Shown piece by piece: positions 1 to 64,000 of a stretch of DNA of 64,000 nucleotides (positions within the stretch are counted from its first letter, which is position 1; every line of letters begins with the position of its first letter). The position numbers and the translations under genes were made by a program. Under the pieces are notes generated by a model. The model was given only the letters and a program-made list of their open reading frames with translations, was not told where the DNA came from and made no database searches. The DNA lies in the IMG/VR virus record IMGVR_UViG_3300037418_003103, one strand, 5' to 3'. This stretch comes from a virus (taxonomy: Duplodnaviria > Heunggongvirae > Uroviricota > Caudoviricetes).

Positions 1-236
1 CATTTTCAACCGCTTTCTTAGCTTTCTTGTATAAGAATTCTGACCTGTCGCCAGATTCTATTGCCCGTACCATATCAGTACACTCGATGCAGTCATCAAT
101 CATGGCCATAGATAGAAGAGCGTTTTTAGTAATAACCCTCATCTTAGCAATGAGTAGTGTCTTAACTTCTTCCCATCTCTTTTCATTCTCATCGAAGTTC
201 TGGGCGTACTGCCATGTTATCGTATTATTTTTCATT

Positions 237-1067
237 TTAGATCTTTGAGAATCGTTCATTATTTCTATCTCTTGCTTCTTTCAAGTAAGCAAGAATTTCA
301 GGTACATCTTCCTGTTCAAGACTTTCAATATACACACCCCTTGAAGCACCCTTGCGTGGATGAATGTACCATAATTGCAGGGCAACGCTCGCCTTTGGCT
401 CATCATATATCACCCCAGATTCACAGTGTTCACACTTACCCCAAATGCCCAAATGCTTCGCCCTTGCTTCAATACACACCCATCTGTTAATAGCATCGTG
501 TCCACCAAAGCCACCACGTTTTTCCTGGTTGTTTACTTCTTCGGCTGTTGGTAATTTAGGCATGGTAGATAGAGCAACTCTTTTACCATCCTTCCACTCC
601 ATCCAATTATTTGTGTCTTCATCAAAGTAAAATCTATCCATGCTAAAATGATGTAAGCGTCCTGCCTTAGCCAGTGCAAGCACTTCAACGTCAGTTATTT
701 TATCATGCCATTTTCTCCCTGTATACGCAAAATCGTACCAATCATCAGCAAGCTGTTTTGTTGCTTTATTTTGGCCTGAACCCTCGCACTCAGGACACTC
801 ATGATTCTTACGGTAAACCTCAAAGTAGAAATTAATCAGCTCATTAAGTTCATTCAAGTCCCATTTATGCTCCTTCCATGTGGGAGTAATTATACGGCCA
901 CTCCATCCAGACTCATTGCTCATAGAATCCTCGTAGCAACCCCAGCTGGTGTACTCAGGATTCTTTTTAAGCAGGTCAAGTTGCCAGTCATCAGCCTTTA
1001 AAGCATTTAATTCTTTCTGGTCGTCTTCGTCTATCTGACCGTCTTCGGTAGTGGGATAATTTCTCAT
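237..1067 (-). CDS. hypothetical protein with CPECEGSG zinc-ribbon-like motif
   Basis: 276-aa ORF; conserved promoter motif at 1089-1125 upstream; Cys pairs CxxC. Confidence 0.55.
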   Translation of the reverse strand: MRNYPTTEDGQIDEDDQKELNALKADDWQLDLLKKNPEYTSWGCYEDSMSNESGWSGRIITPTWKEHKWDLNELNELINFYFEVYRKNHECPECEGSGQNKATKQLADDWYDFAYTGRKWHDKITDVEVLALAKAGRLHHFSMDRFYFDEDTNNWMEWKDGKRVALSTMPKLPTAEEVNNQEKRGGFGGHDAINRWVCIEARAKHLGIWGKCEHCESGVIYDEPKASVALQLWYIHPRKGASRGVYIESLEQEDVPEILAYLKEARDRNNERFSKI

Positions 1068-1088
1068 TATTTTTCATTATTTTAGGAG

Positions 1089-1125
1089 TGCAAATATAAG
1101 ATTATTTTTTAAAAGAGCCAAATTG
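1089..1125 (-). promoter_or_regulatory. conserved Bacteroidetes-type promoter (-33 TTTG / -7 TAnnTTTG), phage motif copy
   Basis: tgcaaatataagattatt...ccaaattg on plus strand; reverse complement gives TTTG-N20-TATATTTG upstream of ATG at 1067. Confidence 0.55.
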
Positions 1126-1226
1126 TTATTTTTAAAGATTAAAAGATTGTGAATGGCTAATCAGTTAGTGTACCAGTTGAAATAGACTGAACAAACCACT
1201 GATTGTTCTTTTGAGGAAAAATACAG

Positions 1227-1355
1227 AGATGAGAGCAGGAGTCGAACCTGCAACCTATGAGTACACCGAGGGGCTTATTCCCGTCACCTCATAGCTGTGG
1301 ACTGCAGTAACCCAGATTAGACGTCTGGTGCCTCTACCAATTTGGCCATCTCATC
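1227..1355 (-). tRNA. tRNA-like gene (type II, Leu-like D-arm AATTGGTAGAG) with about 45-nt extra sequence
   Basis: 7/7 acceptor pairing GATGAGA/TCTCATC, T-arm GCAGG-TTCGACT-CCTGC, D-arm present; total 128 nt, too long for a normal tRNA; the anticodon could not be resolved. Confidence 0.5.
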
Positions 1356-1529
1356 TATAAAAGAAAACAGAAGCCCCGTTACAGTGATTACGAGAACCTC
1401 ACATTAGTTCTCTTCTTGTGACAGGAAACACCCATCCATGATCATCTCCTTCAAACATCAGTGTAACGACTGACCACCTTCGATTTAATACGAGACTGCG
1501 GTGTTGTTCTCCAGAGAACTTCTGTTTAG

Positions 1530-1618
1530 ATCCACATACAGGACTCGAACCTGTGACCTCTACTTAAAGGAATGACCCAATCGTTTCAGTGCTCTAACAC
1601 CAACTGAGCTAATGTGGA
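1530..1618 (-). tRNA. tRNA-like gene with about 15-nt extra sequence in the anticodon region
   Basis: acceptor TCCACAT/ATGTGGA 7/7, D-arm GCTC-AGTTGGTGTTA-GAGC, T-arm ACAGG-TTCGAGT-CCTGT, variable loop AGGTC; no intact anticodon stem could be found. Confidence 0.5.
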
Positions 1619-2037
1619 CTCCATAAAATCTCCTTTGTTTACAGTTGTAATAACAGTTTATTATGCCTTCACTGTTTTGCGGCATCTATATTACAACTGT
1701 TCACATTGGAAATTGATTACTAATAGGGTGGTTCATGAAAGCCTCACTGTACATACAGCAGCGTATCCCCTAATTAAACGTATACGTCCTATCTATAATC
1801 AAATAATTTATCCCTCTGCATACAATTGCAATACATTCCTCAACACCTGCGCAGGCAATTGTTACCTCAACTGATTGGTCACTGTACCAATTAAGTCTTT
1901 AGTGCTCAGTGTATAGTAATGAAAAGTGTATTGCAATTGCTCAATCCTTGGGAGCTGATTAATAGAAGCTATTTTGTAACTATGCTGTACTCCTTTCGGT
2001 ACATACAACTATGTCACTATTAATCAGGTAGTTTCAC

Positions 2038-2165
2038 ATCTTATGATAGGGCTCGAACCTATACTTGGTACCCGTTGTGACGCTTATTAAGCGAAGCAGT
2101 GCTATTTCCATACGCTTACTCTATTACTCACTCACGAATCGCTCTACCAATTGGGCAACATAAGA
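2038..2165 (-). tRNA. tRNA-like gene with about 45-nt extra sequence
   Basis: acceptor TCTTATG/CATAAGA 7/7, D-loop AATTGGTAGAG, T-arm ATAGG-TTCGAGC-CCTAT; middle segment is 78 nt where about 32 would be expected. Confidence 0.5.
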
Positions 2166-2303
2166 AGTCTTTATATCTACATTGAGATGATGCATTAATA
2201 CTATTTTTAATATCTGTTATTTTATCACTTAGTCTTCAATCAGTTTACGTCCATAACTAAGAGTGATAGGCAAATATACTACAATTAATTGAGACGGAAA
2301 AAT

Positions 2304-2552
2304 TTACTTTCGTAATGAATTAATAAATTTATCAACTTCCATTAGATTGGTGATGTCCTTCTTGAATGGATTTTCTCTGTAATGAAATTTTAAAAATTTT
2401 AACAAGAGAAATCGCATCTCATCTTCACTTATGGACATCGCAGTTTTATAAACCTTTTTAAACCAATCCCACTCTTTCTTTTGAAAAGAATCAGCCTTCG
2501 CGCCCAGCACTTCTTCTATCTCAGAATCAGGTACTTCTTCAAATTTTTTCAT
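2304..2552 (-). CDS. hypothetical protein
   Basis: 82-aa ORF in co-directional array. Confidence 0.45.
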   Translation of the reverse strand: MKKFEEVPDSEIEEVLGAKADSFQKKEWDWFKKVYKTAMSISEDEMRFLLLKFLKFHYRENPFKKDITNLMEVDKFINSLRK

Positions 2553-2571
2553 AACTAGTGTAATTTAGCAT

Positions 2572-3042
2572 TTAAAACCCATAGATTACTGAGACCACAT
2601 TATCATTAACTTTGATAGTTCCTATGTCGTCGAAGCTATCTCCTCTCCAACGGATGCTACCATTAAGAACCACACCCCACTTTTTAAAGAAGTTATTAAT
2701 CAGATATTCTAGCCACTCAACATAATTGTAGAATTTCTCTCCGCCATCCCACTCCAATTCACCATTATCATTGATGATCCATTGACACCATAATCCTGGC
2801 TGTGTCTTTGGTGGCGTATTGTAGTCAAGAACAGACCTATCTTCTATATCCTGATTGAAGAACTCACCCTCAACTCCATAATCCCCGTCCAGACTATGTT
2901 TTCCCTTGTAGAGTTCCTGTAATATATTTACATCTCTTTTCATCCTGCGTGATTCAGAAAACTGATTGATGTAAACGGTTTGCTTCATTGTAAGTGAAGG
3001 AGTAATTGAAAGACTGCCTTCAAAGTCGGTTGTGTAGCCCAT
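2572..3042 (-). CDS. hypothetical protein
   Basis: 156-aa ORF; promoter motif 3066-3102 lies 27 nt upstream of ATG. Confidence 0.55.
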   Translation of the reverse strand: MGYTTDFEGSLSITPSLTMKQTVYINQFSESRRMKRDVNILQELYKGKHSLDGDYGVEGEFFNQDIEDRSVLDYNTPPKTQPGLWCQWIINDNGELEWDGGEKFYNYVEWLEYLINNFFKKWGVVLNGSIRWRGDSFDDIGTIKVNDNVVSVIYGF

Positions 3043-3065
3043 TTCTATATTTTTAAGTAATTAAT

Positions 3066-3102
3066 AATGCAAATATAAGACTAATTTTTGATTCTACCAA
3101 AT
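3066..3102 (-). promoter_or_regulatory. conserved phage promoter motif copy
   Basis: tgcaaatataagactaatttttgattctaccaaattt. Confidence 0.55.
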
Positions 3103-3612
3103 TTATTTTAACTCATACAAGTGAAAACATATTACATATTGAAAATCATTCCCGAAATCTTCATCATCCAAGTATTCATGTTGTGGATTAAGTTTTCCTA
3201 TGTAAGTACCCCATTTATGCCAGCGCCAACCACCGCCCTTGCCTTTGTTTTCTTTATCTTGGTAAACAGGCGTCATGGTTAAAAAGAACTTCCGATTAGG
3301 ATCTTCCATTTCTTCTTTGAAATACTCTTTTAATTGGTCTACGCTGTCGGCCACCCCATATTGGGCTTTATTATAATCTGGTGCAAAGACTTCATAGGAA
3401 TTCTTAAATGGAATGCTGAAAACTCTCTCATCAATATTATATTCTATAAATTCATTGTATGAGAAATTGAAGTCTAAATTGCATTGATAAATGCCGTCGC
3501 CATACTCCATTAATCTTTCATCGCATTGAGGTATATACTTAAAGTTATTTTCCTCAGCAATCTTTTTCCTTCTTTCTATTTCTTTTCGATTTGGTGTTAA
3601 ATTTACAAACAT
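3103..3612 (-). CDS. hypothetical protein
   Basis: 169-aa ORF. Confidence 0.55.
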   Translation of the reverse strand: MFVNLTPNRKEIERRKKIAEENNFKYIPQCDERLMEYGDGIYQCNLDFNFSYNEFIEYNIDERVFSIPFKNSYEVFAPDYNKAQYGVADSVDQLKEYFKEEMEDPNRKFFLTMTPVYQDKENKGKGGGWRWHKWGTYIGKLNPQHEYLDDEDFGNDFQYVICFHLYELK

Positions 3613-3740
3613 AGTATTTTATTTTATGTTAGTTAATAGATATGCTTCCAATATGGCAGAACTAGTCGGATGGCTTATATAATCTCCATCAGCATCTACG
3701 TCAAGTACTTTGGTTGCTGCTTCTAATATCCACACGGATG

Positions 3741-3929
3741 TTATTTGTTTTCAAATTGTTCAACTTCTTCATAAGAAAGTATTTCCGTATTCGTGATTCT
3801 TTCACTTGCGCTCCTGTCAGGAAAATAAGAGAAGCTGTAATCCATGTTATTAATTATATCCTCAATTTCTTCACCTTCTTCCAGAATAGCTTCAATGTTG
3901 GCAGTGACCTTTAAAATAACTGTTTTCAT
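3741..3929 (-). CDS. hypothetical acidic small protein
   Basis: 62-aa ORF directly downstream of promoter copy 3945-3980. Confidence 0.45.
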   Translation of the reverse strand: MKTVILKVTANIEAILEEGEEIEDIINNMDYSFSYFPDRSASERITNTEILSYEEVEQFENK

Positions 3930-3944
3930 ACTTTTAATTTTTAT

Positions 3945-3980
3945 GCAAATATAAGACTAATTATTGAAACTACCAAATTA
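3945..3980 (-). promoter_or_regulatory. conserved phage promoter motif copy
   Basis: tgcaaatataagactaattattgaaactaccaaatt. Confidence 0.55.
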
Positions 3981-4790
3981 ATGTTTTTCTCTCTCAGCTT
4001 CCCTCTTGTATCCGTTTTTCCTATAAGGCGCTATGAAAACCACTCTTGTATCACCCCTTCCAACTCCAACATGCCTTAGTGCCAAGTGTCCACTAACGTC
4101 AAATCCCTCTGAACGAATATAAGTTACATTCCAGTCGGAATTGATAAGAATAAACTTCATATCCGTATTGTTAAGGATCTTTCCAGACTTCTGAGTGCCG
4201 TACCTTGAATTGGGTTGAACTTCCCTAACCTCCACTTCCGATAAGAATATAAAGCAGAGCAGGGCAAATACCTTATGCTCGAAGTATTCTATGTTATCAT
4301 CAAATTGATCCAGAATTACTTCTTCTCCACCCAATGCTCGAAGTTTATCATACTCACCCATTATGGAAAGGCCTGTGTCTAAATTTGCTCTCCATAAATT
4401 CCACTTGAATCCCAGCCAATTAAAATCCTTACCATCATAAACCTCTCCTTTAAAAAAGAAAATACCGACCTTTAGCGTATCTCCCACTCTTTTAATTCGC
4501 AGTATCTCATTATCTGGAAGAAGATAAGTCTTTGTAGATCCATCTATATGTTTCTTGAATATGCCATAATTGTATGGCTTCTTTAATTTAAGGAAGGATA
4601 GGCTTTTCATTACATTTGCAGATACAATGTATCTCTCACTATCCCCTAATAAAAAATTGTCCAGCTCTTTCTGAGGATCGGTTTCAGGTGTAATCAAATC
4701 TGTATAGGCCAGCAGGTGGTTAGCTATCACCCTTTGACGAAGTGACTGGTCTGCTAAAAATAACTTTCCTACATGATTATTAACTTTCAT
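3978..4790 (-). CDS. hypothetical protein
   Basis: 270-aa ORF; degenerate promoter 4793-4838 abuts ATG (leaderless). Confidence 0.55.
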   Translation of the reverse strand: MKVNNHVGKLFLADQSLRQRVIANHLLAYTDLITPETDPQKELDNFLLGDSERYIVSANVMKSLSFLKLKKPYNYGIFKKHIDGSTKTYLLPDNEILRIKRVGDTLKVGIFFFKGEVYDGKDFNWLGFKWNLWRANLDTGLSIMGEYDKLRALGGEEVILDQFDDNIEYFEHKVFALLCFIFLSEVEVREVQPNSRYGTQKSGKILNNTDMKFILINSDWNVTYIRSEGFDVSGHLALRHVGVGRGDTRVVFIAPYRKNGYKREAEREKH

Positions 4791-4792
4791 GC

Positions 4793-4838
4793 TGCAAATT
4801 TAAGACTAATAATTGAAAGGGAAAAATTATTTTCATTG
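4793..4838 (-). promoter_or_regulatory. degenerate promoter copy; -7 TAAATTTG lies 4 nt from ATG
   Basis: gctgcaaatttaagactaataattgaaagg. Confidence 0.4.
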
Positions 4839-5045
4839 AAAAAAATCCTCAGCTTTGAGAATAAATCTCTCATCTGACATCTTCATCAATTTATCCTTCG
4901 TTTCAGTATCAAACCATGCAGATAATCTATTACCGTCATTGTCGTCTGATAAATTATATAGGCCTCTAGCGGCACCATCACCTTCATTAAGGCATATTCC
5001 GTTTACCTCTCTTAGCACTTTCATAATATTATTTATTATATTCAA
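4833..5045 (-). CDS. hypothetical protein
   Basis: 70-aa ORF. Confidence 0.4.
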   Translation of the reverse strand: MNIINNIMKVLREVNGICLNEGDGAARGLYNLSDDNDGNRLSAWFDTETKDKLMKMSDERFILKAEDFFQ

Positions 5046-5319
5046 AAATTATTTCTTCTGGAATGTAGTAAGCCAGTTCGCATAAGTAATTTATACCCTC
5101 TGTTCTATCAGAAGTTCTATATGCGCCACCAACGTGGCATCTTTTTATATTATCAGTGAAACGACAGAGGTAACTGGTTTGACCATTGATCTGACGTTTA
5201 AATGGCCTATTATTACCTTGCAAGTCTTTTCTTATATTTGGATAGTCAATTATGGCCACGGCCTCGCCGCTCCCTGTTTTAACCAGAACTTTTTGGCCTA
5301 AGACGAATTCTTTTTTCAT
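5029..5319 (-). CDS. hypothetical protein
   Basis: 96-aa ORF; promoter-like 5322-5365 abuts ATG. Confidence 0.5.
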   Translation of the reverse strand: MKKEFVLGQKVLVKTGSGEAVAIIDYPNIRKDLQGNNRPFKRQINGQTSYLCRFTDNIKRCHVGGAYRTSDRTEGINYLCELAYYIPEEIIFEYNK

Positions 5320-5321
5320 AC

Positions 5322-5365
5322 TGCAAAAATAAGAGTAAAAATTGGAATAGAAAAATTTATTTTAG
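5322..5365 (-). promoter_or_regulatory. degenerate promoter copy
   Basis: tgcaaaaataagagtaaaaattggaatagaaaaattt. Confidence 0.4.
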
Positions 5366-5367
5366 TG

Positions 5368-5676
5368 CTATTCAGAATGTGAGGTAAAAAATTCGTCCAC
5401 ACTCATTTCATTTCCTCTTTCAAATGAACCCTTATCTGTTTTCATGAAAATTTTTAATGCATCGTTGATTTCAACATCGGTTGTTACTTTTATGTTTTGC
5501 TTGGCCAAGTATTCTTTAAATTCCTTCTGGCACTCATAACAAACATAGCCAACTGTTCCGACATAAGTATGACACATTATTTGATCACAGCCCTTTCGGC
5601 TGCATGACATTACGCCCATATTATTTTTTATTTTATTGTAAGGGTTCAGTGGATATATGCGTAGGCGTCTGGCCAC
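5368..5676 (-). CDS. hypothetical Cys-rich (zinc-ribbon-like) protein
   Basis: 102-aa ORF; CSRKGC...CHTY...CYEC. Confidence 0.5.
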   Translation of the reverse strand: MARRLRIYPLNPYNKIKNNMGVMSCSRKGCDQIMCHTYVGTVGYVCYECQKEFKEYLAKQNIKVTTDVEINDALKIFMKTDKGSFERGNEMSVDEFFTSHSE

Positions 5677-5845
5677 TCACATCAATAGAGTACTTCCACT
5701 TCTTATTTTTTTCGTCATAGTGCTTGCTAACACGCGCCTGGGTATAAATAAATTTCTTGGCGTGGCTGGTCAGACTTCTTACCAGATACGTTCCGCTTTC
5801 AGCTGGAAGGTACTCAGGTGTTATTTCTTGCATTTCTATATTCAT
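5633..5845 (-). CDS. hypothetical protein
   Basis: 70-aa ORF; 44-nt overlap with downstream gene, so the true start may be internal. Confidence 0.35.
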   Translation of the reverse strand: MNIEMQEITPEYLPAESGTYLVRSLTSHAKKFIYTQARVSKHYDEKNKKWKYSIDVSGQTPTHISTEPLQ

Positions 5846-5886
5846 GAGAACTCAATTGTGTACATACTTAGGAGAATACTAATTCA

Positions 5887-6099
5887 TTATTTCATCCACC
5901 ACTCGTCATCATCCACTTCTTCTAATTTGGTTAGAAGAGTAGAATCTTCAAATTCAACTACTCCCTTCTCTCTTACAGTGTCTAAGTAATTACCTATTTC
6001 GAGATCATTGGATACCTGTTTTAAGGCCACCGCAATTTCTTCTGCAGTGCCTTCACCTGTGATTGTGATTTGTATATTCATTTGATTTATTTTATACAA
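5887..6099 (-). CDS. hypothetical acidic protein
   Basis: 70-aa ORF; promoter copy 6096-6130 upstream. Confidence 0.45.
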   Translation of the reverse strand: MYKINQMNIQITITGEGTAEEIAVALKQVSNDLEIGNYLDTVREKGVVEFEDSTLLTKLEEVDDDEWWMK

Positions 6100-6130
6100 A
6101 TATAAGACTAATTATTTAAAGTACCAAAAA
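6096..6130 (-). promoter_or_regulatory. conserved phage promoter motif copy
   Basis: tacaaatataagactaattatttaaagtaccaaaaa. Confidence 0.5.
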
Positions 6131-6169
6131 ATAATGGCAAGTATTTTTCAACTTGTCATTACACTTATT

Positions 6170-7234
6170 TTAAGATAATACTAATTCATTCTTTCTTATA
6201 AGGATTCCTGCCTCATTAACAGCGAAGTTATAAGCGGCCATGTTCGCAGTATAAGCAGAACCCACCATCAGAGTTTCCTCGAAGCCATTTACTCTTTTTG
6301 GTTTGGCTCTGGTGTGTGTTGTCCAATGAGTAACACCTGAGAATAACCCGAACAAATTTTCTCCCTTATCAGCAATTTGATCATCAATACTTGCATACAG
6401 GGAATCCATGTGATTGATGGCCTTTGAAGTCTTCTTAGCTTGATCTTCCAAACTTGTAAATATTCTATCATGCCCAAGCACTTCTTTAACCATGGCATCT
6501 GCCAGATTCTTGGTAAGAGGCGTATTCATGAATTTTTGATAAACAAGCATTTGTTTCATGCTCTCAGATAAAGCTGTTTCAATGAGCACAGGCATTGTCT
6601 TTAGCTTTACTTCAAGCGTTGAAGTATGCCTGAACTTTGCCTCTCCTTTCTTATAGAATTTAAAGAATTGATTCTCACAGCTCATTACTTTATCTCCGAT
6701 ACCCACGCTAAGGCCAGTAGACCCATCATTGCTGTCAATGATAGTAACAAAGCGCTCGATTTCTTCATCTCCGATCTTATTAAAACCCTTTATGCCAAGT
6801 TGAAAAAATACCTTGCGGCCACCGTGCAGAGCACCTGCCTTTGTTACCCTGAGTGTATCGCCAAACTTTTCCATTCCACGCAACACCAATTCAACAACCT
6901 CGGCATTTTGAGATACAACATATCCCTCTTTACAGGTATTGAGTGCGTCGCCTGTTTTACTATTATAAAGACCGTAATAGGGTGAAGGAAACGCCTTGGC
7001 CCCCTCATTAGGAGTAATTGCTACCTTCCTAAGTCTTTTACGATCCTTGGCATCAGGATCATCTGAATTCTTAACCATTTTGAAAGTCACGTCATCCTGA
7101 TTAAAGCCAAACAGAACCCGCTTCTCAATAATAAAGTCAAGACCGTATTTTCTAAGCATCCGATTAACCTTATCTCTCAGGTGCTGATCCATACTAAGTT
7201 GAACATTATTAGCATCATTTGTTACAATTTCCAT
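6170..7234 (-). CDS. hypothetical protein (354 aa)
   Basis: long ORF; promoter-like motif 7255-7295 upstream. Confidence 0.6.
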   Translation of the reverse strand: MEIVTNDANNVQLSMDQHLRDKVNRMLRKYGLDFIIEKRVLFGFNQDDVTFKMVKNSDDPDAKDRKRLRKVAITPNEGAKAFPSPYYGLYNSKTGDALNTCKEGYVVSQNAEVVELVLRGMEKFGDTLRVTKAGALHGGRKVFFQLGIKGFNKIGDEEIERFVTIIDSNDGSTGLSVGIGDKVMSCENQFFKFYKKGEAKFRHTSTLEVKLKTMPVLIETALSESMKQMLVYQKFMNTPLTKNLADAMVKEVLGHDRIFTSLEDQAKKTSKAINHMDSLYASIDDQIADKGENLFGLFSGVTHWTTHTRAKPKRVNGFEETLMVGSAYTANMAAYNFAVNEAGILIRKNELVLS

Positions 7235-7254
7235 AACTTTATATTTTATTTAAG

Positions 7255-7295
7255 CTTTTATAAAGATAAGACTAATTTTGATAGTCTTACAAAAA
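7255..7295 (-). promoter_or_regulatory. promoter copy
   Basis: tttataaagataagactaattttgatagtcttacaaaaaaattt. Confidence 0.4.
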
Positions 7296-7305
7296 AATTT
7301 TTAAA

Positions 7306-7611
7306 TTATTTGTTAAAATATTTATATAGGTATTCATAGATATTAATTAGATCACCTACAAAACAATCTCCCAAGGGCATTTCCTCAGTGACGCCCCAGT
7401 CAGATACGAAGAGAGTAATCACACCAAACTTGTACTCCAGACCTTTAACTTCTACTAGATTAGTATTAGTCTGTATTGTTAAAGATTCATCATCATTAAA
7501 ACCTATTCTCTTACAATCGAATAACATATTGCTAATGGCCATCGTTATATCAGAACGGAGTCTGTCATAAGCCTTATTAAAGTCAATCATCTTTTTCATA
7601 CTTTTATGCAA
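7306..7611 (-). CDS. hypothetical protein
   Basis: 101-aa ORF; promoter 7607-7642 upstream. Confidence 0.5.
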   Translation of the reverse strand: MHKSMKKMIDFNKAYDRLRSDITMAISNMLFDCKRIGFNDDESLTIQTNTNLVEVKGLEYKFGVITLFVSDWGVTEEMPLGDCFVGDLINIYEYLYKYFNK

Positions 7612-7642
7612 ATATAAGACTAATAGTTGAAAGTACCAAATT
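7607..7642 (-). promoter_or_regulatory. conserved phage promoter motif copy
   Basis: tgcaaatataagactaatagttgaaagtaccaaattt. Confidence 0.55.
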
Positions 7643-7917
7643 TATTTTATTTCAAGTTTTATGGAGATATCAATTAACCGCTCCAGAGACTGTGCATTCA
7701 GATTCCATTGGTAACCGAAGGCATCATACGCATGGCTATCGCTAACGTATTTGATTTCATCAATGTCCACCAGCATAACAGGAACATCGCTTATCTCCTT
7801 CTTCACGCCATGATGGTGAACATGATTTCCAATAGCGGTTATCAATCTATGCTTCATGTTCTTGTATTCGAGACTAAATGAATTATCCATAATATTTTGT
7901 TTTGTTGACGTTGCCAA
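7642..7917 (-). CDS. hypothetical protein (His-rich HVHHHG)
   Basis: 91-aa ORF. Confidence 0.45.
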   Translation of the reverse strand: MATSTKQNIMDNSFSLEYKNMKHRLITAIGNHVHHHGVKKEISDVPVMLVDIDEIKYVSDSHAYDAFGYQWNLNAQSLERLIDISIKLEIK

Positions 7918-7962
7918 ATTTATTTTGTTTAAGCATTTGATACTATCAATAATACATGTTTT

Positions 7963-8244
7963 TTATAAATCTAAATCCAGTGTGTATTCAAAATCCTCGG
8001 CGGGTATAGATAAGTACATGTCTTGTACCTTGCTAGCTAACTCACAATAATCAGTATTACTATCAGCTGACATCATCTTACGTTTGCCAGGTGCATTTAG
8101 GGTATTACTTGATGTGATCCCAATCCCTACATCTATTGCATCTATTCCAGCTCTCTGTAAGGCTCTGGTAATAGCACAATCGTATACATCCGTATAATTT
8201 GTTTCCTTAAAATCCTTCTTAAGAAAGTTTAGTTTTATATTCAT
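7963..8244 (-). CDS. hypothetical protein
   Basis: 93-aa ORF. Confidence 0.45.
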   Translation of the reverse strand: MNIKLNFLKKDFKETNYTDVYDCAITRALQRAGIDAIDVGIGITSSNTLNAPGKRKMMSADSNTDYCELASKVQDMYLSIPAEDFEYTLDLDL

Positions 8245-8256
8245 ATTTTTAATTTT

Positions 8257-8529
8257 TTAGATAAAATAGATATCGCTTGATGGCCTGTAACCATGCTTCT
8301 TTTCAAATGTCTCAATCAATTCTCTGGCAACTTTCTTGCTTTCATCATTTCTGAGATCAGTTTTATAGTCAGCGGAAGATACGTGTTCAAGCCATTTTAT
8401 ACAGAGCCTTGTAAAGGATTGTTGTTTTGTACGGTGTTCATGAGACATGACTTCATTGAACTCGTTTTGATTCAAACTGAATGAGCTTACAAATTCGGTA
8501 ATATCCTTAACTGTTTTCTGAGTGTCCAT
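8257..8529 (-). CDS. hypothetical protein
   Basis: 90-aa ORF; promoter 8590-8626 upstream. Confidence 0.5.
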   Translation of the reverse strand: MDTQKTVKDITEFVSSFSLNQNEFNEVMSHEHRTKQQSFTRLCIKWLEHVSSADYKTDLRNDESKKVARELIETFEKKHGYRPSSDIYFI

Positions 8530-8589
8530 TGTCTATATTTTGAATGAATAAAATTAAAGGAATCAAAGTCCTTTGTCAAACATTTAGAC

Positions 8590-8626
8590 TGCAAATATAA
8601 GACTAATAATTGGGAATACCAAATTT
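8590..8626 (-). promoter_or_regulatory. conserved phage promoter motif copy
   Basis: tgcaaatataagactaataattgggaataccaaattt. Confidence 0.55.
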
Positions 8627-8688
8627 ATTTATTATTGATTAATTGCGGTAACCGTATATCGTATCATAAGTATAAATTTATTTATACA

Positions 8689-8931
8689 TTAAAAAATACT
8701 TCGTATAGAATCTCCACCAGGATAGCACTGGATTTTAGTCACTTGCAAGTCCCTTCCTATATGCTCATGAATTTTTTCCTCTGAATTATTTTTAAGGATG
8801 CTGGAGAGCATTTCTTCTGCTTCTTTTATTGTCAGGTAGTTCCTACGATAATTATTGGTGAAGGCCAGTCCTCTCACTCCATCCTGTTTAATGGCTGTAA
8901 TACTGTAGCGAGTATGAGTTTTTATTTTCAT
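8689..8931 (-). CDS. hypothetical protein
   Basis: 80-aa ORF; promoter at 8934-8975. Confidence 0.5.
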   Translation of the reverse strand: MKIKTHTRYSITAIKQDGVRGLAFTNNYRRNYLTIKEAEEMLSSILKNNSEEKIHEHIGRDLQVTKIQCYPGGDSIRSIF

Positions 8932-8933
8932 AA

Positions 8934-9017
8934 TGCAAATATAGGTTTATAAATTAAATCTACCAACTTTAATTAAAAATAAATTTGGTACTTTCAATAA
9001 TTAGTCTTATATTTGCA
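8934..9017. promoter_or_regulatory. divergent promoter pair (strand-switch point)
   Basis: minus-type motif 8934-8975 and its reverse complement aaatttggtactttcaataattagtcttatatttgca 8981-9017 on the plus strand. Confidence 0.55.
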
Positions 9018-9032
9018 TTAAATTAATCAGGC

Positions 9033-9155
9033 ATGATAATCGATAGAAAGATAATGATACATCAATCCCACGAATATTCACATAGTGTAAAAATAATTTG
9101 TCAGAATAAAAAAATAGTCTTATATTTGCATATCGAAAATAACAACTCAATATAA
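9033..9155 (+). CDS. possible small ORF (40 aa)
   Basis: ATG 16 nt after plus promoter; contains the second plus promoter copy (9105-9135) within its 3' end. Confidence 0.2.
   Translation: MIIDRKIMIHQSHEYSHSVKIICQNKKIVLYLHIENNNSI
9105..9135 (+). promoter_or_regulatory. plus-strand promoter copy
   Basis: aatagtcttatatttgcatatcg with TTTG upstream. Confidence 0.45.
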
Positions 9156-9156
9156 A

Positions 9157-9450
9157 TTGGTATCATCAGAATTTTTTAGTAGTTTTGCATCAGATAAAAA
9201 CCATATCTTAAAAATGACCAACTACCAATGCACCAGTCTGGAGGCTAAGGAAAATAATATTGATCTGGAGCTTGAAGCCAAAGGCGCTGGAAACTGGGAG
9301 GCATTCAGAAGTTCACTGGGTCTTAGTAGCAAAGAGACTGAAATCCTACAACTCTGGATACATAAGAAAAACCTTGAATTTTATCATATGGGAATCAATA
9401 ACTTCAGAAATAGGGTAAGAGAGCTTCTCTTGTCGCCTGACGTTCAGTAG
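9157..9450 (+). CDS. hypothetical protein
   Basis: plus-strand ORF; the ORF-track start at 9157 is TTG; first ATG in frame near 9214 (MTNYQC...). Confidence 0.45.
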   Translation: MVSSEFFSSFASDKNHILKMTNYQCTSLEAKENNIDLELEAKGAGNWEAFRSSLGLSSKETEILQLWIHKKNLEFYHMGINNFRNRVRELLLSPDVQ

Positions 9451-9454
9451 GTGT

Positions 9455-9474
9455 CACAAATGTGTACATTTTAG
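9455..9474. promoter_or_regulatory. palindromic motif CACAAATGTGTACATTTTAG (copy 1)
   Basis: AAATGT/ACATTT inverted repeat immediately after the stop of ORF 9157-9450; identical copy at 9823-9842. Confidence 0.3.
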
Positions 9475-9496
9475 AGATTAAATAAACCCATGTTTT

Positions 9497-9685
9497 ATGA
9501 TTAACATAGCAGCTGTCATCATCGTATTTTTTATCTTTGGTGCCATTGACTTTATACTTAATTTAAACAATGCGAACCCAGAGGATGAACTGCAATTGGT
9601 AGAGCATTTTTTAAAGCTGACATTTTGGTGCCTAGTAGCTATTTTAATACTCTTTATAGCGAGCCACGGAGTCTTAACACCTTAA
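9497..9685 (+). CDS. small two-TM membrane protein
   Basis: 62-aa hydrophobic ORF on the plus strand. Confidence 0.4.
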   Translation: MINIAAVIIVFFIFGAIDFILNLNNANPEDELQLVEHFLKLTFWCLVAILILFIASHGVLTP

Positions 9686-9822
9686 CCAGATCCAATAAGT
9701 TTACGATAACTACTGTTTTGTATCAAGGTGGCCAGGATAAACCTGACCTGTTTACTCTGGATAATAAGTATATATCCTGAGAGCACCCAGTTATAATTTT
9801 GCCCGCATTAAGCTCCCCACCA

Positions 9823-9842
9823 CACAAATGTGTACATTTTAG
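9823..9842. promoter_or_regulatory. palindromic motif CACAAATGTGTACATTTTAG (copy 2)
   Basis: exact repeat of 9455-9474. Confidence 0.3.
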
Positions 9843-10303
9843 GGTCTATTTTTCCTTAGTTTATCGTAGAGGGTAATACTGAGTGTAAGGAGTACAACAA
9901 TAGCGAAGACGCATCCTGCAGCTGTTCCCAGGTCTACCTGGCCAATTTCAATTAGATTCATAAGAATTGTATTTATTTTGCAAAGATATTAATTATTTTA
10001 TAATCAACCAAATATTATACAAACTTTCTTTTATGATTATATGTCTTCTTTACATAGGATGTTGTATTCATAGAGTTATGGTTGATAATCCTGTCTTCTA
10101 GTATACCCTTGGCTGGATTCTTCTTTATGATCTGAACAGCCTTCTTCTTGCTGGTAAAGTTCTTATACATGAGCAATTTTTAATAAACATACTCAAATAT
10201 TTACAAAGAAACAACTTATGGCTGGAAATGAAAATATTATACTTGGCCAAAAGTAGGTAAAAATATGAGTTATGGCCCTGAATAAAAAAGAAGCGGGCTG
10301 TAT

Positions 10304-10366
10304 TACTTCTTTTTGCCTGTAGGAAATTTAAACTAAGAAATTAGTTTAAGGTTGATATTCAGTGAC
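10304..10366 (-). repeat. 62-bp repeat R1 with 9-bp hairpin TTAAACTAA/TTAGTTTAA and TTGATAnTCA
   Basis: tacttctttttgcctgtaggaaatttaaactaagaaattagtttaaggttgatattca. Confidence 0.6.
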
Positions 10367-10376
10367 TTATGACTTG

Positions 10377-10604
10377 CTACCATTCAATCAAGTATTCCAT
10401 ATACTCATAAGCAAAACTAACGTCAAAACCATCTTTGATCAGCATATCCTTTACCTCAGGAGTTATATGAGTTAATCTTAAGTTGAACCTACCAATCTTG
10501 GCATATTCACGTATCTTATTAGCAACGTCTAGGTACTCGGCATTGATTACCTTAGGACGGCTCTCCTTGGTAAGCTTATGTATTTCTTCTTTACTTATTC
10601 TCAT
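10377..10604 (-). CDS. hypothetical protein
   Basis: 75-aa ORF; ATG 4 nt downstream of repeat R2. Confidence 0.5.
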   Translation of the reverse strand: MRISKEEIHKLTKESRPKVINAEYLDVANKIREYAKIGRFNLRLTHITPEVKDMLIKDGFDVSFAYEYMEYLIEW

Positions 10605-10607
10605 AAT

Positions 10608-10668
10608 TACTTCTTTTTGCCCGTAGGAAATTTAAACTAATAAATTAGTTTAACATTGATAATCAAGG
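10608..10668 (-). repeat. 62-bp repeat R2
   Basis: ttctttttgcccgtaggaaatttaaactaataaattagtttaacattgataatcaa. Confidence 0.6.
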
Positions 10669-10670
10669 TG

Positions 10671-10868
10671 TTATTCATTTGTTGATGGAGCTGCATCTGC
10701 ATCAGTATAAGTAAGAGGTACAAATATTCCTCTTTCATTACTAGGATAGGAATAGTAGATCCATCCACCTGGTACCCGAAGGATATTTACATCTATACTT
10801 GATAAAAGGCCTGTACTAACACTTAACCTGGTTGTTTCATGCAGCTTTAGTTCGTATATATTTTTCAT
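10671..10868 (-). CDS. hypothetical protein
   Basis: 65-aa ORF; repeat R3 45 nt upstream. Confidence 0.45.
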   Translation of the reverse strand: MKNIYELKLHETTRLSVSTGLLSSIDVNILRVPGGWIYYSYPSNERGIFVPLTYTDADAAPSTNE

Positions 10869-10916
10869 AGGATAAACCTACTACTAATTTTTCAATGATA
10901 CAACTTCTCATCAGAA

Positions 10917-10977
10917 TACTTCTTTTTGCCTGTAGGAAATTTAAACTAAGTTTTTAGTTTAGCATTGATAATCAATT
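10917..10977 (-). repeat. 62-bp repeat R3
   Basis: cttctttttgcctgtaggaaatttaaactaagtttttagtttagcattgataatcaa. Confidence 0.6.
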
Positions 10978-10984
10978 ACTTATA

Positions 10985-11022
10985 AAAAAGACATGCTTAC
11001 CCTCTGCCAACTGAGCTACACA
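10985..11022 (-). pseudogene. tRNA 5'-half fragment (acceptor + D-arm only)
   Basis: the reverse complement reads GGATGTG-TA-GCTCAGTTGGCAGAGG; no matching T-arm or acceptor 3' strand within 150 nt. Confidence 0.35.
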
Positions 11023-11261
11023 TCCGATTAAAAGAACTAAAAATTAAACCTGTCACTTACCATCGTGAATAATTACCAATTCCCTTCACTCGATTATTAG
11101 TCGAACTACTAAGTTTGCACCTCTGGGTTCTTAATTATTATCTCTACATCAAACAACGCTATTGGTAATAGCTGTAAACCTTAACCTCCTTAGTATTTCT
11201 ACCTCGATTATGATTAATTTATTACTGTTTGACCTCAAGCAGGTTTAAAAGAACTAAATTT

Positions 11262-11300
11262 TGTATGCAGTGAAGGAGTTGAACCTCCTGGCCTTTTTGA
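11262..11300 (-). other. tRNA-like T-arm/acceptor fragment
   Basis: the reverse complement reads GGAGG-TTCAACT-CCTTC-ACTGCA; no convincing 5' half found. Confidence 0.25.
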
Positions 11301-11552
11301 TTGGAGAGTGAGGGGGTTAACCTTACTCACTTTACTAATACAATCAAATACTGCGCAGTATTTGATGCTTAAAAACCAATCAAAGTGTACTTCCCTTGTC
11401 ATTTTTACCTGTTCCGTCAAACAGAATGACTTATACTATACTGCACATCTAACTATTAGGCCACAAATATACTACTAATATTTTAAAAAACCAAAACAAT
11501 TCTAAATAACACAATTTCTGCATGCTAACACTCCCTGTGTTATTGAGCAAAA

Positions 11553-11664
11553 AATAAGACTATTTTTCAAAAAATAGTCTTAAAAATGTAAAAAAGCACC
11601 AAATATTATTTAGTCTTATTTTTGAGAGGGGTGTAAAATTAGTCTTAAATTTACAAAAAATTTG
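11553..11664. promoter_or_regulatory. cluster of four TAAGACTA/TAGTCTTA promoter-core motifs in an ORF-free region
   Basis: aataagactatttttcaaaaaatagtcttaaaaatg (palindromic pair), tagtcttatttttg, tagtcttaaattta; no ORF over 60 aa on either strand across 11460-12000. Confidence 0.4.
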
Positions 11665-12003
11665 ACTGAAGCATAATATTCACTTGCATAAATGGCTGTT
11701 TTTACATGTATTCAATTTTCATATCTAGCAGCATTAAACATTTTTTTACATGCCTCCAGTAAGCTAAATCCTGATGTAAAGAGACTTCTTATTACTCATT
11801 CCCAACACAAATTCCTACTTCTTCCCACTTTCCGTACCTCTCTACCACCTCTTTTTCTCTGCTCCTGATACTTCTAGCTCATTTTCCTCTAAGTACCTCT
11901 AGAAAGTCCATACGTGCTAATACAGGGTACAAAAGGTACACTTGCTTAATACCTGCCAGTCTGAGCAAGCTGTCCGTAATGGGGCTTAAAATGCGAAATA
12001 AGA

Positions 12004-12273
12004 CTACTCTCCTGATCTCTTACTCCCTCTCTTCTTCCTGGCCAGTCCCCTCTTTATTCTCCTGCTCCGCTCCTCCCGTATTGCCCCCATTGCCATCTCC
12101 GTCGGCCTAGCAAGGCCCAGCATAAGTTCATCTAGAGGCAGGCCCTCTCTTCTTGCATGTAGGTAGAGGAATATCCCCACCTTCCCCAGAGCCTCTCTAC
12201 CATCAAACTCCAGTAATTCCCTAAGTCCCTGATATAACTTCTCTTGTTCTTTATTTAATCCCTTGTTCTTCAT
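12004..12273 (-). CDS. hypothetical protein, basic C-terminus (GC-rich island)
   Basis: 89-aa ORF; local GC about 48% against about 33% for the window. Confidence 0.5.
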   Translation of the reverse strand: MKNKGLNKEQEKLYQGLRELLEFDGREALGKVGIFLYLHARREGLPLDELMLGLARPTEMAMGAIREERSRRIKRGLARKKRGSKRSGE

Positions 12274-12328
12274 ATGATTATTTTAATCCTCTTCTGCTTC
12301 TTTTTGATTGATGTGGTTCGGGATGTGA

Positions 12329-12724
12329 CTAGGGCCTGTATCCCCCTGCAAGTATCAAACCTCTTATCTTCTCCACTTCCATCTCTCCACGCTCGCTCAG
12401 ACCCTCATTATTCCAATTCGTATCAGTATCATGAAGAGCCTGAACTCCACTCAGAAACTGCCTGCCCAGATCCTTCAGGCCATCTGGCAAGAGTTCAAAG
12501 GCCTCCGCAGCTGATATGCCAACGCTAAAGTCAGGATACATCTTATCCAGCTTCCTCTGTAACTCAGGACTCAGGTGCCTGCCAATGGCACAACCTGGTG
12601 TCCTCTCGCTGCTGGGAGCATACATGCAACCAATCCTGGGTGAATAAGATCTGTTTCCCAGATTATAAAAACTGGCCGTGTCCTCCAGGAACGCCAGTTG
12701 CTTCTCTTGTCTAGTCATTTTCAT
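12329..12724 (-). CDS. hypothetical protein (GC-rich island)
   Basis: 131-aa ORF. Confidence 0.5.
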   Translation of the reverse strand: MKMTRQEKQLAFLEDTASFYNLGNRSYSPRIGCMYAPSSERTPGCAIGRHLSPELQRKLDKMYPDFSVGISAAEAFELLPDGLKDLGRQFLSGVQALHDTDTNWNNEGLSERGEMEVEKIRGLILAGGYRP

Positions 12725-12729
12725 GCTCT

Positions 12730-12942
12730 TTAATTTAATGCCCGCTTTATAATGTAACCCAGCAAATTCTCTGGCTTCTTGAACTCAATCCAATAACCCT
12801 CAGAATAGGGGTGCGAACTCATTACCAGATAAATTTCCTCATGCAACCCCTTCAATTCATCATACTTCTCGCTTGCCTTCTTATAAGCAAGCTCTCCGTC
12901 TTTGCTCCAGATTCCCACTGGAAAGTATATTGACTCTGTCAT
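12730..12942 (-). CDS. hypothetical protein (GC-rich island)
   Basis: 70-aa ORF. Confidence 0.45.
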   Translation of the reverse strand: MTESIYFPVGIWSKDGELAYKKASEKYDELKGLHEEIYLVMSSHPYSEGYWIEFKKPENLLGYIIKRALN

Positions 12943-12944
12943 AA

Positions 12945-13292
12945 TTATTTGAATCTATATCCCTTTAATAAATTACCTCTGCTCTTTAATAACTCACCCG
13001 CTAATTCTGAGTCTCTCTTAAGATAAGAGACTTCATAAGGACAAATCCTGTCGGTCAGCGGTGACATCCCAGTACCAATTACCCATTGATACAGAAGCCC
13101 CTCCTTACAGAGCTGGGTGAGAACTCTTCTTACACTAGGGCAAGTCCTATAAAAGGCCTGGCCATCTTGAACTGGATACTCCAAGGCCTCCGCAACCTCC
13201 ACGGCAGTATACTTACCCTCATGCCTCTCAAAGAAGGCAATTACCTCTTTCTTAAGTTCTCTTCGCTTGCTTGATTCTTTCTCGCTTGGCAT
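12945..13292 (-). CDS. putative winged-helix DNA-binding protein (GC-rich island)
   Basis: 115-aa ORF; YTAVEVAEAL...VRRVLTQLCKEGLL resembles a wHTH recognition helix and wing. Confidence 0.4.
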   Translation of the reverse strand: MPSEKESSKRRELKKEVIAFFERHEGKYTAVEVAEALEYPVQDGQAFYRTCPSVRRVLTQLCKEGLLYQWVIGTGMSPLTDRICPYEVSYLKRDSELAGELLKSRGNLLKGYRFK

Positions 13293-13299
13293 AAACTGA

Positions 13300-13746
13300 T
13301 TACTTAACCCCTGGTTTAATATTGGTGGAGTGCTTCACACGCTCATCATCCACATAAAAAAGTTCAACTCCCTGAAATATAAGATACATCCAGTCATACG
13401 TCTCCACACCCTCATAAAATTCATCACTGAACTCATCCCTATTTGTTTTTTTATCGGGGCCAAACATAAGTCTCTCCAGGAATTTAAACTCTTCCAGTGT
13501 TATCTGTTTATCTTTAAAGCAACCCATCAGGTGCTCCCAATCTAGCATAACAGCCCACTTGCCAGGGCAAGGCTTTAACTTATTCAACAGTCTACAGTAC
13601 TTCTCTGTATGAGGATTATCGATAGACACCCTTACGCTCCTGGACGTATATCCATCAGCATCCCCTATCATGTAGTGGTAGGTAAGGAGATAGTAGGGGT
13701 TTATTCTCTTTTTATTTACTACCTTCTTATTTCGTATTCGTATCAT
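13300..13746 (-). CDS. hypothetical protein
   Basis: 148-aa ORF. Confidence 0.5.
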   Translation of the reverse strand: MIRIRNKKVVNKKRINPYYLLTYHYMIGDADGYTSRSVRVSIDNPHTEKYCRLLNKLKPCPGKWAVMLDWEHLMGCFKDKQITLEEFKFLERLMFGPDKKTNRDEFSDEFYEGVETYDWMYLIFQGVELFYVDDERVKHSTNIKPGVK

Positions 13747-13767
13747 TGATCCTTTTTTACTCGTAAT

Positions 13768-14130
13768 TTATGCTTCAAGAGGAATTCTAAAAACTTCATA
13801 AGGATATTCCCTATCTAAAATAGACGCCCTCTCGTTCTTCGTATATGAAAATCCAATACTAAGGTTTCCTCCTACAAGTGGAAAGCAATCATCAATGAAA
13901 ATGTATCTGAATGGAATACAAGCGGCTCTTTCACCCAATCCAATTCTTAGAGTCGTCTCGTTCTTAAACCAAATACACCTGTAGGTAATATCATAAACCT
14001 TAAACTCTATTACCCTTGAAAACCCATAATCCTCTGCACCAGTGTACTTCGGATTCACACCAGCCTTGGTAAGAAAGTCAAAAAGTTCTTCTAATCCCAC
14101 CGCCTGAAAGTTTTTACTGGATGTGTTCAT
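13768..14130 (-). CDS. hypothetical protein
   Basis: 120-aa ORF. Confidence 0.5.
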   Translation of the reverse strand: MNTSSKNFQAVGLEELFDFLTKAGVNPKYTGAEDYGFSRVIEFKVYDITYRCIWFKNETTLRIGLGERAACIPFRYIFIDDCFPLVGGNLSIGFSYTKNERASILDREYPYEVFRIPLEA

Positions 14131-14387
14131 ACTTTTATTATAAATCGTTTCCGCCTTGTGCCTTCTATTTTTATTACTCTTTCATCAAACTCTCCTATGT
14201 TTCTTTCAATTTCATAAAACACTTTAATCGCTTGATCCTTGCTTTTAAAATTAAAGACATGTGAGCCCTTTTTACCTCTTGGCCTCTTCCATTCGGAGGA
14301 AGGAAATAATTCTGCTCCTCCGTCTTTCTTGAAATTTATAAAAGAGCCATCGGTTAATACCGCCGTTTCGCTATCAATAAACTTCAT
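14127..14387 (-). CDS. hypothetical protein
   Basis: 86-aa ORF; 4-nt overlap with upstream gene. Confidence 0.45.
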   Translation of the reverse strand: MKFIDSETAVLTDGSFINFKKDGGAELFPSSEWKRPRGKKGSHVFNFKSKDQAIKVFYEIERNIGEFDERVIKIEGTRRKRFIIKV

Positions 14388-14390
14388 ATA

Positions 14391-14948
14391 TCAAAGCACT
14401 TTGGTCTTACAATTAGCAATATCCAATTCGACAGCCGACATACCATTAGCCCAGTGTCCAGGGCCAAAGAATAAGGGGGTTGGATATCCTCTATCTGTCA
14501 AGTATTCAATTGCAAAACTATAACTTAGTGGATCTTCCCAAGCATAATCCTCTCCATCCAAACCCATTGAAAAATCATCATATATGGTGAGCGATAAGCC
14601 ACCTCTTTCACTGGAGTAAAAAATACGTATTGCGTCCTGAAACTTTTCAGTTTTGATTGGGTCCTTATAGTAAAAAATCTTAGAAAGATTAAGAATCTCT
14701 TCATCTGTTATTCTAGAGAAATCATTAAGAAGCAGCTTGTAATTAGCATCCTTAAAGTAAAAGGAATTACGCAAGCCTCCATTAGCTGCTGTAAAGAACA
14801 TGCTGGCATTATCATTAATAACACCAAGAAGCTTCTCTGATCGACTTCCCTTTAAGTGTTCAAATGCTCCACCCTCAACCAGTACTGGTTGACCAATATA
14901 CTTTGTAAAGACGCTAGCTATTTCTTCATGGGTTAATTTGTTATCCAT
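14391..14948 (-). CDS. hypothetical protein
   Basis: 185-aa ORF; promoter copy 14962-14998. Confidence 0.55.
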   Translation of the reverse strand: MDNKLTHEEIASVFTKYIGQPVLVEGGAFEHLKGSRSEKLLGVINDNASMFFTAANGGLRNSFYFKDANYKLLLNDFSRITDEEILNLSKIFYYKDPIKTEKFQDAIRIFYSSERGGLSLTIYDDFSMGLDGEDYAWEDPLSYSFAIEYLTDRGYPTPLFFGPGHWANGMSAVELDIANCKTKVL

Positions 14949-14961
14949 CTGAATTAATTTG

Positions 14962-14998
14962 CTGCAAATATAAGGTTATTAATTTAATCCGCCAAATT
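14962..14998 (-). promoter_or_regulatory. conserved phage promoter motif copy
   Basis: tgcaaatataaggttattaatttaatccgccaaatt. Confidence 0.5.
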
Positions 14999-15002
14999 AT
15001 TT

Positions 15003-15338
15003 TTAAAAGAATATAAATCTCTTTTTCTTCACTACTGGTTCTGCAGCTAGAAACTTCCTCGCCTCATCCTCTAGTCCCTGCTGATAAATAAACGTCCAAA
15101 GTTGCATATTGGTCGTCTTGTACTCCTGCTTCTCTGTTTCCTCATCCCTCCAATAATATCCATCGAAATAAGGAACAATCCTATACCTAAGATTAGCCAC
15201 CTTATCGCTAGTAAAATCAATTATTGCCCTCTCAGCATTAGAGAGACTTCTGTACTTACCCACTCTCTCCCAGAGACTACCCCTCTCATTAAAGGGCTGT
15301 GCAATTATTGCATATGAATACACTCTTGACTTGGTCAT
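15003..15338 (-). CDS. hypothetical protein
   Basis: 111-aa ORF. Confidence 0.5.
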   Translation of the reverse strand: MTKSRVYSYAIIAQPFNERGSLWERVGKYRSLSNAERAIIDFTSDKVANLRYRIVPYFDGYYWRDEETEKQEYKTTNMQLWTFIYQQGLEDEARKFLAAEPVVKKKRFIFF

Positions 15339-15443
15339 AACTTATTTATTAATGGAATTATTCATACCCAGATGCTCAGTTGAAAACCCAAGGGCTAGAT
15401 GCATGTACTCCTCACACAATTCTTTCTTCTATCATGCTTATTG

Positions 15444-15875
15444 TTATCTGGTTAGTTTTACCATGAGCTTATCTAAAATATCTGAATTAATAAAGCCAGT
15501 GCTTCCACCAGCGGCATCCTCATCATACAACCAGGCGACGCTACCTTTATGCTCCTGTATTAAATTGTTTAGGATAACTTTTGAATCAGCTAGAGAAACC
15601 CTCTGCTGCTTAGGCTTTACAGAAATGCGACTAGCATACTCCTTGGCTATTTCAGACGCGTTTTCCTTACTCTCCTCTTCATACTCCTCATCCAGCCACT
15701 TAATCTGCTCCCTGCTCATGTCTGTAAACTCCTCAGATATTTGAGAACCATTTGAGAAGCATAATTTAACCACTCTATGATCGGTAAAGATCATCAAACA
15801 CTCTTCATTATCATGTTTTGCATGGTAACGGCCATCCTTATAGGGTGGTCTATCAGAAATCTTAATCCATTTCAT
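15444..15875 (-). CDS. DUF551-like phage protein (MKWIK N-terminus)
   Basis: 143-aa ORF; N-terminal MKWIKISDRPP is shared with the adjacent paralogue. Confidence 0.45.
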   Translation of the reverse strand: MKWIKISDRPPYKDGRYHAKHDNEECLMIFTDHRVVKLCFSNGSQISEEFTDMSREQIKWLDEEYEEESKENASEIAKEYASRISVKPKQQRVSLADSKVILNNLIQEHKGSVAWLYDEDAAGGSTGFINSDILDKLMVKLTR

Positions 15876-16018
15876 ACTCTATTTTTAAAAATGGGGAACT
15901 TCCATCCCCATCCTTCCTAACTAGAAAGTGAAGGTTAGATTAATCCAATTGATTTAGTGCATTAATACACAGGGCTCAGGAGCATTAAAACCGTCAGCTA
16001 AAGCCGCTAAAAAATTAC

Positions 16019-16561
16019 CTATTCTGGTAGTGGTGAGTGCTGGGGCTTCTTGGCCTGCTTCTCTCTTATCTCTTTCATCTTGATCCAGATACGATCCAGT
16101 TCTGTCTGGCCACACTTATTCATATCCAATTCATTAGCGCTGCATAATGCAGCTAGTGTAACCATTACGCCGCCAACCTCCTGGTAGGGCTCTCCAATTG
16201 GACGATTAAATACATAATCTACCAGTTGATGCGCTTCAGATACTTCACAACCCAGTGACTGAACCAGTTCTATTGCTTCTTCAAGAAACCTATGATTTCT
16301 TTCTGTCTTATTTCTTGCTATCTCCTGGCCAAAACAAGAAAGTAACCAGGCATCAACATCTCTTTGGAAGTCAGCAGGTTCCTCGTCTAGCCACTCAATA
16401 ACTTCACACTCTGTGCCGCAGACAGAGGGTTTAATCCATTCATCTCTAAAAGACTGGAACGCGACTGGAAAATAGTTCAATTCATCCTCTTTCACCCTCA
16501 CAATACACACGTAATTCTTATTTTTTGTAGGCTTTCCTTCAGACGCTTTAATCCATTTCAT
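16019..16561 (-). CDS. DUF551-like phage protein (MKWIK N-terminus)
   Basis: 180-aa ORF; MKWIKASEGKP. Confidence 0.45.
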   Translation of the reverse strand: MKWIKASEGKPTKNKNYVCIVRVKEDELNYFPVAFQSFRDEWIKPSVCGTECEVIEWLDEEPADFQRDVDAWLLSCFGQEIARNKTERNHRFLEEAIELVQSLGCEVSEAHQLVDYVFNRPIGEPYQEVGGVMVTLAALCSANELDMNKCGQTELDRIWIKMKEIREKQAKKPQHSPLPE

Positions 16562-16707
16562 ATCACTTATATTTTTAGTTTTCGTTTAAGCATCTCCATC
16601 CTATGCCTCTCGTATTTCTTTTGATTCCCCGACATAAGAAACCCAAATACTACAGTAATCAGTAGCATACTGCTAACAATTAGCCCAATGATATATGTTG
16701 CTTGCAT

Positions 16708-16944
16708 TTAATTCTTTTTACTTGATAGAGCGGTTAATACAACCATACCAAAATTAGGTTCTGTTATACAGGTTTCCAGTATTGGATGATTTGGGAAACA
16801 CTTGATACAGTCATTCAGGAAGTTAAATGTATTAACCGCGTTGGCATCAAAGCCCTTTGTTATAACAATCGTTGCTACATACTCGTGCACTACTTTACAA
16901 GTCTTCACTTCCCCATATTTACTCAGTGCTTTAGTTGGATTCAT
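16708..16944 (-). CDS. hypothetical protein
   Basis: 78-aa ORF. Confidence 0.4.
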   Translation of the reverse strand: MNPTKALSKYGEVKTCKVVHEYVATIVITKGFDANAVNTFNFLNDCIKCFPNHPILETCITEPNFGMVVLTALSSKKN

Positions 16945-16969
16945 ACTTTATTTTTGTGTTGTATACTAA

Positions 16970-17275
16970 TTATTTAAAGATGAGCGTTATCTCTGTATCT
17001 CCGCTTATCCATCTCCTGTACGTATGGCCAGACTTAGGAATTACAGTTACATGGCCAGAAGGATGCCAGAGCCTCTCCCAATACAGGGTCTTCCCTCTTC
17101 CAATCACATAACCCTCATGAATATCATGTTCCAGATCGCTGGGCATTATATCCACTCTTCCATTATCATTCTGAAAACGCCTACCAACCATATCGCTGAG
17201 TTCATATATCTTGCAAGTTAGTCTCTTTGTATCTGGAATCTCCCAGAAAAATCCAAATGATTCATGTATTTGCAT
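16970..17275 (-). CDS. hypothetical protein
   Basis: 101-aa ORF. Confidence 0.45.
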   Translation of the reverse strand: MQIHESFGFFWEIPDTKRLTCKIYELSDMVGRRFQNDNGRVDIMPSDLEHDIHEGYVIGRGKTLYWERLWHPSGHVTVIPKSGHTYRRWISGDTEITLIFK

Positions 17276-17280
17276 AAAAA

Positions 17281-17751
17281 CTAATTTAAAATACCCAGAA
17301 ATTTAAACGCTGCAACAAATCCACTTACAAAGGATTTAGGCTCAACATAGTCTTTATTATTTATTAGTCCTATAAAACCTCTCTTATTTATAATCTGAGT
17401 TAATGCTATTTTTCTTACGTCTTCCTCAGAATCCCTGTCATATATGCTACATCTATTAGAGGTATACTGATGAGGTTCCGTTAGTTCAGGTACCTCTGGT
17501 GGATAATCCCAATGAGTTACGTACTCAGTGATGTCCACACTTTTATTATCATGCATAGAGCCAGTATAAAACCTGCCATTGTTTAGCCAAGCTTTCTCGA
17601 AACCAAATGACCTCCTCCAGTCGTTATCCAAGGCCAAGTCTGCCTGGGTGACTGGCTCCTCTCTTGAGCCAGAATGATTCTTTGGAACGGTTGCCACGAC
17701 AAACCAACCCCAGCCCTCATGCGGACCTTCTTTAATACTCTTCCAATTCAT
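17281..17751 (-). CDS. hypothetical protein
   Basis: 156-aa ORF; promoter 17766-17802. Confidence 0.55.
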   Translation of the reverse strand: MNWKSIKEGPHEGWGWFVVATVPKNHSGSREEPVTQADLALDNDWRRSFGFEKAWLNNGRFYTGSMHDNKSVDITEYVTHWDYPPEVPELTEPHQYTSNRCSIYDRDSEEDVRKIALTQIINKRGFIGLINNKDYVEPKSFVSGFVAAFKFLGILN

Positions 17752-17765
17752 TTATAATTTATTTA

Positions 17766-17802
17766 CTGCAAATATAAGATTATTAATTTAAACTACCAAC
17801 TT
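17766..17802 (-). promoter_or_regulatory. conserved phage promoter motif copy
   Basis: tgcaaatataagattattaatttaaactaccaacttt. Confidence 0.5.
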
Positions 17803-18500
17803 TATTTAAAATACTTAGTTATTATCTTATCTCTAAGGATAGAAATATCTTCAGAAATCTTCGTAAGAATACTACTGCCAAACGATGTATTACAATTAAG
17901 CTCAGAGGTCATAGAATTAGAGTACTGAATAATGTCGTTGAGGCTGAACTCTGGTTTATTCATGATGAAATGTTCCTCAGCCTTATTCCTGTTTGCAAAT
18001 CTAAGGGTTCCCTTATGATTCTCTGATGTCTTATTGGCTATGTATTCGTCTCCCCTCAATTCAAATAAATTCACTGGATAATACTTGTCACCCTCAAAAA
18101 TATCTACGCCGTCACAAGAGGTAAAGAGTGGGTCAGTTTTTTCCTCTATTTCCCTGCTTGCAGTATCTTTTTCAATAGGTTCAACTTTGGTTCTATTCGT
18201 TGCTCCGTTTATAATTCCGTGTAAATAAGCTACCACTACAGAAGCATCCCCAGAAGCGGATGATTGAAGCCTGGCTTCGAAGGGTAGTCCTTTAAAGGGA
18301 GACATCTCATGAAAAACACTATACGTACTGTAGGCCTCAGTTTTTCTCCTGACTCCGACGCGTCTTGTCTGTACATGCTCAGATATCATAATACTAGGAT
18401 CATACTTCAATGCCTCCTGAAACAAGTTATTAAGGTTCTTATCAGTTACCTTTCTCATCCTTATACTATCTTCAGCGTTTATATAGATATAGAGTCCCAT
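17802..18500 (-). CDS. hypothetical protein
   Basis: 232-aa ORF. Confidence 0.55.
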   Translation of the reverse strand: MGLYIYINAEDSIRMRKVTDKNLNNLFQEALKYDPSIMISEHVQTRRVGVRRKTEAYSTYSVFHEMSPFKGLPFEARLQSSASGDASVVVAYLHGIINGATNRTKVEPIEKDTASREIEEKTDPLFTSCDGVDIFEGDKYYPVNLFELRGDEYIANKTSENHKGTLRFANRNKAEEHFIMNKPEFSLNDIIQYSNSMTSELNCNTSFGSSILTKISEDISILRDKIITKYFK

Positions 18501-18517
18501 ATATTTTATTAATAGTG

Positions 18518-18883
18518 TTAAAAAGATTTAATTTCAAAAATTAGACTCCTTGCATGGGATACTTTTTTACCGTCCTGGCCATGCATCCAATCCTCAAAAT
18601 AAGATAAGATTTCATCTATTTCATCAAGCCTATTATTAATTTCTTCCTGCTTGTCATTCGAGTACCTCTTTGCAGCTTCAACGCATTTTTCTACCGTTGG
18701 CTCAATGATAAGGTTACCTATATTGTCATATAGTAGATCGAAAACTTTTTCAAATAATTTTAATTCAGTTCCATTAATAAATTCTTTCCTAGAAAATTTA
18801 TGCTTCAGCGCTGGGGGAGGAGTAAACATACTTTTGGTCTGATCTTCATTAGATGGCTTTATGTTCTGTTCATTCTTTTCCAT
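18518..18883 (-). CDS. hypothetical protein
   Basis: 121-aa ORF. Confidence 0.5.
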   Translation of the reverse strand: MEKNEQNIKPSNEDQTKSMFTPPPALKHKFSRKEFINGTELKLFEKVFDLLYDNIGNLIIEPTVEKCVEAAKRYSNDKQEEINNRLDEIDEILSYFEDWMHGQDGKKVSHARSLIFEIKSF

Positions 18884-19157
18884 TTTCTATACTTTTTGTG
18901 TATTCAATAGTATCTTTATCACCTAGTTTCATGCTAGATTTTAATTTAGTTTTTTCGTTTAAGTATTTTCGTGAAATGAGCCTCATCGTATTCCAAAAGT
19001 CTTGTTCTTTTTTAAACGTCTCCCGCCATTTATTTATTACCAGTAGTCTTTGAACAGACAAGCTATATTCCTGATCTGTCAAGATCCTAATATCCTTCAG
19101 GAGCCTTTTATTCTCTTCTTTTAACTTCTGATACACGCTACGACTTACACTACTCAT
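18870..19157 (-). CDS. hypothetical basic protein
   Basis: 95-aa ORF. Confidence 0.45.
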   Translation of the reverse strand: MSSVSRSVYQKLKEENKRLLKDIRILTDQEYSLSVQRLLVINKWRETFKKEQDFWNTMRLISRKYLNEKTKLKSSMKLGDKDTIEYTKSIENGKE

Positions 19158-19168
19158 AATATTTGTAT

Positions 19169-19390
19169 TTATTCAAAATCAACAATTTCAGATTTTCCAC
19201 ACTTATCGCAAACATAACTGCTCCAAGTATCAGTATCTAGTGTACAACGATAGGTATGAGTGCATTTAGATTGATACTCAATTATCTCATTTTCAACGGT
19301 TTCTATACTAGCCTCCAATTCTTTTAAGGTTTCCTTAAATATAAGGAGCTGTATCTCGCTCACTAATAATTGTTTGTCGTTCTTAATCAT
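19169..19390 (-). CDS. hypothetical protein with C-terminal zinc ribbon
   Basis: 73-aa ORF; CTHTYRC...CDKCG. Confidence 0.45.
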   Translation of the reverse strand: MIKNDKQLLVSEIQLLIFKETLKELEASIETVENEIIEYQSKCTHTYRCTLDTDTWSSYVCDKCGKSEIVDFE

Positions 19391-19439
19391 ATCCCTGGGT
19401 TATTTTATTAGAAGGTAAGGCTCTTTTCTCATCTTTAAT

Positions 19440-19853
19440 TTAAAGTACCAACAAATCTGTTTCACCCTTTAAAAAACTTACAAGTTTATTTACCTTAGTT
19501 GATCTACGTGACAGCCTTGTGTACCTATTCACAAAGTTCTCAATTGGCGAGGAATAGTAGTTTAGCCTCTCCCTAGAACATGAAATATTAAACTCTCTAG
19601 GGTCTACATTAACAATGTTAGTACATGCTCTTAGATGAACCGTTTTATAAACCCTGGTGGCACACTTCTCAATTAATAATTTAGCTCTGTCCGTTAAACA
19701 GTTTCCAGTCATTTGTCCGTAAATACACTTTTCTATATCATTACCATCTAAGGTTTTCAAGTTTAATCTAGCAAGTTCTTTTTTAGTTGCATATTTCTTA
19801 AGATTAGTAGCCTCCATTACCACTAGCTCTTCAAGTTTAAGATTTCTATTCAT
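19440..19853 (-). CDS. hypothetical protein
   Basis: 137-aa ORF. Confidence 0.5.
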   Translation of the reverse strand: MNRNLKLEELVVMEATNLKKYATKKELARLNLKTLDGNDIEKCIYGQMTGNCLTDRAKLLIEKCATRVYKTVHLRACTNIVNVDPREFNISCSRERLNYYSSPIENFVNRYTRLSRRSTKVNKLVSFLKGETDLLVL

Positions 19854-20231
19854 TAATTTGTTTTTTAATTATTTTTTCATGAAGTTCTTTAGTCTTTGCA
19901 ATTCGTTCATCTCTCTCTAAAGGATTTTCATAATCATCTAGCTTAAGCATAAAGTCTATTTGCTTTTGAGTAAGATTCTCCGATATATGTGCTTCTTGCC
20001 ATTTACCTTTTGTTTCATTTAAAACCCAAATTATTGAGGTTTATATCAACTTAAAAGGTAAAGATATAAATTTCTTCAGAATAAACAAGACCTAACTATT
20101 ATTTCCTTACTATCAAATAGCTTAACCTAGGATCATTCAGAACTCTTTCCATTTCCGAACTTAATACGCCATAAATATAAAAACCTTTCTGCTTCACTTA
20201 TAAAATTCGAATGAAGCAAATACAAATAAAG

Positions 20232-20519
20232 TTATTCATATTGAAATGATTTACCTGTGTAACCCTCTAATTGAAGGTTCTCATGAAAGCCACAGCCGTT
20301 TACTTCACCAATATCTCTATTTAATTCATATGCGGCTTTTTTATGATGCCAAAATGAAGTGCTTATTATACCTTTTTCATCAATAGAATGCAAGTTTATT
20401 TCACAAGGCTGGCCGCACTTGCAATATATTATTGGTCTCAACTGATTGCCATTTTGGTCAACAGCACTCTTCCAACAGGGGTAATTATTTCGTTCTTCGT
20501 TTGCCTTTGGTATTAGCAT
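20232..20519 (-). CDS. hypothetical Cys/His-rich protein
   Basis: 95-aa ORF. Confidence 0.45.
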   Translation of the reverse strand: MLIPKANEERNNYPCWKSAVDQNGNQLRPIIYCKCGQPCEINLHSIDEKGIISTSFWHHKKAAYELNRDIGEVNGCGFHENLQLEGYTGKSFQYE

Positions 20520-20585
20520 ATTATCCTATATTAATGTAAAATTTTAGCTCAACCGTATTTTCTTCTAAAAATACATCCATTGTTT

Positions 20586-20825
20586 TTATTTTATTGGCTT
20601 AAAACGAGATAAATACTCCAGTTCTTTTTTATCCGCCTCTTCTCTTGAAATGGGATTACCACTTTCATCCAAATCAATCCAAACTCCTTTTGGCAGAGCT
20701 TCTAACATAGCAAGCCTTTCCTCCTGTTCAGGTGATAACGGTCCTAAGTTATTTTCTATATTGTATTCTTTTGCTGCTCTAAGAATGCCAGCTTGAATTC
20801 CTCCATTCATTATTTGCGTTGACAT
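20586..20825 (-). CDS. hypothetical protein
   Basis: 79-aa ORF. Confidence 0.45.
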   Translation of the reverse strand: MSTQIMNGGIQAGILRAAKEYNIENNLGPLSPEQEERLAMLEALPKGVWIDLDESGNPISREEADKKELEYLSRFKPIK

Positions 20826-20871
20826 ATATTTTATTTTACAGCGTAATTATTAGGAAGGTACAAAGTTATCA

Positions 20872-21216
20872 CTAAGCCTCTTCTATCAAATTTTCTGTGT
20901 AATTAATATCAAAAATGACCATTCCGTTAATATCCGTTTCCGCCTCAACATTTACATACCCCTCCTGTTCTTCATACTTACCATCATGAAAAATATCTTG
21001 ATTTTCACCATTATGTTTCACATAGCCAACGCCCTCTATCATTTCATCTACACCATAGCGAGAAATTTGAGAAGCAATGTTTTCAGCTAAACTTTCATAA
21101 TCGGCATCACTATCTATAAATTCTTTATAGCCCTCCCATAATTCTTTAAAAGAATCTGAGTTTTCATCAAACTCAATAATAATTTCCTTTTCAAGGGTTA
21201 CTTTAAATTTTTGCAT
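20872..21216 (-). CDS. highly acidic protein (possible DNA mimic)
   Basis: 114-aa ORF, D/E-rich; promoter copy 21224-21257; immediately downstream of the methyltransferase gene. Confidence 0.5.
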   Translation of the reverse strand: MQKFKVTLEKEIIIEFDENSDSFKELWEGYKEFIDSDADYESLAENIASQISRYGVDEMIEGVGYVKHNGENQDIFHDGKYEEQEGYVNVEAETDINGMVIFDINYTENLIEEA

Positions 21217-21223
21217 TTTTTTT

Positions 21224-21257
21224 ACAAATATAAGAGTAAAGATCTAATCCGCCAAAC
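21224..21257 (-). promoter_or_regulatory. promoter copy
   Basis: tacaaatataagagtaaagatctaatccgccaaacatt. Confidence 0.45.
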
Positions 21258-21309
21258 ATTTTTTTATTAGTACGTTTCTTCTAATGTAGGCGTTTTAAAA
21301 TTAATTTTT

Positions 21310-22044
21310 TTAAATATTTAATAAGTTATTAATGTAACTTCCATCATTTTCATTACAACTATATAATTTAGGTACAATATGGCCATCTACGCATGTATGC
21401 ATTTTGTAATTAAAGTCTCTTTTATCATATAGATCTTCAACATCTCTATTGCACTTTTCACATAAAATAAGTGGTCTACCAAGCCATCCCCAGTACCAGT
21501 AATGCAAGCACTCCTTATCTTTTGATATATTTAATGGTACAATTTGACCAGATATTCCACAAGTCTTCAGAGTCTCGAAATTCTCCTTTCCGTATGCCAC
21601 CAGAACTGATGGAGCCCCAGCATTGGCGCTGGCCACCTCACCGCTTACGTGATGAAAATAAAGTCTACCCTCCAGGAATAGCAGCCCATACGCCTTTTTC
21701 CATACTTGTTCAAAGAACATCTTTGTCTCTGTCCTTGCAAATATAAGCGCAATTCCGTTGCCATGCTCAGCTAATTTATTCAGCCAGCTTGCAGCGATCA
21801 ATCCATAAGGTGGATTGCACCAGACTCTTCCTATCCACTTCTTACTAAGTCCATCATCCTCTATAGTAAAATGAGTCTTGGCTGTTGGCCAGGGCCTCTG
21901 AATTGGAGAACAAGGATCTAAATCAAATGGCCCTAATTTTTCAAGGATATGTGGTGGAGTCAGCCACTCATCCTTCATCATTTTTGCGGATTGATGAGAG
22001 CCCATTCCCTTCCTTCCGTCGTGTTCTTCTTGGTTTTCTTGCAT
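21310..22044 (-). CDS. DNA N6-adenine methyltransferase, phage Dam family, with C-terminal Cys-rich extension
   Basis: WLTPP...FDLDPCS...WCNPPYG...IALIFARTETKMF matches the phage Dam family (PF05869-like); NPPY catalytic motif. Confidence 0.75.
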   Translation of the reverse strand: MQENQEEHDGRKGMGSHQSAKMMKDEWLTPPHILEKLGPFDLDPCSPIQRPWPTAKTHFTIEDDGLSKKWIGRVWCNPPYGLIAASWLNKLAEHGNGIALIFARTETKMFFEQVWKKAYGLLFLEGRLYFHHVSGEVASANAGAPSVLVAYGKENFETLKTCGISGQIVPLNISKDKECLHYWYWGWLGRPLILCEKCNRDVEDLYDKRDFNYKMHTCVDGHIVPKLYSCNENDGSYINNLLNI

Positions 22045-22062
22045 TATTAGTTTCGTTGGTGT

Positions 22063-22599
22063 TTAAGTAATTATATTTTCAGATAGTTGTTTTAGTATAC
22101 CAGCATCAATTGCTTGTCTCACTAAAGGAAGCCATTGAAGATTCTTAGAAAAATAACTGATATCTTTACCCAGTGGTTGAATATCTCTTTTCATCAGGAA
22201 TGATTGAAGGAAGCCAACGCTATATTCTTTCTTAATTTTATTTAGTAGTCGTTGTTCTTCTTTGGAGATATCCGAAGAAACAACCTCATCCTTCACTTGT
22301 TTTATGTACTTCCTATGTTCATCGTAGTAAGTATTCAACTTAACTCTTTTCCCATTTAAGTTGCCATTTTTAAGTTCTCTATCTACATATGACGAGAAGC
22401 TGTTCCAATTATTCTGAATGAAATCGTTTACCTGATAATGATTATTTGCTGTGAATTTAGTTATACCCTTGTACTTAAGGAAACCGTTTATAGCCTCCTT
22501 AGAATTTAATTCTTTTGATTCAATAAATCTTGTAAGTCCAATGTTATACATTCGAAATGTTGTTTTATTTATCAGATTCTTCAAGCAAAAACTTCTCAT
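22063..22599 (-). CDS. hypothetical protein
   Basis: 178-aa ORF. Confidence 0.5.
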   Translation of the reverse strand: MRSFCLKNLINKTTFRMYNIGLTRFIESKELNSKEAINGFLKYKGITKFTANNHYQVNDFIQNNWNSFSSYVDRELKNGNLNGKRVKLNTYYDEHRKYIKQVKDEVVSSDISKEEQRLLNKIKKEYSVGFLQSFLMKRDIQPLGKDISYFSKNLQWLPLVRQAIDAGILKQLSENIIT

Positions 22600-22819
22600 A
22601 CATCAGATCCTTACATGTCTGGCACTCAACATCCTTCAAAGGAATATACCTTAAATAATTGTTGGTTGCCCTTGGAAAGGAAATCCTTTCAGACCTGCTG
22701 AGAATACCGTAATATGTATACTTATAGCCGCAAACACAATCGAAAGCACTAATGGTTATATGTCCATCATAGCAAGCCATTTCTTTGAAATCAAATTTTG
22801 ATTGCTCTTCGGTTCTCAT
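22565..22819 (-). CDS. hypothetical Cys-rich protein
   Basis: 84-aa ORF. Confidence 0.4.
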   Translation of the reverse strand: MRTEEQSKFDFKEMACYDGHITISAFDCVCGYKYTYYGILSRSERISFPRATNNYLRYIPLKDVECQTCKDLMYEKFLLEESDK

Positions 22820-22838
22820 TTTTTATTCGTATTTTTAT

Positions 22839-23276
22839 TCACAGCTTTATTAATGCTGTAGTCTTCTGGCTATCCAAGTATTCTCGTTCTGACGCTGGTA
22901 GCATATATGCTAATGCTTCTTGATTATAAGTGTGATGTTCAAAATCAGCATAGGCTGGCAAATTGTCTACATGATATTCATTAACCTTAGCAATGTCACC
23001 GTCTTCATATTTCAAATAAAGAGGCAATTCTTTTCGCTCTTCCCACCATTCAATTTCCTCAAATACATCCTTATATAGAATAGCATGACTTAAATATATT
23101 TTATGCTTTTCGTTGTACCAATCCATTTTTTCAGTGGTATAATATTTCTTCGGTACAAAATATAAAATCTCACCCTCCATCATTTTACTGTCTGGATGGC
23201 ATACCTTCACATATAACCTTGGATTGGTTAAATTTAAAACCTGTTCTTCAGTTAAATTTACAATAATTGGTTTCAT
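22839..23276 (-). CDS. hypothetical protein
   Basis: 145-aa ORF. Confidence 0.5.
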   Translation of the reverse strand: MKPIIVNLTEEQVLNLTNPRLYVKVCHPDSKMMEGEILYFVPKKYYTTEKMDWYNEKHKIYLSHAILYKDVFEEIEWWEERKELPLYLKYEDGDIAKVNEYHVDNLPAYADFEHHTYNQEALAYMLPASEREYLDSQKTTALIKL

Positions 23277-23404
23277 ACATTAGTCTTTTTATTCATTGCT
23301 CTATTATCTTCTTTAGGCCAATCAAATTATATATGAACAGCCATTTATAATAAATTATGCCATCCTAACCTTAAATGAAAATTTTTTCCACATCTATATT
23401 TAAT

Positions 23405-23644
23405 TTATTGATTTTCCATGAGTTCAAGGATCATTTCTACCTTGCTCATTGCATCTTCAGCTTTTAATTTTTCTTTTTCAATTAGTACTGTTAACTTTCC
23501 TTGCTTAATTCCATCTATAAAATCACCTTTCTTGGATGCAAGACTTTCAAGCTCTCGCTGCATGCTCAGGTAATTCTTAATAGGAGAAAGTTTGTTTCTT
23601 AATTCAGGTATTAATTTTTCTATGTTATCTCTAAAATTATCCAT
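23405..23644 (-). CDS. hypothetical coiled-coil protein
   Basis: 79-aa ORF. Confidence 0.45.
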   Translation of the reverse strand: MDNFRDNIEKLIPELRNKLSPIKNYLSMQRELESLASKKGDFIDGIKQGKLTVLIEKEKLKAEDAMSKVEMILELMENQ

Positions 23645-23648
23645 CTTA

Positions 23649-23692
23649 TTTTACTCTTTTAAATCTACCATTTACATAACGATTTCTTTTAG
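23649..23692. repeat. 44-bp direct repeat copy A
   Basis: ttttactcttttaaatctaccatttacataacgatttcttttag; 42/44 identical to 24017-24060. Confidence 0.6.
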
Positions 23693-23752
23693 TATAATTT
23701 CTTGTTGTTACAGTAAATGAATAATTTGTTAAGAAAAAAACTAAAGCACATT

Positions 23753-23995
23753 TCAATTTATAATCAGTTCACACGCATTTAATGGCACTTCGCAACACAA
23801 TTCAACAGTCACAAAAGTTACTTTATTACCTTTCGAATCTTCGTCTTCATAAACATCATACGCTGTTTCAACTTTACCCTTGAATCTTTCCACAAAAGGT
23901 TCCATTTCTATTTTGTCGAAGCCAACTTTTACAAGTTCTTCCATAAGATTATCTTTAATCAGAATTTTATCGCCTTTTTTAATTCCTGGATTCAT
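23753..23995 (-). CDS. hypothetical protein (cassette gene flanked by 44-bp direct repeats)
   Basis: 80-aa ORF. Confidence 0.45.
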   Translation of the reverse strand: MNPGIKKGDKILIKDNLMEELVKVGFDKIEMEPFVERFKGKVETAYDVYEDEDSKGNKVTFVTVELCCEVPLNACELIIN

Positions 23996-24012
23996 TTATT
24001 TACTTTTTAATA

Positions 24013-24240
24013 TTATTTTACTCTTTTAAATCTACCATTTATATAATGATTTCTTTTAGCAGAAGCATAGCTTGTTGTCCAATCAGATTGATAACCACTG
24101 CCATCTGATTCATCCATCCTACCAAAGTTCCATATCTCCATTTTGCCATTCATTCTTACAAGTTCTATCCAATATAGAACTCCGTTATTTCTATATTCCC
24201 ATGTAGCGCCCACTGGATATTTTGAAATTGTATAATTCAT
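24013..24240 (-). CDS. hypothetical protein
   Basis: 75-aa ORF; its last 14 codons form repeat copy B. Confidence 0.45.
   Translation of the reverse strand: MNYTISKYPVGATWEYRNNGVLYWIELVRMNGKMEIWNFGRMDESDGSGYQSDWTTSYASAKRNHYINGRFKRVK
24017..24060. repeat. 44-bp direct repeat copy B
   Basis: ttttactcttttaaatctaccatttatataatgatttcttttag. Confidence 0.6.
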
Positions 24241-24245
24241 TAATT

Positions 24246-24584
24246 TTAATTTGTTAAAGAAATAAATTCAACACTACTTATTTTACTACTCTTAAAATCA
24301 TCCACATATTTTTTATAAGCTGCATCAATGCCCTTGTTAACTTCTTCAAGAGAGTAGAAGTCATAAACTATATGAAAACTACTTAAAAAATATACACGAT
24401 TTTCAATCAGTCCTGCCCACCCTAGAGTATATGTTTGACGGAATGGGATTCCAAAGATTACTGATTTTCTAATAACCACCTCAGCACGATATCTTTCTAC
24501 GCCATCAAGCATAGTTATTTTTGTAATATTCTTTTTAATTATTACGGGAATTTCGTTTTTATTCATACATTTCTTTTTGCACAT
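24246..24584 (-). CDS. hypothetical protein
   Basis: 112-aa ORF. Confidence 0.45.
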   Translation of the reverse strand: MCKKKCMNKNEIPVIIKKNITKITMLDGVERYRAEVVIRKSVIFGIPFRQTYTLGWAGLIENRVYFLSSFHIVYDFYSLEEVNKGIDAAYKKYVDDFKSSKISSVEFISLTN

Positions 24585-25131
24585 AAGTTGGATGATAACA
24601 TAATTCTCCGTTTATAATTTGGGCTGGAGCGGTGTAACGATGGGCAGTCTCTTTTTCTGTACTCATTATATGCGATACGCTCCATCCAATTGATTTCAAA
24701 TAATCTGAGATCATAGAACGATGACACTTCCACCAGACAGCTTCTGAGCACATATAAGCTGCACGCCGTTCTAATGCGATTCTTTCAAGAACTCTTATTC
24801 CTTCTTTAAAATCGTCAGTCTCCATATAATCAGCATAAGCCCTAAAAGATGGATGGCGCCAAAGTGTATTTTTTGAACTTGGATTTGTTTTTCTTCTGCC
24901 TCCCAGATCCTTCAAATGAATATATTCAATATTCTTATTCGGAAAATATACTTCTAAATTCTCTTTATTAAAATGAGGATAACGATTGGAGCCTGGATAA
25001 CTTCTAACATCAACAAGAACTTCTATGCTAAATGATTTAAGTATTTGTTCTATCTCTTGTATGCTTCTTGTAGAGTGGCCTATTGTCCATATGCTATTAG
25101 ATGAATTATCTTTCATATTACAAATGTACAT
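24559..25131 (-). CDS. DUF488 family protein
   Basis: IWTIGHSTRS...VLVDVRSYPGSNRYPHFNKENL matches the DUF488 N-terminal signature. Confidence 0.6.
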   Translation of the reverse strand: MYICNMKDNSSNSIWTIGHSTRSIQEIEQILKSFSIEVLVDVRSYPGSNRYPHFNKENLEVYFPNKNIEYIHLKDLGGRRKTNPSSKNTLWRHPSFRAYADYMETDDFKEGIRVLERIALERRAAYMCSEAVWWKCHRSMISDYLKSIGWSVSHIMSTEKETAHRYTAPAQIINGELCYHPTYVQKEMYE

Positions 25132-25158
25132 TAATTTTGTTTAAAAACCAAATTAATT

Positions 25159-25578
25159 TTATAAGAAGTATTCCCTAACCTTATCCCAGTTTTCATAAGG
25201 GGTTTGACCATACAGAAGTTGCTTTCCAGTAAAGTCCCATGGATTATCATCAATAAGATAATCCCCCATTAAAAGGTTCTTATGAGCACAAAGGATAAGC
25301 CTGTCACAGAAATCAAGCCCAATGTGATTCTCCACCCAGATTCTCTTCTCAGTGTAGCACAAAGGATTTCTTACTGATGGTCTGCTAAGAATAAAAACAT
25401 CATGAATCTCTCTTAGTTCATTAACTACCTCGATAGCACCCTCCATTGGTTCTAGGTTCGTGAAGAAGCCCCATTGGGACTGTGGATAGATGACTTCTGG
25501 TGTTTCTTTAATTGCCTTTATATAAGCATCCTTAAAGTTGCATAAAGTATTATCCATATCTATATAAATGACACTCAT
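25159..25578 (-). CDS. 5'(3')-deoxyribonucleotidase (NT5C-like, HAD superfamily)
   Basis: IYIDMDNTL..., FFTNLEP, DYLIDDNP motifs. Confidence 0.65.
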   Translation of the reverse strand: MSVIYIDMDNTLCNFKDAYIKAIKETPEVIYPQSQWGFFTNLEPMEGAIEVVNELREIHDVFILSRPSVRNPLCYTEKRIWVENHIGLDFCDRLILCAHKNLLMGDYLIDDNPWDFTGKQLLYGQTPYENWDKVREYFL

Positions 25579-25630
25579 TCTACTGGCGGTTTTTGGTTTT
25601 GTTATAAGAAGTAATTAAAGTCGGCATTTA

Positions 25631-26572
25631 TCAAATAATATCTGATAAATGAATAAATATTGCTTCAAGTAACTGGGTATTGTCGTGCAAATCAACTAAG
25701 TCATGACGTAATCTTGATGCCATATCGCATAAGGGATTGTTTTTTTCACTTTGCTCAACTTCTTCCTTACGTAAATCAATAACTTCGTGAAGCTTATCTT
25801 GCAGTTTAAATAAAAGTCCTCTTTGATAAATAATGCCATCGAACAGTTGCTGATGTACTGCGCTCAGCAATGTTTCTTTTGGCTTGTATTCTTCGTCTGT
25901 TACTATGCTATTAGAGCAATTCGTTTTTTTTAAAGTGTTTTCCATTTTGTTTTGTTTTATTGTAATATTAAATTTATTTTCTAGTTCAGGAAAGATATAG
26001 TCTATCGCGTCGTTAATCTTTGAAGAGGACTCTCCATAATCTCTTAAGTATCGATCAATGAGAACCTTAAATTCATCTTTGAATGCTTCTACTGGGTTTA
26101 ATTCTTTCAGATTCTTTTGCTTTATTAATGGATAAGCAAATACCTCATCAACAAAATGAACTGAATTAAATGAGAAGTCTGGTAATTCTTCAAGATAAAA
26201 GTCCGTATGCCAACCTTCTACATTAGTAGACGCTATTGTATAAAAATGGCCAACTTTAAGCAGATCATTAGCTTTTTCTTTATCCCAGGCACTGCCATAA
26301 TTAATTGTCTCATTTGTAACGGTTACCCTATGGCCAGGCTTACAGTAAATGTCTGTCTGGACAGTTCGTACTTCGAAATCTTTTTCTGTGTACGTATCAC
26401 AATCAGCAAATGAGAAAGCAAATTCTTTAGGAACTTTAATCGAGTGTTTTAGGAAATACTCAGTGTTAATCTTTTGACTGAAGATATTATCAACCAATAA
26501 TTCGTCATCACACGTAAGTGCCTCGATATCGACCAATCGATTATTTATTCTGCTGAATGTATATTCTTTCAT
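25631..26572 (-). CDS. hypothetical protein
   Basis: 313-aa ORF. Confidence 0.55.
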   Translation of the reverse strand: MKEYTFSRINNRLVDIEALTCDDELLVDNIFSQKINTEYFLKHSIKVPKEFAFSFADCDTYTEKDFEVRTVQTDIYCKPGHRVTVTNETINYGSAWDKEKANDLLKVGHFYTIASTNVEGWHTDFYLEELPDFSFNSVHFVDEVFAYPLIKQKNLKELNPVEAFKDEFKVLIDRYLRDYGESSSKINDAIDYIFPELENKFNITIKQNKMENTLKKTNCSNSIVTDEEYKPKETLLSAVHQQLFDGIIYQRGLLFKLQDKLHEVIDLRKEEVEQSEKNNPLCDMASRLRHDLVDLHDNTQLLEAIFIHLSDII

Positions 26573-26600
26573 CGCGTTAATTTTAATAACTGTTTTCTAC

Positions 26601-26891
26601 TTAATTAATATTTATGATCATAAGAGTTACTGGTTTTAAATATATAGCCCATCTGCCACACTCAGTATATGTATAAAATTCGCTAAGAGCCTCACCAACG
26701 ATTTGTCGTTGCCATTCTTTGATCATATTGAAGTCCTTTTCAGCTTCTATTGGATGCCTATGATACAAGCTTGGTTCAATTTGACATTCAATATATGGAA
26801 ATGATTCTCCATTAACCTCTCTTTTCAATATTTTAACAACACTGTTTGAGGGTAGAGTATCTCTAATTTTTTGAAGATCAATTTTTATCAT
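26601..26891 (-). CDS. hypothetical protein
   Basis: 96-aa ORF. Confidence 0.45.
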   Translation of the reverse strand: MIKIDLQKIRDTLPSNSVVKILKREVNGESFPYIECQIEPSLYHRHPIEAEKDFNMIKEWQRQIVGEALSEFYTYTECGRWAIYLKPVTLMIININ

Positions 26892-26936
26892 GCTATTATA
26901 ACAAATATACTATTAAAAATTCAATACTGCCAAGAT

Positions 26937-27140
26937 TTATTCCTTTGCAGTGAGTATTGCCTCTTTAAAACTCTCAAACAATTTGGAGGCTTTTTCCATA
27001 AACTCCAACGCTTCCTTACGTTCATAGTAGCTCCACTTGGCTATCTGATCCTCGTTCTTACGTTTTAAATCAATGGTGATATCTGCAATTTTTTGCTTAT
27101 CAGGACCCTTCCTATAAAATTGAAATTTAATTTGTGCCAT
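26937..27140 (-). CDS. hypothetical protein
   Basis: 67-aa ORF. Confidence 0.4.
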   Translation of the reverse strand: MAQIKFQFYRKGPDKQKIADITIDLKRKNEDQIAKWSYYERKEALEFMEKASKLFESFKEAILTAKE

Positions 27141-27278
27141 ATTGTATACTGTTTTTTTTTATTTTTAAAATTTTTCAACTGGTTCAATATAATAACCGTG
27201 AATAACGGCTATGCTATTATTATAACTTTTAGTCGTAGACTGAATATTTTAGTTTACAGTTGTTGTAGTTGTGGTAAT

Positions 27279-27542
27279 TTAGTTTGAGCAAGTTTTATTT
27301 TCTTTAGATGATACAGTTATAATGGAATCCTCAAATACTTCTTCGAGCTTTGAAATTGTGAATAATGTAAAATTTTGAACACCATTTAGCCACTTGCTAA
27401 TTTCTGATTCCTTCTTACCTAATTTTTTTGCTAACTCTGATTGTTTTCCTTCAAATTTTTCGTCTAGAAGTTCATGTATTCGCTCTAATATGGACATTGA
27501 ATGTTCAACGTAATTATTAGCTCCTATAGTTGATTTATCCAT
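27279..27542 (-). CDS. XRE/Cro-type helix-turn-helix transcriptional regulator
   Basis: QSELAKKLGKKESEISKWLNG is a typical HTH_3 motif. Confidence 0.55.
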   Translation of the reverse strand: MDKSTIGANNYVEHSMSILERIHELLDEKFEGKQSELAKKLGKKESEISKWLNGVQNFTLFTISKLEEVFEDSIITVSSKENKTCSN

Positions 27543-27545
27543 AAT

Positions 27546-28166
27546 TTATTTATTATTTTCTTGATTCCAGCCATAATTACGCACCGTATTCTTAAAGATG
27601 CTCACAAGCTGATCTGATAAATGAAATCTGTTCTTATTAATATCAATACTTTTATCAATACTTCCTCCTTTGGTTCTCTCAGTTGCTGCCTTCCAATCCA
27701 TAAAGAGTTCAACAATATCCAGGAGATCCATCCCATTTATTCCAGGAATGAAATCAATGGCTGTTAATTCTGTCTCGTAGATAGCGTGTCCGCCAGAACA
27801 ATCCAAACAGAACCTAGTTCCAGTGTCCTTTGCAACCCATGTTTCAGATGTCTTCTTTTCTCTTTTACACATGGCACAATCCCATCTATCATAGTATTGT
27901 GGATGATGCGAATTATTATCGTAGTGATGTTGTAGTGCAACATTTAACTCATCAAGGCTTTCTTTATATTCAGGACTTCCATATTCCAGATTCTTTAAAA
28001 TTGGTGTCAACCTATCAAATTCGGACTTTTCAGGTTCCTGTAACTTAGAGGCATCATGGCAAGCTGCCCTATCCATTAAATCTTTAGAAAATCTAAGGAG
28101 AAGCTCATTAACTCTCTTTATATGTAAAAGAGTGTCGGCAGTACTATCGTATTTTGTATCAATCAT
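27546..28166 (-). CDS. conserved phage protein with HDxSK and His-rich motifs (DUF5662-like?)
   Basis: 206-aa ORF; ACHDASKL...HHYDNNSHHP; Cys pairs. Confidence 0.35.
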   Translation of the reverse strand: MIDTKYDSTADTLLHIKRVNELLLRFSKDLMDRAACHDASKLQEPEKSEFDRLTPILKNLEYGSPEYKESLDELNVALQHHYDNNSHHPQYYDRWDCAMCKREKKTSETWVAKDTGTRFCLDCSGGHAIYETELTAIDFIPGINGMDLLDIVELFMDWKAATERTKGGSIDKSIDINKNRFHLSDQLVSIFKNTVRNYGWNQENNK

Positions 28167-28196
28167 TTTGATAATTTATCTTGTATCTATAAAACT

Positions 28197-28508
28197 CTAT
28201 GACCAATCATCCCAGCCACAATCATAACAAACAGTAATGCCACCCGCGCCAACGGCATTTTCATGCTTGCAGTTTTGCCTTTTTAATTTCATGGCTTCTA
28301 AATCAGTAAAGCTTCTTGTTTCACTTAATAACCTCTTTTCATCGTGTTCAATATATTTTTCTGGCCATTCTTTTATATCCCAGGAATTTACTCCAAATTT
28401 GGAGTGATGAATACGGATCTTAGGAAACTTATAAATGCTTGATTGCTTGTGCTCCTCGTAGCCCACAACAATTCCTTTTTTTAATAATTCAAATGTAAAT
28501 GCTGTCAT
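28197..28508 (-). CDS. hypothetical protein, C-terminal zinc-ribbon
   Basis: 103-aa ORF; CKHE...CYDC. Confidence 0.45.
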   Translation of the reverse strand: MTAFTFELLKKGIVVGYEEHKQSSIYKFPKIRIHHSKFGVNSWDIKEWPEKYIEHDEKRLLSETRSFTDLEAMKLKRQNCKHENAVGAGGITVCYDCGWDDWS

Positions 28509-28608
28509 TTATTTTCTTTTTATAAATAAGATTCTTGTTTTAAAGAAACACTAATTAAATAAGTCCTTTTAGCTTTCCCAAAGCAAATAAATTATAATTT
28601 TTTTATAT

Positions 28609-29343
28609 TTAATCACTACAATCATATTTCCAGTATATCTTACAAATTGGACAACTGACTGTATTTTCACTGCCTCTTTGATTATGTTGCACCTCTATTC
28701 TCCTATGTTTTTGCTCAATACACTCTACATATTCTTCTTTGGTGTATCCAAAGCTTCGTTTAGGTTTTTCTCCCTTAGAAGCATCTCCTGTTGTTTGATT
28801 ACCGTCCTCATCAAAGTAAACGTGCTTCCATCCATTTTGCCAGCCCAGGAATTTATACCCGTTAGCTTTGTAGTCATAATTGGCATCCTTCTTATGAGTT
28901 TCTTTAAATAGAATATTTTCATCATAAGCTGCCTTTATTTCAATAGCCGCTACTTCAGCATCCTCTCTAGAAAGGAACGCCTCTTTTTTTTCTAAAACAG
29001 CCATGATTGGAATGGCTGTCTTTGCTGTATACTCTTTACCATCAGTATCAATTGACCATACGTAAGAATATTCAAAGTATGCTCTTTCGGCTTTAAAACC
29101 TATATCACTTTTATACAAATTTTCAATCGTTTCTACATCTCTTTTACTTGGTTTACTGATACAAAAAAGATGAGGCTCAAAAGAGTAATATCTGCTAATT
29201 ACTAGACATTTATTAACGCCTCCTTTAAAATTAACCATATAGAATTCAGATGGTGTTACAGGACTAATTGAGTCTAAAAAAGCACTAGCTCTCTGTTCTA
29301 ATAATTTTTTATAGTAATTCCATTTTTCTAAATTGGTTCTCAT
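28609..29343 (-). CDS. hypothetical protein
   Basis: 244-aa ORF. Confidence 0.55.
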   Translation of the reverse strand: MRTNLEKWNYYKKLLEQRASAFLDSISPVTPSEFYMVNFKGGVNKCLVISRYYSFEPHLFCISKPSKRDVETIENLYKSDIGFKAERAYFEYSYVWSIDTDGKEYTAKTAIPIMAVLEKKEAFLSREDAEVAAIEIKAAYDENILFKETHKKDANYDYKANGYKFLGWQNGWKHVYFDEDGNQTTGDASKGEKPKRSFGYTKEEYVECIEQKHRRIEVQHNQRGSENTVSCPICKIYWKYDCSD

Positions 29344-29366
29344 GATATTAATTTTTATTTAGTGTT

Positions 29367-29558
29367 TTACTTTGGCCCTGTATCATTATCTGATAGCCTC
29401 TTTTGGGTGAGTGTTCCGCATTTTGGACAACGCCACATTTTATTATCACTAGTCCCATACTTGGTATGAAACAACTCACAATACAATGTGTCATCCAACA
29501 AGCGTAATAAAATTTTTTTCACCTTAATTAACTTTAAAAATGCCATCTTTAAATCCAT
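29367..29558 (-). CDS. hypothetical small zinc-ribbon protein
   Basis: 63-aa ORF; CELF...CPKCG. Confidence 0.35.
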   Translation of the reverse strand: MDLKMAFLKLIKVKKILLRLLDDTLYCELFHTKYGTSDNKMWRCPKCGTLTQKRLSDNDTGPK

Positions 29559-29937
29559 GATTCTTCCAATGTTTAAAATACGTTTTTATGTGTTTATCAA
29601 AATCAAAATTTTTGCCAGATATTTTAGCTTTTAAGGCAGCCTGGATTGTTCCACTCATATCATCAGCATGGAAGATGTTTCTATCATTAAACCATTTCAC
29701 TAGGGCTGGTTTTTCTTGTGGATACTCTGTATTTGGATCTTTTTCATATTGTCTTTTTGCCGCATCTTCAGACCACCATAAATTAAGTTCATTTCTAATA
29801 GAGGTTCCGAAGCCATGATGGGGCATCAAACTATCAATGTTAGTATCATCTACGTTATTGCTTTTACGATACTCTTCCGTATCTCTATACAGAAGATCAA
29901 CTACTTCATCTAAATCTTTGGGTGAATTAAAACTCAT
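29524..29937 (-). CDS. hypothetical protein
   Basis: 137-aa ORF. Confidence 0.5.
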   Translation of the reverse strand: MSFNSPKDLDEVVDLLYRDTEEYRKSNNVDDTNIDSLMPHHGFGTSIRNELNLWWSEDAAKRQYEKDPNTEYPQEKPALVKWFNDRNIFHADDMSGTIQAALKAKISGKNFDFDKHIKTYFKHWKNHGFKDGIFKVN

Positions 29938-29944
29938 GTTATTT

Positions 29945-30229
29945 TTATTTATTAATTTTTAGATATTCTAAGAATGCTTCAGGCTTCCAGCAAGAGCCTG
30001 ATACGCCATATATTTTAAACGCACTAATTTTTGGCTTTACATAAATGTCAGGACATAGGTTACTCCAATACCCAGGATTATATTCTACATCGGAAATAAA
30101 GGCTTTCTCCCCTTTTTCATGGGTTATTTGCCCACTTATGCAAATTATATCAGAGGCAAACGTTACCTCTTGTCCTATTAACTCATAAAAACATTCATGC
30201 GTTTCACTAGCTTTTTCTAATAATTTCAT
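29945..30229 (-). CDS. hypothetical protein
   Basis: 94-aa ORF. Confidence 0.45.
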   Translation of the reverse strand: MKLLEKASETHECFYELIGQEVTFASDIICISGQITHEKGEKAFISDVEYNPGYWSNLCPDIYVKPKISAFKIYGVSGSCWKPEAFLEYLKINK

Positions 30230-30307
30230 TTATGTCTTAAATTATTCTTAATTACTTAAACAATTCATCTCATCAACATACTTAATAGTATATTATAAAA
30301 ATTAAAA

Positions 30308-30523
30308 TTATATTATACAACCCATACCCTTGTATTCCTCTTTTCCGCAGCTACAGCATTTATGTAGTTCATACCAACAAATCATGTCCCCTGGATCTGG
30401 ATTGGGGAGGGGATTAGAATCAATATTTATCCAATTATGAAAGCCAAACTTACATCTCAAACGGATAATTAAAGATTTATACTTTCTTTGTAGCGAAAGA
30501 TATGTCTTTTTATTTATAATCAT
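30308..30523 (-). CDS. hypothetical Cys-rich protein
   Basis: 71-aa ORF. Confidence 0.4.
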   Translation of the reverse strand: MIINKKTYLSLQRKYKSLIIRLRCKFGFHNWINIDSNPLPNPDPGDMICWYELHKCCSCGKEEYKGMGCII

Positions 30524-30542
30524 AGTGTTTTACTTATATTAT

Positions 30543-30818
30543 TCAAAAGCCGTCAAATTCTGGCATTTTATCAAGTTCAGATTGTGTATAAATTTCTTCT
30601 ACAGCAATTGAATACTCCACTGGAGAACCATTTAATTCAGCTACCTCCAACTCACTTCTAAGCGTTTCAATAATTCCATCTAAAGATGAATCCACTAAAA
30701 AGCACCCTGCATCAAGTGATAAGCGGTAAGTTCTAACCTTCTTGTTATCAATCCCTAAATCGTCACACATGTTATTATTTTTTAAGTTTAAAAAGATTTG
30801 AAAAAAATAAACTTTCAC
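30543..30818 (-). CDS. hypothetical protein
   Basis: 91-aa ORF. Confidence 0.4.
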   Translation of the reverse strand: MKVYFFQIFLNLKNNNMCDDLGIDNKKVRTYRLSLDAGCFLVDSSLDGIIETLRSELEVAELNGSPVEYSIAVEEIYTQSELDKMPEFDGF

Positions 30819-31008
30819 TTATACCTTTAAGCCAAATCCTAGTCCAATATAGCTCAACAGATTTGTACTCCTTTTTAGTCCAGTAAGTTTTATCATATTT
30901 AGGCACTTGGCTCATGTCGATATCCAAAACCTCATATTCATGGCCAACCTTAATTATTTTATTTCCACTTAATACAATTCCACTAAGGCCTAAGGTCTCC
31001 ATCGTCAT
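30775..31008 (-). CDS. hypothetical protein
   Basis: 77-aa ORF. Confidence 0.35.
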   Translation of the reverse strand: MTMETLGLSGIVLSGNKIIKVGHEYEVLDIDMSQVPKYDKTYWTKKEYKSVELYWTRIWLKGISESLFFSNLFKLKK

Positions 31009-31058
31009 CCTTGGCGATGCAAATAACGATGTCGCCTTTTTTGATCATAGTTAAGCGC

Positions 31059-31310
31059 TTAATTATTAGTAAAGGTTTTCTTAATTCCAAGGAATTCAAT
31101 CCACTCATCAAAGTGTTGTTCTCCGAAAAGCGCAATATAACCATATTCCATACAGCTGGTTTCAATAACTTCCTTATTTTCAATCCTTACTGGGAAACCA
31201 TAGTTTTTTACAGTATCATCACCTCGCTGCATTTTCTCTAATAGTCTTCCAAATTCCACGCCATTGGTAAATGATTGACTTTGATCTTTAAATTTTATTT
31301 GTAATTCCAT
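31059..31310 (-). CDS. hypothetical protein
   Basis: 83-aa ORF; overlaps alternative ORF 30983-31183 in another frame. Confidence 0.4.
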   Translation of the reverse strand: MELQIKFKDQSQSFTNGVEFGRLLEKMQRGDDTVKNYGFPVRIENKEVIETSCMEYGYIALFGEQHFDEWIEFLGIKKTFTNN

Positions 31311-31311
31311 T

Positions 31312-31668
31312 TTATTTATCCTTTGAATCAGGATTTACGGGCATTAGGTTATCTGAATAAACATAATCTATATCCTCTTTTTCAAGGGCCTCCATCAAAA
31401 GTTTATCCATATCCTCTCCTTTGCATGAAAAATACAAAAACGCAGTGGATAACAATCCAATAAAACTTTCTTTAGTAAGCCATAAATTAGTTTGTGCATT
31501 TCTTACTGTTGATGCTGGGTTTTCAACCATCACTACCAGACTACCATCTTCAATCCCACCGACGGTAACAAATCTATTATCTTTAAACTTTGCTTGCACA
31601 AAGTCAATTATTTCCATTTCTCTTTGGTCTGTAGACCCGTACCCAACTGTTATTTTACCTCTTGACAT
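31312..31668 (-). CDS. hypothetical protein
   Basis: 118-aa ORF. Confidence 0.5.
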   Translation of the reverse strand: MSRGKITVGYGSTDQREMEIIDFVQAKFKDNRFVTVGGIEDGSLVVMVENPASTVRNAQTNLWLTKESFIGLLSTAFLYFSCKGEDMDKLLMEALEKEDIDYVYSDNLMPVNPDSKDK

Positions 31669-31681
31669 GTATTTCAGTATT

Positions 31682-32233
31682 TTATAAAGTTTTTAAATCC
31701 TCAAAAAGATCCCAATGGTCGCTTTGTTTTAATAAATTATAGGGAGGATAGTATTCTTCCCCGTCCTCGTTAATACTTAGTTCATCTGATTCCCAGGCGT
31801 CACCATTCACTGAGGTTTGATTCCACGCAATAGCTATCAAATCATCATCAGTTTTGTAAGCGTATTCAATTAAATCAGCTTGTTCTTTTAATGATGTTCC
31901 ACCTTCAAACTCCCTGAATGATTTAATAATTTCTGGAATATATTCTTTCATAACAACTACGTTATCAAATGTGGTACCTAAGACAAGTCTATCCGTATAA
32001 GAAATTTTATTCCCATCAAACAGACTCCATATTTCTTTGATTCCACCTCCCATAAAATCAGTTATGCGACTATAATCAGAGTGGCCAAAAGACCATGAAG
32101 GCTTATACTTTGGCAAGTACTTATTCTCAAGTATCTGCCAAATAGACATTGCACCACGAAAAGCGTTTTTTACTTCAGCAAGGCACTGAGCTTCACCATT
32201 CTTTTTAAATTTGTAAATTTCTGTATAGGACAT
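31682..32233 (-). CDS. hypothetical protein
   Basis: 183-aa ORF. Confidence 0.55.
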   Translation of the reverse strand: MSYTEIYKFKKNGEAQCLAEVKNAFRGAMSIWQILENKYLPKYKPSWSFGHSDYSRITDFMGGGIKEIWSLFDGNKISYTDRLVLGTTFDNVVVMKEYIPEIIKSFREFEGGTSLKEQADLIEYAYKTDDDLIAIAWNQTSVNGDAWESDELSINEDGEEYYPPYNLLKQSDHWDLFEDLKTL

Positions 32234-32243
32234 ATGTTAAGTT

Positions 32244-32540
32244 TTAATAAAAATCATCATTTAAAAATCTTTCAGCTTCTTTTATTAGATCCTTCTCAGT
32301 CAACAGTTCAAAACCATCTCTGCGTTTATCAGTATCTAAATAAAAAGATTTAATCTTCTCAATTGCTTCATTAGCTTCAGTAACAGCGTGAGTGAAATGA
32401 CAAGGGTTATTATTTTTAATGGTATTAACATGAAGCAACGCGGCTGCCTCCATTGACCTGCATATTGACATATAAACCGAAAACATATCCACATTAAATG
32501 CATCCGAATCATATGCTAACTGTATTTTCATAATAAACAA
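32244..32540 (-). CDS. hypothetical protein
   Basis: 98-aa ORF. Confidence 0.45.
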   Translation of the reverse strand: MFIMKIQLAYDSDAFNVDMFSVYMSICRSMEAAALLHVNTIKNNNPCHFTHAVTEANEAIEKIKSFYLDTDKRRDGFELLTEKDLIKEAERFLNDDFY

Positions 32541-32595
32541 TATTATACTTTAATTTTTATGCAAAAATACAATTTAATTCCTATAATAACAAGTA

Positions 32596-32946
32596 TTATT
32601 TTATATTATCTGCAAAGGTTAAAATATCTGAAACGACGCTTATCAAACCCTTATTCCCAAACTCGTCAATGTGACTTATATTTGCCTCAAAATCGTCATG
32701 ACCAATAATTTTAATTGACAAGCACAAATATGCGTTGTTAAGGAACAAAACACAAATCTTGAACTTACATCTATTATTTAGCTGAAAAAAGATAGTATTT
32801 GACTCGCTACTCAGATTAACCTTTTTTTCTGCTTTTGAATAAGATACCAGGAAAGACCATAGGCTGTCCATAACAAATTTCCATTTATTTAGTAAAGTCA
32901 ATGGTATGCCCATATCCTTAGCGTCTTTTTTTGTAAACTCTGGCAT
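32596..32946 (-). CDS. hypothetical protein
   Basis: 116-aa ORF. Confidence 0.45.
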   Translation of the reverse strand: MPEFTKKDAKDMGIPLTLLNKWKFVMDSLWSFLVSYSKAEKKVNLSSESNTIFFQLNNRCKFKICVLFLNNAYLCLSIKIIGHDDFEANISHIDEFGNKGLISVVSDILTFADNIK

Positions 32947-32951
32947 AAATA

Positions 32952-33263
32952 TTATAGTATATTGGTTTCACGAGTAATATCTTTAGTTGTTATAACAATT
33001 AATGAGTTACTCTCAATAATCGCTAAAGGCGTATCTATATGTAAATGCCCCATTACCCTACTAATGCCAATTCTTAATTTGACTATATAGTTATTAAGTT
33101 TTTCTAGTTCCTGACTCTTTGCTTGTATTTCTTCTTTATATTTGAAATACTCGTTAGAAAGTTGCTCTATTAACTCTTTTCCTTTTGATTTATCTCCTGC
33201 TACTAACTCAGAAATATTTTCAATGCTTAAATCTAATTTATCAAAAATTTCCGTCTTGTTCAT
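32952..33263 (-). CDS. hypothetical coiled-coil protein
   Basis: 103-aa ORF. Confidence 0.45.
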   Translation of the reverse strand: MNKTEIFDKLDLSIENISELVAGDKSKGKELIEQLSNEYFKYKEEIQAKSQELEKLNNYIVKLRIGISRVMGHLHIDTPLAIIESNSLIVITTKDITRETNIL

Positions 33264-33274
33264 TTTTTTTAATT

Positions 33275-33613
33275 TTAAAATTCATTATTAAGAGAGACTT
33301 CTTCTGTCAAAGAAATAACCATATTAGCCAAATCTAATATTGTTTTGCTATCTCCATCAGTATGATACATCCTGGATTTACACTTTTTAATTACTTCCAG
33401 TGCTCTGTTTCTACAGTCTAGCTTTAACTTGTGATTGTAAACGCGTGAAACGCCTTTAATAGGCATCCATGACTTTTGTATTACATTATTTATTCCGCCT
33501 GAATAATCTCCTTCAAGTTCTAACTCGTTCTTTCTAATTCCTACTATGATCAATGGTTCTCCATGATCATAAACATTTCTATGATAAACAGTCTGGCCTA
33601 TTTTGAAATCCAT
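33275..33613 (-). CDS. hypothetical protein
   Basis: 112-aa ORF. Confidence 0.5.
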   Translation of the reverse strand: MDFKIGQTVYHRNVYDHGEPLIIVGIRKNELELEGDYSGGINNVIQKSWMPIKGVSRVYNHKLKLDCRNRALEVIKKCKSRMYHTDGDSKTILDLANMVISLTEEVSLNNEF

Positions 33614-33712
33614 AAATTATTTTAATTTTTTATAAATGCTTAAAATACTAGCACTTAATCGTTTCATATTCTTAATTTAAACAAACATACTACTTAAAAT
33701 AATAACTTCAAA

Positions 33713-34291
33713 CTATAATTTTTGTAATTTAAAATCTTCTTCGTCAGACGGTTCCAATTCAAATATTGGCTGAAAATGATCATATTTTAAACTGTATCCT
33801 TTTGGGTTAAATCCCTCTAATTTCAGGATGGCTGGTACAATATCTCCTTCCCTCCAGTATCCTCTGTATTTAATTACCTTAACAAATTTTACCGTAATTA
33901 AGTCATCAATAGTTCTTTTCTCCCACCACTCCATGCGCCTGAATACCTTTGGATAACGTTCTGGATTATCAACACAGGGAACTCCAACAGACATAAAGCC
34001 ACATCTTCCAGTACGTCTATAAGTCATAATACCATTCACATTCAAGTGTTCTAAAATGTCGCCTTCAATTAAAATACGTGCATTCTCCTCATCATCTTTA
34101 ACAAGTCTCTGAGGATAGTTGGCTATAACCATATACCTGGGCCTAAGCCATTCTTTTTTTGTCATAATGCTATTATTGTGTAATATCTTTAACTTCCCAG
34201 TAAATTCTGCAAACATCGCTAAAGTCTTCTTCCTCCCAGCATCCGCATCTACAGCTTGTGTCATCCTGCCAGGCCATAAATCTCCCATCAT
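33713..34291 (-). CDS. hypothetical protein
   Basis: 192-aa ORF; the 5' end overlaps a Cys-rich ORF, so the true start is probably an internal Met. Confidence 0.5.
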   Translation of the reverse strand: MMGDLWPGRMTQAVDADAGRKKTLAMFAEFTGKLKILHNNSIMTKKEWLRPRYMVIANYPQRLVKDDEENARILIEGDILEHLNVNGIMTYRRTGRCGFMSVGVPCVDNPERYPKVFRRMEWWEKRTIDDLITVKFVKVIKYRGYWREGDIVPAILKLEGFNPKGYSLKYDHFQPIFELEPSDEEDFKLQKL

Positions 34292-34397
34292 CTGTCATAC
34301 ATACATGGTGATCATAATGTCCTTCTTTCTTTAAACAACCACTAGAATCGTTAAAATTACTTTTCATGAAAAAGATACCGCATAATGAATCATTCAT
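34173..34397 (-). CDS. possible Cys-rich small protein
   Basis: 74-aa ORF overlapping the previous gene in another frame. Confidence 0.3.
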   Translation of the reverse strand: MNDSLCGIFFMKSNFNDSSGCLKKEGHYDHHVCMTDDGRFMAWQDDTSCRCGCWEEEDFSDVCRIYWEVKDITQ

Positions 34398-34407
34398 ACT
34401 AGTAATT

Positions 34408-34674
34408 TTAAATAGCTTCTATAATTTTTAATATCTCTGACGCTGCATCAAGTTTGAAATAGTTTTCTTTCCATTTAGCGGAACAAAAATTTATTTCTTC
34501 TTCTCTCTTTTCTTCAAATTGCTCATCAGTGAAACACTTCCTGTTATTAGTCCTACGTCTCCATTCCTCTTGATGTTGAATGTAAGCATTCTTTTCCTTA
34601 GTATAGTCCGCTATTTTATCCTTCACCAAGGAAATTAATTTCCACTTAATGTAAAGTTTATAAATTTTAAACAT
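34408..34674 (-). CDS. hypothetical protein
   Basis: 88-aa ORF. Confidence 0.45.
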   Translation of the reverse strand: MFKIYKLYIKWKLISLVKDKIADYTKEKNAYIQHQEEWRRRTNNRKCFTDEQFEEKREEEINFCSAKWKENYFKLDAASEILKIIEAI

Positions 34675-34876
34675 TATGAATTACATTTTAAAATACTTTC
34701 TTCATAGTCCATCCAAAGTTTTTCAGACGTGCGACCTGCAATGACTTGGTTGTTCAACCAATTCAAATAAGTCCTTGCCTACTGAGCAGCAAATACACTC
34801 ATGGCTTCCTTTATGTATGGCAGAATATTATTGTTTAATGGCCAAGGCATTTCATCCTTTGTTCGGTAGCGTAATA

Positions 34877-35395
34877 TCATATAGCAGCAATTGATTTCAT
34901 TCTTTTAATAAATTCAGCATAATCTTTGTCAGTTTCTATTTTCTGACAAATATTTTTTTCGCTACAAATAATATAAGTAGGCAGCCCAAATAACACACCT
35001 TCTACACGAATATTCAGACCGTCCCTAAATGGCAGATCTAATTTATTGTTGTGGTTCATGCTTTCAAATTTTCCGTCGCCACCATTGGACGTTGTTTGAG
35101 AAAAGGGAATAAACAGAAGCATATTATTATCTATATCAGAAAAATGTTTGTACACCAAACCATAGATCCACTCTACTGAATACCAGTTATTTTTTGACAC
35201 TCGTCTGAGTCTCATCTCTAAACGCGGAAAGGGCATTTGTCGTGAAAACTCATCGTTTTCAAAAGCAGAGTGCAACTGCCAACTCAAACGGTTTAGATCA
35301 AATTGATCCTTAATTGTTTCAATTTCTTGTTCTAGCCTTGAAATTTGCCTTTCCTTCTCTTCAATTAATTCATTTAAACGCTCTTCTAATTTCAT
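34877..35395 (-). CDS. hypothetical protein with N-terminal coiled coil
   Basis: 172-aa ORF. Confidence 0.5.
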   Translation of the reverse strand: MKLEERLNELIEEKERQISRLEQEIETIKDQFDLNRLSWQLHSAFENDEFSRQMPFPRLEMRLRRVSKNNWYSVEWIYGLVYKHFSDIDNNMLLFIPFSQTTSNGGDGKFESMNHNNKLDLPFRDGLNIRVEGVLFGLPTYIICSEKNICQKIETDKDYAEFIKRMKSIAAI

Positions 35396-35625
35396 ACTTG
35401 TTTATTTTTAATAATTTTATTCAGGACCGACTCAGCGAAGTGTTTTGCCCCCAAATCGCCTCCTCTAACAGGAGAATATTTCCAACAATCATCAATAATA
35501 TGACCATCTTTTGATACGTTCCAATATGCTAATCCAAAGGCAGCGCCCACTTTTATATTAATTTGATAGCCATCCTTTTCGCCTATGAATGTTGTGCTAT
35601 CAATCATTTTCCAATTAACTGACAT
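35392..35625 (-). CDS. hypothetical protein
   Basis: 77-aa ORF. Confidence 0.45.
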   Translation of the reverse strand: MSVNWKMIDSTTFIGEKDGYQINIKVGAAFGLAYWNVSKDGHIIDDCWKYSPVRGGDLGAKHFAESVLNKIIKNKQV

Positions 35626-35628
35626 AAT

Positions 35629-36030
35629 TTATGAAAATATTTTTATTATCCTTGATTTTAATTCAGTATTAAAGACGTTTTGGAAATCCATTAAATCTGC
35701 TTCTTCAGAATCAATTCTTTCTGGCAACTTTTGCTTAACGCCTCTTTTTATAGCCAAAATTCTCTCTCTTTCTTCTTGAAAAGTCCTCCCTGTTTTATTG
35801 TGTTCACCACCAAAATTGGTGTACTCATATGTCGTACACATTCCTTTATGTATGATAACATCGTAACCCCAAGTATTAAGTAATTGCTGCGTTTCTTCAA
35901 TGGTAAAATTTGGAAATTTAAAGTCACCCCAACATCTAGTTATTCTAGAGTATTCTTTGTTTGATATCATGAATTTTTTAATTACGTTTAGTATTATTTG
36001 CCAACATATAAGTCCCATAAAGTAAAACAA
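35629..36030 (-). CDS. hypothetical protein
   Basis: 133-aa ORF. Confidence 0.5.
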   Translation of the reverse strand: MFYFMGLICWQIILNVIKKFMISNKEYSRITRCWGDFKFPNFTIEETQQLLNTWGYDVIIHKGMCTTYEYTNFGGEHNKTGRTFQEERERILAIKRGVKQKLPERIDSEEADLMDFQNVFNTELKSRIIKIFS

Positions 36031-36245
36031 ACCTTATCACCCTTCTGAACATTATTATACATAGCAGAAGAAACAGGAACATTTATTAATTTTTTAACTC
36101 TGTCATTGTAGAAAACAATATTATATACGCCATCATTATTTTCATTCAAGGTATACTTATGAGTTACCTTACCACAGTACCTATGTTTTAGCTCACAACC
36201 TGTTAATAGCACAGCTACCAGTATTACACTTAATATTTTAATCAT
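35994..36245 (-). CDS. putative lipoprotein
   Basis: signal peptide MIKILSVILVAVLLTGC with lipobox LTGC. Confidence 0.5.
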   Translation of the reverse strand: MIKILSVILVAVLLTGCELKHRYCGKVTHKYTLNENNDGVYNIVFYNDRVKKLINVPVSSAMYNNVQKGDKVCFTLWDLYVGK

Positions 36246-36423
36246 TTAATTTATTTATAAACCTTACTCTTCAGTTTTAATTGTTCTGTCAGTATATGAG
36301 TCACTGAATTCTTTTAAAGCCTTAGCCAATGCTTCTTCCTTTGCGTTACGATAAAATTCTACGTCATCAGGTGAATACCATTTAAGAATTATTTTAGCCT
36401 CTTCTTGTGTTAATTTAAACATA

Positions 36424-37020
36424 TTAATTATTTTTTATTATAGAATATGCGGAGTCATAGAATTCAAGAAAATCTTTAACTAGTACCTTCCGCCAATTAT
36501 CAAATTTTTTCTCTGCTATTATTTCATCGCTGAATACTCTTCTTAGCATAAGAATTACACTTCCATCTTCATTAAATTTAGCTGGCCTTGGCCTTAATTC
36601 GTAACAATGGCGTCTTTTATAACAAGCATTAAACCACTTATCATCAAATTGCCATTGCTTATCTGTCCATTTCCAATTGGGGAAGGTATCAGTTAATGTT
36701 AAGGGTAAATTAAATATTCCAACATTACTCCACCAGCACAAATCTCCATCCTCTATGCTCTCAAGCAAATATTCTGTTGAAAATCTATTATCAGACGGTC
36801 TAATTTCCTTTAGCCAACCTAAATAAAATTTTGATGTGGGAGCTGACTGTAACATGCAAAGACTACCTATCGGCGGATCTTGTCTGTTAAGATAAGATCC
36901 ATGAAATGATCTATCCTTATCGTTAAGTGAAAACGAGTCTCCAAAGCATTTTACAGTACAGAAGTTGATGATGTAGTTTAGTATCTCAATTCGTGACCTA
37001 CGTCTATTTTCTCCAGTCAT
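36424..37020 (-). CDS. hypothetical protein
   Basis: 198-aa ORF. Confidence 0.55.
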   Translation of the reverse strand: MTGENRRRSRIEILNYIINFCTVKCFGDSFSLNDKDRSFHGSYLNRQDPPIGSLCMLQSAPTSKFYLGWLKEIRPSDNRFSTEYLLESIEDGDLCWWSNVGIFNLPLTLTDTFPNWKWTDKQWQFDDKWFNACYKRRHCYELRPRPAKFNEDGSVILMLRRVFSDEIIAEKKFDNWRKVLVKDFLEFYDSAYSIIKNN

Positions 37021-37030
37021 TTTTGTTATT

Positions 37031-37510
37031 TTATGAATTATGAAAAACAGGAATAGTACAATTAACCAGCGCCCAATCGACCCAATACCTTAACCACTCA
37101 AGACGTGTTGCATAGTTATTCTCCTCAGGCCAGTCTGGATCGTCGAATATACCCTCCTTTTCATTTATCTTTGGCGAATATCCTGCCTTAGCATTTGGGT
37201 ATTTTTCATAAAAATTTTTATATGCTTCATCAATAATTTCCTTGTGTTCAGGAACTAAGACAGTGCATCCAGGGTGGTTAAGTATTAATCCTGTCTCTTT
37301 ATTATACATTAAATCCTCTAAACCAACAAATCTCATTGCGTTGTGCCAGCTCGTATAAGAAGGCCATCTCATATTTGTAAAATCAGTCGGTTCACCGTAA
37401 GCTGGCGCATCGTCATTGCGTTTAACTTCAGCACGGTTATTTATGCGACTATATAATTCATCATAATAGATATCAGTTTTTAATTCTCCGATTGTTAAAT
37501 TGTATCCCAT
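37031..37510 (-). CDS. hypothetical protein
   Basis: 159-aa ORF. Confidence 0.55.
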   Translation of the reverse strand: MGYNLTIGELKTDIYYDELYSRINNRAEVKRNDDAPAYGEPTDFTNMRWPSYTSWHNAMRFVGLEDLMYNKETGLILNHPGCTVLVPEHKEIIDEAYKNFYEKYPNAKAGYSPKINEKEGIFDDPDWPEENNYATRLEWLRYWVDWALVNCTIPVFHNS

Positions 37511-37512
37511 CT

Positions 37513-37965
37513 TTATTTAAATTTAAGATTCTGTTTTTTATTGTAAGCCAGACGTAAACCATTAATGAATGCTTTAGTTTTATCCTTCCATAGATTGGCA
37601 ACGTCATCCAGCATAAGTGGTAATAATTCTTCAAGCGCATCAGCAATCTTCTTACACTTAGTGTAAGAAATATATCCATCACAATCAGAATGTCTAAGAA
37701 GTTCATACAGCGGATGCTCTATGAGTAAATCCCATTTTATTGGGAGTCGTTTTTTAAGATGTATAATGCCCCACATTTGGAGTTCATCATCATTAGGAAA
37801 TGTGTGTTCTAAAAGAGTAAAAGGGTTATTAATTCCATCTTCATAATAAAATCCCTCCATTAATTCAAGGGGTGGAAATCCTGCTAATTCAGCTATTTTA
37901 GTCCTCCAAGCCATAAAAGAACCGTAAGATCCGTGCCATGCATCATGTGTAATGTCCAACCCCAT
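37513..37965 (-). CDS. hypothetical protein
   Basis: 150-aa ORF. Confidence 0.55.
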   Translation of the reverse strand: MGLDITHDAWHGSYGSFMAWRTKIAELAGFPPLELMEGFYYEDGINNPFTLLEHTFPNDDELQMWGIIHLKKRLPIKWDLLIEHPLYELLRHSDCDGYISYTKCKKIADALEELLPLMLDDVANLWKDKTKAFINGLRLAYNKKQNLKFK

Positions 37966-38025
37966 TCTTAATATTTAAAACAAAAATAGCATAAATTTGT
38001 TACAAAAACAACTAATATTAATAAT

Positions 38026-38469
38026 TTATTTTAATTTTTCAAGACTCATAAAATAATCAGGTAAGATTATCCCCTCTCTTGAAGGATGTGGATCATGAGC
38101 AAGCAATCCGTTCTTATAAATTACACTATGTCTAAAGCCGCGAGGACTCTCGCCAAAAACAATGTAGTATTTATTTCTACACTCTTTCATCCACTTATAT
38201 CTTTGTTTTTCTTTTTTTCCATAATTCTTTTCATGGAAAACCCTGAATCTATCATCTGATGATAGATCATATCCCAGGTTGGTTAGAAAGCAACACATAA
38301 CTTCAATCCAATAAGACCCCTCAATACCAAATAAAACCTCTACATTTGGAACTTGGGGTAGGGGTAACTCAATTAGTGAAGCGATTGAGGCGGCAAAACA
38401 GTTACCTCTTACAACAACCTCATCCTTTGAGTTCTTGACAACTACTTTTGTCTGTGTAACTGGAATCAT
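38026..38469 (-). CDS. possible papain-fold cysteine peptidase/amidase
   Basis: 147-aa ORF; GNCFAASIASL (Cys) with downstream FRHSVIY and AHDPHP His motifs in an NlpC/P60- or C39-like order; weak. Confidence 0.3.
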   Translation of the reverse strand: MIPVTQTKVVVKNSKDEVVVRGNCFAASIASLIELPLPQVPNVEVLFGIEGSYWIEVMCCFLTNLGYDLSSDDRFRVFHEKNYGKKEKQRYKWMKECRNKYYIVFGESPRGFRHSVIYKNGLLAHDPHPSREGIILPDYFMSLEKLK

Positions 38470-38538
38470 TTAATTATGAGTTTAATTTTATCATAAGATT
38501 TTTTTATTCGGATTGTAAATTAATTAACATCACATAAT

Positions 38539-39060
38539 TTATAATTTTTTAAATTTCACAACAGTTAACTCCATGTCTTTTAATTCTTTTTGAAAAATAC
38601 CTCTTACTATTTCCCACGACCCTCCAGCTAATCCGCAACCAATTAGTGGTAAACCTATACGCAGGCCTTTAAAAGTATAATTTATTTTTCGCATGCATAG
38701 AGCAATCGCTTCATAATCTACAGGAGGCCCATAGAGAGAGCCATAAAAAAACTGGGTATAGCAATTCACAACAAATAAAGAATAAAGCAGCGTATCACCT
38801 TCATCAGGATAACGTTCAAATTTTTTATCCCAACTAGAGTACCATAACTTTTCAAAATCAATTTGTCCTAGCTTATTGATGTCTCCAACAAATTTTTTAT
38901 CTTCCAATTTAAAGTTATTACAACCAAAAGCGGATGCCATTTGAGGAGCGATTCCAGCACCCATCTGACAGAAACAATTAGCTCCATGGGCTACAACATT
39001 GAATTCTCCATTTTTAGCCCTTACGATTAAATCACCCTCCACTTCTTGATATTTATTCAT
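38539..39060 (-). CDS. macro domain protein (ADP-ribose binding/hydrolase)
   Basis: GDLIVRAKNGEFNVVAHGANC...GAGIA and LPLIGCGLAGG match macro-domain motifs. Confidence 0.65.
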   Translation of the reverse strand: MNKYQEVEGDLIVRAKNGEFNVVAHGANCFCQMGAGIAPQMASAFGCNNFKLEDKKFVGDINKLGQIDFEKLWYSSWDKKFERYPDEGDTLLYSLFVVNCYTQFFYGSLYGPPVDYEAIALCMRKINYTFKGLRIGLPLIGCGLAGGSWEIVRGIFQKELKDMELTVVKFKKL

Positions 39061-39062
39061 AC

Positions 39063-39815
39063 TTATAATATTTTAACTGTTATTTTTTTATCTTCTATAA
39101 CAATATACTCCTTGGTTTTGTTACCTAGTGTATCAATAAAGTAATATCTTCCACCAGTGGCTCTACCATTTATATCAATTTTTTCAACACCTGTATGTCC
39201 TACAATCTGGATATACTTATTCCTTAGAGTTATTTTATTGGCTTTCATCAAACTCCTAGGCCTTATCCAAATTGGAGACTGTTCAACATCATCTCCATAT
39301 GCATTAGTACCATTAAACATAAAGGCTAATGGTTTATACCTCCATAAATCATTTATGTACTCTTCCAGAGGCTCATCCTCATATCCAACCTCCTGTAGCC
39401 AGACACTGCTCACACCAGCGTGTGTAAACAAGTAATTGTCATGTACATGGCACATTTGAAGATGCTGCTTATTATCTTCTAGTATCTGAGTGATAAATGC
39501 TGCGAAATCAACTTGAAAGCCAGATGTTTGGGTGTACTGTTTAAGCCCGTTAAAATAATGGAAATCATGATTTCCAATAAGCATAACGACTTTTATACCC
39601 TCATTCTCGGCCTGTATTTTCCATTCAATAATTTCTTTAAAATTATTGACCTGCACATGACCTGGAAGGTAAGGAATAATTTTTTTTAATTGCTTATCAT
39701 AAATAGCTGAGTCAAAGTAGTCTCCCAGAAATATAACCTTATCAGGCTTCTCGATTTCAACCATAAGCTTCCAAACATCTCTACCATGAATATCAGGAAT
39801 TGGCAAAATAGTCAT
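39063..39815 (-). CDS. Ser/Thr protein phosphatase-like metallophosphoesterase (lambda PPase type)
   Basis: PDIHGRD (GDxHG), GDYFD (GDxxDRG-like), IGNHD (GNHE) motifs. Confidence 0.7.
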   Translation of the reverse strand: MTILPIPDIHGRDVWKLMVEIEKPDKVIFLGDYFDSAIYDKQLKKIIPYLPGHVQVNNFKEIIEWKIQAENEGIKVVMLIGNHDFHYFNGLKQYTQTSGFQVDFAAFITQILEDNKQHLQMCHVHDNYLFTHAGVSSVWLQEVGYEDEPLEEYINDLWRYKPLAFMFNGTNAYGDDVEQSPIWIRPRSLMKANKITLRNKYIQIVGHTGVEKIDINGRATGGRYYFIDTLGNKTKEYIVIEDKKITVKIL

Positions 39816-39994
39816 GTTAAAAAATTGTATGTAAGGGTATCAAAGAAAATATGAAGCTTACGCTTCCCCAAACGACAATAACAGCCATAAATCATTCCAA
39901 CGTTATCTCTATTAGAAAAAATACTAAAATTTTTAAACTGATACTTAGATTCCACAGTTAACCAGTCATTAATAAAATGAATATCTGAAGGCAT
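39812..39994 (-). CDS. hypothetical small protein
   Basis: 60-aa ORF; ATGA overlap with the phosphatase start. Confidence 0.3.
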   Translation of the reverse strand: MPSDIHFINDWLTVESKYQFKNFSIFSNRDNVGMIYGCYCRLGKRKLHIFFDTLTYNFLT

Positions 39995-40091
39995 GACCTT
40001 TATTTTAAATTTACCTTTGGGCTTATTTTAAGGTTATAATCGTTACTGCCTATATGTACATATAGTCTTGTTGTATGAGACTTTTGATGCA

Positions 40092-40343
40092 TTATCTTTT
40101 TATTTTATACTCTGAAACGCCTGTTATCACTGGTTTGCATGGGACGCCATTTTCATAAAATCCATCATGCTCAACCTCAGCTAAAAATAAATTAAACCAG
40201 TTATGTTTAATAGCATACGTAATCTTTTTTATTTTGTCTGCAGGGATTTGAATATCCGCAAAGAATTGACTTCCAGGTAGATCCAGGAAGCCAAGAGCGG
40301 CATTTCTCTCGTTTATCGTAACAAGTTTAAAATGAGTCCTCAT
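40092..40343 (-). CDS. hypothetical protein
   Basis: 83-aa ORF. Confidence 0.45.
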   Translation of the reverse strand: MRTHFKLVTINERNAALGFLDLPGSQFFADIQIPADKIKKITYAIKHNWFNLFLAEVEHDGFYENGVPCKPVITGVSEYKIKR

Positions 40344-40344
40344 T

Positions 40345-40824
40345 CTATTTTTTCTGTTTAATCATTTCGATTAATTCATCCTTACTTTTACTTTCTAATG
40401 TATCAGTAATAATAGGAGATTTCATTTGTTCTATCTCATCCTTTATTTTCAGTCTAAGAAGATTTGTTAATTCAGAAGGTATTTGTTTTGCTGAACTGTC
40501 TGAAGTAATAAAATTACCTACTGCTCCACCAGCTACTATAGTCAAAGCATCTGTTTTACTTGGCGTAAGCATAAAGCCAAACCAAGTAATAACACATAGA
40601 ATAAGATTGATATAAAAGAATCTTGAAAAGTGCTTTCCCCATTGATCGGTGACTTTAGGATTATTACATTCATCAGTTACTCTATAAATTCTGTTGACTA
40701 CATATATGATTAGTCCTATTACAGCAAATGTTGTAAAAAGATTTGAAAATGCATCAAAGGCTTTTTTAACTCCATCAGCAACTGTTATCCAATAAAATAC
40801 TCTGTAAAAATTTATTTGTAACAT
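40345..40824 (-). CDS. membrane protein (multi-TM)
   Basis: 159-aa ORF with hydrophobic segments. Confidence 0.5.
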   Translation of the reverse strand: MLQINFYRVFYWITVADGVKKAFDAFSNLFTTFAVIGLIIYVVNRIYRVTDECNNPKVTDQWGKHFSRFFYINLILCVITWFGFMLTPSKTDALTIVAGGAVGNFITSDSSAKQIPSELTNLLRLKIKDEIEQMKSPIITDTLESKSKDELIEMIKQKK

Positions 40825-40866
40825 GTTTTTAGTTTTAATTTAGTTGTTTTAAAATGAAAAATATTC

Positions 40867-41097
40867 TTAATTTAATGATTTAATTGTTGAATCCTCATGC
40901 TTCATCTTTAATCGGATAAGGCTGATTGATTTGGGTGACATTTGTTTTGCTGAAGTATCTAAAGTTACAAAATTGCCAACAACACCAGTTACAGTATCTT
41001 TCTTGCTTAATATATATACAAACAATATAATGATGCAGAGGATAATACTTTTACAAAATAGTGTATAAAATCGTTTACTTAATTGATGCAAATTCAT
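40867..41097 (-). CDS. small membrane protein (paralogous C-terminus to the previous gene)
   Basis: 76-aa ORF; ...GNFVTLDTSAKQ resembles ...GNFITSDSSAKQ in 40345-40824. Confidence 0.4.
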   Translation of the reverse strand: MNLHQLSKRFYTLFCKSIILCIIILFVYILSKKDTVTGVVGNFVTLDTSAKQMSPKSISLIRLKMKHEDSTIKSLN

Positions 41098-41159
41098 AAA
41101 AATTTAATTTAGTTGTTTTAAAATGCAAAACTACTATTAAATTATCAATAAACCAAAAA

Positions 41160-41489
41160 TTAAAATAACTTACTTTCTTTTTCTGTTGGTATAATTGAGT
41201 AATTATCACAAATTTTTTCCTCGCTCAAAACTCTATTTGAGTTTAAAAGTAACATGAGTTGAACTAGCTCTGAGTAGTTAATGCTAAGATTCTTTTTTGA
41301 AGAAAGGCCAGTTATTATTACATTATTGCCAGTGTCTTTAAAAGACATGGCTAGGGTCTTTCTTATTTCTTCTGACCAATTATTATTTGAATAAAAAAGA
41401 CTCAGTGTTTCTGCATCCGCGTCTGATTCTTTAATTAAGTCGAATTCATGACTCGTATTCTGATCTAAAATTAAATATTTAGTTGCCAT
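41160..41489 (-). CDS. hypothetical protein
   Basis: 109-aa ORF. Confidence 0.45.
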   Translation of the reverse strand: MATKYLILDQNTSHEFDLIKESDADAETLSLFYSNNNWSEEIRKTLAMSFKDTGNNVIITGLSSKKNLSINYSELVQLMLLLNSNRVLSEEKICDNYSIIPTEKESKLF

Positions 41490-41520
41490 TTTGATATATT
41501 ACTTATTAGTTATAAAAAAT

Positions 41521-41721
41521 TCATTTTATTTTTGAGACGGACGAATTATCCTGGTTATAAATAAATCCATCACTTAAAAGAGAATTAAAAGCTAATTTTG
41601 CAATTGTATAACTTGTTAAATATTTTCTTTGAAGTTTAGGTATAGAAATGTCGTCTCCAGATTTAAAATCAGTCTTTATTTTTGTTATTAATTCGTCTTT
41701 TATTTGAGTAGTTTCATTCAT
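41521..41721 (-). CDS. hypothetical protein
   Basis: 66-aa ORF. Confidence 0.4.
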   Translation of the reverse strand: MNETTQIKDELITKIKTDFKSGDDISIPKLQRKYLTSYTIAKLAFNSLLSDGFIYNQDNSSVSKIK

Positions 41722-41728
41722 GTTAGGC

Positions 41729-41989
41729 TTAATTTAATTCTGGATAAAATACTGGCGGTTCATCATCTAAATCGTCATCAACATTGTCAGAATCTTCTAT
41801 ATTAAAATAGTTACAAGGAACTAGAATAAACGCTTGTTCCTCTTCGTTATTAAGCACCATTCCCGCAACTCCACTCATGTTTAAACAAGGTTCTTTAAAT
41901 AGTCCGTCAAAATAATCAGAGGCAGCAAAAAATACTTGTATATCATCAGGGACTTCCTTTAATAATTCTTTTAATTCACCTACATTCAT
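41729..41989 (-). CDS. hypothetical acidic protein
   Basis: 86-aa ORF; D-rich C-terminus. Confidence 0.45.
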   Translation of the reverse strand: MNVGELKELLKEVPDDIQVFFAASDYFDGLFKEPCLNMSGVAGMVLNNEEEQAFILVPCNYFNIEDSDNVDDDLDDEPPVFYPELN

Positions 41990-41997
41990 TTTTAATA

Positions 41998-42477
41998 TTA
42001 TTTATTATTGATGTAATCAGGCACTTGTTGGCCTGTTATTTGTTCGAATAAACTTGTTCTTAATTCGGTTAAGGCATACCAAAGCATTATAGCCTTAGCG
42101 TATCTATCGAGTGTATTATTAATCGCAGCAATGTATTTATCAGTGTCAACGTCATATAATTGATCTCTGGAAACTCTTCGTTCAGCAGTAAATTCCTTTC
42201 CGTTTATTTTGAACTTAAAAACCATTCTAACTATCGGTTCAAATCCTGGCTCTTGTAAAGCAAATGCTTCACCATTAATTAAGTTATTCTCTACTTTAAC
42301 GCTGGAAATAAGCTTGTTAAGTACCTTCTCATGCATTTCTTCTGCCAGTCTAATACTATCGTCTGTAGGAGCTCGGTATTCATTAACCTCTACCTTTTCT
42401 GGCGATTTGTTGTAAGTATTCTGAATTACTGGTTCGTAGTTCACATTAATTAATTTGTTATAAGGTGATCTTCCCAT
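41998..42477 (-). CDS. hypothetical protein
   Basis: 159-aa ORF. Confidence 0.55.
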   Translation of the reverse strand: MGRSPYNKLINVNYEPVIQNTYNKSPEKVEVNEYRAPTDDSIRLAEEMHEKVLNKLISSVKVENNLINGEAFALQEPGFEPIVRMVFKFKINGKEFTAERRVSRDQLYDVDTDKYIAAINNTLDRYAKAIMLWYALTELRTSLFEQITGQQVPDYINNK

Positions 42478-42631
42478 CAGTATTTATAGGTTTGTATTTG
42501 ATACTTAAGTTTCCCGTGTTTATCATAGTGCTGCTGAGTAGTTGTTGACTTAGGCTTACGCGCATGCTTTGAAGGCGAGCAGGATGCCATGAGTATGATG
42601 GCAATAAAAATTATACTTTTCATATGTTTAT

Positions 42632-42970
42632 TTATTTATTTTCAATTACATTTATATCTAAGTAAAAGTCTGACCAAATACTAACGGTATAAACTACTCT
42701 TCCATTGGGCTTGCCGTAGTGCGGGATGCTGTGCTCATCCTTCCATGGAGATTCTGTAAAGCAATCAGATATCGCTTGAATCAACTCTTCAACTGGCCTA
42801 GCATCCTCAGTCCAGGGCATTGCCATAATATCCATGTCACTTGCCAGACTTCCATGAAGGCCAAGCGCCCACCCACATTTCATAGCAGCTATCCTAAGGT
42901 CATTTAGTACCGCTGCGTAAAATATTGTCTTTCCATACATAACAATATGTTCGTTGTTAAATTTACTCAT
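42632..42970 (-). CDS. hypothetical protein
   Basis: 112-aa ORF; GLHGSLASDMDI is only weakly nucleotidyltransferase-like (spacing atypical). Confidence 0.45.
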   Translation of the reverse strand: MSKFNNEHIVMYGKTIFYAAVLNDLRIAAMKCGWALGLHGSLASDMDIMAMPWTEDARPVEELIQAISDCFTESPWKDEHSIPHYGKPNGRVVYTVSIWSDFYLDINVIENK

Positions 42971-43032
42971 ATTATTTTGGCTTTAAATAACTTGTAAAAC
43001 ATGTGATAAGCACCTGCTACATGTTAGTACAC

Positions 43033-43542
43033 TCATATAGTTTTTATTATTTGGTTATTCATTACTTTTAAGAAGGTATAATATGCTTCTTGAATAACAG
43101 GATCTTTTGGAAATACTACACAAGCGACATAATTAAGGCCATTCAAATGTTTAATTGAGTCAATATCCGATGCAAAAGTATTATGACCAAAGCCATAATT
43201 AATATTAAGATCTCCACCTTTTATATGTTCTTTTAACAAGTCATCAATCGCCATTCTTAGGGTATTCCTTCTAGTATTAATATTATCATACATCCGCTTG
43301 CTAACCTTCTCATGTACGGTACATGATGTACCGCATTCGGCACAGGTAAAATTGTTTAAGTCCTTATAGGCTTCTTTATTACTCTCGTCTAGTATATACC
43401 CCATAAGCGTCTCGATACCGTTAGCACAGCCGCATTTAGGGCATACTTCATGATTCTTATGATATAAATCCATGAAAGAATCGTAGTCTAATTCATTTAA
43501 ATCATCAGTATTCATTGAGTTAATTTTCAATAAAAATACCAT
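43033..43542 (-). CDS. hypothetical protein with two CxxC zinc-ribbon motifs
   Basis: 169-aa ORF; CPKCGC...CAECG. Confidence 0.5.
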   Translation of the reverse strand: MVFLLKINSMNTDDLNELDYDSFMDLYHKNHEVCPKCGCANGIETLMGYILDESNKEAYKDLNNFTCAECGTSCTVHEKVSKRMYDNINTRRNTLRMAIDDLLKEHIKGGDLNINYGFGHNTFASDIDSIKHLNGLNYVACVVFPKDPVIQEAYYTFLKVMNNQIIKTI

Positions 43543-43575
43543 TTTTTTAAATGCAATACAACTAAATGAGTCTAA

Positions 43576-43818
43576 TTATTTTTTTTGTTGGTCGTATGAA
43601 GAATCAAGCATCTCTCGTATTTTTTTAAATACAATTGGAATTGATGTTAGCTCATCTTCTCCGTAGAAGAAGACTGTAAAACCGTGATCGCCTTGGAACT
43701 TATCTTTAACCTTCTTTCCATTAACTGTATCCAGATAAATCCATGGATAGTTACCAAATAGTTCCACTTTTATGCCAATTTTAGCTAAACGATTTACAAA
43801 AGATTTAATTGTTGTCAT
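43576..43818 (-). CDS. hypothetical protein
   Basis: 80-aa ORF. Confidence 0.45.
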   Translation of the reverse strand: MTTIKSFVNRLAKIGIKVELFGNYPWIYLDTVNGKKVKDKFQGDHGFTVFFYGEDELTSIPIVFKKIREMLDSSYDQQKK

Positions 43819-43890
43819 TATTTTTATTTATTAAGAAAATTAATAAATGTATCCAGCACCGTTGTTAACTTATTTGTTTTTAATCTCTTT

Positions 43891-44430
43891 TCATTTCTTC
43901 GGAGCTATGATTTGAGGTTTATTCCAGTAGAGGTCTTGAACTGCAACTCCGTAATATTTAGGAAATCCATTATTATCATAATATTGTGTGACCTTCCTTT
44001 TGAAATCTACTTCTATTACAGTATGATCATGACAATCAAATGATTTAATAGTACCCTCACCATATTGTAATGAGAAAACTTTATCGCCAACTTTAGATTT
44101 AGCAAACATAGGCTCAGATGCTTGTTCATTTTGATTATTGGCTAATTGTTGCTTAGGTTCCTCTGGTTTGATACGATAATTTTCAACAGGTTCATTCCAA
44201 AATGGCTTATTGAGTCTTATATCTTCCCACCCATAATCGTTTATAATTTGTATGATTTTTCCAGTTTCATGAGCGTCTTTAAGTTCTCTGTATGGATCTC
44301 TTACCCTGTAGGGAGTATCAGGATTCCAATTCGGACATGGTGCATCCATCCATGTGCCACTTGGTAGTTTAACTTCAATTTCTTTACCTTCAGCCCAGGC
44401 TATAATTTCATTATAATGTTTATGTTTCAT
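43891..44430 (-). CDS. hypothetical protein
   Basis: 179-aa ORF. Confidence 0.55.
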   Translation of the reverse strand: MKHKHYNEIIAWAEGKEIEVKLPSGTWMDAPCPNWNPDTPYRVRDPYRELKDAHETGKIIQIINDYGWEDIRLNKPFWNEPVENYRIKPEEPKQQLANNQNEQASEPMFAKSKVGDKVFSLQYGEGTIKSFDCHDHTVIEVDFKRKVTQYYDNNGFPKYYGVAVQDLYWNKPQIIAPKK

Positions 44431-44506
44431 ATTGCTTTTTGTTTGTTGTTTTATACTTGTTCTGAGATACTCAACGGCATATATTTTTTAACTTATTTAT
44501 TAGCCG

Positions 44507-45067
44507 TTAATGAAAATATCCACAAGGACCTTTAATTTCACAATATATTTTTGGATTGTCAGTTTCTTTATATAAGTCTATTGACTGCCGTTCACCCCAT
44601 GAATTCTCCCCAACAACATGAACTTCATCTTCGTCAAATTCATCCCCTTCTTTTACCCAAATTGCTTCTGGTGAAATTTCTCCAATTACTTTAAAAGCTT
44701 GATCTGCTTGTATCCATTCTTCATTTTCAGAAGGCCATGGTTCATAAACATATACTCCAAATAGCAATACAGGTTCAAAATGATGAACTATTCTTTCCTT
44801 ATTATCTTTATTACATTCTTTGAGAATATCACCCGCTTGAATATCCCTGGAACAAAGAACTAGCTTTACTTTTTTAAATTTGAATCTATTCTGCCAATCT
44901 GGTAAATTAACTATTTCATTGTTATGATTTAAAAAATCATTTCCACCAAGATAAGTGCCTATTAAACCTTTTAAATAAGGTTCATTAGAAGTTACTTTAT
45001 CTCCAGTACGTATTTCATTTATCTCTACTTTTACCTGAATATATTTTGCGAAATATTTTTTATTCAT
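44507..45067 (-). CDS. hypothetical protein
   Basis: 186-aa ORF. Confidence 0.55.
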   Translation of the reverse strand: MNKKYFAKYIQVKVEINEIRTGDKVTSNEPYLKGLIGTYLGGNDFLNHNNEIVNLPDWQNRFKFKKVKLVLCSRDIQAGDILKECNKDNKERIVHHFEPVLLFGVYVYEPWPSENEEWIQADQAFKVIGEISPEAIWVKEGDEFDEDEVHVVGENSWGERQSIDLYKETDNPKIYCEIKGPCGYFH

Positions 45068-45279
45068 TTTATAAATTTAATTGTGTCACCAATTTTGTAC
45101 TTATTGCATGTATCAATGATAACTATAAAGTAATCATCAGAAATATATGTACAGCCTGCACTATTACTTTGTATACAACTAACAACAAAAGACTTTATAT
45201 TGGGGTGAATATCTTCAACACAAGAAGATAAGCCAGTTATTAAAATTAGCAGTAGAATTATTGTTTTTATTATTTTCAT
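45064..45279 (-). CDS. putative lipoprotein
   Basis: MKIIKTIILLLILITGLSSC signal peptide and lipobox. Confidence 0.45.
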   Translation of the reverse strand: MKIIKTIILLLILITGLSSCVEDIHPNIKSFVVSCIQSNSAGCTYISDDYFIVIIDTCNKYKIGDTIKFIK

Positions 45280-45530
45280 ATTATTAGTTTTTTTACTTGT
45301 TCAATAGAATTTTCATCTAATTCACCATAGTCACCATATTCATCTTCCATATTCAGAACTGCTGCATTCTCTTTACATTTATCTACTGCAAGATTCCATA
45401 CTTCTTTCATTAGTTCTAAAATAAATCTTTCTGTCGTACCTCTTGGTCTTATAACCAAGCTATCCATTGGTAGAACTTTAAATGTTCTAAACTTTTCTTC
45501 GAGCATTTCTTTTAAATTAATTTTTTCCAT
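45276..45530 (-). CDS. hypothetical protein
   Basis: 84-aa ORF. Confidence 0.45.
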   Translation of the reverse strand: MEKINLKEMLEEKFRTFKVLPMDSLVIRPRGTTERFILELMKEVWNLAVDKCKENAAVLNMEDEYGDYGELDENSIEQVKKLII

Positions 45531-45653
45531 TATATTATTGATATAGATTAGTGATAAAACCTCATTACTGCGATCTTAATGGTTATTTCAGGGACCCAGA
45601 TGAGGTTTGTTAGCTACTACGTTCCCTTTTTCGCTTTTTAAATTAGTTTTATA

Positions 45654-45896
45654 TTATTTTATATTAGTTAATGGATAAGCATTGATGATAGAATCTTTGT
45701 TCCAACCATTTTCTAAATCTGTTTCAGATAGGTATCTTAAAAATTCTTTTGTTTGAGCTTGTACATGAAGTTTAGCAAATTCAATCATTGCTTCTGAGAC
45801 TGTAAGACCTATATGTTGGAGTCTTACTGATTTATCATTGTAGAGACCTCTATCTTTTAGAAATTCCTCTGCTGTTGGTATTTTATTTTTTTCCAT
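45654..45896 (-). CDS. hypothetical protein
   Basis: 80-aa ORF. Confidence 0.45.
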   Translation of the reverse strand: MEKNKIPTAEEFLKDRGLYNDKSVRLQHIGLTVSEAMIEFAKLHVQAQTKEFLRYLSETDLENGWNKDSIINAYPLTNIK

Positions 45897-46242
45897 CTTG
45901 TACTATTTTTATAAGTTTACGCAAACAAGTAAGTTCAGCTTCTTCATAAGTTTTGAAGTGATTAATAGCAATACCATTATCTGTGTCAACAAAAGTTTGA
46001 TTGATTCGACCAACATATACTTCGGGTCCTTCTATTGGTTGTATAGGATATGAATTAAAACATAAGTTATATTTCTCCCTAAAAAATCTGAATGCTTGTT
46101 GATAAAGAGGAGCTGCTGTGGTAGATATATTGAAATAATTTACTAACTGCTTCTCAGAGTTGTAATATCTCATACAATTTTCTCTATAGCCCAATTCTTT
46201 TATTGCTAATGCTTCAGTAAATGGTATAAATTCTTTACTCAT
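45883..46242 (-). CDS. hypothetical protein
   Basis: 119-aa ORF. Confidence 0.5.
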   Translation of the reverse strand: MSKEFIPFTEALAIKELGYRENCMRYYNSEKQLVNYFNISTTAAPLYQQAFRFFREKYNLCFNSYPIQPIEGPEVYVGRINQTFVDTDNGIAINHFKTYEEAELTCLRKLIKIVQDGKK

Positions 46243-46846
46243 ACTTAAATTCTTTAATAATGAGATGATTGTTTCTATCTACTTTTGGTAGCAGATAAGG
46301 CTTATATTTATCCCACAGTTCATTCGCAGCGTTCCAATCAAATACTTTATCAAATGTTTCATCACTCATGAAATCTTTTGTGGTAGTCATAGCCACCAAA
46401 GCTGATGTAGGATATTTCTTGAGGGATTTTAAAATTCTTTTTTCAATTTCTCCTACCGATAATTTAGATTGTTTAGCTTGACCAAAAGATATTCTAATTG
46501 CATTCTTCATATCTTCTTCCGTATATCCTCCTGCTTTGTAACCTGCCATAAAATCTCTTCTTACAGAATCTTTGTAAATTGAGTCTTGTGTATAGTTGAT
46601 ATTCTTGTAATGAATATCAAATAGCTTTTCAACAGTATCATTTATTTCAAACAATGGAAGATTACTATCTTTTAAAGATTTAATACCTGTATGAGCTATG
46701 ATTTCAAATAGTTTATCTTCCTTCAATGAACCCTTAAACACTGGATTTGTTATTAGTCTTGCATCATCAGAAGGATTTTCTGGAATTTTAACTATTACAG
46801 CCCCACCATCAACCTGAATAATGGGATATTCTTTATATTGTTCCAT
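46235..46846 (-). CDS. hypothetical protein
   Basis: 203-aa ORF. Confidence 0.55.
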   Translation of the reverse strand: MEQYKEYPIIQVDGGAVIVKIPENPSDDARLITNPVFKGSLKEDKLFEIIAHTGIKSLKDSNLPLFEINDTVEKLFDIHYKNINYTQDSIYKDSVRRDFMAGYKAGGYTEEDMKNAIRISFGQAKQSKLSVGEIEKRILKSLKKYPTSALVAMTTTKDFMSDETFDKVFDWNAANELWDKYKPYLLPKVDRNNHLIIKEFKYE

Positions 46847-47369
46847 AATTAAAATTTTTAAAAGATTTAAATAAAGAAATTATGTTCTCTTTCCCAACAG
46901 GGTTCATGCTATGCACAAAATATTCTGGTAAGGTTTTGTTATGTTCTATAACATAATCAATCAACCATTGTGCACAATGATAGCCTGTTTTATTCATATC
47001 CACTTCAAAACTATCACCCTTATAATTTAATACACCGTTCTGCATGTTGGAATGGTAGTGCCCATCTGCCAAGTCATGGTCAAAGGATATAACATTAGGA
47101 ATTCCGTTATCGGTAATATACTTAACGAAAGCTGGATAATTCCTTACAATAACCCACTCATACACCCTGTACTGTTTTCTTAACTCAACTGGATTTATAT
47201 AGTTTCCAACCTCATAAGGCTGTCTAATATCATCCAAAAACAATCTATACATCGTAATACTTTTTATCTTATTTCCAAATTGATTTGGGTTCAGATGGAA
47301 TAATATCGGTATCGTCAGTCTTATAACTACCCCGCATCCATTTATATTTACCATCATATACTGCCTCAC
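46833..47369 (-). CDS. hypothetical protein
   Basis: 178-aa ORF. Confidence 0.5.
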   Translation of the reverse strand: MRQYMMVNINGCGVVIRLTIPILFHLNPNQFGNKIKSITMYRLFLDDIRQPYEVGNYINPVELRKQYRVYEWVIVRNYPAFVKYITDNGIPNVISFDHDLADGHYHSNMQNGVLNYKGDSFEVDMNKTGYHCAQWLIDYVIEHNKTLPEYFVHSMNPVGKENIISLFKSFKNFNYGTI

Positions 47370-47997
47370 ACTTATCGTAACCCACCTTGCATTTAATTCG
47401 TTTCATTACCTGAGCAAAATTATCATACTCATAAATGTTATTCTTTAATATTGTAAATGTCAGATCATTGAACCATGGCTTATCATTTCCACCATGAGTG
47501 TAGTATGAATTAACCACCTTGTACTTATCCATGTTATTATCGAATTCATTCTGAAGCAATTCAATCAAACTGCCATGAGAATTGATGAAGAAATTAATAT
47601 CCATAAAGTATGAAAAAACGTTTGCAATTGCATACCTAAACTGATCAATGTCTTCAAACAGCGAATCAATAATAATATTTTTAATTTGTCTATCTTCAAT
47701 TAATTCTTTTAATTCAGACAGTTGAGCAGGATGTAAACTGGTGTACTCTTTATGCTGCATTCGTTTAAGATTATTAAGTCTTTTTATTTCGTTCTGCAGA
47801 TCTAATAAGGTATCAGGAACTTTTATATCGTTTTCTAGAATCGCGGTGCCATTGGTTAGAGAGTTTGTGAATGTTAATAACCTTCTATCAAAGACAGGCG
47901 TATATCCCTGAGAAATTAATTCTTCCTCTTTATTTTTGCGGCCTAAGTACATTTCAAATGTGTAAACTTGTCCATCTTTATAAAACTCTTTCCACAT
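47269..47997 (-). CDS. hypothetical protein
   Basis: 242-aa ORF; degenerate promoter motif 48010-48045 upstream. Confidence 0.55.
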   Translation of the reverse strand: MWKEFYKDGQVYTFEMYLGRKNKEEELISQGYTPVFDRRLLTFTNSLTNGTAILENDIKVPDTLLDLQNEIKRLNNLKRMQHKEYTSLHPAQLSELKELIEDRQIKNIIIDSLFEDIDQFRYAIANVFSYFMDINFFINSHGSLIELLQNEFDNNMDKYKVVNSYYTHGGNDKPWFNDLTFTILKNNIYEYDNFAQVMKRIKCKVGYDKCEAVYDGKYKWMRGSYKTDDTDIIPSEPKSIWK

Positions 47998-48109
47998 GGG
48001 CTATTATTTATTTCGCAAAAATAAGAATAATTTTTCAATATTCCAATTTTATTTCAATAATACTTTTTATTATCTTTGTAAGATATTTATATAAGTAAAT
48101 CATACTACC

Positions 48110-48454
48110 ATGGGATTTAAAAAACAAATTATTAATGAGCTTAGAAATATTACTAAACAACTAATAAAAGAGAATGATGCTTTATATAGCAAGGCCAGGA
48201 CTCTATTTATGCTTAATCAAAACAAATTAGGCTATACCCCTGAATTTGAACGCCTACATGGAGAGTTGTCCAATGGATTAAACGGTGATATTGATCTGGC
48301 ATTGAGGCACTTCAATACTGCAGAAGAATTCGCTGATTACATCGCTAATAAAAGAGAAAAAACAGGCGAATATGTTTGGCCAACCAGTAGAAGAAATGAT
48401 AAATCTGACGCTGAGCTAACTGACTGGATGGGTGAGAGAAAAAGAGGACTATAA
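48110..48454 (+). CDS. hypothetical protein (lone plus-strand gene)
   Basis: 114-aa ORF convergent with 48449-48781. Confidence 0.45.
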   Translation: MGFKKQIINELRNITKQLIKENDALYSKARTLFMLNQNKLGYTPEFERLHGELSNGLNGDIDLALRHFNTAEEFADYIANKREKTGEYVWPTSRRNDKSDAELTDWMGERKRGL

Positions 48455-48781
48455 CTTTTTGTATTTTACATCTCCAGACATGGTAGCAATACTGCCAGAT
48501 ACATTATTACAATCAACATCTCCTGACATGGTGGAAATACTGCCGTTTACGTCGCCTGATACATCTACATCACCGCTTAATGTTTTTACATTTCCAACCT
48601 TTCCTTTTACCTGAACTTTGTCACAGGAGTCTACTTCAAGTTTATCAATATTGCCGTTTACTACAATATTTATTTCTTTTATTTCTGGCGTAAAATCTTT
48701 ACCATTAACAAAAACTTTACCGTTTGAAACAACGACATTGTTACCTGAAATACTTACTCCATTTATTGTTATTGTACTCAT
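48449..48781 (-). CDS. bactofilin-like beta-helix repeat protein
   Basis: 110-aa ORF with iterated SGDV/NG repeats (VSISGNNVVVSNGKVFVNGK...SGDVDVSGDVNGSISTMSGDVD); underlying about 26-nt DNA tandem repeat. Confidence 0.45.
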   Translation of the reverse strand: MSTITINGVSISGNNVVVSNGKVFVNGKDFTPEIKEINIVVNGNIDKLEVDSCDKVQVKGKVGNVKTLSGDVDVSGDVNGSISTMSGDVDCNNVSGSIATMSGDVKYKKL

Positions 48782-48805
48782 TATTTAGTTTTGTTCTTTT
48801 TAGTA

Positions 48806-49129
48806 TTATATTAATATTAAAAAGGTTTGTGCTCTTTTTTTGGCATCTTCGAATTCTACCTCGTTGCATTTATACTTATCTTTAATATAACAGGTGTAGC
48901 CAGAATTTTTAATAGAAAAAAAGGAATTCTTGCTTATCTCATAAGATGTCTCATAAGATGTTTCGTTGTCATCGTACCTTACTTGGATTTCTGTGCACTT
49001 GTCTTCATCCAAGCGGCCATACAGAAAAGTCTCACCATCGTCATCAGAAAGATCTTGTTTATAATAGTAAGGTAGTTCAAACTCAATTATTTTAGATTGT
49101 TTAACTAGTTCTTCAATTTCTATCTGCAT
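48806..49129 (-). CDS. hypothetical protein
   Basis: 107-aa ORF. Confidence 0.45.
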   Translation of the reverse strand: MQIEIEELVKQSKIIEFELPYYYKQDLSDDDGETFLYGRLDEDKCTEIQVRYDDNETSYETSYEISKNSFFSIKNSGYTCYIKDKYKCNEVEFEDAKKRAQTFLILI

Positions 49130-49452
49130 ATCTGATTCTTTTTGTATTCGTATTCTTTTTTATATTTGTTGAAATCCTTTGAATCAAGAAATTTTTTAAT
49201 TTTCTCAGCTCTTATTTGATCATTCACAGGAAAAAGATGATTAAGCATAATTAAATGCATCTCTACATCAACAATTTCTTCCTCAATATCTCCTTCCGTA
49301 ATAGACTCTGGTTTATTTAAGTGCTGAAGTAACTTAACGCTTAGTTCACCTAGTTCCTCAAGTGCCTTAGTTATATTCAGATAATCTGGTTTAGTATCTA
49401 TTAGAATATTAATAGCTTCATTAAATTCCTTCGTCATCCAATTGGCCATCAA
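49120..49452 (-). CDS. hypothetical protein
   Basis: 110-aa ORF. Confidence 0.45.
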   Translation of the reverse strand: MMANWMTKEFNEAINILIDTKPDYLNITKALEELGELSVKLLQHLNKPESITEGDIEEEIVDVEMHLIMLNHLFPVNDQIRAEKIKKFLDSKDFNKYKKEYEYKKNQICR

Positions 49453-49750
49453 TTATTTTTTTTTCTATTAAATTATCTATTTGCGCCGCTATAAGCGCTC
49501 CAGCTTTAGCCAGTTCTTTAATTCTGTTGTCTGGTGATGGTTTCCACCATTCCTTGGCCCAGGGCCAAATCAAAGGCGCTTCATTACTCTGTAAGTGTTC
49601 TCTAGAAGCTTCTGCTAAGGCATAACAACCTCCTGCAATTGCAAGTTCATTCGAAACCTCGTACAATTCGTGGTCCCTTTCAATAGTAAAACCTTCTTCA
49701 TTGATTTGCCTCTCCCGTTCTTCGGCAATAATTTCAATTCCTGTCTTCAT
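49421..49750 (-). CDS. hypothetical protein
   Basis: 109-aa ORF. Confidence 0.45.
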   Translation of the reverse strand: MKTGIEIIAEERERQINEEGFTIERDHELYEVSNELAIAGGCYALAEASREHLQSNEAPLIWPWAKEWWKPSPDNRIKELAKAGALIAAQIDNLIEKKIIDGQLDDEGI

Positions 49751-49770
49751 AGTTAGTTATTGGTTTTTAT

Positions 49771-49916
49771 AAAACAGGCAGCATTGCCACAGGTTCGACC
49801 CTGTCAGGGTTTGATTGCTTTAGAACAGAAAAACATGCTTTAGAGGGCTTGTGGCATACAGAAATGTACGCCTTTTCTGTTTTCTTAGTGCCAAAGATAT
49901 AATCCCTTATTGAAGC
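49771..49916 (-). terminator. nested inverted-repeat structure (candidate terminator or structured RNA)
   Basis: 12-bp AAAACAGGCAGC/GCTGCCTGTTTT enclosing a 9-bp AACAGAAAA/TTTTCTGTT stem and a T-arm-like hairpin ACAGG-TTCGACC-CCTGT; on the minus strand the outer stem is followed by UUUUAUAAAAA. Confidence 0.35.
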
Positions 49917-49940
49917 TGCCTGTTTTATTTTTAAAAAGTG

Positions 49941-51974
49941 TTATAGGTAACTTGAAACGCTCTCTAGTGTTGTATTTTCATCGAATACCAAGTCAGCCTC
50001 CTCAACGGATTCAACTACTTCACCTGATATCGCGTTTAAGATATGGCCCTGATTAATCTTATCCCATTTAATGCTTGAATCTCCTGAGTCAAGAGTAACA
50101 AAGGTTTTTAAGAAACTCCTCATTTTAATAGCATCAGACTTATTAGACACCATCGCAGAACCCATGGCCATGTCAAGAAATACAAGACTTCTAGTAGGAA
50201 TATGTAGAGCCTGTAAGTAAGCCGTTTCTCCTTCATTTTCAAGAACCATTGCGTGTTCAACAGTTTCAGGTAACCAATGAGAATTAGCCTCTGGATATTT
50301 TCTAAGCATCCAGCCAACCTTTGTCTTTGGTTTAAATTTACTGTAACTTGAAGGACCTCTGAATATTCTAGCTTCGGTTATCACCCATTCGGTATTTTTA
50401 GGCAACTTACCGACCTCTATGTCAAGGTATTCAGCATTTTGAGATGAATGCCCTGTATTATCTCCAGAGTAAACAATTGCAGACCCCATGTGATGGCTGC
50501 CATTCCAGCCAACCTTTACAAAGTTATTATCACTTCCCAGCACAAGTGCAGATAAATCAATATCATGCCTACCATGCCAATGAACATACATCCTGATAGT
50601 CTTTCCCTCAGGTATAACCTCAACAGTGCCTTTAACTTTCCCATCAAGTGACAAAGACGACGCTCTATTATTCATCCCCAGAGGTCTGTAGTATAGCGCT
50701 CTATCAATGAATACCTTCTTATTTTTAAGATCATCACGTTTCATACTTCTTACTCGATCAAGAATTAAAGTTTTAATCTCATTCACAAGATTTGCATCAA
50801 GAGGCACAAGTGAGTCATAAGTAACAACATTTGATTTAGAAGCAGAAGCAAGAATCGCTCCTCGGCCTTCCTGTTCTTTATCTCTGTCAGTAAAGTGATT
50901 ATAAGCCGTCGCTAATGAAGATAGACTTTCATTTCCATCAAGCCATACATTAATAGCTTTAATACCGAACACCCTTACACAATGGTCAAGCCTACGTGTG
51001 AACGCGCCTGGTCTTTTCTTAAGAAGTTCCAATACACTTGCGTCATTTTTACCCAACAGTTCTTCAACTCTTGAATTGAATGTGCGTAATTCCTTAGGTT
51101 TATTTCTAAGAAGATTAGCATATTTAAAGAGGTTAGGATAGCGTTTTGCATTATCCTTTGTTAAGGGATTAAGATAGAATAATAGTCTAAGAAATTTCTC
51201 GCGATACACCTTGAACGCTTCTTCCAAATTATAGGAAGCATCAAGAGTCGCTGAAAGAACCTTAACGTGTCTCCTGGTAGGTTTTTTAAATTTGGTATTC
51301 TCCTTCAGACCTTCATCTCCACCAGAGAAAGCAGAATAGATTCTGAGCACACTAACCGCATCTCTGGTAGGAAGTACGTTAATGCTTTCGTCATTAAGAA
51401 GTCTCTTACCAACGTAAGCAGCAGTCTCCTTAAATTTAATATCAGAAAAATTGAACTTCACACCTTCGTGAATAAAGTCATCAATAATTTGTTTATCAAA
51501 CTTGCTGATAGAAGTTGTAGATGAAAGAATATCCGTAAAGATGCTATCAAACTGAGATTTTGAGAGAAGGCTTATATTTTTGTATTTTACAGGTTCAAGC
51601 TTAAATTCTCTTTCCAGATAGCCAGCGTCCTCAGGCCTCCAATTACCAAAACTCCAATAATGCAGTATTGCGTTTACGGCAAACTCAAGGTATGACATAG
51701 CAAGTACAGACTGAGGGAAATTACGATAAATGGGTTCAAATTTACTACCATCACCCAGGACCTTTTGAATGCCCTTCATAAGGTCATTATAAACTTCGGT
51801 AAGTGTTTCTTCACTTTGAACACTAAGGCGATCAAATAAATCTTTTGTCACCACGTAGCCATACTTCATTAATTCGTGATTAATTTGGTGCGCTAGTGCT
51901 TCATTGTTGTTATCTGAGCTAGGCAGCTCCAGATATAATCCCTTTCTCTTTTGGAAGGAAATGAAATGCTTCAT
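49941..51974 (-). CDS. large protein with C-terminal TerD-like domain
   Basis: 677-aa ORF; VKVGWNGSHHMGSAIVYSGDNTGHSSQNAEYLDIEVGKLPKNTEWVITEARIF matches the TerD GDN..G / E.i.vdL signature. Confidence 0.55.
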   Translation of the reverse strand: MKHFISFQKRKGLYLELPSSDNNNEALAHQINHELMKYGYVVTKDLFDRLSVQSEETLTEVYNDLMKGIQKVLGDGSKFEPIYRNFPQSVLAMSYLEFAVNAILHYWSFGNWRPEDAGYLEREFKLEPVKYKNISLLSKSQFDSIFTDILSSTTSISKFDKQIIDDFIHEGVKFNFSDIKFKETAAYVGKRLLNDESINVLPTRDAVSVLRIYSAFSGGDEGLKENTKFKKPTRRHVKVLSATLDASYNLEEAFKVYREKFLRLLFYLNPLTKDNAKRYPNLFKYANLLRNKPKELRTFNSRVEELLGKNDASVLELLKKRPGAFTRRLDHCVRVFGIKAINVWLDGNESLSSLATAYNHFTDRDKEQEGRGAILASASKSNVVTYDSLVPLDANLVNEIKTLILDRVRSMKRDDLKNKKVFIDRALYYRPLGMNNRASSLSLDGKVKGTVEVIPEGKTIRMYVHWHGRHDIDLSALVLGSDNNFVKVGWNGSHHMGSAIVYSGDNTGHSSQNAEYLDIEVGKLPKNTEWVITEARIFRGPSSYSKFKPKTKVGWMLRKYPEANSHWLPETVEHAMVLENEGETAYLQALHIPTRSLVFLDMAMGSAMVSNKSDAIKMRSFLKTFVTLDSGDSSIKWDKINQGHILNAISGEVVESVEEADLVFDENTTLESVSSYL

Positions 51975-51988
51975 ATATAAAAATTTAG

Positions 51989-52110
51989 TGGGGAAGGGTG
52001 GAATCGAACCACCGACGCGGCCATTAAAAGTGGAGTAAGTTAAAATATGTTATCACAGAGATAAAATCATCTCAACTAATTACCTGCTCTACCAACTGAG
52101 CTACTTCCCC
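51989..52110 (-). tRNA. tRNA-Lys(TTT) interrupted by a 49-nt insertion (52034-52082) in the 5' strand of the anticodon stem
   Basis: acceptor GGGGAAG/CTTCCCC, D-arm GCTC-AGTTGGTA-GAGC, T-arm GGTGG-TTCGATT-CCACC; removing the insert gives a canonical 73-nt tRNA with anticodon stem GGCCA/TGGCC and loop CTTTTAA. Confidence 0.65.
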
Positions 52111-52134
52111 GAAAAAAAAAAGCTATATAATCAA

Positions 52135-52183
52135 ATGAAGTGTGTTTTTTATCAATTAAAGTAACTTCATTTATGTTACAGCT
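52135..52183. repeat. hairpin element copy 1 (ATGAAGT...ACTTCAT, conserved loop TTTTTATCAATTAAAGT)
   Basis: 7-bp stem; paralogue at 52286-52340 has compensatory stem changes. Confidence 0.45.
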
Positions 52184-52285
52184 TAAAGAACTAAAACATT
52201 AATAATCTGCTGGAGTATGTTTTCAAATAAAGGTTGTAGTAACTCCAACAATGTTCAATGTTTATTATATTAAAAGTGATAATCA

Positions 52286-52340
52286 GACGAAGTGGTTGTT
52301 TTTATCAATTAAAGTTTAGTAACTTCGTCTATGTTCACTC
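52286..52340. repeat. hairpin element copy 2 (GACGAAGT...ACTTCGTC)
   Basis: 8-bp stem; same conserved loop core. Confidence 0.45.
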
Positions 52341-52415
52341 TTGTTTTTTATTATGATGCAAATATACCAAATATTTTTTAAATAACCAACTTATTTTTAT
52401 TTTTTATTTACATTT

Positions 52416-53066
52416 TTAGTAACCATAAAAAATCATAACTTTTCGTTTCCAGTCAAATGATTTATAAATTCTAATAAGTTCAAAAATGCTATATTCGTAC
52501 TTCCAGCTTGCTGTTACGCTTTCTCCTTTTTTTAAATTGTAAGGCTCTAATAAAGTCCATTCTGTTCTCATGTCTCTTACATGCTGTATGATTTTAAATA
52601 AATTATTTTGTTCTTCTTGTGTTATTTTAGTAAAATCAAATGTTATATTATTTTCAGGATAACTATAATTTGTTTTTATAGATTTCAAAAAATCGCATGG
52701 ATTATATATCTCAGAAACGCCAAAAAAAGGATTCATCATGTTATTATAATAATCGCAAATTCTTTTTTTATACGTTTCAATTACATACTCAACAAATTCT
52801 GCTGTGACTATATTGAAATCATGTTCCGCAGTAAAATACTTATTTAATTCTTTGTTTTTAAAAAAAGTTTTTAATGATTTTTTAGGTGGGTTAAATTCTG
52901 TATACTTGCCAAATTCATATAATTCTTCACCAAAATCATAAACGCCCATCCCAATATATCCTTCGTCTTCAAGTTTATAATGCTCAATCAATTGTTCTCT
53001 GCTCATTGATTTTATTTTATTGTAGTCTTTTTTTAGCATCGAACCAATATATGTCCTATATCCCAT
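52416..53066 (-). CDS. hypothetical protein
   Basis: 216-aa ORF; promoter copy 53118-53160. Confidence 0.55.
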   Translation of the reverse strand: MGYRTYIGSMLKKDYNKIKSMSREQLIEHYKLEDEGYIGMGVYDFGEELYEFGKYTEFNPPKKSLKTFFKNKELNKYFTAEHDFNIVTAEFVEYVIETYKKRICDYYNNMMNPFFGVSEIYNPCDFLKSIKTNYSYPENNITFDFTKITQEEQNNLFKIIQHVRDMRTEWTLLEPYNLKKGESVTASWKYEYSIFELIRIYKSFDWKRKVMIFYGY

Positions 53067-53117
53067 TTTTTTATTTGTTTACAAGATCCTCCAGATAATT
53101 TACATGTTTATTTAAGG

Positions 53118-53160
53118 AGTGCAAATATATGATTAATATTTAAATAGCCAAAATTATTTA
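53118..53160 (-). promoter_or_regulatory. conserved phage promoter motif copy
   Basis: gtgcaaatatatgattaatatttaaatagccaaaatt. Confidence 0.45.
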
Positions 53161-53390
53161 ATAATAATTTCTCCCTGCCATACACCCCAGGGCTCCCTAA
53201 AGTACTTGATGCGCGTTGTAGTGTCTTCGGTAAGCACCCACATATCATTAGACTTATCCCAGTCAATATTTAATAAAATTTCATTTGGTTTCAGCTTAAG
53301 CTTTTCGGTTCCACCATATTGTCTTGCTCTTTGGTTGTCTGTGCAACTACCTAGTATAAATACAGATAAGACTATTAGTAATTTTTTCAT
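53154..53390 (-). CDS. putative lipoprotein
   Basis: MKKLLIVLSVFILGSC signal peptide and lipobox. Confidence 0.5.
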   Translation of the reverse strand: MKKLLIVLSVFILGSCTDNQRARQYGGTEKLKLKPNEILLNIDWDKSNDMWVLTEDTTTRIKYFREPWGVWQGEIIIK

Positions 53391-53410
53391 GTTTTATTTT
53401 TTAAATTATA

Positions 53411-53896
53411 TTAAAGAACATTTTGCAAGTACTCACCACTTTTCAAGATAATGTGTTTGCAATAAGATTGTTCTTTAAGCTCATTTATCCAAGTGTCCCA
53501 ATATTTCATAAATGCGCCTATAAAATCATAAGGACTGCCTCTTTTAATGTATCTATCAAGATATTCGTTTCTTAATTCGTTTTCAGGATAAACAAGAAGT
53601 ATGTCAAAGCCTTCCTTATATATCAATTTCAAACCATCTGGATCTGTACTAATAAAAATATAATCAACCTTTCCAATATGCTTTTTTATATCTTCAATAT
53701 AGTCTTTATTTGATTCATTATCCTTGTATTTCCAGTACTCAATCTCAATTGAATTTCCACCGCTTTGTTCACAAATATATGTCTTACCTGAGCCAGGGAA
53801 AGCCGCGCATAATACAGTATTATGACTATCTAACTTATGCTGAAAAAGATGTGTAGAATTTTGATACGAGCTTGTGTCTTTTAATTGTTCTTTCAT
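53411..53896 (-). CDS. P-loop NTPase / putative nucleotide kinase
   Basis: Walker A AFPGSGKTY; 161 aa, kinase-sized. Confidence 0.5.
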   Translation of the reverse strand: MKEQLKDTSSYQNSTHLFQHKLDSHNTVLCAAFPGSGKTYICEQSGGNSIEIEYWKYKDNESNKDYIEDIKKHIGKVDYIFISTDPDGLKLIYKEGFDILLVYPENELRNEYLDRYIKRGSPYDFIGAFMKYWDTWINELKEQSYCKHIILKSGEYLQNVL

Positions 53897-53936
53897 TTTA
53901 TTATTTTAAATTCTTAAACATTATACACAATACTTA

Positions 53937-54218
53937 CTATACAACGTTCAAAGTTTTATCAGCCAATTCATACATCTTCAATTCATGATCAGTCAATTCA
54001 TTTAATTCTACTTTAATAGGAGTTGTGGTGAGACTCCATGTATTAGATTTCAAAATCTCACCGTGCTGCGTAAAATCATTTAGTGGGAACCACACCAATT
54101 GGTAGTTGTCGACATACATGACTTTTGCTCTATTTTTTAATCTTATATCCTCCCGTCCATGATCACCATCTGTAAAAATATCTCCCGCTTTTACGACCTG
54201 ACCATCTTTATATTTCAT
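53937..54218 (-). CDS. hypothetical protein
   Basis: 93-aa ORF. Confidence 0.45.
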   Translation of the reverse strand: MKYKDGQVVKAGDIFTDGDHGREDIRLKNRAKVMYVDNYQLVWFPLNDFTQHGEILKSNTWSLTTTPIKVELNELTDHELKMYELADKTLNVV

Positions 54219-54262
54219 AAGTTTATTTAATTATATTTTACACGCTATCGATGCTTAAAACA

Positions 54263-54625
54263 TTACTCTAATTTAGTTTTATTGAAAAGTACAAATCCCA
54301 TTGACAACTTGGCACATCCGAGATCAGAAACCACCAACGAATGCGCTTGTATATCGGGTCTGAATAATGTAAATCTCTTGTTCATATACTTTACCAAGCC
54401 GTTTTTTACTATGATAAAAGTGGATTTTCCTTTAAGAACTATATTAAGTCTCCAATGCTTTCCGTTTTCAACAGGATCTGTGTGAGTAGGCAATCTTGTA
54501 TTGCCTTCATATTTAAGAATATAGGCATCAAGACCAATCCTGCCAAGTCTGAAGTACCACAGTGGCATCTTCATGTACTTGCTACCAACTTGTCTACCGC
54601 CTTGCCATTTAAATAATTGCATCAA
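54263..54625 (-). CDS. hypothetical protein
   Basis: 120-aa ORF. Confidence 0.5.
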   Translation of the reverse strand: MMQLFKWQGGRQVGSKYMKMPLWYFRLGRIGLDAYILKYEGNTRLPTHTDPVENGKHWRLNIVLKGKSTFIIVKNGLVKYMNKRFTLFRPDIQAHSLVVSDLGCAKLSMGFVLFNKTKLE

Positions 54626-54903
54626 TCCTTAAGTTTTATTTGAAAATACCTAGTGTTTGGCTGATCCTCTACTACTTCAAGATTAACCTGATGTCTCTCT
54701 ATCTCAGCCTTAACTCTTTCCATGGTAACTGTTTTTCTTATTAATGAACTGGATGAGCAATTTATACCTATGACTTCACCGTTACTCATATCACTTTTTA
54801 AATTATATCCAAAGAATACGAAACTCTTTATAGCGTCGTGAATCTTATTTAATTCGTTGTGAAAATTATTCATGCGTTTTAATTTTTTTGAAGTGACAAA
54901 CAA
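54622..54903 (-). CDS. hypothetical protein
   Basis: 93-aa ORF. Confidence 0.45.
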   Translation of the reverse strand: MFVTSKKLKRMNNFHNELNKIHDAIKSFVFFGYNLKSDMSNGEVIGINCSSSSLIRKTVTMERVKAEIERHQVNLEVVEDQPNTRYFQIKLKD

Positions 54904-55076
54904 ATTATTGCTGTTGCAATTATACCTCCTATGAATAAAGGCGCAAATAAATGCCAGCCAAAAATTAAAGAGGCCGCACCATCCACAATTGCTGATATAA
55001 TTAAGTAAGCTACAAACACGCCAAATTTAGTTTTAAAGCAATCTGTAAGGCCACTTGTCATATATTTATTGTTCAT
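54879..55076 (-). CDS. small membrane protein
   Basis: 65-aa ORF, two hydrophobic segments. Confidence 0.4.
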   Translation of the reverse strand: MNNKYMTSGLTDCFKTKFGVFVAYLIISAIVDGAASLIFGWHLFAPLFIGGIIATAIICLSLQKN

Positions 55077-55276
55077 TATCTTATTAATTTTATGTTAATT
55101 AAAGGATATTCTTCACCAATAAGTAAAATCCTATCTATAACTATACATTCAAAATCGTTGACCTTTAGTTTATCACCTACCAGAGGATAAAACGGCAATT
55201 CAATAACCTGATTATTAATATTAGAAGATGATAAATAATATTCTTCTTCATGTTGAACCTTAACGTAAACCATCAA
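55076..55276 (-). CDS. hypothetical protein
   Basis: 66-aa ORF. Confidence 0.35.
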   Translation of the reverse strand: MMVYVKVQHEEEYYLSSSNINNQVIELPFYPLVGDKLKVNDFECIVIDRILLIGEEYPLINIKLIR

Positions 55277-55763
55277 ATAAATTTTTATATTTTGTTAATG
55301 TAACCTCTTCACAATCCTCAGGTACAATTATATTCCATTTATCATTAATTGAAAAGCCAAAATATTCATCATTATACGCGAATCCTATGTGGGTCATAAA
55401 CGTCCAATCTTCCGAATCAAAGCCAATACACTCATTTAATTCTTCCATAGAAACTAATGGAAGATTATCAATCTCTTTTTGTATTTCCTTACCAGCTTTT
55501 ACATTAAGACGTGGCATCCACTCGTCTTCAGAGTTATTTACTTTTTTCCAAATCTTTTCATCTGGAGCGTTTTCAAAAACGCATGCCGAAATTCCACCCC
55601 AGACAGAAATATGACTTGGCCTATAAATTTTAAAATTATATTTATTTCCAAAATCTTTTTGAGCCGTGGTAGCCACATTTATTCGATGCTCAAGCGCTTG
55701 AAACTTAAGTCCTGTTGATGTATTTCTTTCAGTAATAAAATAATGTGTTCCTTCCGTAGTCAT
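55260..55763 (-). CDS. hypothetical protein
   Basis: 167-aa ORF. Confidence 0.55.
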   Translation of the reverse strand: MTTEGTHYFITERNTSTGLKFQALEHRINVATTAQKDFGNKYNFKIYRPSHISVWGGISACVFENAPDEKIWKKVNNSEDEWMPRLNVKAGKEIQKEIDNLPLVSMEELNECIGFDSEDWTFMTHIGFAYNDEYFGFSINDKWNIIVPEDCEEVTLTKYKNLFDGLR

Positions 55764-56002
55764 CTTATGATAGTTTTATGAGATATATAATAAACAAGTG
55801 TGTCTTTAAAAATTAATTTAGTACAAGTATTGCTGTTAGCTTTAATCTGTTTATCTATTATATTCTGAATAGTATCAATAGTGACGTCAAAGCCTGCCTC
55901 AGCACCTTTTTCCCATCCTATCGTATAAGTGCTAGAAATTATAGCCAATATAGCAAATATACCTGAAATTATATAATAAACATAATTTTTTTTAAATTTC
56001 AT
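55760..56002 (-). CDS. small membrane protein
   Basis: 80-aa ORF with N-terminal TM. Confidence 0.4.
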   Translation of the reverse strand: MKFKKNYVYYIISGIFAILAIISSTYTIGWEKGAEAGFDVTIDTIQNIIDKQIKANSNTCTKLIFKDTLVYYISHKTIIR

Positions 56003-56006
56003 TATC

Positions 56007-56258
56007 TTAATTTTTTATTATCTCATTCAATTTAATATGTAATTCTTCTATTTTTTCTGAATTAATCTTATGCGTCTCCTCCCATACCTTCCAAAGCATT
56101 AGTGTGAGCTTCTCTACCAATTCCATATGTCCATATTTTCTTATGTGTTCTATCAGTAGTTGTTCATCAAAACCACCGTCTATTTTATCCATATGATACA
56201 TGCCTGTTTCTGTATCTGTAATAATACTAATGCTTCCTAATTCTTTTCTTTCAGCCAT
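56007..56258 (-). CDS. hypothetical protein
   Basis: 83-aa ORF. Confidence 0.45.
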   Translation of the reverse strand: MAERKELGSISIITDTETGMYHMDKIDGGFDEQLLIEHIRKYGHMELVEKLTLMLWKVWEETHKINSEKIEELHIKLNEIIKN

Positions 56259-56273
56259 TTTAAAATAAAAATA

Positions 56274-56582
56274 CTATTTTTGTTTTAAAGAGGCAACTTT
56301 ATTATTCTTTATTTTTAAAATGAATGTCCTAGCTAATCCCTTAAATGATCTAAAGAACTGCTTTTCAAATATAGCATCTGAGTATCTTGATTCTCTATCA
56401 AGAGCATTAAGGACTGAACGATGTTTATTTAACGGATGAGATATTTCATTTTTCATTCCAGCATCTTCAAATATTTGATGGAGCATGAGCAAGTCTCCAT
56501 AAGAAACACTATCTAGATGTTTAAATCTACTGTCCTCCTTTAACAATTTCTCAGCTATTTTAGATATTCGTTGACTAGACAT
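56274..56582 (-). CDS. hypothetical protein
   Basis: 102-aa ORF. Confidence 0.45.
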   Translation of the reverse strand: MSSQRISKIAEKLLKEDSRFKHLDSVSYGDLLMLHQIFEDAGMKNEISHPLNKHRSVLNALDRESRYSDAIFEKQFFRSFKGLARTFILKIKNNKVASLKQK

Positions 56583-56592
56583 AATATTTATT

Positions 56593-56910
56593 TTAGTTCA
56601 GATAAATCTTTGTTACTATATCCATCACCTTTTTAAAAATAAACGTTGGATACACCTCCTTATTATCAAGCATCTCTTTATATAAATTTACACTTTCATA
56701 AACCGCTGTGTGGCCTCTATTTATGAACTTACCTATTTCCTCAAGTGATATTGACTGATCTAGTATTTCCCTGGCGGTGTACATATATAAACGTCTACAA
56801 AATCTAAGCTCTTTTGTTTGTTTAGAGCTTTTAAGATCATTTATTGGTAAGTTACATACATCCGATATTGTTTCTAAAATAATTGGTAATAGTGGATGAG
56901 CAGTTTTCAT
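56593..56910 (-). CDS. hypothetical protein
   Basis: 105-aa ORF. Confidence 0.45.
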   Translation of the reverse strand: MKTAHPLLPIILETISDVCNLPINDLKSSKQTKELRFCRRLYMYTAREILDQSISLEEIGKFINRGHTAVYESVNLYKEMLDNKEVYPTFIFKKVMDIVTKIYLN

Positions 56911-56937
56911 TTTATTTTAAACATTTATTTTAACTTA

Positions 56938-57351
56938 TTAATCAACCCATTCAATTTTTGAACAATTTTTTTTAATATTCTCTACACGGTAAATCACATA
57001 ACCAATACCCGAAGCTATTAAAACTATAATAGAGATTACTAAAAATAGGATAATTGCTCCGTAACAATAATATAACATTAATAAAATAAATCTGTTTGAT
57101 ACGTGAAAGTATTCCTTATTAGGTATACCAATGGCCATAAATAGCGGAACATGAAAAATAAATCGGTAAGCTTTTACCTTATCATCCAAGTTAATAATTA
57201 ATTTATTAATTAAATGCCCTGGCCATGCAGGCAACAGAAATATCCAGGATAATAATGATTTCCAAAAAAATGCACAAATTGATTCAGGTAAATGATCACC
57301 GAATGTTGATACATACAATTTAGTATTAAAACTGTTTTTACTTAATTTCAT
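56938..57351 (-). CDS. membrane protein
   Basis: 137-aa ORF, multiple hydrophobic segments. Confidence 0.45.
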   Translation of the reverse strand: MKLSKNSFNTKLYVSTFGDHLPESICAFFWKSLLSWIFLLPAWPGHLINKLIINLDDKVKAYRFIFHVPLFMAIGIPNKEYFHVSNRFILLMLYYCYGAIILFLVISIIVLIASGIGYVIYRVENIKKNCSKIEWVD

Positions 57352-57361
57352 ATAATTTTAT

Positions 57362-57862
57362 TTAATTGAATCTAATTTCATTATTAATAAGATTAGCCTC
57401 TATTCTTACAGAGTTTAAGGATTCAAAATATCCACACCATGGTGCGTATATTTGAAACTTCTTACCGTTGTCAGTATATAGAATTATTTGATTTATAGCA
57501 TCATGCTGTGCTATGATATAACCCGTCTTATACCCTTTCTTCTGAAACATTTCAATATCTTCTTCGCTAATCGCATTGGTTCTACCTTTTGCATCAAAAA
57601 TAACTGGCACTATTCTTTTAACGAACCAATCCTTTTCAGAATTTTTAGATACAATATCGTCAAATTTGGTTAGATAATTTATCTTATCCAGATACTGCAG
57701 ATAGTGTTCCTCAATCCTTTTAAGATTAGCCTGGGCTACTTCGTACTTGTTAAACTCCAATTCAAGTGCATCCTCATTAAAGTAAAAGGTTCCGTTAGAA
57801 TCACCTGTATTATAGTTGTAAATAATTTTATATTTTTTCATTAAATAAGAATTAGATTGCAA
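57362..57862 (-). CDS. hypothetical protein
   Basis: 166-aa ORF. Confidence 0.5.
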   Translation of the reverse strand: MQSNSYLMKKYKIIYNYNTGDSNGTFYFNEDALELEFNKYEVAQANLKRIEEHYLQYLDKINYLTKFDDIVSKNSEKDWFVKRIVPVIFDAKGRTNAISEEDIEMFQKKGYKTGYIIAQHDAINQIILYTDNGKKFQIYAPWCGYFESLNSVRIEANLINNEIRFN

Positions 57863-57896
57863 ATTTAAGAATAATCTTGTAAAACGCCAAAATTAT

Positions 57897-58202
57897 CTAC
57901 ATCTCTTGAAATTCTTCACACTTGGTGACTCCAATTGTTAATAATTGTAAATTACATATTATTCCACTTCCCTTACCAAGAGTAAGTTCTGACCTAAGAT
58001 CTACCCACCCCTCAGCGATTTCATTAGCCTCGCTGATTTGGCTCCAATCCTTTCCAAGCACCCTTAAACTACAACCAACATAGCCATTCATGATGTTTTC
58101 GTCAGAAGCAGGTTTTCTTGCGTTTCGGCAATTATGGCAAAGCGAAGGGAACTTTGCCTTTACTTCTGAGAGTAACTTCTCATTATTTACTTTTTCTGTC
58201 AT
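57897..58202 (-). CDS. hypothetical Cys-containing protein
   Basis: 101-aa ORF. Confidence 0.45.
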   Translation of the reverse strand: MTEKVNNEKLLSEVKAKFPSLCHNCRNARKPASDENIMNGYVGCSLRVLGKDWSQISEANEIAEGWVDLRSELTLGKGSGIICNLQLLTIGVTKCEEFQEM

Positions 58203-58203
58203 A

Positions 58204-59379
58204 TTATTCCTCTAATTCAAATTGATTTTCAAAACCATAATACAATAAACCTATTGTGGCAAGACTTGTAAGTATATAAGTAAGCCATAATTCAAATGTA
58301 GAAGGATCAACCTGCAAATAATCAAATTCCTTAAAATCTCTGTATTGGAATTGCTCGGTATCTTTCTCAATTATCCTATATAACTGTAAAAAATTAATCT
58401 TATCAATATTTGCGATATCATTCCTAAGGTCAATCTCAATTCTTTTATTGGTAGTCCAGGTGAACGGATACACCCAGTTTATACTACCAGTATTCTTGTT
58501 GACATCTATGCATATAACCACTTCATTCTTATTTCCTCCATCCCAATAATATTTCTGTTTAACCGCAGTTTCTATTGGCTTTCCATATGTCATAAGTACA
58601 AATATGTGTATTTTTCGTATAGGTCCATAATATCCATTAAAATAATTAAAGTAAATGCGTGTACCACGCTTGATAGCATCACTAATTGTTTTTAATGAAT
58701 CAAGACCTAGTATTGTTTCTTGAGAGTACTTATCAATTCCTGGATACTCATACAAGTTAAGTTTACTAGCTTCTCTGTGACTTATGTCCAATAGATCAAA
58801 ATTAGCCTTCGCTGTTTGAACCTTATTCTTATAGTTTTCTGACCAAGTAGATGATTCAGAAGTAAGAATATCGCCTTTCCATGTAACCGAATAGGCGTCT
58901 CCGTCCTTACCACAGCCACCATGAAAATCTATATTCCTATTTAATTCTATTTTAACTGGTACCGATTTCCACTTAATTCTAAGATCGTTATATTTCTGTT
59001 CGGATATGCTCCAGGAATGTCCTTGGTTATCATAAGCCATCCAGTATGCGTCATGCTCATCACAATGAGAACAATCATAGTATCTTGTACAGTACTCAGC
59101 ATGACCTTTACTATCAGTGCCACACTGATACTGTTCTGAACAAGTTTCTGTTATCCATGTAGAGTAAGCCTCATAATATCTAGCTTCCACGATCAACCCA
59201 CTCAGATATTGTTTATCTAGTGTCGCAGAATATTCTCTAACATACTTAATTCCAAGTATGAGAAGGAAACAAGCTGCAGATGGGAGCAATAGCTCCCACC
59301 ATACAAACTCTTTTTTCCAACCAAGATAGGCTATAAAACATCCCATTAATGGGATTAGCATTGCAAGCCATATTATCAT
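58204..59379 (-). CDS. membrane protein with N- and C-terminal TM segments and Cys-rich ectodomain
   Basis: 391-aa ORF; CGTDSKGHAEYCTRYYDCSHCDEHD. Confidence 0.55.
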   Translation of the reverse strand: MIIWLAMLIPLMGCFIAYLGWKKEFVWWELLLPSAACFLLILGIKYVREYSATLDKQYLSGLIVEARYYEAYSTWITETCSEQYQCGTDSKGHAEYCTRYYDCSHCDEHDAYWMAYDNQGHSWSISEQKYNDLRIKWKSVPVKIELNRNIDFHGGCGKDGDAYSVTWKGDILTSESSTWSENYKNKVQTAKANFDLLDISHREASKLNLYEYPGIDKYSQETILGLDSLKTISDAIKRGTRIYFNYFNGYYGPIRKIHIFVLMTYGKPIETAVKQKYYWDGGNKNEVVICIDVNKNTGSINWVYPFTWTTNKRIEIDLRNDIANIDKINFLQLYRIIEKDTEQFQYRDFKEFDYLQVDPSTFELWLTYILTSLATIGLLYYGFENQFELEE

Positions 59380-59399
59380 TGGATAATGTTTAAATTATA

Positions 59400-59963
59400 T
59401 TAAAATACTTTAACGTCGTTGTCTTTTCCTGATTTCATCACTTCATCAGTTTTGTCAGAAGTGATCGGATTGTATACCAATTCCTTTCTACCTAGGAATA
59501 AGTTATAAACGTTATTTGGAAAACTCCTAAGAAAGCGTGAGTGTTCACGTTGAATACTAGAAAGGGTTGTCTCTCTTTCATAAAAAGAGTTTCTTTCACT
59601 CTCAATACTCCTACTAAGATCTCTGTATAATTCCTGGACTGCCCTAAAATCTGCATTTGGATTACTCTCTGTTATCCATTTCATGAAAAGTCCTTGAGCA
59701 TCCTTGCGGCCCTCCATAATAAGGGCTACATTGTGTTTAAAAGAAGAATCATTCTTAACAGCTATTTGACTTTGCTGTGAAATAGTCTTCCACATCTTGT
59801 CGAAGAAGGCCGTCCTGTTTTTAATCTGCATGTCAAACTCAGTTCTAAAATTAACATCAGTATTATTAAAGGAAGCATACGTTGAAACAATAAAGATTAC
59901 TGGCATTATAATTAATACTGCCTTAACTAAAATTCCTGGTATTTTAAAATTTCCTATATTCAT
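59400..59963 (-). CDS. membrane-anchored protein (weak LemA-like)
   Basis: 187-aa ORF with N-terminal TM; directly upstream of the SPFH gene. Confidence 0.4.
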   Translation of the reverse strand: MNIGNFKIPGILVKAVLIIMPVIFIVSTYASFNNTDVNFRTEFDMQIKNRTAFFDKMWKTISQQSQIAVKNDSSFKHNVALIMEGRKDAQGLFMKWITESNPNADFRAVQELYRDLSRSIESERNSFYERETTLSSIQREHSRFLRSFPNNVYNLFLGRKELVYNPITSDKTDEVMKSGKDNDVKVF

Positions 59964-59978
59964 TTTATTTAATTTTTA

Positions 59979-60899
59979 TTATTTGCTTAATTGTAACATG
60001 ATTCCGCCGCTTCCGCTTTGAACGCTTGGAAGTACTCCATTCCATTTATCAATCTTCAAGTATTGAATGTATAAATCAGTTAATTGAGCTTGTTTAACTT
60101 TTGTTTCCTGAGCCTCACCTCCAGCTCTGATAACTCTTGCTGAACTATCAGCTCTTGCGACGGCAATTTTTCTTTGTCCATCAGCAATAGCAACAAGTTT
60201 TTGATTTTCTGCAACCTGAACGTCCTGAATAGCTTTGGTCTTTGCTTCAATACTTGCTTGTAGTGATGGTGGCGGAATTATATTGGTTCTTAACTGAGAA
60301 ATGATAAACCATTTGGAGAGCCTTTTATTCGCCTCTTGAACGATATTTCCTTCAAATCTCTCTCTTTCGTTAAAGATACTATCAACACTCCACTTATTTG
60401 CCACGTCATTGACTGCGCCTACAATGGCATTTTGAAGCCACCCCTGTTCAATCCCCTTAATATCAAGTCTAAGATTAAGGAACATGTCACCAACATCACC
60501 TGGCTTAAGTGAGTAATTAAATTTAGGGTGAATAGTAGCTGAAAACCCTCCCTTTGTGATTACTTGTTGTTGAGGATACTCAATAGTTTGTTGATAAATT
60601 GGAAATTCGTATAGAATAGCAACCCATGAATTAATGACCACCCATCCAGTTTTATACTCTAATTTAGATACGCCTCTATCGCCGCCAGTAAGATTTACTT
60701 TAATACCGACATGACCCGCATCAACACGCTCTAATTTAAGTGGATTAATTAAAGAAATAAGAAGTCCAATAATAAGTATTCCAAATCCCTTCCAGAATAA
60801 GGGTGACGCAGCAAACGGTGCCTTTATTTTATCTGAATTGTTTTTGAAAAAAATAAATGTTGCAAAAAGTGTAACAACTGCTAAAAAAATAGAAATCAT
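59979..60899 (-). CDS. SPFH/band-7 (HflK/C, prohibitin-like) membrane protein
   Basis: N-terminal TM; C-terminal AENQKLVAIADGQRKIAVARADSSARVIRAGGEAQ is an HflK/C-like helical repeat. Confidence 0.6.
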   Translation of the reverse strand: MISIFLAVVTLFATFIFFKNNSDKIKAPFAASPLFWKGFGILIIGLLISLINPLKLERVDAGHVGIKVNLTGGDRGVSKLEYKTGWVVINSWVAILYEFPIYQQTIEYPQQQVITKGGFSATIHPKFNYSLKPGDVGDMFLNLRLDIKGIEQGWLQNAIVGAVNDVANKWSVDSIFNERERFEGNIVQEANKRLSKWFIISQLRTNIIPPPSLQASIEAKTKAIQDVQVAENQKLVAIADGQRKIAVARADSSARVIRAGGEAQETKVKQAQLTDLYIQYLKIDKWNGVLPSVQSGSGGIMLQLSK

Positions 60900-61306
60900 T
60901 TAAAAAGGGTTTTAATTTGTTTTGAAAATAAAATTTTAATTAACGCTAGCTCAATAATAAGGCATAGAATAGTGGCTAACATACTACTCTGTCTATTTAG
61001 CAAATACTCAAAATTAACACTGCTAAGTATAATTAATATAAGCATTCGAATAAAAATGTTTATCGCTTCTGGCATGTTTTTTTTGCAAAAATACTATTAA
61101 GTTTCTAATAAACCAATTTTATTTTAAAATAAAGGATTTATTGGCCGAATAAGCCATTTACCAATTCGAATACTATTGGCGTATTCATAGCGTTCCGAAA
61201 ATCTCATCTGATACTTTGTTAAGTCCTTAAAGACTAATCCATAACCAAATATTCTGAACCAGAAAAAACCATCCGATTTATGATAATAAAAAATACGCAT
61301 AGTTAA

Positions 61307-61627
61307 TTATTTTTTAATTACTTTCATCCTATTGAATGTGGAAAATAAGTATTCTTGGAGCTCATTGCCTTCACTATCACATAATACAACCTTAGTATAA
61401 GTATCAAGTTGCCAATCGGTTCCTTCATCTATTTTGACGTCTCGTCCAGTAATTTCTTCATAGTAAAGAAATTTAGTTTGCATCAAACTAGGAATGGGAA
61501 GAAATACATTGTTTCTATAATGAACCAGAGCTCTCCCTATCTCATAAGAGGGAGGAGCATATCCCCATTCCAAATTTTCAATTAAAGAAATAGGGTGTCC
61601 TACATAAAATTCCATTGATGTATCCAT
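61307..61627 (-). CDS. hypothetical protein
   Basis: 106-aa ORF. Confidence 0.45.
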   Translation of the reverse strand: MDTSMEFYVGHPISLIENLEWGYAPPSYEIGRALVHYRNNVFLPIPSLMQTKFLYYEEITGRDVKIDEGTDWQLDTYTKVVLCDSEGNELQEYLFSTFNRMKVIKK

Positions 61628-61727
61628 AACAAGTCGTTTTACTTATAGAAACGGATGAAACATAAAAAGTTTTCCTGTTAAACAATAATTTTAACATTAT
61701 TTATTTACAATCTGTTCTTTGGTATAA

Positions 61728-62201
61728 TTATGAGCCTACGGTCTCGTTGGTTCCTTCCCATACAAATTCATTAACATCTAAATGTTTAAAGCATCCAATA
61801 CAATAAGTCGCACCATAGAATTTTGGGTCTCTGGCATATGTCTCAGCAATTGTTTTATTCATCTTTGTTTTGGTTCCACACCCACCCATTCTATCGCCAG
61901 TATAAGTATCTAAGTCATGTTGTGTCATAAATATCCCGATTAAAGAATTTCCTTCTATCTTATCGTAAGTTAAGAAGGCGACATATTCGTTGTTAAATTC
62001 AGATTTTTGTTTGTCTGTCAAAAGTGAAACCCTTCCAGGCCTTTCTTTTCTACCCACGTGTATATAAGAATCTCTTACAGGTCTTACAAACCCTTTATTT
62101 CTTTCTTCCTCAGAAAGAACCAAGTATTTTGAGTGTTGTCCGATCCGTTCAGAATCAATTCCGTGACCCAGTTCTGGATCGTTTTTATCTGTTGTTAGCA
62201 T
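61728..62201 (-). CDS. hypothetical protein
   Basis: 157-aa ORF. Confidence 0.5.
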   Translation of the reverse strand: MLTTDKNDPELGHGIDSERIGQHSKYLVLSEEERNKGFVRPVRDSYIHVGRKERPGRVSLLTDKQKSEFNNEYVAFLTYDKIEGNSLIGIFMTQHDLDTYTGDRMGGCGTKTKMNKTIAETYARDPKFYGATYCIGCFKHLDVNEFVWEGTNETVGS

Positions 62202-62205
62202 ATTT

Positions 62206-62715
62206 TTAATTTAAAAGTTCATTTAAAGTACTGTATATTTTATCCAAATCATCTTTATGCTTAGAATTTTGTATATACAAATGCCCTTTTTTATTTGAGG
62301 TCATTTCAGCATATACCCTTTTAGCAATTATGGCCTGGTTCACATTTTGAATATTGAGGGTTCTACCCAGGAATGTAATTCTGGATGATTGTAGGAACTC
62401 ATCAGGAACCTTGAAACAACAAATATGCACATCACCTATCTTTGCACCCACACGCTCTATCTGGAGACCATTTATATCAGTTGTTGTTTCAGATGAGATA
62501 TCAGAAGCAGTACTCATACATAATACAGTATTGTTTGAAAAGTTTTCTGTAAGCGGAAAGAATAAATCAATGTCTTTTATTTTTCTTCTGATTAATCCTA
62601 CAGCATTAAGAGCAATAGATCCACCAAATACAACATTTGGAGTGCGTTCAAGAATCAAATCAATTGCCGAAAGCAGTTTATTAGATAGAACCCAGTTATT
62701 TTCTAAATTATTCAT
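62206..62715 (-). CDS. possible nucleotidyltransferase-fold protein
   Basis: VVFGGSIALNAVGLIRRKIKDIDLF approximates the pol-beta NTase motif G[GS]...DxD; weak. Confidence 0.35.
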   Translation of the reverse strand: MNNLENNWVLSNKLLSAIDLILERTPNVVFGGSIALNAVGLIRRKIKDIDLFFPLTENFSNNTVLCMSTASDISSETTTDINGLQIERVGAKIGDVHICCFKVPDEFLQSSRITFLGRTLNIQNVNQAIIAKRVYAEMTSNKKGHLYIQNSKHKDDLDKIYSTLNELLN

Positions 62716-62726
62716 AGTTTTGGCTT

Positions 62727-62939
62727 TTAATAGTTATTGTCAAATTCCCATGGAGAACCGATAACGGGTGAGTCTTCATCTTCATATATCACATCAACAA
62801 CCCAATAGTTTCTAAAGGTTGATTCCTTCAATTCATATAGAATAGAAGCCAACTCTTCATTTGTTAAATCATATATCTTTGAAGCCAGAACTTTAATAGC
62901 TGTATCTCTGCTTATTGTATATGTACTTCTTACACCCAT
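62727..62939 (-). CDS. hypothetical protein
   Basis: 70-aa ORF. Confidence 0.4.
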   Translation of the reverse strand: MGVRSTYTISRDTAIKVLASKIYDLTNEELASILYELKESTFRNYWVVDVIYEDEDSPVIGSPWEFDNNY

Positions 62940-62945
62940 ATAATT

Positions 62946-63347
62946 TTATTTTAGTAATTCTAATTGCTCGTCCCAATAATTAGCATCTTTCATGCGTTGA
63001 ACAAGTTCCTTCAAGGGACGTATTCCCCTCTTTAACGCAGCCCACTTAACAGGTCCATACATCTCGTTTTCTTTCCACATCTTGTATAGACTAATTATTT
63101 CACTATCAGCGTCACCATCATTATTGGTGATGCATTCTCCGTCAGCAGAGGCATAATCAAATGTATCATTGCAATTAACGTAAACACATGTTGTCCATGT
63201 AGGTTTTTTATAATATCCAGGGTGTTGTTTTGAAAGGTCAACGTTGTTTAAGAAACATACATCAGCAGCCAATAAACATGCTAATGCTAAATTTTCATTA
63301 TAATATTCTTCATCAAGAATATCATCCTCGTTTATTTTTATAATCAT
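62946..63347 (-). CDS. hypothetical protein
   Basis: 133-aa ORF. Confidence 0.5.
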   Translation of the reverse strand: MIIKINEDDILDEEYYNENLALACLLAADVCFLNNVDLSKQHPGYYKKPTWTTCVYVNCNDTFDYASADGECITNNDGDADSEIISLYKMWKENEMYGPVKWAALKRGIRPLKELVQRMKDANYWDEQLELLK

Positions 63348-63349
63348 GT

Positions 63350-63649
63350 TTATTGAAGTTTAAATAATTCAGGTTCAAATAATTTATCAAATTGCTCCCT
63401 GGCGTAAACTTCTAGCGAGTTATACTCTATATCCCGAACAAGTAAATCATCAGAGCGCATAATCTTGCCATCACTACCAATATACAACGGGTGTGGTATC
63501 TTAAAATAACTCTCTCTTTCTTTTATTTCTAAGTCACCAGCAAAGTGAAAGTAATTATCACAACTTCTTTGTTTATCTTTACAATAATCCTTTAACTCCT
63601 GAAACGTCCATACTTCAAATAGTCTTGGTTTACTTTTTACTATCGTCAT
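63350..63649 (-). CDS. hypothetical protein
   Basis: 99-aa ORF. Confidence 0.45.
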   Translation of the reverse strand: MTIVKSKPRLFEVWTFQELKDYCKDKQRSCDNYFHFAGDLEIKERESYFKIPHPLYIGSDGKIMRSDDLLVRDIEYNSLEVYAREQFDKLFEPELFKLQ

Positions 63650-63827
63650 TAAGTTTTTTATTTAATGCTTGTTTATATATGGGTGTCTCCATGGCCCAAT
63701 TAACATCAAGTGGCACACCGCCCCAAATTTTAAAACAAATTTCTTTATACTGAATCAACTCTTCTTCTGTAAACTTATAAGACTTTCCGTCATTTGAATT
63801 AAAATATTTATTTGATTGGTTATTCAT
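63630..63827 (-). CDS. hypothetical protein
   Basis: 65-aa ORF. Confidence 0.4.
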   Translation of the reverse strand: MNNQSNKYFNSNDGKSYKFTEEELIQYKEICFKIWGGVPLDVNWAMETPIYKQALNKKLNDDSKK

Positions 63828-64000
63828 TTAAATAAAAATACTATTAAAAATAATCTCTTGCAACTTTTTAGATTTACAAATAATGTGAATTTAAAAACAA
63901 GTATCAAATTGGCCAATTAGCCTAATAACTGGGAGTGCTTTAGTCCTCTTATATTTCACCCTCTATTAAATTCATTTTCTAGAGCGAGTAATAATTTACT

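Follow-up and report, generated by a model that had tools for sequence, protein, structure and literature searches.

The window analyzed here is a 64,000-nucleotide (64-kb) stretch of a large phage of the Caudoviricetes (source contig, 345 kb), and the genes considered here belong to a long run of small genes on its minus strand. A 60-aa ORF (39812..39994), which an independent assembly also shows as a called gene, overlaps by 4 nt with the start codon of a gene for a 250-aa PPP-like binuclear metallophosphatase of the Shelph / ApaH / lambda PP group (39063..39815; Pfam, PHROG, and AF2). Downstream, after a gap of 2 nt, lies the gene for a single-domain macro protein of 173 aa (38539..39060), which belongs to the Tk.4 / Adpp family of phages as judged from phrog_335, PDB profiles, and pairwise identities, and a 69-nt spacer with one sigma-70-like match (38470..38538) separates it from the gene for a predicted 147-aa stand-alone papain-fold cysteine hydrolase (38026..38469; phrog_5845 and AF2). 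A preliminary description of this DNA had reported the macro and phosphatase genes 2 nt apart with a papain-fold-like Cys...His protein next to them, and the ORFs, all on the minus strand, bear this arrangement out.

The phosphatase, macro, and 147-aa genes are real, since each has hundreds to thousands of metagenome homologues at 45-65% identity and independent assemblies of this phage give the same gene calls. The 60-aa ORF had no match in Pfam, PHROG, NCBIfam, or PADLOC and no homologue among the 222 related loci described below. Gaps of at most 10 nt account for 38% of the 136 adjacent gene pairs in the window, and gaps of at most 2 nt for 29 of them (21%), so the 2-nt spacing of the phosphatase and macro genes is unremarkable. 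The spacer between the macro and 147-aa genes contains a sigma-70-like match at 38519-38490 (10 of 12 positions), which carries little weight because the region has about as many promoter-like sites as expected (33 versus 29.9, with a sigma-70 consensus that may not be that of the host). No terminator-like site was found in any intergenic spacer of the four genes; the sole minus-strand match, a weak one at 39866-39853, lies within the 60-aa ORF. Any co-transcription of the three genes would probably follow only from the dense packing of the array.

Predicted products of the three genes

The phosphatase matches Pfam Metallophos (PF00149, E = 1.7e-10) and the NinI-like phrog_246 (E = 3.7e-6), and its metallophosphoesterase fold holds in the AF2 model (pLDDT 92.7). 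Alignment of 33 homologues revealed D8, H10, D32, D35, N82, H83, H132, R185 (in IWIR), H207, and D228 (in FIDT) as invariant; these include all the metal ligands (D8, H10, D32, N82, H132, and H207) and the catalytic pair (H83 with D35) of a PPP enzyme. Residues ~37-55 form an insertion that is absent from the homologues and has low pLDDT.

The preliminary description had called this protein a lambda-type Ser/Thr phosphatase, a designation that survives in part. The lambda-like motifs DxHG, GDxxD, GNHD, H132, IWxR, GHT, and IDT are present and are common to lambda Ser/Thr phosphatase (NinI, PDB 1G5B) and to bacterial-like PPPs (Shewanella CAPTPase 1V73, ApaH, RLPH2, and the PnkP phosphatase domain), but the phosphate-binding Arg that PPPs have in GDxxDRG is Ser36 in the window protein and is never Arg in the 33 homologues. 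Its signature reads PDIHG, GDYFDS, and GNHD against the GDxHG, GDxVDRG, and GNHE of a full PPP enzyme; a second Arg, R185 in IWIR, is present. The structures closest to the model are a PPP-like tyrosine phosphatase and ApaH, not lambda PP. The sequence had no significant match among solved structures, and the best match of the family profile to PDB sequences was a weak one to RLPH2 (E = 0.13), so the protein had to be classified from the structure model. The NinI-like phosphatase of phage Gary is 22% identical to the window protein (E = 0.09). The model and the alignment show the protein as a two-metal PPP-like hydrolase, predicted to be catalytically competent; candidate substrates are phosphoproteins, Np4N-type nucleotides, and RNA ends. 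A mycobacteriophage metallophosphoesterase nuclease and Migulavirinae anti-Thoeris genes were considered and judged irrelevant to these families.

The macro protein scored 18 bits against Pfam PF01661, under the cut-off of 22, and matched phrog_335 with an E-value of 3.3e-38. Profile searches of the PDB retrieved BT1257 (1.6e-13), TARG1 (1.7e-8), and SCO6735 (6.7e-8), followed by the weaker matches Poa1p (1.6e-3) and DarG (7.6e-3). With macrodomain matches of 1.6e-13 to 6.7e-8 and with MGAGIA and GLPLIGCGLAGG conserved, membership of the macro domain superfamily, as proposed in the preliminary description, holds at the level of sequence comparison.

Within the superfamily, the macro protein is 32% identical to the Adpp of Vibrio phage Gary (KNV71_gp137; pairwise E = 5e-18, 155 aligned positions, query residues 7-152), with the motifs AHxxNCFCxMGxGIAP, VxNxYxQ, DYxA, and GLPLIGCGLAGGxW in common, and 30.5% identical to T4 Tk.4 (E = 2e-12). 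Database-wide tblastn matched it to the orthologues of phages Cody, Ceto, and Chloris at E ~1e-10, and Cody gp176 is itself 98.1% identical to Gary Adpp. These alignments place the protein in the Tk.4 / Adpp family of phage macro proteins. Like Gary Adpp, it consists of a single macro domain (about 160-175 aa) with shared active-site motifs, and its close relatives hold the same Adps-macro-Namat position; unlike Gary Adpp, it has a variable insertion of ~25 residues (residues ~69-94), and whereas Gary Adpp is encoded in a NARP1 operon, the window has neither Adps nor Namat. Names related to Adpp are T4 Tk.4, the label 'phosphatase' of phrog_335, and yeast Poa1p-like.

In the macro family, N28, Q103, D115, and G141 are invariant and H25 is near-invariant (at least 90% of 34 homologues), and Q103 aligns with the Gln in the 'MIGQHG' of BT1257. 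BT1257 is 54% identical to SCO6735 (PMC9411070); our residue mapping to SCO6735 runs via BT1257, with SCO6735 Lys34 and Lys89 outside it, and the equivalence of Lys and Gln positions is taken from PMC9411070. On this mapping the macro protein, with Q103, H25, and N28 present, with A145 in GCGLAGG, and with no counterpart of TARG1 D125, falls in the ALC1-like class that has Gln at the catalytic-Lys position. The SCO6735 / Bt_1257 subclass (PDB 5E3B and 2FG1; PMC9411070), source of its best PDB sequence matches, likewise has Gln where TARG1 and DarG have the catalytic Lys, GCGLAGG versus GCGLD in TARG1, and a long loop after the Gln. The window protein differs from the subclass in being phage-encoded, with NAD+ salvage as its family context, and from BT1257 in an N-terminal half that is closer to TARG1. 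Nine residues lie between Q103 and P113 in the macro protein, and six between K84 and P91 in TARG1. The catalytic-Lys position of the DarG2 / AdfM type (DarG K80, AdfM K78) is occupied by the invariant Gln103, the NCBIfam model antitoxin_DarG gives 18.3 bits versus a cut-off of 250, and the PADLOC DarG match (1e-4) extends over 36 residues. An identity as DarG was ruled out, given a score below the cut-off of the curated model and a single 173-aa domain where DarG has a C-terminal DarT-binding domain.

The 147-aa protein belongs to phrog_5845 (E = 5.9e-27), and its AF2 model has a pLDDT of 95.9. Q6, T7, K8, C24, H79, H114, D126, and H128 are invariant across 51 homologues; in the model, C24 caps a helix (24-33) and H114 and D126 lie on neighboring strands (113-119 and 122-125), giving a predicted papain-like fold with a Cys-His-Asp triad. 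The nearest structures to this model are C39 peptidase domains, the double-glycine leader peptidase domains of the ABC transporters ComA and PCAT1, which likewise have a Cys at a helix N-terminus and a downstream His and Asp. However, C39 domains are tied to an ABC transporter, whereas the 147-aa protein stands alone in phages, without a transporter; it also differs from C39 in having no Gln six residues ahead of the Cys and in its strongly conserved N-terminal MIPVTQTK segment. It had no match to Pfam C39 at E-values up to 1 and none to PDB sequences, and its fold relatives in BFVD are all 'uncharacterized' phage proteins. It may be a C39-like Cys-His-Asp hydrolase acting as a peptidase or isopeptidase. 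Thus, the profiles and, for the phosphatase and the 147-aa protein, the AF2 models uphold the folds that had been proposed, and the predicted catalytic residues are present.

Gene neighborhoods and co-occurrence

We examined the context of the macro family in the 80 IMG/VR loci with the closest homologues. Of these, 47 have a PRS-like gene upstream of the macro gene and on its strand, 42 have a NAMPT-like gene, and 14 have NADAR; at least one of the three occurs in 54 of the 80 loci, and in 44 of the 65 loci whose flanks reach 3 kb or more on each side. The two closest homologues on long contigs (64% and 60% identity) show the order PRS-like, macro, NADAR, and in phages Gary and Cody the macro gene lies between Adps and Namat. 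The conserved partners of the macro family are Adps and Namat of NARP1. The Adpp of NARP1-AP has ADPR-1''-phosphate phosphatase activity and an anti-aRES function (bioRxiv 10.64898/2026.01.28.702374).

The window copy lies outside such an operon. No PRS-like or NAMPT-like gene was found anywhere in the 64 kb, and searches of the window, in which 128 ORFs were compared with Pfam and jackhmmer was run with queries taken from the related loci, yielded no NARP1 gene (Adps or Namat), ART, sirtuin, NADAR, Tpt1, or RNA ligase; the ~6.6 kb read past the low end of the window likewise lacked Adps, Namat, NADAR, sirtuin, and ART genes, and less than 1 kb read past the high end added one further gene. 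The macro copy is therefore an orphan there, as are about one-third of its close Adpp-like relatives, which also lie away from NARP1. A cREC cyclic-phosphate-processing gene lies 7 kb off within the window. Other metallophosphoesterases are found within 5 kb in about a tenth of the macro loci, and phage Gary has its NinI-like phosphatase ~4.5 kb upstream of Adpp; these two observations leave room for some functional link between phosphoesterases and the neighborhood of the macro family.

Relatives of the phosphatase were found on at least 437 IMG/VR stretches and are common in environmental phages. When the neighbors of 80 phosphatase loci were clustered in search of a partner, no family occurred in more than 19 loci; Pfam gave one sub-threshold match among the ten commonest neighbor families (ANG-1, 21.8 bits versus a cut-off of 28.5), and thymidylate synthase neighbors the phosphatase in 14-15 of the 80 loci. 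The window gene at 37513-37965, considered as a counterpart of a recurring 157-aa phosphatase neighbor, is not homologous to it.

We scored co-occurrence in 222 viral loci (80 phosphatase, 80 macro, and 62 147-aa loci), using 5-kb flanks and profiles of the other two families in each case. None of the 80 phosphatase loci carries a macro or 147-aa homologue, and none of the 80 macro loci carries a 147-aa homologue. A phosphatase was found in a single macro locus (L116), directly upstream of an Adps-macro-Namat operon, and the 147-aa loci gave only marginal matches to the phosphatase or macro profile (2 of 62, E ~2e-5). The 21 neighboring genes of the window do not recur across the 222 loci either, save one gene in one locus and two in two loci. 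The three families occur in 2424, 20, and 66 GenBank phage records, from largely different phage groups. Among the relatives, a 164-kb genome has the phosphatase and lacks the macro and 147-aa genes, a 167-kb genome has the 147-aa gene and lacks the other two, and a 167-kb phage carries the phosphatase and macro genes ~10 kb apart, with NARP1 adjoining the macro gene. A conserved phosphatase-macro-147-aa module was rejected, since one phosphatase-macro pair and two marginal matches are all that the 222 loci contain. The host-modification or defense-reversal module suggested in the preliminary description does not fit families that are distributed so independently of one another.

Readings of the locus

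The best overall explanation, to which we assign a probability of about 55%, is that the locus holds no dedicated module and that three accessory genes were acquired independently, the macro gene being of the Adpp kind. We infer the absence of a dedicated module; the three genes are unexceptional representatives of known kinds that a dense gene array happens to bring together, and nothing here indicates a new kind of system. Unconserved linkage does not prove that the genes fail to cooperate in this one phage.

In the mechanism that we propose, the macro protein would bind an ADP-ribose derivative and hydrolyze a bond at the 1'' position, as homology and family context suggest. The most likely reaction would be removal of the phosphate from ADPR-1''-phosphate to give free ADP-ribose, the substrate arising from RES-type NAD+ phosphorolysis or as a by-product of RNA 2'-phosphate removal. 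In two-thirds of the relatives, ADP-ribose would pass to the adjoining Adps and Namat, by which NAD+ would be rebuilt and an NAD+-depleting defense defeated; an orphan copy would act alone or together with NARP1 genes in another part of the genome. De-ADP-ribosylation of DNA or protein has been shown for SCO6735, and the Gln-type active site common to both makes it a plausible second activity of the macro protein. The broader idea of the preliminary description, a macro domain acting in counter-defense through ADP-ribose chemistry, is reasonable. Against an Adpp role stand the absence of the usual partners from the window, an identity of just 32% to the tested Adpp, and the de-ADP-ribosylation of DNA and protein by the best PDB matches BT1257, SCO6735, and TARG1, Poa1p being a weaker match.

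Other readings have to be weighed against this one. It is unlikely that the macro protein is chiefly an anti-DarT factor that acts alone and takes ADP-ribose off thymidine in phage single-stranded DNA, like SCO6735, DarG2, and the chimallivirus AdfM, even though BT1257 and SCO6735 are its best solved-structure relatives by sequence, the invariant Gln103 sits at the position of the essential Gln85 of SCO6735 (K84 in TARG1, K80 in DarG), and H25-x-x-N28 matches H24 and N27 of SCO6735. Cleavage of dT-ADPr DNA and protection against DarT have been described for SCO6735 (PMC9411070), an anti-DarT macrodomain factor is known from a phage (PMC13309987), and the window copy does not adjoin NARP1; however, the genes conserved around this family serve NAD+ reconstitution rather than DNA metabolism, its tested member is an ADPR-1''P phosphatase, the DarG models match marginally, and the catalytic Lys of AdfM and DarG2 is absent. 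Decidedly unlikely is a two-step pathway for phosphorylated ADP-ribose derivatives, in which the phosphatase would open the ADPR 1''-2'' cyclic phosphate or cleave off a different phosphate (e.g., from 2'-phospho-ADPR) and the macro protein would then strip the 1''-phosphate, so that ADP-ribose enters NAD+ reconstitution or by-products of RNA repair are cleared. The 2-nt spacing on a shared strand, the L116 locus, where a member of this phosphatase family directly adjoins Adps-macro-Namat on its upstream side, the 167-kb phage that has both genes with NARP1 by the macro gene, and the cREC gene in the window are consistent with such a pathway, as are an RNA ligase (8 of 80) and an AAA_33 kinase (5 of 80) within 5 kb of phosphatase loci and the missing GDxxDRG Arg, unusual in a protein phosphatase. 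Calcineurin-like enzymes have also been proposed to process ADPr>P in such neighborhoods (Iyer et al., 2022; PMC9503650). Yet just one of the 160 relevant loci has the phosphatase and macro genes adjacent, the window yielded no Tpt1/KptA, RNA ligase, Adps, or Namat, and the fold neighbors of the phosphatase are mainly protein phosphatases and ApaH.

A bolder version of the same chemistry, which we regard as very unlikely, would make the orphan Adpp-like macro protein and the Arg-less phosphatase an undescribed extension of NAD+ reconstitution that clears several phosphorylated ADP-ribose products (e.g., the ADPR-1''P of RES together with ADPR>P or 2'-phospho-ADPR), with L116 as a second instance and the C39-like hydrolase as a separate new anti-defense protease. 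We give similarly little credence to a concerted host-modification or defense-reversal operon whose products would remove ADP-ribose from, dephosphorylate, and cleave host or defense proteins. The genes do share a strand, tight spacing, and spacers free of terminator-like sites, the predicted active sites are intact in all three proteins, and all three families are mainly viral; but no pair co-occurs in a conserved manner, tight spacing is the rule in the window, no kinase, ART, or defense-related partner was found, and the conserved partners of the macro family are other genes.

On the preferred reading of independently acquired genes, the finding is mainly one of correct annotation, by which an unannotated jumbo-phage macro gene is placed in the recently characterized Adpp family. 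To our knowledge, no member of the phosphatase family has been tested, on any ADPR derivative or otherwise, and phrog_5845 is uncharacterized; this phosphatase family and the C39-like family phrog_5845 are reasonable screening candidates. Since about one-third of close Adpp-like genes lie away from NARP1, a modest question follows as to the role of orphan copies such as T4 Tk.4.

Arrangement of the four genes and of their relatives

Four genes lie in a row on the minus strand: a 60-aa ORF (39994-39812), first in transcription order, overlaps by 4 nt the gene for a 250-aa phosphatase (39815-39063), which is followed after 2 nt by the gene for a 173-aa macro protein (39060-38539) and, after another 69 nt, by that for a 147-aa protein (38469-38026). 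An ORF check confirmed both the coordinates and the description of these genes in the preliminary description. Since the intergenic spacers of the four genes contain no terminator-like site and promoter-like sites in the region are not above their frequency in shuffled sequence, the genes are likely co-transcribed. Co-transcription informs little on their function, and 21% of the adjacent gene pairs in the window are separated by at most 2 nt.

The preliminary description had proposed that the three larger genes act as a concerted defence-reversal operon. For each family we fetched the viral contigs that hold its nearest relatives (80 phosphatase, 80 macro and 62 147-aa loci, with flanks up to 5 kb), and ran the profiles of the three families against the whole set. 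No macro or 147-aa relative was found at the 80 phosphatase loci and no 147-aa protein at the 80 macro loci; a phosphatase gene was present at a single macro locus (1/80), and two of the 62 147-aa loci gave marginal matches (E about 2e-5). Among 21 window genes around the group, none recurs near the fetched loci save one (at one locus) and two (at two loci). Each of the three genes occurs alone in relatives on long contigs, and in a 167-kb phage about 10 kb separate the phosphatase gene from the macro gene. Comparison across the 80 + 80 + 62 loci thus gives the proposed operon no support, and the grouping is not a system. Three independent accessory enzymes, all members of families already known, are the best-supported reading.

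The macro protein and NAD+ reconstitution genes

Pfam Macro matches the macro protein just under threshold. A profile built from 34 homologues matched the solved macrodomains BT1257 (1.6e-13), TARG1 (1.7e-8), SCO6735 (6.7e-8), yeast Poa1p (1.6e-3) and DarG (7.6e-3). Neither catalytic residue of TARG1 (Lys84 and Asp125) is present; instead, the invariant Gln103 of the family aligns with a Gln of BT1257, and Ala145 lies within GCGLAGG. SCO6735 and Bt_1257 carry an essential Gln85 at the position of Gln103, and SCO6735 removes ADP-ribose from DNA thymidine and protein Glu/Asp (PMC9411070). GenBank has 2424 phage records with a macro homologue, among them T4 and related phages, whose copy is named tk.4 and mostly annotated 'phosphatase'; a macro domain was reported in 56% of jumbo phages (Iyer et al., 2022; PMC9503650).

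The two closest homologues on long contigs (64% and 60% identity) lie directly behind a phosphoribosyltransferase-type gene and near a NAPRTase/NAMPT-type gene, NADAR, SIR2 and an NMNAT-like gene. Around the 64% homologue, the closest on a long contig (L227, Logan SRR14689454, 1-10516), the NAD/ADPR cluster is dense, in the order NAMPT-like, UvrD helicase, PRS-like, macro, 82-aa protein, NADAR, SIR2 and NMNAT-like. Of the 80 macro loci, 47 have a PRS-like gene upstream in the same orientation, 42 a same-strand NAMPT-like gene (downstream in 33 of these) and 14 NADAR; 54 of the 80 carry one or more of these genes, as do 44 of the 65 loci whose flanks reach 3 kb or more on each side. The Vibrio phages Cody and Gary carry the homologue between genes annotated 'ribose-phosphate pyrophosphokinase' and 'nicotinamide phosphoribosyltransferase', an arrangement described as the NARP1-AP operon, in which Gary KNV71_gp137 (Adpp) turns ADPR-1''-phosphate, which the RES-domain defence aRES produces, into ADPR, from which PRS-like Adps and NAMPT-like Namat rebuild NAD+ (Osterman et al., bioRxiv 10.64898/2026.01.28.702374). 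Both this macro family and its function were published in 2026; what remains of interest is the phosphatase family, the C39-like family and the role of orphan Adpp-like genes. The window protein is only 32% identical to Gary Adpp but shares its active-site motifs. No NARP1 genes were found in the 64-kb window, nor was any ART, sirtuin, NADAR, Tpt1 or RNA ligase detectable there by Pfam. The window copy is an orphan within the window, a state it shares with about one in three of its close relatives and with T4 Tk.4.

We propose that the macro protein would act as an Adpp-type hydrolase, releasing ADP-ribose from ADPR-1''-phosphate. Because its active site is of the Gln type, de-ADP-ribosylation of DNA or protein would also be possible, and an anti-DarT role is the main rival as to substrate. 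Phage AdfM (PMC13309987) and bacterial SCO6735 provide precedents for such a role, but the window protein lacks the Lys that is catalytic in DarG and AdfM, and the context of its family points to NAD+.

A second, less likely and thinly supported rival is that the phosphatase would be coupled to the macro protein in the processing of phosphorylated ADPR derivatives. This would fit the one macro locus with a phosphatase of the window's family in a NARP1-AP-like operon (L116), a weak excess of RNA-repair genes close to the phosphatase, the analogous but non-homologous phosphoesterases in the vicinity of NARP1-AP in Gary, and a cREC gene that lies in the window about 7 kb from the macro gene. The last encodes a cREC_REC protein (cyclic-phosphate processing receiver domain, PF20274, 4e-21; 46833-47357, minus strand) and is flanked by genes for two 200-240-aa proteins without a Pfam match; the family is predicted to act on ADPR or RNA cyclic phosphates (Iyer et al.).

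The extended operon of L116 (IMGVR_UViG_3300020047_006961, 2665-7589) reads PPP-like phosphatase, PRS-like, 137-aa protein, macro, 144-aa protein and NAMPT-like; the 137-aa and 144-aa proteins have no Pfam match, are paralogues (E about 1e-33) and are present again at 7 of the 80 macro loci. Upstream of Adps-Adpp-Namat in Gary (NC_055913.1, 103069-110498) lie genes for a NinI-like PPP phosphatase, an Rnl1-type RNA ligase, an AAA_33 kinase and a Metallophos_2 phosphoesterase, so NARP1-AP borders on an RNA-repair-like set. Identity between the NinI-like enzyme and the window phosphatase is only 22%.

The phosphatase and the papain-fold-like protein

It has been clear since lambda NinI that phages encode PPP-like phosphatases. 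The 250-aa protein matches Pfam Metallophos (1.7e-10) and, weakly, a NinI-like PHROG, and a sequence search against solved structures gave no match. Its structure model, built from 33 homologues (pLDDT 92.7), scored highest in structure comparison with a Shewanella cold-active tyrosine phosphatase (19.1), followed by ApaH (16.1), PP5 (15.6), calcineurin (15.2), RLPH2 and PP1 (both 15.0), the PnkP phosphatase domain (14.7), lambda phosphatase (13.6) and Mre11/SbcD-type nucleases (about 9). The family alignment retains all metal ligands and the catalytic His-Asp pair (D8, H10, D32, D35, N82, H83, H132 and H207), together with the lambda-like C-terminal motifs IWIR185, VGHT and FIDT. The sole clear departure is the second motif, GDYFDS, where no homologue has Arg. 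With ligands and catalytic pair retained and one departure, the phosphatase should, judging by sequence, be active. Right behind GDYFDS lies an insertion of about 19 residues, AIYDKQLKKIIPYLPGH (39651-39707, residues about 37-55), which is missing from nearly all homologues and modelled at low confidence (pLDDT 69-81). In a relative of the window phage (L002, JGI 3300071516 contig, 164 kb), an Acb3-family gene (PF25187, 4496-5218) lies about 0.8 kb upstream of the phosphatase copy, in a region that also encodes RNA ligase, thymidylate synthase, dUTPase and DNA polymerase B.

The 147-aa protein belongs to no Pfam family and is included in phrog_5845. In its model (pLDDT 95.9), C24 caps a helix and the next hairpin bears H114 on one strand and D126 on the other; these three residues, like Q6, T7, K8, H79 and H128, are invariant in 51 homologues. 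The papain-fold-like assignment made from the sequence stands; membership of C39 proper is not established. Its relatives in BFVD and GenBank phages are unannotated save for one 'cysteine protease' label. Phage papain-fold proteins of unknown role are common.

Genomic setting and other features of the window

The window (G+C about 33%, uniform) holds 137 ORFs of at least 55 aa, almost all small and on the minus strand, with 84% coverage; only 15 reach 200 aa. Contigs of up to 345,454 bp with proteins of the window are on record, and the nearest cultured relatives, by way of the macro protein (46% identical), are Cellulophaga phages. The stretch looks like a jumbo-phage accessory-gene region, an inference since the 64 kb contain no structural genes. 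Few ORFs match any Pfam family, among them DUF488 (1.5e-30; 24559-25131), a Dam-type methyltransferase (21310-22044), DUF932 (6170-7234), DUF5662 (27546-28166) and an SPFH/Band_7 protein (59979-60899), with further matches to NT5C, HTH_3 and YdaS_toxin.

No sizeable ORF runs on the minus strand in two stretches, 8931-10377 and 11402-12004, of an array that is otherwise 84% coding. In the former, which has short plus-strand ORFs and neither Rfam matches nor tandem repeats, the strong negative GC skew is locally lost (-0.02 versus about -0.17). Three tRNA-like genes, whose scores of 44-49 bits exceed the Rfam gathering threshold, are abnormally long (122 nt at 51989-52110, 89 nt at 1530-1618 and 129 nt at 1227-1355; all minus strand) and may be interrupted or intron-bearing phage tRNAs: one has 39 nt in place of the anticodon-loop core, one a 13-nt excess in the anticodon arm, with a 2-nt anticodon by ARAGORN, and one about 57 inserted nt in its variable arm. 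The fold of the 122-nt gene beats 200 of 200 shuffles (z -3.2).

Follow-up and report, generated by a model that had tools for sequence, protein, structure and literature searches.

A phage tRNA-Lys(UUU) gene carrying a structured insert in its anticodon stem, and its relatives in other phages

Short interruptions of phage tRNA genes have a precedent in the Lak megaphages, whose tRNA introns were called "enigmatic" by the authors, who predicted that large phages would often have them (Devoto et al. 2019, PMC6784885). By their description, the Lak introns are like the inserts that we report here: short, conserved sequences in the tRNA genes of very large phages, which cannot be classified with Rfam and have no known mechanism. 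They differ in that they were delimited by tRNAscan in eukaryote mode, lie at or near the anticodon loop, and interrupt Phe, Gly, Thr and Tyr genes; their description, on which alone we set them apart, includes no common fold, no site in the stem between positions 28 and 29, and no Lys or Glu cases.

Three other systems offer partial parallels. Archaeal introns of the bulge-helix-bulge (BHB) type at non-canonical positions are, like the phage insert, tens of nucleotides long, can lie in the anticodon stem and occur in several tRNAs per genome, and they are removed by proteins (an endonuclease and the RtcB ligase), as we propose for the phage insert. However, the phage insert has no BHB motif, is carried by bacteriophages, and has a fold of its own (helices P1 and P2 and a UUACU tail) that is absent from BHB introns. 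A BHB consists of two 3-nt bulges that hold the splice sites, with a 4-bp helix between them (hBHBh' or a relaxed form). Group I introns are longer than 200 nt, usually lie in the anticodon loop, are built around a catalytic core (P3-P9) with a G-binding site and are detected by Rfam, whereas the phage insert has 49 nt, lies in the stem and is silent in Rfam; group II introns have six domains, GUGYG...AY ends and a length of several hundred nt. What the group I introns of tRNA genes (Leu UAA, fMet, Arg and Ile; Asn and Asp in Patescibacteria, PMC13011429) share with the phage case is that a bacterial-type tRNA gene is interrupted and that exon pairing in the anticodon stem matters. Finally, phage repair of the T4 type, in which PrrC cleavage is followed by Pnkp and Rnl1 and nicks are sealed by Rnl2, also has phage enzymes rejoining a broken tRNA-Lys(UUU), which is the joining step that we propose below. 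It differs in that the host attacks a single site in the loop, whereas the phage insert would need two programmed cuts in the stem, and we know of no nuclease that makes two such cuts in an anticodon stem.

The sequence that we analysed (the window) is a 64,000-nt stretch of phage DNA, most likely from a jumbo phage, that is AT-rich, with about 33% GC, and has all of its genes on one strand. An earlier note, drawn up by reading this DNA without database searches, had pointed to a 122-nt tRNA unit on the minus strand that becomes a 73-nt tRNA-Lys(UUU) when nt 52034-52082, between tRNA positions 28 and 29, are deleted, and our analysis bears out both claims. The Rfam tRNA model RF00005 matches exactly 51989-52110(-), over model positions 1-71, with 48.6 bits against a gathering score of 29 (E 2.5e-7 with the whole window searched), a covariance model (R1) gives 111 bits, and a 7-bp acceptor stem, a D arm and a T arm can be read directly. 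From 52110 down to 51989 the minus strand reads GGGGAAG UA GCUC AGUUGGUA GAGC A GG, then the 49 nt of the insert, then CCA CUUUUAA UGGCC GCGUC GGUGG UUCGAUU CCACC CUUCCCC A. Exon 1 (52083..52110, minus strand) supplies tRNA nt 1-28, that is, the 5' strand of the acceptor stem, the D arm with its loop AGUUGGUA, A26, G27 and G28, and the stretch TAGCTCAGTTGGTAGAGCA within it is unchanged in all homologues. Exon 2 (51989..52033, minus strand) supplies nt 29-73, from CCA through the loop CUUUUAA, UGGCC, the variable loop, the T arm GGUUCGAUUCC and the 3' strand of the acceptor stem to the discriminator A; it does not encode the CCA end.

The borders of the intervening sequence (52034..52082, minus strand) follow from the anticodon stem. 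When all single deletions were enumerated by script, the one at 28/29 alone produced an all-Watson-Crick 5-bp stem, GGCCA/UGGCC, closing the loop CUUUUAA, and the 29/30 variant requires a U.G pair. Removal of these 49 nt in silico leaves a perfect 73-nt cloverleaf with a 7-nt anticodon loop, which from its sequence is a tRNA-Lys(UUU) and which ARAGORN calls tRNA-Lys(ttt). In its default mode ARAGORN makes no tRNA call on the unspliced gene. With the intron option (-i), which the earlier note had proposed as a check, the program forces the intron into the canonical position in the loop and returns the wrong solution, a tRNA-Stop(tta) with a 34-nt intron at 32/33.

Independent sequences with homologous insert-bearing genes, from phages or metagenomes, number more than 15, and the interrupted tRNA of the window is far beyond chance and not a one-off. 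BLAST and pattern scans revealed inserts of 40-55 nt in cultured Rak2-like jumbo phages, namely Cronobacter phage GAP32 (two copies), Pectobacterium phage CBB, Serratia phage BF, six Erwinia phages of the pEa_SNUABM series, Erwinia phage Kaldavass and Xanthomonas phage XbC2; further carriers are IMG/VR and metagenome contigs, marine contigs, and contigs binned as Bacteroidota MAGs. We also noted a possible case in a Rhodococcus phage. A megablast query of the window locus against GenBank phages gave no match, and the relatives of the window phage that carry the insert (L050, L051 and L053) were reached by way of the neighbouring protein. The closest of them, L053, in which that protein is 78% identical, has the orthologous tRNA gene with a 49-nt insert at the identical site, and there the anticodon loop is UUGUUAA, giving anticodon GUU.

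A covariance model built from 13 interrupted copies was used to find inserts in other isoacceptors. It led to tRNA-Glu(UUC) genes with an insert at 28/29 in GAP32 (298388-298501 of the record, unannotated) and in three metagenome relatives. L051 has an insert in a tRNA with anticodon UGA, and the isoacceptors with inserts are Lys, Glu and Asn (GUU), in addition to this UGA anticodon. Enumeration of deletions places the site at 28/29 in the window, in 10 other Lys copies and in three Glu copies, and parsing by hand does the same for L050, L051 and L053, counts that leave out CBB, L012 4671, L028 9523, L023 5059/5394/5596 and window 1227, 1530 and 2038; in every Lys copy, and in all Glu(UUC) copies tested, 28/29 is the unique all-Watson-Crick solution. 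In L050 and L051 the insert-bearing tRNAs are dispersed through the tRNA regions, including places away from the gene of the neighbouring protein, and the inserts of one genome resemble each other. GAP32 also encodes both tRNA-Lys(UUU) and tRNA-Glu in intron-less form, which means that its interrupted copies are not strictly required for decoding.

The inserts share a fold. In the window, on the minus strand, an unpaired leader UAAUU (insert nt 1-5, 52078..52082) is followed by the 5' strand of P1, AGUUGAGAUG (insert nt 6-15, 52068..52077), which pairs with the 3' strand UAUUUUAACU (insert nt 36-45, 52038..52047). Enclosed by P1 is the helix P2, formed by UUAUC (insert nt 19-23, 52060..52064) and GAUAA (insert nt 29-33, 52050..52054), and a 3' tail UACU (52034..52037) makes up, together with the last base of P1, a conserved UUACU motif that abuts exon 2. 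For the whole precursor, the fold of minimum free energy has this same arrangement (-38.2 kcal/mol, z -3.2). From a plain MAFFT alignment of ten inserts of the window's kind (type II, below), RNAalifold predicted P1 and P2 unaided, with double changes in 8 of the 12 pairs; the helix cells were paired in 87.5% of cases, against 68.9 +/- 3.0 in shuffles (reached by 0 of 500) and 48-53% when the structure was slid by one column. In L053, P1 has a compensatory change from U-A to C-G. The block TTAC(T) is the most conserved of the insert alignment (A5), and it is found in L050, L051 and L053 as well. When the window is compared with L053, the insert is identical at 40 of 50 positions and the exons at 24 of 28 and 37 of 46, so that the insert is constrained about as strongly as the tRNA. 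It is thus an RNA element that is both structured and conserved. The earlier note had drawn a different hairpin, GAGAT...ATCTC, which does exist in the sequence; it competes with P1 and P2, is not kept in L053, and is not the conserved fold, which is backed by both comparison and minimum free energy.

Two types of insert can be distinguished. Type II (the window, L023, L028, L038, L045, L050, L051 and L053) has a leader of 1-7 nt, P1, P2 with the motifs AUUAYC and GGU[C]AA, to which the P2 strands of the window correspond, the return strand of P1, and a UUACU(UC) tail ending at exon 2. Type I, found in the Rak2-like phages, has an A-rich leader (UAGAAACCC) and one hairpin, with compensatory double changes in 5 of 7 pairs, and then UUAC(A/G)GCA...AUAACU(CAU). 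The two types have little sequence in common beyond UUAC. The 28/29 family is thus defined by its site and by a leader, a covarying P1 with or without P2, and a UUAC(U) tail before exon 2, all of which are present in the window tRNA. The distance from P1 to the borders varies, with leaders of 1-11 nt and tails of 4-20 nt, and the insert by itself gives no fixed rule for cleavage.

The exons on either side can be judged in the same way. When 13 diverged copies were aligned after removal of the insert in silico, all 273 of 273 cloverleaf cells were standard pairs, compared with 79.5% in shuffles and 39-44% in slid structures, and 12 cloverleaf pairs in this set had changes on both sides. Pair 27:43, whose bases flank the insert, is G:C in nine of the copies and C:G in the other four. 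The window tRNA, spliced in silico, aligns with intron-less phage tRNA-Lys without a gap over the junction, with 90% identity to that of PaBG over nt 6-67. On this comparative evidence the joined exons are selected as tRNA, and the pairing in the 13 copies, the switch at 27:43 and the gapless alignment together exclude chance juxtaposition or a dead gene as a general explanation.

These results bear on the possibility that the locus is a decaying pseudogene, or that the insert is selfish DNA (a miniature mobile element) with no function at the RNA level, tolerated thanks to other tRNA copies. Such an account could call on the BF copy, which is annotated as tRNA-Pseudo, on the A copy of GAP32, in which the pair G53:C61 is broken and which falls below the Rfam threshold, and on the likeness of the inserts within a genome, as for a spreading element. 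We nevertheless consider it improbable, given the complete cloverleaf pairing with its many compensatory changes, a conservation of the insert that equals that of the exons, and the identical site in Lys and Glu genes of distant phages.

We compared the insert with the known classes of intron and small RNA. The earlier note had implied an analogy with archaeal and eukaryotic introns, which fails at the borders: whichever geometry is tried, and whichever of three cut registers, no 4-bp central helix with 3-nt bulges can be drawn there, by hand or by script, for any of eight pre-tRNAs (the window and seven homologues). An archaeal-type BHB intron placed away from the canonical site and cleaved by an EndA-like splicing endonuclease would account for the size and for the position in the stem, both of which are typical of archaeal introns (PMC4090602). 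But the motif is impossible in all eight pre-tRNAs, the hosts are bacteria, and none of the window ORFs of 120 aa or more matches a Pfam family of tRNA-intron endonucleases (EndA/Sen-type), and we take this origin to be almost certainly wrong. The same note had held that the insert is not a group I intron, and in this it was right: 49 nt, a location in the stem and the lack of an Rfam match even at E up to 10 all speak against that class. As a group II intron, too, the insert is too short at 49 nt and has the wrong ends (UAAUU...UUACU), and the sole trace of that class in Rfam lies on the opposite strand, with 17.9 bits against a gathering score of 52.5. The search for ribozyme motifs that the note had suggested alongside that for BHB motifs likewise found nothing: small self-cleaving ribozymes (hammerhead, twister, pistol, hatchet and HDV-like) gave no Rfam match in 51950-52150 at E up to 10.

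An RNA that processes itself need not belong to a catalogued class, and in principle the tRNA body could hold the exon ends while the P1/P2/UUACU fold catalyses both excision and joining without proteins. Covarying helices together with invariant unpaired nucleotides, as seen here, are the usual signature of catalytic or tertiary-structured RNA. Moreover, the carriers belong to unrelated hosts (Enterobacteria, Xanthomonas, Bacteroidota-assigned contigs and possibly a Rhodococcus phage), and a mechanism independent of the host would ease such spread. Yet at 40-55 nt the insert is smaller than any self-splicing intron known to us, it matches no Rfam ribozyme at E up to 10, its subtypes share little beyond UUAC, and P1 lies at no constant distance from the borders; we regard self-processing as a long shot.

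Starting 15 nt after the tRNA is a gene for a 677-aa protein (49941..51974, minus strand) that has an all-alpha N-terminal domain and a C-terminal TerD fold and is a candidate partner of the interrupted tRNA. Homologues, with identities down to about 25%, lie directly downstream of insert-bearing tRNAs in every type II locus examined (L023, L028/L043, L038, L045, L050, L051 and L053). Others are found in different company: beside ordinary intron-less tRNAs in MT835874 and Rhodococcus phage Weasels2, with tRNA clusters of the ordinary kind and a tmRNA as neighbours in a gut phage contig, and adjoining nucleotidyltransferase genes in XacN1 and Xoo-sp13. No homologue is detectable in the Rak2-like phages. 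Apart from TerD, sequence searches with the protein were uninformative; it has weak Ro60-like features, with no TROVE match in Pfam and no Ro60 in a profile search of PDB sequences.

Also on the same strand, 4.6 kb downstream of the tRNA, is a gene for a protein with a cRec (cyclic-phosphate processing Receiver) domain (46833..47369, minus strand; PF20274, 75.8 bits, E 4e-21). Opening of 2',3'-cyclic phosphate RNA ends is the predicted activity of the cRec domain, which has operon links to RNA ligases in jumbo phages (PMC7824862). The protein of the window is a possible RNA-end healing enzyme with a putative tie to the tRNA. Other window genes of interest encode a metallophosphoesterase and a protein with a weak Macro match in Pfam. 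When all window ORFs of 120 aa or more were compared with Pfam, and ten of them also with PHROGs, neither an RNA ligase nor an endonuclease turned up. CBB, a Rak2-like carrier of the type I insert, is reported to have rnlA and a second RNA ligase (PMC5259590), and RtcB, Rnl1 and Rnl2 are common in jumbo phages, some of which also have TROVE proteins as part of their RNA-repair sets (PMC7824862).

The position of the 677-aa gene invites an explanation in which the insert is never removed. The transcript would then be a tRNA-like non-coding RNA whose fifth arm, P1/P2/UUACU, docks a protein (in the window lineage, the 677-aa TerD-domain protein); it would work either within a particle like that of Ro60 and Y RNA, in the repair or quality control of RNA, or as a decoy that diverts tRNA-targeting nucleases. 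The model would be YrlA with Ro60/Rsr, a tRNA-like RNA encoded beside a helical RNA-binding protein in an RNA-repair context, with an extra helix as the protein-binding site, features that the phage case would share. In bacteria and phages, Ro60 orthologues are encoded beside tRNA-like Y RNAs (PMC4201824), and TROVE occurs in some jumbo phages (PMC7824862). In addition to these precedents and to the linkage of the 677-aa gene with insert-bearing tRNAs in the window and the other type II loci, the conserved motifs of the insert resemble a protein-binding site, and GAP32 has intron-less Lys and Glu tRNAs besides its interrupted ones. Several findings fit this explanation poorly. The similarity of the protein to Ro60 is weak, its TerD domain takes the place of a vWA domain, and Rfam gives the tRNA model only, with no match to YrlA. 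Whereas YrlA lacks a normal anticodon arm and has its tRNA-like module embedded differently, in the phage RNAs the anticodon arm is complete, its 7-nt loop is canonical (U33, A37) and the anticodons make sense, with a clean change from UUU to GUU in L053. Furthermore, the Rak2-like carriers have no detectable homologue of the protein, the protein also adjoins intron-less tRNAs (MT835874 and Weasels2), and in L050 and L051 the insert-bearing tRNAs are not confined to its side. We regard a permanent fifth arm as the main rival to the explanation favoured below, though a rather unlikely one. As a separate observation, the weak Ro60-like features of the conserved neighbour would suit a scaffold that does no splicing equally well.

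The explanation that we favour, to which we give about an even chance, is that the insert is a real intervening sequence that is cut out by proteins, the exons then being rejoined by phage RNA-repair enzymes; the earlier note had named splicing or processing and a decoy tRNA side by side as possibilities. As part of this explanation, and with the same evenly balanced confidence, we regard the 122-nt unit of the window as a functional, selected phage tRNA-Lys(UUU) gene with one member of a conserved family of small structured inserts, carried in tRNA genes by many jumbo phages. From the contacts between ribosome and tRNA we would expect an insert at 28/29 to disturb the anticodon stem, so that its removal would be needed for translation. 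The repair genes, namely the cRec gene of the window, the ligases of CBB, and the RtcB, Rnl1 and Rnl2 enzymes of jumbo phages, could serve to rejoin the exons.

Such a pathway might proceed as follows. The precursor would fold as a tRNA from which the insert protrudes as a third helix, at a three-way junction in the anticodon stem, and a protein that recognises either P1/P2/UUACU or the junction would cut both borders. The exon ends would be kept side by side by the strand 39-43. Repair enzymes of the phage or the host could heal and seal them, namely an esterase acting on cyclic phosphate or phosphate (for example cRec), a kinase, and a ligase of the Rnl1, Rnl2 or RtcB type. The nick left in a duplex stem would suit ligases of the Rnl2 type, a nick in duplex RNA being the preferred substrate of T4 Rnl2. 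Excision would yield a normal 73-nt tRNA, to which CCA would have to be added. The likely benefit would be that the supply of tRNA is made dependent on phage enzymes. Host anticodon nucleases target Lys(UUU) and Glu(UUC) tRNAs, and, more speculatively, the precursor might be invisible to them.

A bolder form of this proposal, which we put forward tentatively and rate at somewhat less than an even chance, is that these small structured phage tRNA introns are a fifth kind of intron, neither BHB, group I or II, nor spliceosomal, with a dedicated pathway in which P1/P2/UUACU or the junction is recognised and phage repair ligases rejoin the exons. If so, there would be a programmed physiological substrate for Rnl2, cRec and other such "repair" enzymes, perhaps also for the TerD-domain neighbour, and a phage could gate its Lys, Glu and Asn tRNAs or shield them from host anticodon nucleases. 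A categorically new class of intron it would be only if splicing by a new route were demonstrated. Because tRNA introns of Lak phages were reported in 2019 (PMC6784885), the general phenomenon is not new. What appear to be new are the defined site at 28/29, the build of the insert from P1, P2 and UUACU, its occurrence in cultured Rak2-like phages and its association with a conserved neighbour gene; we found no description of the 28/29 family in the searchable literature, and the CBB and pEa_SNUABM genome papers are silent on it. The earlier note had suggested a new kind of intervening sequence, and this stands insofar as the insert has no likeness to a curated class of intron or ribozyme, but the insert is not unique to this genome, being present in GenBank records of Rak2-like phages, and the Lak introns came before it.

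Conserved inserts of about 50 nt in the anticodon stem would add a route of RNA processing to bacterial systems, could explain why several RNA ligases and end-healing enzymes are found in jumbo phages, and bear on the arms race over cleavage of tRNA-Lys and tRNA-Glu. The question can be tested directly, since several of the carriers are in culture, as phages of Cronobacter, Pectobacterium, Serratia, Erwinia and Xanthomonas.

Five further features of the insert were considered and set aside. A sigma-70-like promoter site inside it, TTGAGA-17-TAACAT with an extended -10 (52075-52047), is not conserved in homologues, and the count of such sites is at chance level (7 against 5.1 expected). The UACU tail could pair with nt 6-9 of the exon (AGUA) and seemed to covary with them (AGUA/UACU and GUUA/UAAC), but this pairing is broken by L016 Lys, SNU50, L016 Glu and L051. 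The 3' segment of type I (GCAAC...) might have mimicked the 3' strand of the T stem or acceptor, and shows no covariation in L010, L012 and L016. A spliceosome-like arrangement of GU and branch site does not fit, the borders being fixed and GU missing in L028, SNU50 and Glu, and for an IS200/IS605-like element with TTAC as its target, an insert of 45-50 nt is too small to hold two transposon ends.

Finally, the records of the carriers show how such genes are handled by current annotation. Some list a tRNA-Lys of 122-125 nt, that of Serratia phage BF has the tRNA-Pseudo entry mentioned above, and in GAP32 a small CDS for a "putative membrane protein" is annotated over one of the interrupted tRNA copies. 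Together with the missing default call by ARAGORN and the unannotated tRNA-Glu of GAP32, these cases indicate that insert-bearing tRNAs are missed or mislabelled, and that phage tRNA inventories are undercounted.

No uninterrupted tRNA gene of normal length was detected anywhere in the window; tRNA-like genes with unusual architecture are present on the minus strand. The 129-nt gene at 1227-1355 (-) (Rfam 44.4 bits) has a D arm of the class II type, a CCAGA/UCUGG stem, and a loop CGUCUAA in which position 33 is G, and its variable region holds a structured insert of about 57 nt (CUAUGAG...CUCAUAG). An 89-nt gene at 1530-1618 (-) (Rfam 44.9 bits) was reported by ARAGORN as tRNA-??? with a 2-base anticodon; its anticodon region is longer by about 13 nt, and none of the single deletions that we tried restored a canonical arm.

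A fourth tRNA-like gene with an insert lies at 2038-2165 (-) (128 nt; 19.9 bits with R1, our own covariance model for interrupted tRNA genes), and has acceptor UCUUAUG/CAUAAGA and T arm AUAGG/CCUAU. In one parse the insert, of 45 nt, is again found between tRNA positions 28 and 29, with GACGC UUAAUAA GCGUC, and an alternative parse gives the anticodon CAC. We also recorded a 183-nt element with tRNA-like ends at 11264-11446 (-), in which the acceptor (GUGCAGU/ACUGCAU) and the T arm (GGAGG UUCAACU CCUUC) form the ends and enclose a long internal region, and for which an Rfam search at the gathering threshold gave no match.

The window's closest relative (L053, Logan SRR33230217 contig) carries at 2866-2987 the orthologue of the interrupted tRNA-Lys, very similar in body and insert, yet with loop UUGUUAA in place of CUUUUAA and therefore anticodon GUU rather than UUU; the two closely related sequences thus appear to differ by a switch of isoacceptor. 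Metagenome contig Ga0075157_10006538 (L023) has four tandem tRNAs bearing inserts, one of which, a 206-nt tRNA-like gene at 5596-5801 (-), appears to contain two type II inserts around an internal T-arm-like hairpin.

The 677-aa protein encoded beside the interrupted tRNA-Lys (49941-51974 (-)) belongs to a large uncharacterised family, phrog_33734, with >200 homologues. Its N-terminal domain is all-alpha with a weak Ro60/TROVE-like structure, and its C-terminal part has the TerD fold. The tRNA-adjoining position is kept in phages that differ widely from one another, and in contigs assigned to Bacteroidota. In Rhodococcus phage Weasels2 (L036, NC_041887), an unannotated gap at 4393-4800 follows the homologue of this protein. 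TTACTTC and GCTCACC-like motifs occur there four times each, interleaved with tRNA pieces, among them the 5' half of a tRNA and a loop resembling that of Lys-CUU (CUCUUAA). The gap may represent actinophage tRNA genes that carry several inserts.

Several contigs that were binned as Bacteroidota MAGs (L028/L043, L038 and L045; about 16-162 kb) also carry type II interrupted tRNA-Lys genes. In L028 the flanking genes encode histidine kinases, a WYL-WCX regulator and a ThiF-nitroreductase fusion. Such a setting suggests that the genes are part of an integrated element or are cellular, rather than belonging to a free phage.

Cronobacter phage GAP32 (L032, JN882285) has annotation problems at 15389-15502, 17084-17207 and 23872-23994: an interrupted tRNA-Glu(UUC) lacks annotation, and of the two interrupted tRNA-Lys copies, B is overlaid by the "putative membrane protein" CDS GAP32_431A, while A has C at position 53, breaking the universal G53:C61 pair.

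Almost all of the window's ORFs beyond those named here lack a Pfam family. Genes with assignments, all on the minus strand, encode a Dam-type methyltransferase (21310-22044), a DUF488 protein (24559-25131), a DUF932 protein (6170-7234) and an SPFH/Band 7 protein (59979-60899), the last with a counterpart in Rak2-like phages. Three further products look as if they belonged together in a toolkit for RNA-end healing or for NAD/ADP-ribose: a protein with a cRec (cyclic-phosphate processing Receiver) domain (46833-47369 (-)), a calcineurin-like phosphoesterase (39063-39815 (-)) and a weak Macro-domain match (38539-39060 (-)).
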